Assembly (NCBI RefSeq): GCF_037902255.1
Contig: NZ_CP147990.1
Location: 750,001 to 782,000, forward strand
DNA length: 32,000 nt
Direction of reading: 5' to 3'
Source: Candidatus Electrothrix sp. GW3-4
GTDB lineage: Bacteria > Desulfobacterota > Desulfobulbia > Desulfobulbales > Desulfobulbaceae
This document shows positions 1 through 32,000 of this stretch, piece after piece. Below the pieces are notes generated by a model. The model worked only from the letters and a program-made list of their open reading frames with translations, was not told the DNA's origin and searched no databases. The position numbers and the translations under genes are program-made. Position 1 is the first letter of the stretch. Each line of letters opens with the position of its first letter.

Positions 1-734
1 ATATGAACCCGGATTTGATGGGTGCGACCTGTCTCTATCCCTATTTCTGCAAAGCAGAGACCGTTGGAAAAGGTCTCCAGGATATTCCAGACCGTTGCTG
101 CATAGCGCCCATCCGGGCGAATGGCCATTTTTTTACGATGAACCGGATGCCTGCCAATGGGAGCAACAAGACGGCCGCTGAGCTCAGCAGGGGGGCGTAC
201 GAGCAGGGCATGATAGGTCTTGCGGACCTTGCGTTCTTTAAAGGCCGCTGATAGCATGGCCTGGACCTGCTCTGTTCGGGCCACCAGTATAATACCTGAG
301 GTGTCCTTGTCTAAGCGATGGACAATACCTGGTCTGCCCCCCTCAAGGGATGCCATGTCATTATAGCGGTGGAGCAGGCCATTGACCAGGGTGTTATCAG
401 CGTGTCCAGCAGCAGGGTGAACAACAAGTCCTGGTGGTTTGTTGATGACAAGCAGGCTCTGATCTTCATAGAGCACCCCGAAATCCACAGGCTGGGCCTG
501 CGGTTCGTTTTCCGCAACAAGCGGGGGAAAATCTACCTGAACAATATCGCCAGGGTGTACGCGGTACCCTGGTTTCACCTGCTTGTCGTTCACCAGGATG
601 TGGGATGAACGTATATGTTTGCCAAGGCTGGAGCGTGAATGCTCGGAAAAATGGAGGGCCAGATAATGATCAAGGCGCATCCCGTTTTCCCGGGGCTGGA
701 TTTGGTGACGTGAAGGGGGCAGAGTGGGGGGCAA
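1..734 (-). CDS. rluD: RluD-like (RluA family) rRNA pseudouridine synthase; C-terminal end cut by the window edge
   Basis: The ORF track does not list this as a single ORF because it runs off the window. Manual minus-strand translation, in the phase of codon 318-320, gives an S4-like N-terminus (MRLDHYLALHFSEHSRSSLGKHIRSSHILVNDKQVKPGYRVHPGDIVQV). It continues with LLVINKPPGLVVHPAAGH, GIVHRLDKDTSGIILVARTEQ and IETGRTHQIRVH. HRLDxxTSG is the catalytic-Asp motif of RluA-family synthases. The start is uncertain: TTG at 734 (AGGA 5 nt upstream) or ATG at 680. Confidence 0.85.
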   Translation of the reverse strand, partial: MPPTLPPSRHQIQPRENGMRLDHYLALHFSEHSRSSLGKHIRSSHILVNDKQVKPGYRVHPGDIVQVDFPPLVAENEPQAQPVDFGVLYEDQSLLVINKPPGLVVHPAAGHADNTLVNGLLHRYNDMASLEGGRPGIVHRLDKDTSGIILVARTEQVQAMLSAAFKERKVRKTYHALLVRPPAELSGRLVAPIGRHPVHRKKMAIRPDGRYAATVWNILETFSNGLCFAEIGIETGRTHQIRVH

Positions 735-756
735 AATGGTCCTGCAATAAAAGGAA

Positions 757-1260
757 TCATTCAAAGATGCTATCGATCTGTTTTGCGACCTTGTCCTCTT
801 CAACCTTCTTGGCAAGGGAGATCTCTTTGATAAGCAGGGTCTTGGCGGTATCCATCATCTTGCGCTCACCGTAGGAAAGATCCTTGTCCCCTTTGAGCAG
901 GAGCAGGTCACGGAGGACCACGGCCACTTCAAAAACAGAACCGGTTTTTATTTTCTCCATGTAGTCGCGATATCGTCTGTTCCAGGTTTGGGAACTGACC
1001 TTGATGTCGCGATCCTTGAGGATATCAATGACTTTTTTTACTTCGTTTTTGGAAATAATAGGTCTGAGACCAACGTTCTCGCTGGTAGCGGTTGGGATCA
1101 TGATCGTCATATCATTATTAAGGATTTTGAGGACATAAAATGATTGATCAATCCCCCCGATGGTCTGCACCTCAATATCTTCAATTCGACCGACGCCATG
1201 TGAAGGGTACACTGCCATATCACCTGCCACAAACATAGTTTTACCCTTACCTTTACTCAT
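757..1260 (-). CDS. carD: CarD/CdnL-family RNA-polymerase-binding transcription regulator
   Basis: This is ORF 757-1281. The translation (MFVAGDMAVYPSHGVGRIEDIEVQTIGG...QSFYVLKI...TWNRRYRDYMEKIKTGS) fits the CarD_CdnL_TRCF family. I moved the start to ATG 1260 (MSKGKGK...), which has GGAG 5 nt upstream. Confidence 0.85.
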   Translation of the reverse strand: MSKGKGKTMFVAGDMAVYPSHGVGRIEDIEVQTIGGIDQSFYVLKILNNDMTIMIPTATSENVGLRPIISKNEVKKVIDILKDRDIKVSSQTWNRRYRDYMEKIKTGSVFEVAVVLRDLLLLKGDKDLSYGERKMMDTAKTLLIKEISLAKKVEEDKVAKQIDSIFE

Positions 1261-1323
1261 AACAACTCCGGCTGACTGCAAATTGAATACAAACTGAAAA
1301 TGACCGTAAGGAAATAAGCTTTC

Positions 1324-1352
1324 ACTATAGCATATTTTCCCCTCTTTAGCAA
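1324..1352 (-). promoter_or_regulatory. Candidate sigma70 promoter for carD: TTGCTA-N17-TATAGT with an extended -10 TGn
   Basis: The minus strand reads tccttacTTGCTAaagaggggaaaataTGcTATAGTgaa. The -35 element is at 1352-1347 and the -10 element at 1329-1324. The spacer, counted by hand, is 17 nt. The site lies about 60 nt upstream of ATG 1260. Confidence 0.45.
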
Positions 1353-1420
1353 AGTAAGGAAATTTCTGTTTGCAAAATAGGGTCCCGTTCCTGGCACAGG
1401 GACAACAAGGAGGGCGTTGC

Positions 1421-2011
1421 TCAGCGCCCGTTTATCATGTTCATGCATTGAGCCACACCCTGCTGAAGAAAGAGGCTCGTGGCCTCATGCATCAGGGCAA
1501 GGCGATCGTTGAACAGAGCAAGCTCTTCATCGGTAAAATTGGCCAGCACATAGCGGTCAACCGGTATGCCCCGGCCCTGCTCGTCGCGTTCAGGACGCCC
1601 AACGCCTATTTTAAGGCGAGAGAAGGTGGAAGTGCCAAGATGTTGGATCAGAGAACGAATGCCGTTATGTCCGCCAGCTCCGCCTTTGGCTGCCACCTTT
1701 ATCTTCCCTTTGGGAAGATCAATATCATCATAAATGACCAGGATATGTTGGAGGGGAATTTGGTAGAAATCAACAAAACGAATCACGCTCTCCCCGGATT
1801 TATTCATAAAGGTCTGGGGTTTGAGAAGTAGGACGCGCTGTCCGTTTATGCGTTCGGAACAATAGAGACCCTGCCATTTCTCCGTATTAAGCGCGCAGTT
1901 ATGTTGATCAGCAAAATCATCGACAGTGAGAAATCCTGCGTTATGGCGGGTCAGTTCGTATTTTACTCCTGGGTTGCCTAACCCGACAATCAGGTAGTGG
2001 GAATCAGCCAT
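1421..2011 (-). CDS. pth: Peptidyl-tRNA hydrolase
   Basis: This is a 196-aa ORF. The N-terminus YLIVGLGNPGVKYELTRHNAGF, followed by LLKPQTFMNKSGESV and GGHNGIRS, are the classic Pth signatures. AAGGAG lies upstream of the ATG. Confidence 0.95.
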   Translation of the reverse strand: MADSHYLIVGLGNPGVKYELTRHNAGFLTVDDFADQHNCALNTEKWQGLYCSERINGQRVLLLKPQTFMNKSGESVIRFVDFYQIPLQHILVIYDDIDLPKGKIKVAAKGGAGGHNGIRSLIQHLGTSTFSRLKIGVGRPERDEQGRGIPVDRYVLANFTDEELALFNDRLALMHEATSLFLQQGVAQCMNMINGR

Positions 2012-2206
2012 GACAGCCTACTCCTTTGCTCGTGCGTACGTCAAAATTAATCTCTTTCTTGGGGCGTCGCGAGTCTCAACACGGGGAAGAGAGAGGAACA
2101 AGGTGGGAGGTACTCAGAGAGATAAAGAAAGATAGAGACCAGCGTGTTGGATTTATTGATTAATCTTCTCCGCTAATCAGCGGAAAAGAAGCTCAGTGCC
2201 CGTAAC

Positions 2207-2240
2207 AAAAAAACCGAAAGAAAGGGATTCTTTCGGTTTT
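2207..2240 (-). terminator. Rho-independent terminator downstream of ctc
   Basis: A perfect 9-bp stem pairs ccgaaagaa (2214-2222) with ttctttcgg (2228-2236) around a 5-nt loop. On the minus-strand RNA it is followed by U7, which is the A-run at 2207-2213. It lies 27 nt after the ctc stop codon. Confidence 0.7.
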
Positions 2241-2266
2241 TAGCGAGTCGATGGCTGGAGTTGTTG

Positions 2267-2824
2267 TTATACAACAACAGCGCAGATCGTTGCCGGATTG
2301 TCCAACATCTTGACGTTTTCCGGAATGGCCAGATCGCCACAGCTCAGCCCTTCACCACCACGCTCCAGAGACGTAATGTCGGCGATGATCTCATCTGGGA
2401 CATCTAACGGACATCCTTGCAGGACCACAGAGTATTTTGAGACGGTCAAGTCACCACCCATGTCAACGCCTTTTGCTACACCTGTCAGGCGAAGATCAAC
2501 TTTAAATTTTCTGGGGCGGTCGAGGTCAATTTCCTGGAAATCAATATGGAGAACCTTTTCCTGAACAGGATCCTTTTGAATCTCGCGAACCAAAACGTGC
2601 CGTTTTTCAGCGGAATCCCCTTCGATATCCAGGCTGATAACCGCATTACGACCATGAATAAACAGCAGGTCTTTGTACAGTGTTGCTTCGTCGAATTGTA
2701 AGGCAAGGGCTTCTTCACCCTTGCTGTATACTACAGCCGGAGTCTTTTTATCGATACGTAGACGCCGTGATTCACCTTTTCCGAAAACTGTCCGAACAGC
2801 GGCCGGAATATCAACCTGAATCAT
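2267..2824 (-). CDS. rplY: 50S ribosomal protein L25 / general stress protein Ctc
   Basis: This is a 185-aa ORF. The sequence FGKGESRRLRIDKKTPAVVYSKGEE...LYKDLLFIHGRNAVISLDIEG...VLVREIQKDPV is typical of the long Ctc form of L25. AGGGGA lies upstream of the ATG. Confidence 0.9.
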   Translation of the reverse strand: MIQVDIPAAVRTVFGKGESRRLRIDKKTPAVVYSKGEEALALQFDEATLYKDLLFIHGRNAVISLDIEGDSAEKRHVLVREIQKDPVQEKVLHIDFQEIDLDRPRKFKVDLRLTGVAKGVDMGGDLTVSKYSVVLQGCPLDVPDEIIADITSLERGGEGLSCGDLAIPENVKMLDNPATICAVVV

Positions 2825-2909
2825 ATCATTCCCCTTTCTTTTATAAGAGATATAGCAAAATTATATTTTGAAATTTTCTATCGGAACTGCAATCTGAACA
2901 GCGGGCAGG

Positions 2910-3848
2910 CTACACAAAGAGATAACTGACCGAGTCTTCCGAGTGGATGCGACTGATAGCCTCACCAAGCAGCTCACCGACAGACAGCACTTTTATTTTA
3001 TCGCAGCGTTCCCCTTTATCTGCAAGGGGGATGGAGTTGGTCACCACCAATGATTTTATTTGCGAATCATTGAGGCGCTCAATAGCCGGACCAGAAAGAA
3101 CGGCATGGGCGCAGCAGGCATGCACTTCCTTGGCACCGTTTTCTTTTAATTTAGCAGCAGCACCACAGAGGGTACCCGCTGTATCGACCATATCGTCCAG
3201 CAAAACAGCTGTTTTGCCGCTGACATCACCGATAACATTCATAGCCTCGCACTCGTTGGCACGCTCGCGACGTTTATCAATAATAGCGAGGTCCGCATTA
3301 AGACGCTTGGCAAAGGCCCTGGTTCGTTCCACGCCGCCAGCATCCGGCGAGACCATAACCACATCTTCAAAATTCCGCCTGATATGTTTCAGCAAAATAG
3401 GAGCGGAATAGAGATGATCCACCGGGATATTAAAAAACCCCTGGATCTGACCAGCATGGAGATCCATGCAGAGCACTCTTCTCGTGCCCACAGCCATGAG
3501 CATCTCTGCGACAGCCTTGGCCGTAATCGGTACCCTTGGACGAACTTTACGGTCCTGCCGCGCATAACCGTAATAGGGTAGAACGGCTGTGATACGTCTG
3601 GCTGATGCCCTGCGGAGCGCATCCACCATGATCAACAGCTCCATCAGGTGATCATTGACCGGGGTACAGGTTGGCTGAATGACAAAGACATCGGTGCCTC
3701 TGACATTTTCTCCTATCTCGACAGAAACTTCACCATCACTGAACTGTTTGACTTCCGCGTTTGACAGCGGCATGTCGAGATAGTTGCAGATTTCCTGAGC
3801 AATCTCGGGATTGGCGTTGCCGGTGAACACCTTCATTATATTTGGCAT
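2910..3848 (-). CDS. prs: Ribose-phosphate pyrophosphokinase (PRPP synthetase)
   Basis: The translation contains [16 protein letters not shown]...[26 protein letters not shown]...[10 protein letters not shown]...[11 protein letters not shown]...[18 protein letters not shown]...[12 protein letters not shown]. The ORF-track start at 3854 is a TTG only 2 nt after GAGG. ATG 3848 has better spacing (8 nt), and ATG 3836 is also possible. Confidence 0.93.
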
Positions 3849-3882
3849 TTTCAAAACCTCTATAGCATGCCTGTGTGAAAAC

Positions 3883-3957
3883 TGGCTGGGGCGGAGGGAT
3901 TCGAACCCCCGAATGCAAGGATCAAAACCTTGTGTCTTACCGCTTGACGACGCCCCA
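3883..3957 (-). tRNA. tRNA-Gln (anticodon UUG), CCA encoded
   Basis: The minus strand reads TGGGGCGTCGTCAAGCGGTAAGACACAAGGTTTTGATCCTTGCATTCGGGGGTTCGAATCCCTCCGCCCCAGCCA (75 nt). The acceptor stem is 7 bp (TGGGGCG/CGCCCCA). The anticodon stem is CAAGG/CCTTG with loop TTTTGAT, giving anticodon TTG. The T-arm is GGGGG-TTCGAAT-CCCTC. Confidence 0.93.
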
Positions 3958-3992
3958 TCCTGTTTTTCAATGCTCTGTTTTGACCAGCGCTA

Positions 3993-4928
3993 TCAAACCT
4001 CTTTTTTCGAAAGAGGGGGGACAAGATAGACCAGATCATATTTTTGCTGAAGCAGACAACGACATTGTTCGGCCTTTTTCTCAGCTTCCCGATGAAAGAG
4101 ACCAAAAACCGTTGATCCAGAACCAGACATCATTGCCCCTGCTGCTCCGCTGGCCAGTAGACGATTCTTGATGTCTTGGATGACAGGGTAGCGTTTCACT
4201 GTAACCTGTTCGAGGTCATTGAGCAAGTCGTCCGGGATGATAAACTCGGAAGTCGAAGCCCCTTTCAGAATGTTTTTCTGTCTGCTTTTTTTAGAGCAAG
4301 GAAGTGTAAACGCTTTTTGCTCCGCTGTCAATGTAATTTTTTCCGCTGCTGTGGAAAAGGCTTCATAGGCCCATTTGGTGGAGACCAGGATTCCGGGATT
4401 GACAAGCAATACTTGAAAGCCGGAGAGAGAAGGCGCAGGTATGAGGCATTCTCCGATGCCTGTAGCAAGGGCTGCCGGGAAATCATAGATAAACAGAGGT
4501 ACATCCGCGCCGATTTGTACGCCTAGTTCAGCGAGTTGTTTTGGGGAGTAGGTTGTCTTGAGTAGCTGATTGAGGCCGTTGAGTACAGCTGCTGCATCGC
4601 TGGAGCCACCACCCAGTCCAGCCGCTATCGGGATGTTTTTTTTGAGAACGATACTTACTCCCTGGCTCTGGTTACTGGTCTCCTTGAGGAAGAGTTGGGC
4701 TGCCCGAACCGCTATATTATTTGTATCATCAGGGAGCACTGCATTTAGGCAGTGGATGCGTACACCCGGCTCTGTGGTGAGGCTCAGTTCGAGTTCATCA
4801 TACAGGGTGATCTTTTGCATCAAGCTTTCAAGCTCATGGTAGCCGTCCTCCCTTTTGCCGAGGATCTTCAGGGAGAGGTTGATCTTGGCCGGGGCCAGCA
4901 GGTGGAGTCGAGGTGTTTGTTGTTCCAA
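3993..4928 (-). CDS. ispE: 4-diphosphocytidyl-2-C-methyl-D-erythritol kinase
   Basis: The sequence LLAPAKINLSLKILGKREDGYHELESLMQKITLYDELEL...NIPIAAGLGGGSSDAAAVLNGL...MSGSGSTVFGLF is the GHMP-kinase IspE pattern. The ORF-track start is GTG 4985. I prefer TTG 4928 because AAGGA lies 8 nt upstream and it leaves an 11-residue lead-in before APAKINL. The start remains uncertain. Confidence 0.88.
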   Translation of the reverse strand: MEQQTPRLHLLAPAKINLSLKILGKREDGYHELESLMQKITLYDELELSLTTEPGVRIHCLNAVLPDDTNNIAVRAAQLFLKETSNQSQGVSIVLKKNIPIAAGLGGGSSDAAAVLNGLNQLLKTTYSPKQLAELGVQIGADVPLFIYDFPAALATGIGECLIPAPSLSGFQVLLVNPGILVSTKWAYEAFSTAAEKITLTAEQKAFTLPCSKKSRQKNILKGASTSEFIIPDDLLNDLEQVTVKRYPVIQDIKNRLLASGAAGAMMSGSGSTVFGLFHREAEKKAEQCRCLLQQKYDLVYLVPPLSKKEV

Positions 4929-5110
4929 CTGAGTTGTCCTTGCTAAGATGGGCAGAGGGGGGGCTTTATTGCCATGAATTGTCACGAGACAATCTCATAA
5001 GGGATTATTCGACAAAGTACCATAGATCAAGCGTCGCTGACAAGGTCTTGGCTTCTTCCCGGGCCGTTTCTCCTCCTTGGGTCCTTGAGTTCTGGTGGAC
5101 TGGAACTTAA

Positions 5111-5158
5111 GGTTGACAGCTTGCGGATGTTATTGTAGGAGAATAATACATATTCTCC
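5111..5158 (+). promoter_or_regulatory. Candidate control region at the 5' edge of the T6SS locus: TTGACA -35-like hexamer, overlapping GG-N10-GC, and a perfect 8-bp inverted repeat
   Basis: TTGACA is at 5113-5118. GG (5111-5112), ten nucleotides, then GC (5123-5124) follow, with the sequence reading TTGC at the -12 position. This has sigma54-like spacing but a poor -24 element. The inverted repeat pairs GGAGAATA (5138-5145) with TATTCTCC (5151-5158) across a 5-nt spacer. It sits where a -10 element would fall, 72 nt upstream of ATG 5230. Confidence 0.3.
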
Positions 5159-5229
5159 AAACTCGACATAAAGTTCTCCTTTGCGCATTGTTGGAGGGGA
5201 AGAGAGGCACTGATATTGAAGAGGGCAAG

Positions 5230-6398
5230 ATGACCATCAGCTATCCCAGTATGCTGTCATATCTTCAGGCTGGACCGGGAAAAATTATTCTTCGGCTTAG
5301 TCCATCTTCATCCCGAATATCTCCTTTTTCTTTTCTTGATAATGAGCAGGATCCGCTTGCCCGTCTTGTCCAGGGGGCCTTTGTGACGGATAGCGGGGCG
5401 ACCATTAAAGAGGTCAATCTTCTGATACAACGGGATCGGATTATTTGCTCTGAAGAGGCCTTGCCCGGTTTGACCAACGTCGAGGTTGAGCATTACTGGC
5501 GGCAAGGCATGAAAATGCGGCAAGACAAGGCGCCGGAACATACCCTGCACCTGGGGATGCAGATAGATGAGCAGGGAGCGTTGCTTCCTTTTTCCTCACT
5601 TTTTTATTGCAGAAAGAGGGCGGTTTTTTTTGAGCCTCCCTGCCCAGTCTGCGGCCAAGGGCTTTTGCTCTGCCAGGATGACGCCTTGCTTCGGTCAGAG
5701 GGTTTAGTGCCGTACACGACAGGGCTCCGTCGCTATCTTTTCTGCCCCTCATGTTTTGAGAAAAAAGGTCCTCAGGTGTGGTACGCTTTGAAAAAAGAAC
5801 TCGACGACTCCGAGACAGTACATGACGCTCAGGCCCTTGTTCAGCGTTTTGGCAGGCTTGATCCTGGGGTAGCAGCAAGCAGGGACATAGATATACTGCC
5901 CTGTTTGCGTTGCCAGCAACGTGCCAGCTGTTATGGACCGCAGCAGGAAGTTCATGACCATATCTTCATCCTGGCCTTTTATCCCTTTTACATGATGCTC
6001 ATGGAGCGCGACAATCTGGATGGCTTTCATTTTCTCCGCCTAAGTAAGAACGTAAGGCGGAGCGATCAACAGGGCACGGGTCTTCCCAGGACCGCGCAGG
6101 ACGATCAGGCGGTCGGGGAAGAGTTCTCTGATCGGACTGTGCATACCCTCCTGAAGAATATTGCCCGTAAGTGGCGGCAGCAAGGACAGCAAAACTCCCC
6201 GGCCGAGCAGGCGTCCTCCCTTGCTGAAACGGTGATCCAACAGGGGGGCTGGGCGGAGACCTTCCATCTGTTGCTGAGGGGAGGCCCGCCCTGGATGAGA
6301 CGCTCCCGCTCAGCAATGCGAGGACGACGATTGAGGCCTCAGACGATTTGCATACAGAAACCGTGCTGATTACTCGTCCTGCTGACCTTGCAGAGTAA
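5230..6398 (+). CDS. Hypothetical Cys-rich (zinc-ribbon-like) T6SS-linked protein; the reading frame appears to change at a G6 run (6243-6248)
   Basis: I prefer the ATG at 5230 (GAAGAGGG upstream) to the ORF-track start at 5095. The translation contains CPVCG...(31 aa)...CPSC plus CLRCQQRASC. After G6 (6243-6248) the listed frame becomes Arg-rich (WMRRSRSAMRGRRLRPQ) and ends at 6369. The -1 frame instead gives an acidic, linker-like sequence (GRPALDETLPLSNARTTIEASDDLHTETVLITRPADLAE) ending at TAA 6396-6398. I recognise no family. Confidence 0.5.
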
Positions 6399-6404
6399 AG
6401 TATC

Positions 6405-6557
6405 GTGCAGACCTCCACGGTTTTGCTCTCCGATTCAGCGGCATCCGCTGCTCCTGAGAGAAGACCTGATGAGCAGACCTCGGCAGAAAAGAGGAGCGCT
6501 GTTCAGGAGGATGAGTTGGCGGAAACCATTCTTCTGCGAGCGGATAAAGAGAAATGA
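6405..6557 (+). CDS. Short acidic linker-like ORF (GTG start); possibly a continuation of the preceding gene
   Basis: This ORF is in the same frame as the 6228-6398 segment and begins just after the in-frame TAA. It translates as VQTSTVLLSDSAASAAPERRPDEQTSAEKRSAVQEDELAETILLRADKEK. Its TGA (6555-6557) overlaps the next ATG (6554) as ATGA, an arrangement typical of translational coupling. The ORF-track alternative at 6388-6594 is Arg-rich and looks out of frame. Confidence 0.25.
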   Translation: MQTSTVLLSDSAASAAPERRPDEQTSAEKRSAVQEDELAETILLRADKEK

Positions 6558-7300
6558 ACTGCCCCGAATTGACGGACTTGGTGCAAGGGGTTAAGGCGAT
6601 CTCTGCCAGGGGATCAGGCCGGAATGCCGATGTTCAGGCCTCTCTTGAGACATATCTGCTCCGGGAGCTCCGTTACCTTGAGCAGGGACAACGGCAAGAG
6701 GTGATAGAGCAACTGATAGAGTGTTTTGCTGGTCAGCATTCCGAAGTCCAGCCTGTTGCCCAGGACAATGATAAGGACTTTCTCCACTTCTGCTCCCTTC
6801 TTCTCGGCTATCGGCTTGAGAACGGTGAGCTGGCGACTGAGGAACTGCAGCAGCAGTTGAACAAGGCCCTTACCTCTGTTTTTGAAACCATCAACCGGCT
6901 TATCAGGACGGTCAATATGACCCTGATTGACGATGGGCGCACGGAGGAGACCATCCGTTTTCTTATCAGCGAACAGCTGGACAGCGGTTCGGCAAGCGTT
7001 TCGCTGGAAGAGCATCTTGATCAGATCAGAACCGCCTTTGTCACTTCGCACCGTGCTTTTAAAAGGGCCGTGCAGGTGACGGTGGAGAAAATCCTGACGG
7101 AACTCGATCCAGAGGTCTTGGCAAAAACAGCAGATACCGGTTTGAAATTCGGGCCGTTGCGCAAGGCCGAGGTTTTTGAGCAGTATAACAGGACCTTTGC
7201 AGAATTCCGACATTGGTTTGACAGCGGACGATGCATGGAGGATTTTCTTCGCTCGTTTGAGCAACAATATTCAGAAATACTACGACAAACTCGGAGGTAG
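6554..7300 (+). CDS. TagH (ImpI/VasC) C-terminal-domain-like T6SS protein without an FHA domain
   Basis: This is a 248-aa ORF. The segment LDQIRTAFVTSHRAFKRAVQVTVEKILTELDPEVLAK...KAEVFEQYNRTFAEFRHWF...EDFLRSFEQQYSEILRQ resembles, from memory, the conserved C-terminal region of T6SS FHA proteins, which ends with an F..AYeeQ-like motif. The gene lies immediately upstream of tssJ. Confidence 0.55.
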   Translation: MNCPELTDLVQGVKAISARGSGRNADVQASLETYLLRELRYLEQGQRQEVIEQLIECFAGQHSEVQPVAQDNDKDFLHFCSLLLGYRLENGELATEELQQQLNKALTSVFETINRLIRTVNMTLIDDGRTEETIRFLISEQLDSGSASVSLEEHLDQIRTAFVTSHRAFKRAVQVTVEKILTELDPEVLAKTADTGLKFGPLRKAEVFEQYNRTFAEFRHWFDSGRCMEDFLRSFEQQYSEILRQTRR

Positions 7301-7304
7301 TCAT

Positions 7305-7832
7305 TTGAAAAAAAACAGCCTTTTTTTTGTTCTGCTTTTTCTCCTTTTCTTCTCAGGCTGCGCAGAGCGGCTCCCTGAGCAACCCACAGGGCCTGAATGG
7401 ACCTACGAGAAGGATGCCGTCAGTCTGCGCATCAAGGCCGATCCTTTGCTCAACGTCATTGACGGAGAACCGCATACCCTGATGCTTTGCCTCTACCAAT
7501 TGCGCGACAAGTCAATGTTTGAACAGCTCTCCGGCAATGAGGACGGGATTTATCAGCTGCTGGACTGTGAAGCCTTTGATAGCAGTGTGAATATGGCCAA
7601 GCGGCTTATTGTCCACCCTGGTCAGGATATGACCATTGTCACCGATCGACTTGCCGGAACACAACATCAGGGGATCGTTGCTGGCTATTACACCCTGCAG
7701 AAAGAGCGGATGATACGGGCCATTGACATTTCCACCATCCTTTCACAAGAGGAGAACGCCTATCTGGTGGACAGACTGAACCTGGTTGTCAATCTCGGTT
7801 CGGAACAGATAGCCGCTATCAGGAAAAACTGA
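7305..7832 (+). CDS. tssJ: T6SS outer-membrane lipoprotein TssJ
   Basis: The start is TTG 7305, with GGAGG 7 nt upstream. The signal peptide and lipobox read LKKNSLFFVLLFLLFFSGC. The body (LMLCLYQLRDKSMFEQL...GIVAGYYTLQKE) fits the SciN/VasD fold pattern. The position before tssK also supports the call. Confidence 0.8.
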   Translation: MKKNSLFFVLLFLLFFSGCAERLPEQPTGPEWTYEKDAVSLRIKADPLLNVIDGEPHTLMLCLYQLRDKSMFEQLSGNEDGIYQLLDCEAFDSSVNMAKRLIVHPGQDMTIVTDRLAGTQHQGIVAGYYTLQKERMIRAIDISTILSQEENAYLVDRLNLVVNLGSEQIAAIRKN

Positions 7833-7840
7833 GGAGTCAG

Positions 7841-9223
7841 ATGGAACGACCATTTTTCTGGCACCAGGGACTCTTTCTGCAGCCCCAGCATTTTCAGCTG
7901 CAGGATCAATACATTCGCTCTTTGCTTACCCCGATACATTCCTTTGTGCAGCCCCACTTTTGGGGGGTTGGCAGGATGATGATTCAGGAAGCGGCGCTCG
8001 GCAGTCTTTCTTTCCAACTGTTGCAGGGGCAATTCTTGTTTCCAGACGGCAGTTTTGTTGTCCCACCCGAAAACGGCTTGGTTGCTCCCCGTTCTTTCAA
8101 CGAAGATTGGGGGGAGAGCGGCAAGTCGCTCGGCGTCCTGCTGGGCCTGCGTAAGTGGAATCCTGCCGGTGACAATGTCACGGTTCTTTCTTCGTTAGAG
8201 AACATCGGCGATGTTTCCACCCGCTTTGTCAGTACAACAGAACCGGAAGAGGTCCCTGACCTGTATCAGGGAGAGGCAATGGCCCAGGTCAAACGCCTGC
8301 ATTACGTCCTGAAGATCTTCTGGGACAGCGAAGAGGATGAGCTGGGTGACTATGAGTTGATCCCGCTTGCCCGCCTTCAGCGCCACGGCGAAAACATCGT
8401 CCCGTCCAATCGTTTTTTTCCGCCCTGTCTGAGTATTGATGCCTTTGGGCCCTTGATGAAACTGATTGCCGATATCCGCGATCAGCTCGCCTCTAGGGCG
8501 CATATGCTTGAGGCCTATAAGCGGGAACGTGGTATCCATACAGCTGAATTTGGCCCTCGGGATACAGTCTATCTTCTGGCCCTGCGTTCGCTGAACCGGT
8601 ATGTTCCCGAGCTGGTGCATATCACCGAGGCCCGAACTGTTCATCCCTGGACCGTGTACGGCCTCCTGCGCCGGATCATTGGAGAGCTTTCCGGTTTTTC
8701 TGAAACAGTGAATGTCCTGGGAGAACAGGAGGGTGAACTCCTTGTTCCCCCCTATAATCATCGAAAATTACACAGCTGTTTCCTCTCAGCCCAGGATGTG
8801 TTGCTCCGGCTGCTGGATGAGATTACTGCTGGCCCAGAGTATATGCTGGATCTGGTGTATGACGGTGCCTATTACAGTGGGGAACTGACGCCCTCCATGT
8901 TTGCTGCCCCTAACCGTTTTTATCTGGTTGTGGATACCGATTCTGAGCCCGAGCCGGTTATTCGCAATTTTACCAGCCTTGCTAAAATAGGATCACGGGA
9001 GTCCTTGCCCCTGCTTATTGCCCGAGCCTTGCCCGGTGTCAGGATGAACCATTTGGAGACAGTACCGCAGGAGCTGCCGCGCCGGGCCGGGGCCTATTAT
9101 TTTCAGATTGATCATCATAGTGACCTCTGGCAGCAGGTACAACGCAGTAACCAGCTGGCAATTTTTTGGGACACAGCACCAAATGATGTGAAGATCGAAC
9201 TTATGGTCGTGGGCAGGAGGTAA
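7841..9223 (+). CDS. tssK: T6SS baseplate protein TssK
   Basis: The N-terminus RPFFWHQGLFLQPQHFQLQDQY is the TssK (ImpJ/VasE) hallmark. The protein is 460 aa, and GAGGAG lies upstream. Confidence 0.93.
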   Translation: MERPFFWHQGLFLQPQHFQLQDQYIRSLLTPIHSFVQPHFWGVGRMMIQEAALGSLSFQLLQGQFLFPDGSFVVPPENGLVAPRSFNEDWGESGKSLGVLLGLRKWNPAGDNVTVLSSLENIGDVSTRFVSTTEPEEVPDLYQGEAMAQVKRLHYVLKIFWDSEEDELGDYELIPLARLQRHGENIVPSNRFFPPCLSIDAFGPLMKLIADIRDQLASRAHMLEAYKRERGIHTAEFGPRDTVYLLALRSLNRYVPELVHITEARTVHPWTVYGLLRRIIGELSGFSETVNVLGEQEGELLVPPYNHRKLHSCFLSAQDVLLRLLDEITAGPEYMLDLVYDGAYYSGELTPSMFAAPNRFYLVVDTDSEPEPVIRNFTSLAKIGSRESLPLLIARALPGVRMNHLETVPQELPRRAGAYYFQIDHHSDLWQQVQRSNQLAIFWDTAPNDVKIELMVVGRR

Positions 9224-9225
9224 CC

Positions 9226-9906
9226 GTGTCGCTTCTTGATTGTTTTGTTGAATTGATTGCCTATATTGCCTATTTCGGCAAAACTGCTTCGTCGACCCGT
9301 CAGGTCTCCTATGAACAGCTCAAGACAGATCTGACACATCTGGTTGATAAGGCTCAGGACAGCTTTCAGCAGAGCCGATTGTCGCAGCAAGATTTTGATT
9401 TGGCCCGTTTTGCCGTTTTTGCCTGGATTGACGAGGTGATTCTCAGTTCAACCTGGTCAGAAAAAGGGCGATGGCAAGGGGAGCAGCTGCAGAGGGTCTA
9501 TTACCAGACCACAGAGGCCGGTGAACTTTTTTTTAAACGGCTCAATCAACTCCAGCCCCAGCAGCTTGAGGTGCGCGAGGTGTATACGCTCTGCCTGGCG
9601 CTCGGATTCAGTGGTCGTTACTGTAACCCTGGCGATGAATTTTTGCTGGAACAGTTGAAAAATTCCAATCTAAAATTGCTGGGCCCGGAATCTGCCATTC
9701 ATCTTGCCGAGCAGGAACGCCTTTTTCCAGAGGCCTATGTGCAGGAAAGAGGGGCGGGGAAAAATACTGCTCCAGGGCGAGGTGTTTCTTGGGTCAAGTG
9801 GATCGTTGGTGCCGCATTATCGGTTGTATTGTACTGGGGGCTTTTTTTCATATACCGCTTTGTCCTTGATAACGTCGGTGAAAATTTTATCTCCTCGGTG
9901 CGCTGA
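9226..9906 (+). CDS. tssL: T6SS membrane-complex protein TssL (DotU family), without a peptidoglycan-binding extension
   Basis: The start is a GTG following AGGAGG. The sequence LARFAVFAWIDEVILSSTW...EVREVYTLCLALGFSGRY, plus a C-terminal transmembrane segment (WIVGAALSVVLYWGLFFIY), matches the DotU/ImpK family. Confidence 0.9.
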   Translation: MSLLDCFVELIAYIAYFGKTASSTRQVSYEQLKTDLTHLVDKAQDSFQQSRLSQQDFDLARFAVFAWIDEVILSSTWSEKGRWQGEQLQRVYYQTTEAGELFFKRLNQLQPQQLEVREVYTLCLALGFSGRYCNPGDEFLLEQLKNSNLKLLGPESAIHLAEQERLFPEAYVQERGAGKNTAPGRGVSWVKWIVGAALSVVLYWGLFFIYRFVLDNVGENFISSVR

Positions 9907-12900
9907 TGAAGGCCTTTTTCGTGGCAGCATTTAAATTTCTCTTGTTCTTCACCCTCCTGCTGCTCATAGCCTTGTTCACCTCTGCGGTGGTGCTCTGGAT
10001 GCAATGGCCGTGGTGGGTTGCCTTTTTTTTTCTCCTTGGTTATGCGGGTCTGTACCTGGGCTGGCTTTTTATCCGCAAGATTTTGTTGCGTCGACGGGAA
10101 CAGCAATTTATCCATCAGGTTGTTGAACAGGACAAGGGCTCTCTCAGGGAAACAGAGAGCAGTGGCGACGCTGTCTATGAACTCCAGAAACAATGGCAAG
10201 ATGCCCTGGAAACCCTGAAATCCTCGCATTTGGCCAAGCAGGGCAATCCGCTCTATGTCCTGCCCTGGTATATGATTATCGGTGAATCCCGATCTGGTAA
10301 ATCCACTGCGATTCGCAGTGCCGGGCTGACCTCTCCTTTTGCCGAGGCAACGGCTGTTAGGGGCATTGGCGGCACCAGGAACTGTGATTGGTGGTTTCTT
10401 GAGCAGGCTGTTATTCTGGATACAGCAGGTCGTTACACCATCCCCTTGGATGAAGGGCGCGATAAGGAGGAATGGCAGAAGTTTCTCTCCCTGCTTGTCA
10501 AGTATCGGAAAAAGGAGCCGCTCAATGGTCTGGTGGTCACCATGGCCGCTGATAAACTGATGCAGGCGGATCAGGAGACGATTCTCGCTGATGGTCGGAA
10601 CATCAGGCAGCGGATTGACGAGTTGATGCGGGTGCTCGGCAAGGTCTTTCCGGTGTACGTCCTGGTGACAAAGTGTGATCTGATCCAGGGGATGAATCGA
10701 TTTTGCGATCAGTTGTCGGAAGAACAACTCAGACAGGCCATGGGAGGAGTGAATCAGCAGGGGGGCAATGTCGTGGAGTTTCTCCATAACCTGGGCCAGA
10801 GAACCGGTGAACGACTCCAACAATTACGTCTTCGCCTTTTAGGGGACAAAGCGGACCATGCTGCTGATCTCCTTCTCTTTCCCAATGAGTTTAAACAGCT
10901 CCATAATCGCTTGATCGGTTTTGTCGAGGCGGTTTTTAAGGAAAATCCGTATCAGGAGACCCCAACCCTGCGTGGACTTTATTTCAGCAGTGGTCGTCAG
11001 GAAGGAACACCGTATTCCCACTTTTTGCATGCCCTGGGATTGATCAGAGAGCAGGAGGTGTTGCCTGGTACGAGTCGGGGCCTGTTTCTCTATGATTTTT
11101 TTGCCCGCATCCTGCCCGGAGATCGTCACCTTTTTGCCCCTACCCAAAGGGCCCTGGCCTGGACGCGTCAGACTGGTAATATTGGCCTTGCCGCTTGGAC
11201 AACCGTTGTTCTCGCTTTATGCGGGCTGTTGAGTTTTTCCTTTGTCCAGAACCTGACCACCCTCCGCAGCGGTGCTGAGGCCTTTAGGGCGTCTGCGGTT
11301 GTCCAGGGAGAAAGGGATACCGACATGGCTGCGCTGGAACATTTTCAAGCAGCGGTCAGTGAGATAGAGCAGTTGAACAGATCGTGGTGGTTCCCCCGCT
11401 TTGGGCTTTATGCAAGCGACAGGGCCGAACTTGCCTTGAAAGAGAAGTTTTGTCGTTCTTTTCAGGAGAAGTACATAGATCGTTTTCATGGACAATTTGC
11501 TCGTCTTGTTGCTGAGATCGGGTCGACTGGCCAGGATATGGACACGGGCATGCTGATTCTTCATCTTGCCCGTCGCATCAATCTGATCCAGGCTCGCCTT
11601 AACCATGAGGAGCTTGAGGGGCTTGCTCTCCTCAATCAACCCTCTTTCCTGCCTGTATTAGACAGGGAAGACAAGAGGGCGGCGGCAGAACGCAATGACC
11701 GTTTGCTCTTGCAGTACCATCATTATCTTGCCTGGCAGGCTGATCAGGAGACCCTGGTTCTGGAACGTGAACAACTGCAACGCAATCTGACGCGGATCTT
11801 TGCACAACCCGCAGTCGGCTTGAACTGGATGGTCTCCTGGGTGAATAGCTCTTCCGGTCTGGAGGGCTTTGATCTGCAGGATTTCTGGCCCGCACCTCTT
11901 CATCGTAAAAATATTGCGACGGTGCCCCCTGCATATACGGTCAAAGGAAAAGCGGTTATTGACGGCCTGCTTACCGATGTCGAGACCGCCTTACCGGATT
12001 CGCTGTTGATTACTACGAATAAAAGCCGTTTCCAGGCCTGGTATTTTCAAGGGTATGAACAGGTCTGGCTGGATTTTGCGGATGCATTTCCCCACGCCGA
12101 ATCTTATCTGGCGGATAATATGAGCTGGCAGCAGGTTGCTGCTGTCATGGCATCGGATAAGAGCCCGTACTTTACCCTGCTGCGCACCATGGCTGAAGAG
12201 CTCACCCCTCTTGAACAGCGGAAATCCAGCTGGGTCGAGTTAGTCGGCCTGATAGAGCGGGCACGGAAGAATGCCCTGCTGGAGAGAAAAGTCGAACAGG
12301 AGAAATCTCTGGTTGCCAAGGTGACCAAGAAAGGCAAGAAGGTGGTCGAGGCGTTAGATAAAAAAACCGGTCTCAATACGCGACAACTGGAGGCGTGGCT
12401 GCTTGCAGCTGGTAAGCAGTGGAATAGCTACCGGGATTCTTTGCAGGAGATCGCTCTGGCAACCGCTTCACGGGCTGTTGCCTATAGTATGACAGCAGAG
12501 GTCTTTAAGGATGATCCTGCTGTGTCCCCATCGCCTTTTTATCAGGCCCGGCAGCATCTTGTGGCGTTGCGGGGGGAATTGACACAACCTGATTTGACCT
12601 CAGCAGGGGAGGAGAAAACCGTCTGGCGGCTGCTCACCTCTCCGTTTACCTTTTTACGTGATTATGCCTACCTGGAGGCATCTTGTCACTTGAATGATCT
12701 CTGGGAGGAAAATGTCTTGGTGGAGCTCCAGGGGATTCATGATAAAACCAGGCTGAATGACGAGCTTTTTGCCGATAACGGCTATGCTCTTCGTTTTATT
12801 CAAGGGCCAGCAGGGCCTTTTCTCAGTAGGAGTTTACAACAGGGATTTTATCCCAAAACCGCTCTGGAACAGCAGCTTCCCTTTCGAGAATCGTTTTTGA

Positions 12901-13715
12901 CCTTTTTGACCAAGGGGATGCAGCTTTCCAGGTTTAAGCCAGATTTGAGCATTGATACTGATATTCCCCTTGATTTGCATTTGGAAGCCGATACCGTCTT
13001 TTCTCCCCCGCCTGCGCAGCAGGAGCAAAGAGATCTGATCCCTTCCCCACCGACTCTTCTGCCGAGCTATACGGTGACGGTCAATGCAAATCCGACCAGT
13101 GTCAATCCAGAGGCCAAGATTCGCCCCCATGCAACTACCCTGGAGTTGATCTGCGGTGCAAAGACCACCCGTTTGGTGAACCTGAACTATCCGAGACGAG
13201 AAGAGTTCGTCTGGGAACCGAATCACTGCGAAGCACTGACCCTGCAGGTTGAAGCGGGCAGTCTGGTGCTGAAAAAAAAGTATGAGGGGCAATTGGCCTT
13301 TGCCCATTTTGCCGATGATTTCAGGACCGGCAGCCATCTGTTTTCAGTGGCCGCAGATTTTCCTGATTTAAAAAAGCAGTTGGGGCGAATGCAGATTAAG
13401 TATATCAAGATCAGCTTTAGATTGCAGGGTGCTCAACCCCTGCTTACTCTTCTTGATCAGATAGAAAAAAGAGAAAAGGCGCTGGCTGCCCAGGAGGAAA
13501 AACAAAAGGCCAGGCAGGCTGCTGGTAGTGGTCAGGAAATCAAGGAAGCACTCGCTGCATGGGAACGCAAGCAGAAAATGAGGGCCTTGGAAAACGAGGC
13601 CATGAAACAGGCCTGGAAGGCGAGACAGGAGGCAAAGGCCCGCAGGCTGAAGAAGGCGTGGGAGGATAAACTCCCTGATATACCTTTGGATATAACAACC
13701 TGCTGGGATAATTAA
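9906..13715 (+). CDS. tssM: T6SS membrane-complex protein TssM (IcmF family)
   Basis: The protein is 1269 aa. It has N-terminal transmembrane helices and a Walker A motif (GESRSGKST), followed by VILDTAGRY. The start overlaps the tssL stop as TGATG. It carries an unusual charged C-terminal tail, described in the findings. Confidence 0.93.
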   Translation: MKAFFVAAFKFLLFFTLLLLIALFTSAVVLWMQWPWWVAFFFLLGYAGLYLGWLFIRKILLRRREQQFIHQVVEQDKGSLRETESSGDAVYELQKQWQDALETLKSSHLAKQGNPLYVLPWYMIIGESRSGKSTAIRSAGLTSPFAEATAVRGIGGTRNCDWWFLEQAVILDTAGRYTIPLDEGRDKEEWQKFLSLLVKYRKKEPLNGLVVTMAADKLMQADQETILADGRNIRQRIDELMRVLGKVFPVYVLVTKCDLIQGMNRFCDQLSEEQLRQAMGGVNQQGGNVVEFLHNLGQRTGERLQQLRLRLLGDKADHAADLLLFPNEFKQLHNRLIGFVEAVFKENPYQETPTLRGLYFSSGRQEGTPYSHFLHALGLIREQEVLPGTSRGLFLYDFFARILPGDRHLFAPTQRALAWTRQTGNIGLAAWTTVVLALCGLLSFSFVQNLTTLRSGAEAFRASAVVQGERDTDMAALEHFQAAVSEIEQLNRSWWFPRFGLYASDRAELALKEKFCRSFQEKYIDRFHGQFARLVAEIGSTGQDMDTGMLILHLARRINLIQARLNHEELEGLALLNQPSFLPVLDREDKRAAAERNDRLLLQYHHYLAWQADQETLVLEREQLQRNLTRIFAQPAVGLNWMVSWVNSSSGLEGFDLQDFWPAPLHRKNIATVPPAYTVKGKAVIDGLLTDVETALPDSLLITTNKSRFQAWYFQGYEQVWLDFADAFPHAESYLADNMSWQQVAAVMASDKSPYFTLLRTMAEELTPLEQRKSSWVELVGLIERARKNALLERKVEQEKSLVAKVTKKGKKVVEALDKKTGLNTRQLEAWLLAAGKQWNSYRDSLQEIALATASRAVAYSMTAEVFKDDPAVSPSPFYQARQHLVALRGELTQPDLTSAGEEKTVWRLLTSPFTFLRDYAYLEASCHLNDLWEENVLVELQGIHDKTRLNDELFADNGYALRFIQGPAGPFLSRSLQQGFYPKTALEQQLPFRESFLTFLTKGMQLSRFKPDLSIDTDIPLDLHLEADTVFSPPPAQQEQRDLIPSPPTLLPSYTVTVNANPTSVNPEAKIRPHATTLELICGAKTTRLVNLNYPRREEFVWEPNHCEALTLQVEAGSLVLKKKYEGQLAFAHFADDFRTGSHLFSVAADFPDLKKQLGRMQIKYIKISFRLQGAQPLLTLLDQIEKREKALAAQEEKQKARQAAGSGQEIKEALAAWERKQKMRALENEAMKQAWKARQEAKARRLKKAWEDKLPDIPLDITTCWDN

Positions 13716-13784
13716 TCCTCTTGAAAGGGGGGCTGTGGGGGCTATTGCCTGTATAATTCAACGATCAGATCTTCACGAAAAATC

Positions 13785-15419
13785 ATGGAAACGGTCACCT
13801 TGGGAAGAGTGCCGATCAACGAGGCCTCACCTGCTGGCGAAGATGTACGCTATGAACTTGAATTTGAGGAGCTACAGGCGGAGATTGACAAGCTTTCTCT
13901 TGCCTCAGAAAGTGGTTCGCCCATTGACTGGCACAAGGTTTCCGATCTGGCAGCAGGCATCCTTGAAAAGCGCTCAAAGGATCTCTTGGTTGCCGCATAC
14001 TTCGGTGTTGCTCAGATTCATCTGGCTGGCCTTGAGGGGCTGTTTGCTGGTATCCGGGTCTATAGCGATCTTTTGGAAAATTACTGGGATTCTCTGTTTC
14101 CCAAAAAGAAGCGGATGCGAGGGCGGGTCGCCGCAGCTGAATGGTGGCTTGAACGGTCGGTGGCGGCTGCAGAGCGGCTTGGCCAGCAGGTCGCAACTGC
14201 GGAGGTAAAGGCCACCCTTCTTGAACAATGCGAGCAGTTGAATCGGTTGGTTCAGGAGCGCTTTCCAGAACCGCCTTCTCTTTCCTCTCTTATAACTATA
14301 ATCAACCAGATCCCGGCAGAGGTCGCAAGAGATGCTGAGGATGTTGTTGAGGTTATTGAGGTGGTTGAGGAGTTGTCGGCAGAACAGCCAGTAAGGCCTG
14401 ATCCTGCCAGGGCGGAAACGTCTCCTGCCGATATTCCCCTGAAGGAGGTCTTGGGCCCAAAAACAAAGTCTGTTCCAGAGCAACAAGACTCGGTGCGGGA
14501 GGTTGCCTCTGCTGAGGATGCGCTGCACAGTATGCGTGCGGCCTATGAGCGGATGCAACGCGCTGCCCTGTTCCTGGTAGAACATAATCCGACTGAGCCG
14601 ACAGGCCATCGTGCCCTGAGGCAGGCCCTCTGGGCTGAACTTGATGTCCTACCTCCTGCGGTTGAGCAGAAGACGATTATCCCGCCGCCGGAACCGTATG
14701 TTCTGACCACCTTACAGGACCTCACTGCCCGTGGCGATTGGATCAACCTGGCCGCTGTTGCTGCCCTGCGGAGTAGCCAATATCTTTTCTGGCTTGATCT
14801 ACAGCGGTATTGCGCAATTGGTTTGGAAAAACTCGGAGTACGCTATGCCGATGCCTATGATGCGGTCTGTCAGGAAACAGCCACTCTGTTGCGGAGACTG
14901 CCAGGGGTCACTGAGCTGCAATTTGCCGACGGAACCCCTTTTGCCGATCAGGAGACAAAGGAGTGGTGCCAAGGTCTCAATGCGGGCTCCATGGACCTGA
15001 TGGCCAGTTTTCAGGCCGTAGGAAGTGAGGCAGCGCAGGAAGATCTTCATGATGCCGTTGCCCAGGCTCAGGCCTTGCTCAAGGGGCATAACCTGATTGA
15101 TGGGGTTCGAATCTTGCAAAAAGGGATGCAGGATGCCGTTTCGGGCAAAGAGGGCATGCAATGGCGGTTGGCATTGATTCAGCTTCTTTTGGAGGGGAAA
15201 TCGGCCAGGACAGCCTATGCTCATTGTCAGGTATTGGTTGAGGATATAGAGCGATATCAGCTCGAAATCTGGGATCCGGCTCAGGCTGTGCTTATTTATA
15301 CCCTGTGCTGTCATTGCCTGAAGGCGGTCTCTGCCAAGCTGTTCAAAGAACGGAGCAGGGAGTTTATGGACAGGATCGCCCGCCTCAATCCGGCCGAGGC
15401 CCTTTTGCTTGATTCCTGA
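13785..15419 (+). CDS. tssA: T6SS protein TssA (ImpA N-terminal domain)
   Basis: The N-terminal sequence PINEASPAGEDVRYELEFEELQAEIDKL has the ImpA_N pattern. The protein is 544 aa and is encoded between tssM and tssB. Confidence 0.85.
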   Translation: METVTLGRVPINEASPAGEDVRYELEFEELQAEIDKLSLASESGSPIDWHKVSDLAAGILEKRSKDLLVAAYFGVAQIHLAGLEGLFAGIRVYSDLLENYWDSLFPKKKRMRGRVAAAEWWLERSVAAAERLGQQVATAEVKATLLEQCEQLNRLVQERFPEPPSLSSLITIINQIPAEVARDAEDVVEVIEVVEELSAEQPVRPDPARAETSPADIPLKEVLGPKTKSVPEQQDSVREVASAEDALHSMRAAYERMQRAALFLVEHNPTEPTGHRALRQALWAELDVLPPAVEQKTIIPPPEPYVLTTLQDLTARGDWINLAAVAALRSSQYLFWLDLQRYCAIGLEKLGVRYADAYDAVCQETATLLRRLPGVTELQFADGTPFADQETKEWCQGLNAGSMDLMASFQAVGSEAAQEDLHDAVAQAQALLKGHNLIDGVRILQKGMQDAVSGKEGMQWRLALIQLLLEGKSARTAYAHCQVLVEDIERYQLEIWDPAQAVLIYTLCCHCLKAVSAKLFKERSREFMDRIARLNPAEALLLDS

Positions 15420-15444
15420 GACAGTTTTTTTGCTGCTGGGAGAG

Positions 15445-15531
15445 ATCCTGAAATAAAATCAATATCCTGAATCAAAGTGTTTGTCTTGAAGGCTAATTTA
15501 TTATATAGATGAAGAATTGAAGGTTAATTCA
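15445..15531 (+). repeat. Two pairs of direct repeats in the AT-rich tssA-tssB spacer (candidate regulator sites)
   Basis: ATCCTGAA occurs at 15445-15452 and 15464-15471, a 19-nt period. TTGAAGGCTAATTTA (15486-15500) and TTGAAGGTTAATTCA (15517-15531) match at 13 of 15 positions with a 31-nt period. I read both pairs directly from the sequence. Confidence 0.5.
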
Positions 15532-15547
15532 GCAAAAGAGGATACAG

Positions 15548-16036
15548 ATGGCAAAACAAGGTTCTGTTGCTCCCAAGGAGCGGGTCAATATTGTCTATCG
15601 TCCGGCCACCGGTGATGCGCAGGAAGAAGTAGAGCTTCCTCTCAAGATACTTGTCATGGGCGATTTTCAGCAGGCTGAAGATGACAGGGCAGTAGAGGAT
15701 CGGGAACCCATTACTATTGATAAGGACAACTTTAACGATGTCATGAAGGCCCAGGGGCTGGGATTGAATCTGACGGTGCCGGATAAGTTATCTGATGACC
15801 CGGATGAAGAGATGACAGTGCAACTCGCCTTTGAATCGCTGAAAGATTTCAGTCCGGATGCCATTGCTGACAATACTCCGGAGTTGAAGAAGCTTATGGA
15901 GCTACGCCAGGCCTTGAGCGCCCTTAAAGGGCCGCTCAGTAATATTCCTGATTTTAGAAAGAAGATACAGAGCCTGATGAAGGATGAGGACGCAAAGGAA
16001 CAATTGCTCAAAGAGCTGGGGCTTGATGAGAAATAG
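15548..16036 (+). CDS. tssB: T6SS sheath small subunit TssB (VipA)
   Basis: The N-terminus is KERVNIVYRPATGDAQEEVELPLKILVMGDF. The protein is 162 aa, and AAGAGGA lies upstream. Confidence 0.95.
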   Translation: MAKQGSVAPKERVNIVYRPATGDAQEEVELPLKILVMGDFQQAEDDRAVEDREPITIDKDNFNDVMKAQGLGLNLTVPDKLSDDPDEEMTVQLAFESLKDFSPDAIADNTPELKKLMELRQALSALKGPLSNIPDFRKKIQSLMKDEDAKEQLLKELGLDEK

Positions 16037-16045
16037 GAGAACGTT

Positions 16046-17545
16046 ATGACTGGAGAACAGGGACAGCTCGCTCCGGGCGAGGAACAGGCAGGAGAGGAGA
16101 CGGCTGAGGAGACGTCATCGTTGCTTGCGGAAATCACCCAGGCGACGAAACTGAAACCTGCCGACGAAGCGTATTCTATGGCCAGAAAGGGCGTTGAGGC
16201 CCTGATCGCCCAACTGATTGAGCCGGGAAAAGGGGTTGATAAGGTTACCAAGGCGGTGGTTGACGAGATGATCGCCGAACTGGATAAGAAGATCGGGCTC
16301 CAGGTTGATGCCATCCTCCATCACCCGGATCTGCAACGGCTTGAATCGGCCTGGCGTTCCATGAGGTACCTGGTCGATAATACCGATTTTCGAGAAAATA
16401 TCAAGCTGGAGATGGTCAATGTCAGCAAGGAAGACTTGCTTGATGATTTCGAGGATGCGCCGGAAATCCCGAAATCCGGTCTCTATAAGACGGCCTATAC
16501 AGCAGAGTACGGCCAGTTTGGTGGCCAACCCTATGCCGCCATGATCGGCAACTATGCCTTTGGTCCTGGTCCCCAGGATATCAAGCTGCTCCAGAATATC
16601 GCGAGTGTGGCCGCCATGGCCCATGCCCCCTTTATCGCGGCTGCCGGACCCCAGTTTTTTAATGTAGAGGATTTCAATGAACTGCCCAATCTCAAGGATC
16701 TCAAATCCATTTTTGAGGGGCCGAAGTATATAAAATGGCAGTCCTTCCGTGAATCAGAGGATGCGCGCTATGTCGGTTTGGCCATGCCGCGTTTTCTTTT
16801 GCGTCTTCCCTATGGCCCGGAGAGCAATCCGATCAAGAGCTTTGATTATGAAGAAAATGTTGTTGCCGATCATAGCAAGTATCTCTGGGGCAATGCTGCC
16901 TTTGCCTTTGCCACCCGGCTGACCGAGAGCTTTGCCAAATATCGCTGGTGTGCCAATATTATCGGCCCCCAGGGCGGCGGAACCGTGGAAGATCTCAAGC
17001 TGCATCAATATGAGGCCATGGGGGCGACGCAGACCAAGATCCCGACCGAGGTCCTGATTTCTGAGCGCAGAGAGTTTGAGCTCTCGGAAGAGGGATTTAT
17101 TGCCCTGACCATGCGGAAGAACAGTGATAATGCCGCCTTCTTTTCCGCCAATTCTGTCCAGAAACCGAAGAATTTCGGGATATCCAAAGAGGGGAAAGAG
17201 GCAGAACTGAACTATAAGCTCGGCCTGCAGCTGCCCTATATGTTTGTCATCAATCGCCTGGCCCATTATCTCAAGGTGCTGCAGCGGGAGAATATCGGCT
17301 CCTGGAAAGAGCGGACCGACTTGGAAACAGAACTGAATAAGTGGATAGGGCAGTATGTAACGGAAATGGAAAATCCTTCAGCCAGTGCCAGGAGTCGCAG
17401 GCCGTTGCGGGCGGCAGCCGTGACTGTGGACTCTGTGGAAGGTGAACCGGGTTGGTACAAGGTTGGTTTGAAAGTACGACCGCATTTTAAATATATGGGC
17501 GCTTCTTTTACCCTCTCGCTGGTTGGTAAACTGGATAAACAGTAA
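16046..17545 (+). CDS. tssC: T6SS sheath large subunit TssC (VipB)
   Basis: The protein is 499 aa. The segments ILHHPDLQRLESAWRSMRYLV...APFIAAAGPQFF...RFLLRLPYG...YLWGNAAFAF are TssC hallmarks. Confidence 0.95.
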   Translation: MTGEQGQLAPGEEQAGEETAEETSSLLAEITQATKLKPADEAYSMARKGVEALIAQLIEPGKGVDKVTKAVVDEMIAELDKKIGLQVDAILHHPDLQRLESAWRSMRYLVDNTDFRENIKLEMVNVSKEDLLDDFEDAPEIPKSGLYKTAYTAEYGQFGGQPYAAMIGNYAFGPGPQDIKLLQNIASVAAMAHAPFIAAAGPQFFNVEDFNELPNLKDLKSIFEGPKYIKWQSFRESEDARYVGLAMPRFLLRLPYGPESNPIKSFDYEENVVADHSKYLWGNAAFAFATRLTESFAKYRWCANIIGPQGGGTVEDLKLHQYEAMGATQTKIPTEVLISERREFELSEEGFIALTMRKNSDNAAFFSANSVQKPKNFGISKEGKEAELNYKLGLQLPYMFVINRLAHYLKVLQRENIGSWKERTDLETELNKWIGQYVTEMENPSASARSRRPLRAAAVTVDSVEGEPGWYKVGLKVRPHFKYMGASFTLSLVGKLDKQ

Positions 17546-17618
17546 GAGACCAGCACGAATTGCGGGCAGAAACACCATTGGGTAATAATCAGACAAGGAA
17601 CACGATAAGGAGATTATC

Positions 17619-18107
17619 ATGGCATTAAACGCATATCTTACCTTAAAGGGTGAAACACAGGGCGATATCAAAGGTTCCGTGACCCAAGCGGGCCGGGAGG
17701 ACTCCATCATGGTCATAGCCACTGATCATGAGATCAACTCACCGCGCGATGCTGCTTCCGGGCTGCCAACCGGTAAGAGGCAGCATGGGCCGTTCACGAT
17801 ATGCAAGGAGATCGACAAGGCAACACCGCTCCTCTATTCTGCCTTGGTTAATAATGAGAATATCACCGAGTTTAAGATAGAGTTCTGGCGTCCTTCTGCT
17901 TCAGGCAAGGAAGAACAGTTTTTTACCATTGAACTGGTAAATGCCTCTATTTCCAAGATCCACCACGAGATGCTGAATAATAAATATCCTGAAAATATGC
18001 AGCATAGAGAACGGGAACATGTGTCATTTTGCTACCAGAAAATAACCTGGACCTGGATGGACGGCGGCATCACGGCTGACGATGACTGGGAAGCCCCAAT
18101 GGCCTGA
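17619..18107 (+). CDS. hcp: T6SS tube protein Hcp (TssD)
   Basis: The translation begins MALNAYLTLKGETQGDIKGSVTQAGREDSIMVIATDHEI...GKRQHGPFTICKEIDKATPLLY. The protein is 162 aa, and AAGGAG lies upstream. Confidence 0.95.
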   Translation: MALNAYLTLKGETQGDIKGSVTQAGREDSIMVIATDHEINSPRDAASGLPTGKRQHGPFTICKEIDKATPLLYSALVNNENITEFKIEFWRPSASGKEEQFFTIELVNASISKIHHEMLNNKYPENMQHREREHVSFCYQKITWTWMDGGITADDDWEAPMA

Positions 18108-18156
18108 TGAAGGAAAAAGATCGGGAGAAAAGGATAGGGTAAAAGGCAGGTGAGCA

Positions 18157-18570
18157 ATGCGGGAAGCCAGATTATTAGAACGTATCCGGCAGCGGAATCG
18201 AGACCCCCAGCGACGGGAGGGCGAGGATCTGTCCAGAGTGATTGACTCTGTGCAGGAGCATCTGCGCCAGATCCTCAATACCCGCCAGGGGAATGTACCG
18301 ATCTCAGAAGAATACGGCACCCCTGATTTTACCGAGTTTCTAACCGATTATCCACAATCCCTGCACGGCTTTGAGCGGGCGATCCGCCATACGGTCAGGC
18401 TGCATGAGCCGCGTTTGCGAGCTGTGCGGGTGCTCTTTATCCCGCAGGAAGATGACCTGCTCTCATTACGGTTCCGGATCTTTGCAAAGCTGGCAATTGC
18501 AGGATCCCATGAGGCAGTGGTCTTTGAGAGCCTTGTTGATTCCGAGGGTAAGATAAGTATAAAAGATTGA
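18157..18570 (+). CDS. tssE: T6SS baseplate protein TssE (gp25-like)
   Basis: The sequence LLERI...VIDSVQEHLRQILNTRQGNVPISEEYGTPDF has the GPW/gp25 pattern. The protein is 137 aa. Confidence 0.88.
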   Translation: MREARLLERIRQRNRDPQRREGEDLSRVIDSVQEHLRQILNTRQGNVPISEEYGTPDFTEFLTDYPQSLHGFERAIRHTVRLHEPRLRAVRVLFIPQEDDLLSLRFRIFAKLAIAGSHEAVVFESLVDSEGKISIKD

Positions 18571-18584
18571 TGCACCCCTGAGAG

Positions 18585-20318
18585 ATGCTGAATAAATATT
18601 ACCTGCAAGAACTTGCTGCCCTGCGTGATCTGGGAGCAGAGTTCGCAGACACTCATCCGGCCATAGCATCCATGTTGAGCGGCTCCTCGGCAGATCCGGA
18701 TGTAGAAAGGCTGCTGGAAGGAGTAGCCTTTCTCACCGGTCTGATACGGGAAAAGCTGGATGATGATTTTCCTGAGATCATTCATGGTCTTATTAATCTG
18801 CTCTGGCCCCATTATCTGCGTCCTGTGCCTGCCAGCTCAATTATCGCTTTCAGGCCTAAGCCCTCCCTCAAGCAGGCCTTACACATCGAAAAGGGTGTCC
18901 AACTCGCTTCTGTGCCGATTGAGGGGACGAGCTGTCGCTTTGCAACCTGCTTTGATGTGGAGGTGCAGCCCCTTGAAATTACAGATGCCTCCTTTGTGGA
19001 AAAGCCAGGGCTGCCGTCCGCGATTCGCATCCGGCTTGCCAGCCAAGGGGTTGGCTTGAACAGCCTGCAACTGAACAGCCTTCGTTTTTATCTGGCTGGT
19101 GACTATGCAGCGGCAAGTGAACGCTATTATCTGCTGCGCAGATTCCTGCGTCGTATTGTCATCCGCTCTGTGGGCGAGGAGGGGAGTTGCTCTCTGGCAA
19201 AAGAACACCTGCAGCCGGTGGGACTGAAGACCGCAGACGGGGTTCTGCCCTATCCGGGGAATTCTTTTCCTGGCTACAGAATCCTGCAGGAGTACTTTAC
19301 TCAGCCGCAAAACTTCCTCTTTTTTGATCTGACCGGTCTGGAGAACTGGTTCGGACGCGGGCAGGGCAAAGAATTTGATATTTTTTTTGAATTGGATCCG
19401 GTGTCTTTTCAGATGCCGAGGATTCGGACCCAGGACTTTGTTCTCTATGCCACGCCGGTGCTCAATCTCTTCCGGCATGAGGCCGACCCGATCCGGCTGG
19501 ATCATAAGCGAAGTGAATACCGCGTTCGGCCGACAACCACTCAGCTGCACCATTTTCAGATCTATTCTGTGGATAAGGTGGTTGGTTATATGCAGGGCAG
19601 TGCTGCTGCCCGGACCTACCAACATTTTGATCATTTCAGTCATCATGCCGCCTCCGTGCCAGTGTATAATGTCTCCCGGCGTCAATCCCCGGCCCGCAGA
19701 GCCACGGATATCTACCTCTCAGTGAGTTACCCCCAGGCAAACGGGCCACCGATGCCGGAAACCCTGAGTATCGCGTTGACCTGTACTAATGGTACCTTGC
19801 CGGAAAATATTCAGATCGGCGACATCTCCCAGGCAACCAGCTCCACCCCTGAATTGGTGAGCTTCTCCAATATCACAATACCGACAGCCGGGGTCCAGCC
19901 GCCGCTGGGAAAGAACCTGCTCTGGCGGCTGCTGGGCCATCTCTCGCTCAACTACACCTCTCTTGCCGATACCCGGAGTCTCAAGACACTGCTCGGTCTC
20001 TATCTTTTTCCCGATACAAGCGACAGGGGCTCCTTGCTTGCTAATCAGAAACGGATCAACGGAATCAGCGGCATCCATACGGCCCCGGCAGATCGCCTGG
20101 TCAACGGGTTCATGCTGCGCGGCAGAGAGATTCGCCTTGAGGCCCGTTATGATCATTTTGCCAGCCAGGGGGATCTCTATCTCTTTGCCTCGGTGCTCAA
20201 TGAATTTTTTGCTGTGTATTCGACCTTGAACTCGTTTACCCGATTCACCCTCAAGGAAACCTTACAGGGAGAGAAGATGACATGGCCAGCCCGGATAGGC
20301 GAACGCCCACTGACCTAA
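18585..20318 (+). CDS. tssF: T6SS baseplate protein TssF
   Basis: The N-terminus is MLNKYYLQELAALRDLGAEFADTHPAIASML...DPDVERLLEGVAFLT. The protein is 577 aa. Confidence 0.92.
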   Translation: MLNKYYLQELAALRDLGAEFADTHPAIASMLSGSSADPDVERLLEGVAFLTGLIREKLDDDFPEIIHGLINLLWPHYLRPVPASSIIAFRPKPSLKQALHIEKGVQLASVPIEGTSCRFATCFDVEVQPLEITDASFVEKPGLPSAIRIRLASQGVGLNSLQLNSLRFYLAGDYAAASERYYLLRRFLRRIVIRSVGEEGSCSLAKEHLQPVGLKTADGVLPYPGNSFPGYRILQEYFTQPQNFLFFDLTGLENWFGRGQGKEFDIFFELDPVSFQMPRIRTQDFVLYATPVLNLFRHEADPIRLDHKRSEYRVRPTTTQLHHFQIYSVDKVVGYMQGSAAARTYQHFDHFSHHAASVPVYNVSRRQSPARRATDIYLSVSYPQANGPPMPETLSIALTCTNGTLPENIQIGDISQATSSTPELVSFSNITIPTAGVQPPLGKNLLWRLLGHLSLNYTSLADTRSLKTLLGLYLFPDTSDRGSLLANQKRINGISGIHTAPADRLVNGFMLRGREIRLEARYDHFASQGDLYLFASVLNEFFAVYSTLNSFTRFTLKETLQGEKMTWPARIGERPLT

Positions 20319-21313
20319 GAGATGACCTGAAGCTCAGTCTGCTGAAAAGAGGGAGAGAGTTTTCCTTTATTCAGGCCGTACGCCTGCTGCGTCTCTATAC
20401 AGCTGCCCCCTCGACCCAGGATGCCGCTGTACCGTACCAACACGAGCTGCTGCAGATCGTGCCTCATCTCTCCTTGGCCTTTCCGGCCAGTGATCTTGAA
20501 TCTGTTGAAGAGCATATTTCATCGGAAGAAGAAAATACCTTTAAGATAGAGGCTAATTTTCTCAGCCTGTACGGGACCTGTTCGCCCTTGCCGGTCTTCT
20601 ATACAGAAGAGCTGCTTGATGAAGCCGGGGAAGAGGAGTCTGCCAGCCGTGATTTTCTGGATATCATCCACCAGCGGCTTTATCTGGTATTCTTTCAAAG
20701 CTGGTTGAAATATCGCCAGTTTCAGCAGGTCTGTGAAGAGCAGGATCAGGGCCATCTTGATCGTCTTTTTTGCCTGCTCGGGCTGGGTGAGTCAGATTTC
20801 CGCCAAGGCCTTGGAGATACCCAGGAGCTCCTGCGCTATATTGGCCTGTTTAGCCAGGCTCCGCGTTCTGCCCAAGGCCTGAAGACCATCCTGACCGATA
20901 GCCTGCATCTGCCTGTTGAGATAATCAGCTGTGTGCAAAGAAAGGCCAAGATTCCCGAGGACCAGCGGATCCGGTTGGGTGCAGATGAGGTCGGCCTCGG
21001 CCAGGACAGCTTTCTTGGTGAAGAACTGGATGATCGGGCAGGAAAATTCAGGGTCAGGATTGGTCCCCTGGATAAAGCCAATTATCAGGCCCTGTTTCCC
21101 GGCAGTGTCCTGTATAATAAGGTGGTTATGCTGACGGAACTCTATGTGACGGATCCCTTGGAGTATGATATCGAGGTGATAATGGCGGAGCAGCAGGCGC
21201 GGACCGTCTGTCTTGGCAATGAGCAGTGGTCAAGGCTTGGTCTGGACAGCTGGCTGTCTTCTGAAGAATATATTGGGGAAAAAACCAATCTGTTTACACC
21301 GGCAGGGCATTAA
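20282..21313 (+). CDS. tssG: T6SS baseplate protein TssG
   Basis: The sequence contains REFSFIQAVRLLRLY and ANFLSLYGTCSPLPVFYTEEL. The gene overlaps the 3' end of tssF by 37 nt. The protein is 343 aa. Confidence 0.88.
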   Translation: MASPDRRTPTDLRDDLKLSLLKRGREFSFIQAVRLLRLYTAAPSTQDAAVPYQHELLQIVPHLSLAFPASDLESVEEHISSEEENTFKIEANFLSLYGTCSPLPVFYTEELLDEAGEEESASRDFLDIIHQRLYLVFFQSWLKYRQFQQVCEEQDQGHLDRLFCLLGLGESDFRQGLGDTQELLRYIGLFSQAPRSAQGLKTILTDSLHLPVEIISCVQRKAKIPEDQRIRLGADEVGLGQDSFLGEELDDRAGKFRVRIGPLDKANYQALFPGSVLYNKVVMLTELYVTDPLEYDIEVIMAEQQARTVCLGNEQWSRLGLDSWLSSEEYIGEKTNLFTPAGH

Positions 21314-21390
21314 CGGCATTTTTACTGCCCTTGTGTGTAAGGTGCGTGCAAGAGGCGTGCAGGAAAGAATTTCAAAACTGGTGAGGTATC

Positions 21391-24035
21391 ATGCTGACCG
21401 TTGATATTAAATTGCTTTTAGAACGACTCAATCCCTTCTGCACCCGCTCTCTTGAGGCGGCAGCCGGTCTCTGTGTGGCCCGAACCCATTATGAGGTCAC
21501 CCTTGAACATTTTTTGCTCAAGCTTATTGAGCAGGAAGGGACCGACATCCCCCTCATCCTCCGCCATTATGGTATTGATGTCGGTCAATTTACTCAAGGG
21601 CTTGATGCCGTGCTGGAAGAGTTCAGGGCTGGCAATGCGGGTAAACCGGTCTTTTCCCCCATCCTGATGGAGTGGCTCCAGGAGGCCTGGCTGATTGCCT
21701 CGGTGGACCTTGAGGAAGAAAGCCTCCGCTCGGGTGCCCTGCTGCTGACCCTGATAAAGACCCCGACCCGCTTCGCCTCTGGGGCATTTCTTGAGCTGTT
21801 GGCCGATATCAGCTTTGATGCCTTGAAGAAAGAATTTTGGCCGATAGTCCAGGAGTCTGGGGAACAGCCCGCAGCAGGAGCAGCTGGAAGCGGGAAGGAG
21901 GGCGCGGTTCCCCAGGATGCCACGGCCTTGGGAAAATACTGCGTTGACTTTACTGAAAAGGCCCTGCAGGGAGAGATTGATCCTGTCTTTGGTCGGGATC
22001 AGGAGATCCGGAAGATGATTGATATCCTGGCCAGGAGACGGAAGAATAATCCCATCGCCGTGGGTGAGGCAGGGGTCGGCAAGACAGCCGTGGTAGAGGG
22101 CCTTGCCCTGCGTATTGCGGAAGGGGATGTACCGGAACTCTTGCAGAACGTGGCAGTCCTTGGCCTTGATATGGGTCTGTTGCAGGCTGGCGCTGGCATG
22201 AAGGGCGAGTTTGAGAATCGACTCAAATCGGTCATCAATGAGATCAAGGCCTCTCCAAAACCGATTATTCTCTTTATTGATGAGGCCCATACCCTGGTTG
22301 GGGCCGGTGGTGCGGCAGGGCAGGGGGATGCGGCAAACCTTTTGAAACCCGCCCTGGCACGGGGGAGTTACGCACGGTTGCTGCCACCACCTGGACGGAG
22401 TATAAAAAGTATTTTGAAAAGGACCCTGCCCTGGCCAGACGGTTTCAGCCGGTCAAGCTGGAAGAACCCTCTGTTGAAACCACCATCCTGATCCTGCGCG
22501 GTCTGAAACAGAAATATGAGGAGGCGCACGGGGTGCTTGTCCGGGATGATGCGGTTGTTGCGGCGGCAGAACTGTCCAGCCGTTATATTTCCGGGAGGCA
22601 GTTGCCGGATAAGGCAGTTGATCTGCTGGATACCAGTGCCGCCAGGGTCAAGGTGCTGCTGACGGCCAAACCGGATGCTCTTGAGGACAAGGAGCGGGCT
22701 GTTCAGGCCCTGAACCGGGAAAAAAAGGCCATGGAACGGGATAAAACCCACGGCATTGCAGTGGATCAAGAGCGCTTGGCCGTCATTGCCGCAGAACTGG
22801 GCGAGCTTGCCCAAGAGATTGAGGTATTGACCGGGCAATGGCATAAGGAACAGGCCCTTGCAGAACAACTGATCAGCATCCGGCAGGAACTGTTCGCGGC
22901 CAAGGAAGCGGCAGCAGGTGGAGAAGAGGGAAAGGAGACAGCAGCCCTTGAACAGGAGCATCACAGGATCAAGGAGGCCTTTGAGGCGGCTCGCCAGCAA
23001 CAACCGCTTGTGCGGATAGAGGTGGACCCGGATATCGTGGCCAAGGTGGTCTCTGACTGGACCGGGATTCCCCTGGGCAGTGTGATGCGGGATCAGGCGG
23101 CAAATCTTGTCGATCTGGAAGAACGCTTACAGAAGAGGATCAAGGGGCAGGACAGTGGCCTGGCAGCGATTTCCGAAGTGATCAAGGCGGCAAAATCAGG
23201 CCTCAAGGATCCTGCTCAGCCCCTGGGCATCTTCCTCCTGGTCGGGCCGAGCGGGGTGGGCAAGACAGAAACCGCCCTGGCCCTGGCCGATCTGCTCTTT
23301 GGCGGCGAACGTTTTGTCACTGCCATTAATATGAGCGAGTTTCAGGAACGCCATACCCTGAGCCGTCTGGTCGGCTCACCTCCGGGCTATGTGGGCTATG
23401 GGGAGGGCGGGGTCCTGACTGAGGCGGTCAGGCAGCGCCCCTATTCCATCGTTCTGCTGGACGAGGTGGAGAAGGCCAACTTGGAGGTCATGAATCTCTT
23501 TTACCAGGTCTTTGATAAGGGGACGCTTTCCGATGGTGAGGGCCGGGTGATTGATTTTAAAAATACGGTCATCTTTCTCACCTCCAATCTGGCCACCGAT
23601 GTGATTACCGAGATGAGCAGCGGCGATGAACCCCTGCCGCCCGGGGTTATTATGAACGCTGTCCGGCCCATTCTGAGTAACCATTTCAAACCAGCGCTCT
23701 TGGCCCGCATGACGATCGTTCCCTATCTTACCCTTGCCCAGGATGTCCTCTTGGATATTGTTGTCCTGAAATTGGATAAACTGGCCCGGAGGATGGCCGA
23801 GACCCACAAGATGCGCTTGAGTTATAGTGATGCGGTGGTTCAGCAGATAGCGGCCCGTTGTACCGAGGTCGAGACCGGGGCCAGGAATATTGACCATATC
23901 ATGAACGGCACGGTCCTGCCCCAGATGTCCAAGGAAATCCTGCTCCGCATGAGTGATCAGGCCATGCCTGAACAGGTCCGTCTTGATATCGATCAGGGAG
24001 GGCGTTTTATCCTTCAATTCGATGAAGCCGTATAA
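21391..24035 (+). pseudogene. clpV: ClpV (TssH) AAA+ ATPase, split into two ORFs (21391-22491 and 22533-24035) by a -1 frame break at the G5 run 22361-22365
   Basis: ORF 1 carries the ClpV N-domain, Walker A (GEAGVGKTA) and ILFIDEAH. It then degenerates after ...LLKPALARG. Shifting by -1 at cGGGGGa restores [58 protein letters not shown], which runs without a stop into ORF 2. ORF 2 carries the second Walker A (GPSGVGKTE). This could be a real frameshift or an assembly indel. Confidence 0.9.
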
Positions 24036-24080
24036 CTGGTTTATGGTATAGATCAACCCTGTATAGTGAGGAAATGAAAG

Positions 24081-26321
24081 ATGGCTGTTGAAGAGAATAT
24101 CCGATTCGCCTTTACCTCTGCGGCGCTGCCAGAGGAAACCTTTGTCGTGGCCGAGTTCCGTGGTACCGAGGCGATGTCAAAACTCTATCGCTTTGACATC
24201 ACCCTCTATGCCGACGATCCGGAGATTGATTTGAAAGCAGTTCTCAAGAATCCGGTGAAACTGACTGTTGAAAAAGACGGTGAGGTCCTGCGTCGCTTTC
24301 ATGGTGTCCTGTCCCGCTTTGAGCAGCTTCATGAATACTCCGGCCATGCCTATTTCCGGGCGGTGTTGGTCCCGCGCCTGTGGATAGCAGATCAATATCA
24401 GGAAAACCAGCTCTTTCTTGATAAGAAAATTCCTGATATTATAGAAGATGTCCTCAAGCAGACCGGTCTCACCTCTCTTGATTATGAACTGCGGCTCACC
24501 GGAACCTACCGGGCCTGGGAATACATCTGTCAGTATAATGAGACAGATTTCAACTTTATTTCCCGCTGGATGGAACGGGAGGGGATTTACTATTATTTTG
24601 AGCAGGGCGAGGATGCGGAAAAAATAATTATCACGGACAGCTCCACGGCTCACGAGAATATCGCCTCCAGTGATTCCATCCGCTATTCACCGCCGGATTC
24701 GCTCTCCCCCACCTCTATGCATCAGGTTCGGGAGTTCACCTGTCATCAGCAACTGCTGCCCAAAAAGGTGGTACTCAAGGATTATAATTATCGCAAGCCC
24801 TCCTTGGACCTGAAGGGAGAGGCGGATGTGGACCCGGAAGGTCGTGGGAATGTCTCTATCTACGGAGAGCATTTCAAGACCCCGGAAGAAGGGAATGCCC
24901 TGGCCGCAATCCGGGCCGAAGAGCTGTTATGTCGGGAGGCCCTGTTCTTTGGCGAGGGCACGGTGCCTTCCTTTCTCACCGGGTATTTTTTTGAGATGCA
25001 TGATCATTATCGAGATTCGTATAACCAGCGCTACCTGATCACCGAGCTCTCCCATCAAGGGGTGCAGTCCACCTATCTGACTGGTGCGGGTGGGGCGGAT
25101 CTGGCACCAGAAAAACAGACCCCTGCCTATGTGAATACGTTCAGCGCCATCCCGGCAGCTGTACAGTTCAGGCCGGAGCGGTTGGCCGAGAAGACCAGGC
25201 TGGATGGGACCTTGAACGCCACCGTAGATGCGGCAGGTGATGGTCAGTATGCGGAGATTGATGATCAGGGGCGGTACAAGGTGAAGCTGCCCTTTGATCA
25301 AAGCAATGCAGCTGACGGCAAGGCCTCGCGCTGGGTGCGAATGGCCCAGCCCTATGCCGGGGCAGATTACGGCATGCATTTTCCCCTGCATAAGGGAACC
25401 GAGGTCCTGTTGACCTTTGTTGATGGTGATCCTGATCGACCCATTATTGCCGGTACTGTACCTAACCCGGAAACAGGAAGTCCGGTGACCGGAGCAAATC
25501 AGTCCCAGTCCATGATTCGGACAGCAGGGGGGAATCAGATACGTATTGAAGATAATGATGGTGGGCAGCAGATTCATATGTCTTCGCCGACGAGCAATTC
25601 TATTATTTCTTTGGGTGATGTGAATGAAGGTAATATATTTTTAAAATCAGATGGTACTTGGGTTTCGAAAATTGGTGATAATGCAATTGAAAAACTTGGT
25701 GCTGATAAAAGGACATATGTTAAAGGTTCTGAGGTGAAAGATATTACTGGTAATCAAGGTGTCCATATCGGTGGCAGTCAGGCTCTTGTTGTAAATACTA
25801 ACAGGGATGTAATAGTTTACGGGAAAGAAAACAAAGAAGTAAAAGGTAATTCATGGTGCAAAGTTAATGGCCCGAAAAGCAGCATGACAGTTGGTGCTAC
25901 ACATGAAGTTTGTGTAGCAGCAAAAGCAACACAAAGCCTCTCCGCAGTTAGTGATGTTACCGTTGGTGTTAAACAAGGAGCTTTTGCCGGAGCAAATATT
26001 GAAACTAACGCCGCTGCAAAACTTGAGTTTAATGCAACTGTAAAATATGAAAAATCTGTCACGAAAAGCAATAAAGCTGTGAAGATTGAACAGGATGCAA
26101 CAGGCCTCATCAAGCTTATTTGCGGAGGAAGTTCTATTAAGATGACCCCTGGCTCGATTGAGATAAACTCTCCTAAAATTTTAATCAAAGGGAGTCCAAT
26201 TGATATAGAAGGAGGGCTTGTCCGTTTGAAAGGTAATATTCAGAATAAAGACGGTTTGAAATCCAATAAAGATTCCTTTTTTGATAAAGCTATTCATGCC
26301 AAAAATTTTTCATCGTTATGA
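24081..26321 (+). CDS. vgrG: T6SS spike protein VgrG (TssI) with a divergent AT-rich C-terminal region
   Basis: The sequence AEFRGTEAMSKLYRFDITLYADDPEIDL...FISRWMEREGIYYYFE...RWVRMAQPYAGADYGMHFPLHKGTEVLLTFVDGDPDRPIIAG...NQIRIEDNDGGQQI is the gp27/gp5-like VgrG core. The protein is 746 aa. Confidence 0.95.
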   Translation: MAVEENIRFAFTSAALPEETFVVAEFRGTEAMSKLYRFDITLYADDPEIDLKAVLKNPVKLTVEKDGEVLRRFHGVLSRFEQLHEYSGHAYFRAVLVPRLWIADQYQENQLFLDKKIPDIIEDVLKQTGLTSLDYELRLTGTYRAWEYICQYNETDFNFISRWMEREGIYYYFEQGEDAEKIIITDSSTAHENIASSDSIRYSPPDSLSPTSMHQVREFTCHQQLLPKKVVLKDYNYRKPSLDLKGEADVDPEGRGNVSIYGEHFKTPEEGNALAAIRAEELLCREALFFGEGTVPSFLTGYFFEMHDHYRDSYNQRYLITELSHQGVQSTYLTGAGGADLAPEKQTPAYVNTFSAIPAAVQFRPERLAEKTRLDGTLNATVDAAGDGQYAEIDDQGRYKVKLPFDQSNAADGKASRWVRMAQPYAGADYGMHFPLHKGTEVLLTFVDGDPDRPIIAGTVPNPETGSPVTGANQSQSMIRTAGGNQIRIEDNDGGQQIHMSSPTSNSIISLGDVNEGNIFLKSDGTWVSKIGDNAIEKLGADKRTYVKGSEVKDITGNQGVHIGGSQALVVNTNRDVIVYGKENKEVKGNSWCKVNGPKSSMTVGATHEVCVAAKATQSLSAVSDVTVGVKQGAFAGANIETNAAAKLEFNATVKYEKSVTKSNKAVKIEQDATGLIKLICGGSSIKMTPGSIEINSPKILIKGSPIDIEGGLVRLKGNIQNKDGLKSNKDSFFDKAIHAKNFSSL

Positions 26322-26361
26322 TAAGATGTTGAATTGATTAGTGTAACTATATTAATATCAT

Positions 26362-28590
26362 ATGGAAATTATCAATAAAGCTAATTGGCGGTTTGCCCCG
26401 ATAGCGGGCAGGGTGAACTTTCCAGGGCATACCCTTACCCTGATCGTCAAAGGTACCTTTGACCTGAAACACGGGGATACAGCCACCATTTCCGAAGAAC
26501 AACTCTACCCCACTGGCGATGAGTATTACCCGGATGATGAACAGCAGCAGAGCGTCCGCTACGAATCCGATTTTGCTTTCTATAAACCCAAGGCTGATTT
26601 ACTTCTTGTCGGCAAATGCCATACACCCCAAAAGACACCTCTTCAAACCTGTAGCGCAACCTTTCAAGTCGGTACAAATCAGTCAACCGTAGCCGTCCAT
26701 GGCAATCGCTACAAGCAGCCGATAGTCAAGACAGCCTCTGCGCCTGAACCGTTTACGGCTATGGATATTCGCTATGACAAGAGCTTTGGTGGACCGGGGT
26801 ATGACAAGAATCCGATCGGCAAAGGGTATGGACAGGATAAAGCAGCTGGCACGGCTGCTGAGAGAAGTCCGCTCCCCAATATAGAAAGCAGCCATCTACA
26901 TTCCGTTGCCGGTGAACCGGCTGGTTTTGGTCCCTTAAATAAAATGTGGCCACAGCGTTATTCCAAAATGGGTACCTATGAGAACAGCTGGCTGAAAGAA
27001 CGTTGGCCTTGGTTCCCGCTTGATTTCAGCTGGGAGTATTATAATGCCGCCCCAAAAAATATGCAGGTCAACGGCTATCTCAAAGGTGATGAACCGCTTA
27101 TTTGTACAAACCTGCATCCTGAAATCCCGGTCTATCAAACTAAACTTCCCGGTCTGAGGGTCCGGTGCTTTACTGACAGAATCATTTCGACAGACCAGGA
27201 TGAAGCCAAATTTTCCGAAGTAAAAATGAACCTGGATACACTTTGGGTTGATATGGAGGAGGAAAAACTCGTTCTTGTCTGGCGCGGTGTTACCAAAGTG
27301 CTGTCGGAAGACTACGAGGAAATTCAAGGGCTTTTTATCGTTTCAGAACAGCTTGATGAATCTCCCCGTTCAATAGAAGATTGCCGGAAAGATTTTTTGG
27401 CCGCCCTTGCTGCGGAAGACGCTCCTTTTGAAGAGGAATTCCCTGAAACAGAAAGCGTAGACGATGAACCAACTGTTTCCATAGAAGAAGAAATACAAAA
27501 GGCGGAACTGGAAGTTAAAAAAGCCCAGGAAGAATTAGAGAAAGAGTTGAAAGAAGCAGGTATTGAACCTGTACAGGATATCCCGGAGCCGAGTCAGGAA
27601 GACAAAAAAATGGAGGCCCGCATTCTGGCCCGATACGGACTTGATAAAGTCACTACAGAAGAACCGCTGACTCGGGAAAAAATTATCGAACGACTGGCCA
27701 ATAATGAATCCTTTGCTGAAGAAGATTTTTCAGATCTTGACCTCTCTGAACTGAATCTTCGCGGTGGGGATTTCAGAGAAGCTGTCTTCTCCAAGGTAAA
27801 TCTCAAAAATGCCCTTCTTGATGAAGCGATCCTGACCGAAGCAAATTTTTCCCAGGCTGACCTGACCGGGGCTTCATTAAAAAAGGCGGATGCCTGTGAA
27901 GCGGACTTTACCGAAGCATGTCTCAACGGTGCTGATTTGAGTGAGGCTGTCCTTCAAGATACGATTTTTGAACAAGCAAGAATGACGGAGGCTGTCCTGG
28001 ATAATGCACAGGCTGTGGACGGATACTTCTCTGAAGCAGATTTGTCGGGAGCCAGCCTGAAAAACGCAATATTGGATGGTGCTGACTTTTCAAATACGCT
28101 CCTGCATAAGGCGGATTTCCATAAGGCAAGCCTTAAAGAAGCAACTTTGGATGCTGCCCAAGGAGAACAACTCAGCATGAGAGAGTGCGATCTCACCGAA
28201 TTGCGTGCTTCGAAGAAGTGTTGTTTTCCTGAAGGAAATTTTACGCGGGTGATCGGTAATGATTCCACATGGGAAGAGGCGGAATTAACCGGAGCTGATT
28301 TTTCTTGCTCAGATATGGCGGCGGCTGATTTTTCTTCTGCAATACTTAAAGGGGTGAACTTTCTCGCCGCAGACATGAAACAAGCCAAATTCGCCAAAGC
28401 AAATCTGCAGGCAGCACGTTGTATCAGCATGAATCTGTTTGAATCCAGTTTTGAAAATGCCAATTTAATGCAGACTGACTTTACCGGCTCCAATCTTTAC
28501 GGGACAGAATTTTTGGGGAGTCAGCTGAAGGATACAATATTCAAGTCTGCAAATTTAAAAATGACCAAACTTACAAATGGCTACTATTGA
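26362..28590 (+). CDS. DUF2169-domain (T6SS adaptor family) protein fused to a C-terminal pentapeptide-repeat domain
   Basis: N-terminal segments fit my recollection of the DUF2169 pattern: IVKGTFDL, YESDFAFYKPKADLLLVGKCHTP, YDKSFGGPGYDKNPIGKGY, PAGFGPLNKMWPQRYSKMGTYENSWLKERWPWFPLDFSWEYYNAAP and LDTLWVDMEEEKLVLVWRG. An acidic coiled-coil-like linker follows (EEEIQKAELEVKKAQEELEKELKEAG). The C-terminal part consists of many A(D/N)(L/F)xx pentads (ANFSQADLTGASLKKADACEADFTEACLNGADLSEAVL...). Confidence 0.85.
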   Translation: MEIINKANWRFAPIAGRVNFPGHTLTLIVKGTFDLKHGDTATISEEQLYPTGDEYYPDDEQQQSVRYESDFAFYKPKADLLLVGKCHTPQKTPLQTCSATFQVGTNQSTVAVHGNRYKQPIVKTASAPEPFTAMDIRYDKSFGGPGYDKNPIGKGYGQDKAAGTAAERSPLPNIESSHLHSVAGEPAGFGPLNKMWPQRYSKMGTYENSWLKERWPWFPLDFSWEYYNAAPKNMQVNGYLKGDEPLICTNLHPEIPVYQTKLPGLRVRCFTDRIISTDQDEAKFSEVKMNLDTLWVDMEEEKLVLVWRGVTKVLSEDYEEIQGLFIVSEQLDESPRSIEDCRKDFLAALAAEDAPFEEEFPETESVDDEPTVSIEEEIQKAELEVKKAQEELEKELKEAGIEPVQDIPEPSQEDKKMEARILARYGLDKVTTEEPLTREKIIERLANNESFAEEDFSDLDLSELNLRGGDFREAVFSKVNLKNALLDEAILTEANFSQADLTGASLKKADACEADFTEACLNGADLSEAVLQDTIFEQARMTEAVLDNAQAVDGYFSEADLSGASLKNAILDGADFSNTLLHKADFHKASLKEATLDAAQGEQLSMRECDLTELRASKKCCFPEGNFTRVIGNDSTWEEAELTGADFSCSDMAAADFSSAILKGVNFLAADMKQAKFAKANLQAARCISMNLFESSFENANLMQTDFTGSNLYGTEFLGSQLKDTIFKSANLKMTKLTNGYY

Positions 28591-30409
28591 AGACATGAAG
28601 GGGTTCTTGACCTCTGCTGATGTCGTCGAGGCGGTTCGGGCCGGTTCGGCAATAGAAAATACCCTGCTGAATGAAATTGATTTAAGCGGTCTTGATTTAC
28701 AGGGCGCAACGTTTGACACTGTCACTTTTAATGCGGTTCATTTGACAAATACAGACCTGCGCGGGGCAACGTTGAATAATGTTGTTTTCAATAACTGCAT
28801 TATGTCCGGCGTTGATTTCACCGAGGCGAAACTTGCCGGAACAATCTTTGTCAATGCAGATTGCTGTCAGGCCAATTTTGTCCGTGCAGATCTTGCAGAT
28901 GCTCTTTTCCTTGTCGATAATGTTCCGGAAAAGGATCAGGAAAAAGTTCTCTTTGAGTTTGATGCCTTTGAGCTTGATGAAGATACGCAGAACGTCCTAA
29001 GAGAGCAAGGGATCGTCGGTTTTTCCAAGGGAAAAATGCGGCTCTGCAGTACGGATTTCAGTCAGGCAAATCTCAAAGGGGCCATGTTCATGGAAGCAGA
29101 ACTGGATGAAGTGCTCTTTCAGGAATCAATCCTTGAACGGGCACGATTTGAGGACTGTTCGCTGTTGGCAGCTACGTTTACAAAGGGTCTCCTTGATAAC
29201 ACGTTATTTGAGACAACCAATTTAAGTAACGCTGTTTTTTCAGAAGTTAATCTGCATGAGACAACATTTAAGGAAGTGAATTTTACAGATATTGATTGCA
29301 GAACAGCCGTCCTTGAACAAACCGAATTTCACAATACTGTTTTCACCTCGTTTAAGGAGGCGTTTCCTGCTCAACTGACAGGTTGTGTTTTTGAGGATTG
29401 TGACTTGCATGGGAAAAATTTTTCCGAAATGCAGTTTTCCGAGTGTACTTTCAATAATTCCAATTTGGAGAACGCCAAAATAAAAGACGCTCAATTTATT
29501 GAAGCTTCATTTCACAAATCATTTATGCCGCAGCTGGATTTCAGCGGTCAGGCCCTCTGTGACGCAGATTTTTCTGATACTGAACTTCAGGGAGCAAAGT
29601 TTTGCCGATGTAATTTGACGGACGCTGATTTTTCCGGAGCAAATCTGAAAGGAGTTGATTTCAGCAAGGCCTTGCTGGACAACACAGATCTTGCAAAAAG
29701 TGAGCTTCATGCCGCAAATTTTACTGAAGCAACCATGCAGTATTGTGATATGAAGCAGTGTAATATGGAGCAGGTTAATTTGACCCATGCCTCACTTGAG
29801 CGCACTGATCTTCCAGGAGTTGATTTTACTCAAACAAAAATAAAGCAGACGAAGTTTGTCTTATGCAAGCTGGCAGAGTGTAACTTCAGCGGCATGGACC
29901 TTACCGGATGTGATTTCACGGATGCTGACTTCACCTCAGCCAAGATGCAGAATACCCGATTAAATCGGGCCGTCCTCAAGCAGGCAAATTTCTTCAAAGC
30001 TGATTTACGGAACAGTACCTTGCAGGGGGCATCTTGTGATACAGCTGATTTCACGGAAGCTGTTCTTGATAGCGCAAATTTTAAGAATGCATTTTTGTCT
30101 TGCTCCTGTTTTCTCCATACCAATGCGCGACAAACCGATTTTTCAGGTGCAAATCTGGAGCGGGCTGAATTTACTTATGCGGATTGCCATGGCTCGAATT
30201 TTTCGCATGCCCGGATGAAATACAGCGATTTGTCTCACGCGAACCTGCAAAATTGTGATATGGCAGAAGCGAATCTTCTTCAGTCGGTCATGCATTGCAC
30301 TAGGGATGTCGGCACCAATTGGAAAGGAACATCCAGACTGCTTGTAGAGACAACAGACAAAGACCTTGCTGCTGCGGAAAACTGGAAGCCGCCTCGTTCT
30401 TCAATCTAA
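28577..30409 (+). CDS. Large pentapeptide-repeat protein (610 aa)
   Basis: The protein consists almost entirely of tandem pentads (e.g. ANLKGVDFSKALLDNTDLAKSELHAANFTEATMQYCDMKQCNMEQVNLTHASLERTDL). Its start overlaps the previous gene by 14 nt. Confidence 0.88.
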   Translation: MATIEDMKGFLTSADVVEAVRAGSAIENTLLNEIDLSGLDLQGATFDTVTFNAVHLTNTDLRGATLNNVVFNNCIMSGVDFTEAKLAGTIFVNADCCQANFVRADLADALFLVDNVPEKDQEKVLFEFDAFELDEDTQNVLREQGIVGFSKGKMRLCSTDFSQANLKGAMFMEAELDEVLFQESILERARFEDCSLLAATFTKGLLDNTLFETTNLSNAVFSEVNLHETTFKEVNFTDIDCRTAVLEQTEFHNTVFTSFKEAFPAQLTGCVFEDCDLHGKNFSEMQFSECTFNNSNLENAKIKDAQFIEASFHKSFMPQLDFSGQALCDADFSDTELQGAKFCRCNLTDADFSGANLKGVDFSKALLDNTDLAKSELHAANFTEATMQYCDMKQCNMEQVNLTHASLERTDLPGVDFTQTKIKQTKFVLCKLAECNFSGMDLTGCDFTDADFTSAKMQNTRLNRAVLKQANFFKADLRNSTLQGASCDTADFTEAVLDSANFKNAFLSCSCFLHTNARQTDFSGANLERAEFTYADCHGSNFSHARMKYSDLSHANLQNCDMAEANLLQSVMHCTRDVGTNWKGTSRLLVETTDKDLAAAENWKPPRSSI

Positions 30410-30423
30410 GCGGGAGATTAGAT

Positions 30424-31275
30424 ATGACAAAAATTGCTTCACTTTATCCTGTAGACTACACAAAGCGTTTCTCTGCCCAGGAAGCAGAAATAGTTTCTTT
30501 TGACCGGGAAAAAAGAACCGCAAAAATACATATTGACACCCTGCCGGAGATACAGGCGATAGATGCCGCTCTGGCCCTGCCTTATGATATTGATTTGAGC
30601 TGTGGGGATAAGGTGCTTATTGCCGGTGAGGATATACGCAGTATCTATATCATTGGAGTATTGTCAGCAAAAGCGTTCGCAACAATACGCGCAGATAACG
30701 GTGCCTATGCTCGCCTTGATAATGACAGGACATCCCTGCAGATTTTCTCTCCACATAATAAACTTATTATTGAATATGATACAGGAAAAGATACAACTAC
30801 AGTGAGTTCTCTTACCGGCAATATGGAATTCAATTCTCCGGAATCTATAACCTTCCAAAGCAACTCAATTGATTTTACGGGCAAAGATAAGATCAAAATG
30901 AAGGTGCAGGATGATAGCAAAGGTTCTCTCTCAACATTGTCGTTGGGAAATTACCAAACTAAGCTGAATTGTCCTGATTTGCATGTAACAGCAAAGAATG
31001 GAAATTTATTTGTAGATCAGCTGAAAATTACAGGGCAAAGAGTGCTGACGAATCTGGTGCAGGCAACGCTCAATATAAGCAAGATTGAAACAAAGGCAAA
31101 AACACTTATCCATAAAGCACAGGATATGTATCAGTCAGTTGAATGCCTTTCTCAGCTCAAAACCGGCAGACTGAAAATGCTGATCAAATCAACCTGCCAC
31201 ATTAAGAGCAAGGATACCGTATTAAAAGCCGAAGAAGACTTCAAGGTAAAGGCTGAAGAGATTAATCTGGGGTAA
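30424..31275 (+). CDS. DUF3540-like protein (function unknown, T6SS island)
   Basis: I prefer ATG 30424 (GGGAG upstream) to the ORF-track start at 30319, which would overlap the previous gene by 91 nt. The segment LSCGDKVLIAGEDIRSIYIIGVL, followed by a repetitive beta-strand-like body, fits my recollection of DUF3540. This family typically accompanies DUF2169, pentapeptide and DUF4150 genes. The family call is from memory and has not been searched. Confidence 0.6.
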   Translation: MTKIASLYPVDYTKRFSAQEAEIVSFDREKRTAKIHIDTLPEIQAIDAALALPYDIDLSCGDKVLIAGEDIRSIYIIGVLSAKAFATIRADNGAYARLDNDRTSLQIFSPHNKLIIEYDTGKDTTTVSSLTGNMEFNSPESITFQSNSIDFTGKDKIKMKVQDDSKGSLSTLSLGNYQTKLNCPDLHVTAKNGNLFVDQLKITGQRVLTNLVQATLNISKIETKAKTLIHKAQDMYQSVECLSQLKTGRLKMLIKSTCHIKSKDTVLKAEEDFKVKAEEINLG

Positions 31276-31309
31276 TTTTAACTTTTATGAAATCGATGGA
31301 GAATTTCAC

Positions 31310-31726
31310 ATGGTAGCAATATTTCCAGCGTCTACAAAAGGTGGGGGAAACTGTCTGGGCGCACCGGATGTCTGTCTGACTCCCGCTCCTCCAGCACCCC
31401 CTGTTCCGACACCGTATCCTAATAGCGGCATGGTGAATCAGGCCAAAAAAACTTCCAAGAAGGTAAAATTTGCCGGAAAAGAAGCTGTTACGGTGAGTTC
31501 TGAAATATCCCGTTCTATGGGGGACGAAGCCGGAGTTAATAAAGGCGTGATGTCCGGCATGAATATGAGTAAAATAACATTTAAGAAAGGAAGCTCCAAG
31601 GTCAAGGCGCAGGGAAAGAAATGTGTCCATCTTACATCCGTCACAGGCCATAATGGCAGTAATGCCAATATGCCAGCAGGTGCTCAGATCGCTCCGAGTC
31701 AAACTAAAGTGAAAGTTGCTCCCTAA
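31310..31726 (+). CDS. DUF4150 PAAR-like spike-tip protein with no C-terminal toxin domain
   Basis: The sequence GAPDVCLTPAPPAPPVPTPYPNSGM...KKVKFAGKEAV...SMGDEAGVNKGVMSG...SSKVKAQGKKCVHLTSVTGHNGSN matches the DUF4150 pattern (PDVC.TP...P.PYPN, GDEAG). The protein is only 138 aa. GGAG lies upstream. Confidence 0.85.
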   Translation: MVAIFPASTKGGGNCLGAPDVCLTPAPPAPPVPTPYPNSGMVNQAKKTSKKVKFAGKEAVTVSSEISRSMGDEAGVNKGVMSGMNMSKITFKKGSSKVKAQGKKCVHLTSVTGHNGSNANMPAGAQIAPSQTKVKVAP

Positions 31727-31767
31727 CTGGCTGCTATAGAGTGTGAATGCAGATGCGATGTTTTTAG

Positions 31768-32000
31768 ATGAGTAGTTCACTCCAAAAGATACAGCCCCCC
31801 CTGCCATTCTGGCCTCAGCCACCTGGCCGGGCGGGCAGTGTGCAGAGCAGCGATTCGTTGACTCCTTCCGTATCGGTCGGGATCCGGCCTGTGCTCTATC
31901 CATATCCCTGATCCGGTGGTCAGTCGGGAGCACGCCGAGGTCGTGCTGCTGGCTGATAGCTGGTGGGCAATCTGTTCCGCGCTAAAGATCGGAACGACCG
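31768..32000 (+). pseudogene. FHA-domain gene start (T6SS Fha/TagH-type candidate); readable only across three frames and truncated by the window edge
   Basis: The ATG at 31768 gives MSSSLQKIQPP up to a C7 run (31795-31801). The -1 frame then gives ...QRFVDSFRIGRDPACALSIS. A second -1 shift near CCC (31906-31908) gives PDPVVSREHAEVVLLADSWWAI.... The motifs FRIGR..C and DP.VSR.HA are FHA hallmarks. No single frame contains both. Confidence 0.6.

What the first reader, a model, noticed from the sequence alone, without database searches (positions are those of the whole stretch)
26362..31726. Post-vgrG island with no recognisable toxin: DUF2169::pentapeptide fusion, 610-aa pentapeptide protein, DUF3540-like protein and a bare PAAR-like cap
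**What the sequence shows.** Four co-directional genes sit directly behind vgrG. They are packed for co-translation: a 40-nt gap, a 14-nt overlap, a 14-nt gap and a 34-nt gap. Together they encode about 1770 aa. By eye I find no enzymatic toxin signature and no small immunity-like ORF. The DUF4150 protein is only the PAAR-like cap, with no C-terminal extension.

**Established knowledge.**
- DUF2169 acts as an adaptor and DUF4150 as a PAAR-like carrier for a fused toxin, as in the Agrobacterium Tde2 system.
- Pentapeptide-repeat proteins fold as right-handed quadrilateral beta-helices.
- Some of them (MfpA, Qnr) mimic DNA and bind gyrase.

**Inference.** In this locus the pentapeptide proteins may play one of two roles:
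- They could be the payload, a non-enzymatic DNA-mimic effector.
- They could be a structural sleeve or chaperone around the divergent VgrG tail and PAAR-like tip.

As far as I recall, neither role has been shown experimentally for this gene set. The adaptor domain is also covalently fused to a pentapeptide domain through an acidic coiled-coil linker (about 27400-27720).
Basis: partly seen in the sequence, partly recalled or inferred. Interest (0 to 1): 0.8.

Follow-up and report, generated by a model that had tools for sequence, protein, structure and literature searches.

The report
Known T6SS spike-tip chaperone module
The four genes behind vgrG are a typical copy of a recently characterised set of helper proteins (TvpAB, TvpB, TvpC and a small PAAR-like cap) that build the tip of the type VI secretion spike inside the cell, found here in a cable bacterium, so the finding is real but largely already explained.

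Summary
**Observation: confirmed.**
- Four co-directional genes follow vgrG with exactly the stated spacings.
- They encode a DUF2169::pentapeptide fusion (742 aa), a pentapeptide protein (610 aa), a DUF3540 protein (283 aa) and a bare DUF4150/PAAR-like protein (138 aa).
- No toxin fold was found in any of them.

**What it is.**
- This is the published "Class III Tvp" module: TvpAB-TvpB-TvpC-Paar1, formerly tagAB/tagB/tagC/tagD of Burkholderia T6SS-5, and "DUF2169 synteny type C".
- In Serratia marcescens these proteins form a TvpC pre-complex. VgrG then replaces TvpC. TvpAB and TvpB have never been detected as secreted (PMC13373197).
The "DNA-mimic payload" option is not. The claim that neither role had been tested is out of date.

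- The TvpC model matches phage, pyocin and eCIS central spikes.
- The TvpAB model is DUF2169, then helices, then a β-helix.
- The gene order is kept in all 31 genome loci retrieved, across many phyla.
- The acidic Tvp proteins complement a basic VgrG tip and cap.

**Caveat.** A contig identical to the window's end shows a 5'-truncated Rhs-CT/WHH nuclease and SUKH immunity pair. It starts 237 nt after the PAAR-like gene and was inserted into a decayed FHA-SLT gene.

**Source.** Ca. Electrothrix (antwerpensis) GW3-4. This is a new member of a known kind.

The parts
24081..26321 (+). vgrG (746 aa): gp27/gp5 core followed by a long beta-helical C-terminal part, with no toxin domain
   Evidence: - Pfam: Phage_GPD, Phage_base_V and Gp5_trimer_C. 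NCBIfam: TIGR03361, E 3.5e-117.
- Aligns to a solved VgrG-Rhs protein (8qja_A) over residues 25-735, matching its residues 23-718. Aligns to the T4 gp5 beta-helix over 527-629.
- The C-terminal part (470-746) is basic, pI 9.2.
26362..28590 (+). tvpAB (tagAB): DUF2169 domain (residues ~1-330), acidic helical connector (~331-450), pentapeptide beta-helix (~455-735)
   Evidence: - Pfam DUF2169, E 4.4e-85, plus Pentapeptide, E 1.3e-46.
- PDB sequence hit to 8vth_A (DUF2169 crystal structure), E 4.5e-24.
- AF2 model with mean pLDDT 79.4; the beta-helix is above 95.
- Foldseek best hit is 8vth_A (E 3e-14, TM 0.73). All other hits are pentapeptide proteins or other beta-solenoids. No toxin fold.
- Homologous to Burkholderia savannae TagAB-5.
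28577..30409 (+). tvpB (tagB): stand-alone 610-aa pentapeptide-repeat protein, strongly acidic (net -42)
   Evidence: - Pfam Pentapeptide, E 3.9e-89, in 13 stretches.
- BLASTP to the annotated TagB-5 of B. savannae, E 1.1e-34.
- The five-residue register is visible along almost the whole protein.
- Always sits between tvpAB and tvpC in related loci.
30424..31275 (+). tvpC (tagC): DUF3540 protein, a spike-like VgrG stand-in without a gp27 domain
   Evidence: - Pfam DUF3540, E 2.1e-19.
- AF2 model with mean pLDDT 65.6. The N-terminal beta part scores 73-88; the C-terminal 90 residues are unreliable.
- Foldseek PDB hits: PVC spike 9qgm_8A (E 6.4e-5), AFP spike 6rbk_C, R2 pyocin spike 4s37, phage P2 gpV 3qr8.
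- Hits in the viral library include Gp5/Vgr OB-fold proteins, a baseplate hub and a central spike.
- 1884 family representatives at E <= 1e-3.
31310..31726 (+). paar1/tagD-type DUF4150 (PIPY) PAAR-like cap, 138 aa, no effector domain, basic (pI 10.0)
   Evidence: - Pfam PF13665, E 1.6e-32, covering residues 15-119.
- 44% identical to B. savannae TagD-5.
- 59-93% identical across phyla.
- The ORFs matching it are 131-168 aa in the related loci, apart from one 280-aa mechanical ORF in L039.
31779..31966 (+). Frameshifted N-terminal remnant of an FHA-TM-SLT (lytic transglycosylase) gene that follows the module in relatives
   Evidence: - tblastn with the L003 protein: its residues 8-49 and 45-69 match in two different frames, at 57-80% identity.
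- The intact gene is present in L003, L004/L005, L017 and L025, and cut by the contig end in L011.
31963..32000 (+). Start of a 5'-truncated Rhs C-terminal fragment (406 aa, WHH nuclease tip) that runs off the window. A SUKH immunity gene follows it.
   Evidence: - L001 is identical to window 22572-32000 and continues past the window end.
- Pfam: RHS repeat, RHS, WHH (E 6.4e-13). The next gene is SMI1_KNR4/SUKH (E 2.6e-19).
- The fragment aligns only to the last ~150 residues of solved Rhs cores of 1065-1530 aa.
- Stop codons lie immediately upstream in its frame.
6554..24035 (+). Context: the rest of a complete T6SS cluster (tagH-like, tssJ, K, L, M, A, B, C, hcp, tssE, F, G, clpV)
   Evidence: Pfam assignments. 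The order tssBC-hcp-tssEFG-clpV-vgrG-tagAB-tagB-tagC-tagD matches Burkholderia T6SS-5 (PMC6335564).

Best explanation
**What it is.** The four genes are a Class III Tvp accessory module: tvpAB, tvpB, tvpC and a paar1-type DUF4150 gene. Older names are tagAB/tagB/tagC/tagD. It belongs to the T6SS of the cable bacterium Ca. Electrothrix (antwerpensis) GW3-4.

**Mechanism, taken from the Serratia marcescens homologues and inferred here.**
1. TvpC is a trimeric spike look-alike, with an OB-fold and a short beta-prism but no gp27 domain.
2. TvpC receives the small, basic, hydrophobic PAAR-like cap on its tip.
3. The DUF2169 domain of TvpAB shields the cap.
4. The helices and pentapeptide beta-helix of TvpAB, together with TvpB, wrap around the tip like a belt.
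5. This pre-assembled cap is then handed to the long beta-prism of the real VgrG, and TvpC leaves.
6. The sleeve stabilises the VgrG-PAAR tip. It probably also fills the baseplate cavity that a fused toxin would otherwise occupy.
7. The Tvp proteins stay behind in the cell when the spike is fired.

**Consequence.** The pentapeptide proteins are assembly chaperones, not cargo. Toxic cargo, if any, travels by other routes: Hcp-bound effectors, the VgrG itself, or effectors encoded elsewhere.
For: **Shown here.**
- All five family assignments hold.
- TvpAB N-terminus matches the solved DUF2169 structure 8vth_A by sequence (E 4.5e-24) and by fold (E 3e-14, TM 0.73).
- The TvpAB model has three parts: DUF2169, four helices and a continuous beta-helix. 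No other domain is present.
- The TvpC model matches central spikes of PVC, AFP, R2 pyocin and phage P2 gpV, and Gp5/Vgr OB-fold and baseplate-hub proteins in the viral library.
- The order vgrG-tvpAB-tvpB-tvpC-bare PAAR-like is kept wherever the contig reaches far enough, in all 31 genome loci and in the metagenome loci. These come from Desulfobulbaceae, Desulfosarcina, Planctomycetota, Ignavibacteria, Nitrospirota, Acidobacteria, Spirochaetaceae, Bacteriovoracaceae and Gammaproteobacteria.
- There is direct homology to the annotated TagAB-5, TagB-5 and DUF4150 proteins of a Burkholderia savannae T6SS-5 cluster with the same gene order.
- Charges are complementary. The PAAR-like cap is +13 and the VgrG tip +7. 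The TvpAB connector is -21, its beta-helix -23 and TvpB -42.
- None of the proteins has a signal peptide or a TM-like segment.
- Several related loci have no toxin next to the module (L006; L010).

**From the literature.**
- TagAB-5 is needed for Hcp-5 secretion (PMC6335564).
- The Burkholderia tag genes are required for sheath assembly (PMC13584744).
- Both the DUF2169 domain and the pentapeptide domain are needed in B. glumae (PMC8747328).
- DUF2169 synteny type C has been described (PMC11883445).
Against: - No experiment exists for this organism, and no complex could be modelled here.
- The TvpC model is only moderately confident. Its last ~90 residues came out as a low-confidence helix in the monomer, so a beta-prism tip is not demonstrated.
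- TvpC shows no significant sequence similarity to the window's own VgrG. Its link to Burkholderia TagC-5 is weak (hhalign E 2.9e-4, probability 40%).
- TvpB is 610 aa here against 354 aa for TagB-5, and TvpC is 283 aa against 246 aa. The geometry of the sleeve may therefore differ.
- Whether this T6SS has a second VgrG, as in the studied systems, is unknown.
- clpV is split in the window, though this is probably a sequencing error.
Confidence: 0.85

Rival explanations
1. The pentapeptide-repeat proteins are the secreted payload. They would act as non-enzymatic DNA mimics, like Qnr or MfpA, and poison gyrase in target cells.
For: - Both proteins are strongly acidic beta-helices.
- They give partial hits to Qnr, MfpA and AlbG models and structures.
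- No toxin lies within the four genes.
Against: - Scores are far below family cut-offs. For Qnr, 69.7 and 121.5 bits against a cut-off of 240. For MfpA, 46 and 82 bits against 360. Any pentapeptide protein gives hits of this kind.
- Homologous TvpAB and TvpB co-purify with VgrG1 and TvpC, are required for firing, and were never detected in secretomes (PMC13373197).
- TagAB-5 loss abolishes Hcp secretion, which is the phenotype of a machine part, not of an effector.
- No immunity gene accompanies the module in any locus.
- The acidity is equally well explained by the basic spike tip they would wrap.
Confidence: 0.03
2. The module exists to load the downstream Rhs-CT/WHH nuclease as cargo of this VgrG-PAAR spike, with the SUKH protein as its immunity.
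For: - A WHH nuclease-tipped Rhs fragment starts 237 nt after the PAAR-like gene on the same strand, and a SUKH immunity gene follows it.
Against: - The Rhs piece has 406 aa and aligns only to the last part of 1065-1530-aa Rhs cores. It therefore lacks the shell and any loading domain.
- It begins at a GTG directly after in-frame stop codons.
- It sits inside the wreck of an FHA-SLT gene that is intact in relatives.
- It is absent from every related locus.
- It is followed by ParE and VapBC toxin-antitoxin cassettes, typical of an insertion hot spot.
Confidence: 0.06
3. The VgrG-PAAR spike is itself the weapon, and the Tvp sleeve keeps it harmless until firing. The weapon would be a cryptic C-terminal peptide or a mechanical membrane depolariser, as proposed for S. 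marcescens VgrG1.
For: - S. marcescens VgrG1 delivers a membrane-depolarising activity with no separate toxin domain.
- Here the last ~60 residues of VgrG are the most variable part. They occur in two alternative versions among close relatives.
Against: - No Vai1-like (DUF3192) immunity gene follows vgrG; tvpAB starts 40 nt after it.
- The last 26 residues are hydrophilic, with mean hydropathy -1.03. The Serratia tail is hydrophobic.
- This reading adds to the chaperone explanation rather than replacing it.
Confidence: 0.1
4. The locus is a decaying, non-functional T6SS, so the module has no current role.
For: - clpV is split into two ORFs in the window.
- The FHA-SLT gene is destroyed.
- Toxin-antitoxin and orphan-toxin cassettes have accumulated at the end of the cluster.
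Against: - The clpV split is one G in a G-run. An independent assembly (L002) has the extra G and an intact 881-aa ClpV.
- The genome is a Nanopore assembly with acknowledged gene fragmentation (PMC11247825).
- All other T6SS genes and the four Tvp genes are intact. The Tvp and VgrG proteins are 73-93% identical to those of a relative, L003.
Confidence: 0.07

Closest known systems
Class III Tvp accessory system of Serratia marcescens Db10 (TvpAB, TvpB, TvpC, Paar1 with VgrG1; Monlezun, Earl & Coulthurst, EMBO J 2026, PMC13373197)
   Same: - Same five-gene set downstream of vgrG, in the same order.
- DUF2169 fused through helices to a pentapeptide domain.
- A separate pentapeptide protein.
- A DUF3540 spike mimic.
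- A small DUF4150 cap with no toxin.
- A long VgrG (746 aa against 786 aa) with no recognisable toxin domain.
   Different: - No vai1 (DUF3192) or second gene lies between vgrG and tvpAB.
- The VgrG C-terminal tail is hydrophilic.
- The host belongs to a different phylum (Thermodesulfobacteriota).
- It is unknown whether a second VgrG exists.
Burkholderia T6SS-5 tagAB-5/tagB-5/tagC-5/tagD-5 (Shalom 2007; Hopf 2014; review PMC6335564); annotated copy in B. savannae pMSMB0266 (L040)
   Same: - Identical block order: tssBC-hcp-tssEFG-clpV-vgrG-tagAB-tagB-tagC-tagD.
- TagD-5 is 44% identical.
- TagAB-5 and TagB-5 are detectably homologous, with E 1e-19 to 1e-34.
   Different: - Burkholderia VgrG-5 carries a C-terminal fusogenic effector domain (994 aa).
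- TagB-5 is 354 aa against 610 aa here. TagC-5 is 246 aa against 283 aa.
- TagC-5 is related only at profile level.
- That system targets eukaryotic cells.
DUF2169 'synteny type C' (Sachar et al., JBC 2025, PMC11883445)
   Same: - A multidomain DUF2169-pentapeptide protein sits next to a pentapeptide gene, a DUF3540 gene, a DUF4150 (PIPY) gene and vgrG.
- The DUF2169 fold matches their crystal structure 8vth.
   Different: That study characterised type A systems experimentally (P. aeruginosa, V. parahaemolyticus). Type C was described only by genomics.
Class I / Class II Tvp systems (Agrobacterium Tap2-Tde2; P. aeruginosa PA0096-PA0098-Tse7; V. parahaemolyticus VP1398-VP1415)
   Same: The DUF2169 chaperone pairs with a DUF4150 PAAR-like domain on a dedicated VgrG.
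   Different: - In those systems the PAAR-like domain is fused to a toxin.
- They have no pentapeptide domains.
- TvpC is absent (Class I) or is the short DUF6484 type accompanied by TvpD (Class II).
Qnr / MfpA / AlbG DNA-mimic pentapeptide proteins
   Same: A right-handed quadrilateral beta-helix built of five-residue repeats, with an acidic surface.
   Different: - Those are ~200-aa dimeric cytoplasmic gyrase protectors.
- Here the model scores are far below family cut-offs.
- The proteins here are much longer. One of them is fused to DUF2169.
- They are locked in synteny with spike parts.

Membership tests
Class III Tvp accessory system (TvpAB/TvpB/TvpC/Paar1; tagAB/tagB/tagC/tagD; DUF2169 synteny type C) | The first gene encodes an N-terminal DUF2169 (TvpA) domain. 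| tested here: met
   - Pfam E 4.4e-85.
- Sequence hit to 8vth_A, E 4.5e-24.
- Foldseek E 3e-14, TM 0.73.
Class III Tvp accessory system (TvpAB/TvpB/TvpC/Paar1; tagAB/tagB/tagC/tagD; DUF2169 synteny type C) | The DUF2169 domain is fused, through alpha-helices, to a C-terminal pentapeptide-repeat domain. | tested here: met
   - Pfam Pentapeptide, E 1.3e-46, at residues ~447-742.
- The model shows helices at 338-446 and a beta-helix at 455-735 with pLDDT above 95.
Class III Tvp accessory system (TvpAB/TvpB/TvpC/Paar1; tagAB/tagB/tagC/tagD; DUF2169 synteny type C) | A separate pentapeptide-repeat protein (TvpB) is encoded immediately downstream. | tested here: met
   - 610 aa, Pfam E 3.9e-89, 14-nt overlap with tvpAB.
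- Homologous to the annotated TagB-5, E 1.1e-34.
Class III Tvp accessory system (TvpAB/TvpB/TvpC/Paar1; tagAB/tagB/tagC/tagD; DUF2169 synteny type C) | TvpC belongs to DUF3540. | tested here: met
   70.7 bits against a cut-off of 27.9, E 2.1e-19. Only profile positions 93-199 align.
Class III Tvp accessory system (TvpAB/TvpB/TvpC/Paar1; tagAB/tagB/tagC/tagD; DUF2169 synteny type C) | TvpC folds as a VgrG-like OB-fold plus beta-prism trimer without a gp27 domain. | tested here: inconclusive
   - No Phage_GPD match.
- The monomer model's best hits are central spikes: 9qgm, 6rbk, 4s37 and 3qr8, with E 6e-5 to 2e-3, plus viral Gp5/Vgr OB-fold proteins.
- However, mean pLDDT is 65.6, TM-scores are about 0.2-0.3, and the C-terminal 90 residues are unreliable.
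- A trimer could not be modelled.
Class III Tvp accessory system (TvpAB/TvpB/TvpC/Paar1; tagAB/tagB/tagC/tagD; DUF2169 synteny type C) | A small DUF4150 (PIPY) PAAR-like protein without an effector domain. | tested here: met
   - 138 aa; PF13665 covers residues 15-119.
- 44% identical to TagD-5.
- ORFs matching it in the related loci are 131-168 aa, apart from one 280-aa mechanical ORF in L039.
Class III Tvp accessory system (TvpAB/TvpB/TvpC/Paar1; tagAB/tagB/tagC/tagD; DUF2169 synteny type C) | The gene order vgrG-tvpAB-tvpB-tvpC-paar is conserved. | tested here: met
   Seen in the window, in the 31 genome loci and the metagenome loci as far as each contig reaches, and in B. savannae T6SS-5.
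Class III Tvp accessory system (TvpAB/TvpB/TvpC/Paar1; tagAB/tagB/tagC/tagD; DUF2169 synteny type C) | The partner VgrG is about 700-800 aa with an unusually long beta-prism and no classical toxin domain. | tested here: inconclusive
   - 746 aa. It aligns with the VgrG part of 8qja_A up to residue 735 and with the T4 gp5 beta-helix.
- No other Pfam domain.
- The prism length in angstroms was not measured, because no VgrG model was made.
Class III Tvp accessory system (TvpAB/TvpB/TvpC/Paar1; tagAB/tagB/tagC/tagD; DUF2169 synteny type C) | - A TvpC-TvpAB-TvpB-Paar1 pre-complex forms.
- VgrG then replaces TvpC.
- All components are required for firing.
- The Tvp proteins are not secreted. | not testable with these tools
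   Known only from S. marcescens experiments (PMC13373197).
Qnr/MfpA-type DNA-mimic pentapeptide proteins | Score above the curated family cut-off of the Qnr or MfpA models. | tested here: not met
   - Qnr model NF033086: 69.7 and 121.5 bits against a cut-off of 240.
- MfpA: 46.1 and 82 bits against a cut-off of 360.
Specialised DUF4150/PAAR effectors (Tde2, Tse7, VP1415 type) | A toxin domain is fused C-terminally to the PAAR-like domain. | tested here: not met
   The 138-aa protein ends 19 residues after the domain.
Rhs polymorphic toxin (the gene starting at 31963, outside the finding) | A full YD-repeat shell with an N-terminal loading (PAAR or other) region. | tested here: not met
   - 406 aa in total.
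- Only residues ~142-288 align, to the last ~150 residues of 1065-1530-aa Rhs cores.
- In-frame stop codons lie directly upstream.
Rhs polymorphic toxin (the gene starting at 31963, outside the finding) | A variable C-terminal toxin after the DPxGL motif, plus an adjacent immunity gene. | tested here: met
   WHH nuclease E 6.4e-13 at residues 334-377. The next gene is SMI1_KNR4/SUKH, E 2.6e-19.

The most novel reading that the evidence does not exclude
**Proposed reading.** In cable bacteria and many poorly studied environmental phyla, the Class III Tvp-dependent, toxin-less VgrG-PAAR spike could be the only spike of the T6SS.

**What points that way (none of it proves the reading).**
- It has a recombining, hypervariable VgrG C-terminal tail.
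- It has a recurrent neighbour: an FHA-TM-SLT lytic transglycosylase next to Ser/Thr kinase and phosphatase genes. This suggests a phospho-regulated, T6SS-dedicated enzyme that opens the cell wall.

**Why it would matter.** It could be relevant for firing through an envelope that carries periplasmic conductive fibres. Alternatively, the variable VgrG tail could itself be the effector or the cargo dock.
Probability: 0.15. Interest if true: 0.55.

Novelty: new member of a known kind. Interest (0 to 1): 0.22.

Why it matters
**For the finding itself: little.**
- The gene set, its fusion architecture and its role as an intracellular spike-tip assembly scaffold have been published. The genes were named in 2007, surveyed in 2025 and worked out mechanistically in 2026.
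- A genome annotator can simply label the four genes tvpAB, tvpB, tvpC and paar (DUF4150).

**Modest added value.**
- It documents a complete T6SS with a Class III Tvp module in a cable bacterium. No paper in the searchable library mentions a T6SS in this group.
- It shows that the module is strictly syntenic across at least eight phylum-level lineages.
- It shows mosaic exchange of VgrG and the PAAR tail against a conserved TvpB/TvpC core.
- It flags an FHA-SLT neighbour that may deserve its own study.

Tried and rejected
- **TvpC against the window's own VgrG.** BLASTP best E 0.27. hhalign of the TvpC family against VgrG C-termini gave probability 1.5%. There is no detectable sequence relationship, so the spike-mimic claim rests on fold and on the literature.
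- **Word-indexed homologue searches with TvpC**. These reached only the ~290-aa environmental clade, not Serratia or Burkholderia. The link to characterised proteins came instead from a tblastn of the PAAR-like protein against plasmids, which found an annotated B. savannae T6SS-5.
- **Promoter and terminator scan** around the paar/Rhs junction. Nothing above chance, so whether the Rhs fragment is co-transcribed remains open.
- **Hidden toxin search.** Pfam, NCBIfam, PDB sequence and fold searches of the four proteins and VgrG found none. The only stretches not covered by a domain are the acidic helical connector of TvpAB (~309-446) and the last ~40 residues of TvpB.
- **Literature on T6SS in cable bacteria.** No paper was found.
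- **Genome paper.** PMC10926707 was checked for GW3-4 and does not mention it. The genome paper is PMC11247825.

Full report
**1.

The ORF list, and gene calls on two contigs that carry identical proteins, give the following coordinates:
- vgrG: 24081-26321, 746 aa.
- ORF1: 26362-28590, 742 aa.
- ORF2: 28577-30409, 610 aa.
- ORF3: 30424-31275, 283 aa.
- ORF4: 31310-31726, 138 aa.

The sum is 1773 aa.

Pfam confirms every family:
- ORF1: DUF2169 (E 4.4e-85, residues 23-308) plus pentapeptide repeats (~447-742).
- ORF2: pentapeptide repeats along its whole length (E 3.9e-89).
- ORF3: DUF3540 (E 2.1e-19, above the curated cut-off; only the C-terminal half of the profile aligns).
- ORF4: PF13665 "Tox-PAAR-like" (the family known as DUF4150) over residues 15-119 of 138.

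Its net charge is -21, and the model predicts four helices there.

**2. Where the window comes from.**

The DUF3540 protein is 100% identical to a protein of "Candidatus Electrothrix sp. GW3-4", on a 4.64-Mb contig. This is the cable bacterium Ca. Electrothrix antwerpensis GW3-4. Its genome is a Nanopore/Flye assembly polished with Illumina reads (PMC11247825).

The window carries a complete T6SS cluster: a tagH-like gene, tssJ, K, L, M, A, B, C, hcp, tssE, F, G and clpV. vgrG and the four genes follow. The block tssBC-hcp-tssEFG-clpV-vgrG-tagAB-tagB-tagC-tagD has the same order as Burkholderia T6SS-5 (PMC6335564; annotated B. savannae copy).

**3. What the four genes are.**

The set has been named and studied.
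- Shalom et al. (2007) called the Burkholderia genes tagAB, tagB, tagC and tagD.
- A 2026 review lists all four as required for sheath assembly.
- In B. glumae, the DUF2169 part, the pentapeptide part and the separate pentapeptide protein are each needed.
- Sachar et al. (JBC 2025) solved a DUF2169 structure. They defined "synteny type C" as a DUF2169-pentapeptide fusion, a pentapeptide gene, DUF3540, DUF4150 and vgrG. This type accounts for about 37% of DUF2169 genes.

Monlezun, Earl & Coulthurst (EMBO J 2026, PMC13373197) worked out the mechanism in Serratia marcescens:
- VgrG1 replaces TvpC to give VgrG1-TvpAB-TvpB-Paar1.
- All components are essential for Hcp secretion through the VgrG1 route.
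- TvpC is predicted to be an OB-fold plus beta-prism VgrG mimic without gp27.
- TvpAB and TvpB were never detected as secreted.
- Class III systems go with small toxin-less PAAR proteins and long VgrG prisms.
- The authors propose that the sleeve also fills the baseplate cavity.
- They list Thermodesulfobacteriota, the phylum of Electrothrix, among the phyla that carry TvpA.

**4. Tests made here.**

(a) TvpAB.
- By sequence, its N-terminus matches the solved DUF2169 protein 8vth_A (E 4.5e-24).
- An AlphaFold2 model built from 42 homologues has mean pLDDT 79.4.
- The model shows a beta-rich DUF2169 domain, four helices (338-446) and an uninterrupted pentapeptide beta-helix (455-735, pLDDT above 95).
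- The Foldseek best hit is 8vth_A (E 3e-14, TM 0.73). All other hits are pentapeptide proteins or other beta-solenoids. No toxin fold appears.

(b) TvpC.
- A model built from 15 homologues has mean pLDDT 65.6. The N-terminal beta part scores 73-88. The last ~90 residues are a low-confidence helix.
- Its best PDB matches are central spikes of contractile injection systems: PVC 9qgm_8A (E 6.4e-5), AFP 6rbk_C, R2 pyocin 4s37 and phage P2 gpV 3qr8.
- In the viral library it matches Gp5/Vgr OB-fold, baseplate-hub and central-spike proteins.
- This agrees with the published spike-mimic idea. TM-scores are low, however, and a trimer could not be modelled, so I rate the fold test as inconclusive but favourable.
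- Sequence comparison of TvpC with the window's own VgrG found nothing.

(c) VgrG.
- It aligns with the VgrG part of a solved VgrG-Rhs protein up to residue 735, and with the T4 gp5 beta-helix over residues 527-629.
- The C-terminal "divergent tail" is therefore mostly more beta-prism, not a toxin.

(d) Homology to characterised members (B. savannae T6SS-5).
- TagD-5: 44% identical.
- TagAB-5: E 1.6e-19 for the DUF2169 part and 8e-33 for the repeats.
- TagB-5: E 1.1e-34.
- VgrG-5: 37% identical over 600 residues.
- TagC-5: related only at profile level (hhalign E 2.9e-4, probability 40%), ending on the same ...I(N/D)LG.

(e) Synteny.
- A profile scan of one genome per species returned 31 loci.
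- They come from Desulfobulbaceae, Desulfosarcina, Planctomycetota, Ignavibacteria/Melioribacteraceae, Nitrospirota, Acidobacteria, Spirochaetaceae, Bacteriovoracaceae and several Gammaproteobacteria.
- All of them, and the metagenomic loci, keep vgrG-tvpAB-tvpB-tvpC-PAAR-like wherever the contig extends far enough.
- The ORFs matching the cap are 131-168 aa, apart from one 280-aa mechanical ORF in L039.

(f) Family sizes.
- The DUF3540 family has 1884 representatives at E <= 1e-3, and most of the top hits are ~290-300 aa, like this one.
- The DUF2169::pentapeptide fusion has 941 clusters at E <= 1e-10.

(g) Charge.
- The cap (pI 10.0, +13) and the VgrG tip (pI 9.2, +7) are basic.
- The TvpAB connector (-21), its beta-helix (-23) and TvpB (-42) are acidic.
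- None of the proteins has a signal peptide or a TM-like segment.

**5. The "no toxin" claim.**

It holds inside the coordinates. The window's last 9.4 kb, however, are 100% identical to contig L001, which continues 4.4 kb further.

A 406-aa ORF begins at window position 31963, 237 nt after the PAAR-like stop.
- It has RHS repeats, the RHS core end and a WHH (HNH/EndoVII) nuclease.
- A SUKH/SMI1_KNR4 immunity gene follows it.
- ParE-like and VapBC (MazE-like antitoxin/PIN) cassettes come next.

- The fragment aligns only with the last ~150 residues of 1065-1530-aa Rhs cores.
- It starts at a GTG right after in-frame stop codons.
- It lies inside the frameshifted stump (31779-31966) of an FHA-TM-SLT gene that is intact downstream of the module in relatives.
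- No related locus has this cassette.
- Some related loci end the cluster with housekeeping or signalling genes (L006; L010).

I read it as an orphan rhs-CT/immunity cassette that landed in an insertion hot spot.

**6. Mechanism and confidence.**

Shown here: family membership, domain architecture, a spike-like TvpC fold (moderate confidence), conserved synteny, homology to the Burkholderia set, absence of toxin folds, and charge complementarity.

Inferred from S. marcescens: formation of the pre-complex, the TvpC-to-VgrG hand-over, non-secretion, and filling of the baseplate cavity.

Confidence:
- 0.85 that this is a Class III Tvp chaperone module.
- About 0.7 that the two-step hand-over applies unchanged. 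TvpB (610 aa against 354 aa in TagB-5) and TvpC (283 aa against 246 aa) are larger here, and the number of VgrGs in this genome is unknown.

Rivals:
- Secreted DNA-mimic payload: 0.03.
- Loader for the downstream Rhs fragment: 0.06.
- The spike itself as the weapon, on top of the chaperone role: 0.10. No Vai1/DUF3192 gene is present, and the VgrG tail is hydrophilic.
- Decaying system: 0.07. The clpV split is one G in a G-run, and an independent assembly has an intact gene.

**7. Novelty and score.**

The thing is real, and it is a new member of a known kind. The fusion is common.

What is new is the host, since no paper in the library links cable bacteria with a T6SS, and some side observations:
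- A mosaic VgrG and cap tail against a conserved TvpB/TvpC core.
- The FHA-SLT neighbour.

Interest: 0.22.

Noticed in passing
window 21391-24035 (G-run at ~22361-22366): clpV is split into two ORFs by one missing G in a run of G's. An independently assembled contig (L002) has six G's and an intact 881-aa ClpV. The source genome is a Nanopore assembly with acknowledged gene fragmentation, so this is probably a residual homopolymer error rather than a pseudogene.
   Followed up: yes
window 31779-31966; intact copies at L003 12971-14455, L004 12130-13599, L025 11222-12658: A frameshifted N-terminal stump of an FHA-TM-SLT gene: a cytoplasmic FHA domain, one TM helix and a lytic transglycosylase. 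In several relatives from different lineages this gene lies downstream of the PAAR-like gene: directly after it in L011 and L025, and after one or more intervening genes in L003, L004 and L017. In L003 and L004 it is followed by FHA, PP2C phosphatase, trypsin-like protease and Ser/Thr kinase genes. It may be a phospho-regulated, T6SS-dedicated cell-wall remodeller. It is lost in GW3-4.
   Followed up: partly
window 31963-32000, continuing in L001 9392-13114: An orphan 5'-truncated Rhs fragment with a WHH nuclease tip, plus a SUKH immunity gene. ParE-like and VapBC (MazE-like antitoxin/PIN) toxin-antitoxin cassettes follow. Together they form an insertion hot spot at the end of the T6SS cluster. 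Part of the VapBC region recurs at 86% identity in Ca. Electrothrix marina (L009).
   Followed up: partly
window 24081-31726 compared with L010 (Electrothrix sp. YB6), L009 and L003: Mosaic history.
- Against YB6: TvpC is 98% identical, TvpB 93% and the C-terminal two-thirds of TvpAB 86-100%. VgrG is only 50% identical, and the last third of the PAAR-like protein 55%.
- The last ~60 residues of VgrG occur in two alternative versions that do not follow overall VgrG relatedness.
- This suggests recombination that swaps spike tips against a conserved chaperone core.
   Followed up: partly
window 31310-31726 and homologues (alignment A3): The PAAR-like cap is unusually conserved, at 59-93% identity across phyla with 80% mean column identity. 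TvpC from the same loci is only 28-45% identical. This fits a tightly constrained structural tip, not a toxin.
   Followed up: partly
window 5095-7300: A 424-aa ORF (5095-6369) directly upstream of the T6SS genes has no Pfam match. The tagH-like protein (6554-7300) has only the T6SS_FHA_C domain and no recognisable FHA domain.
   Followed up: partly
L010 92-6127 (Electrothrix sp. YB6): In YB6 two vgrG genes (923 and 749 aa), and no clpV, precede the Tvp module in the 10 kb of upstream flank retrieved. There the module may sit in a vgrG island, or the organism may have more than one spike type.
   Followed up: no
L007 4795-11834 / L008 4230-11269: In a distant relative of uncertain taxonomy, the PAAR-like gene is followed by three co-directional genes (649, 179 and 1425 aa) with no Pfam match. 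They are candidates for unknown effector/immunity proteins associated with a Class III module.
   Followed up: no
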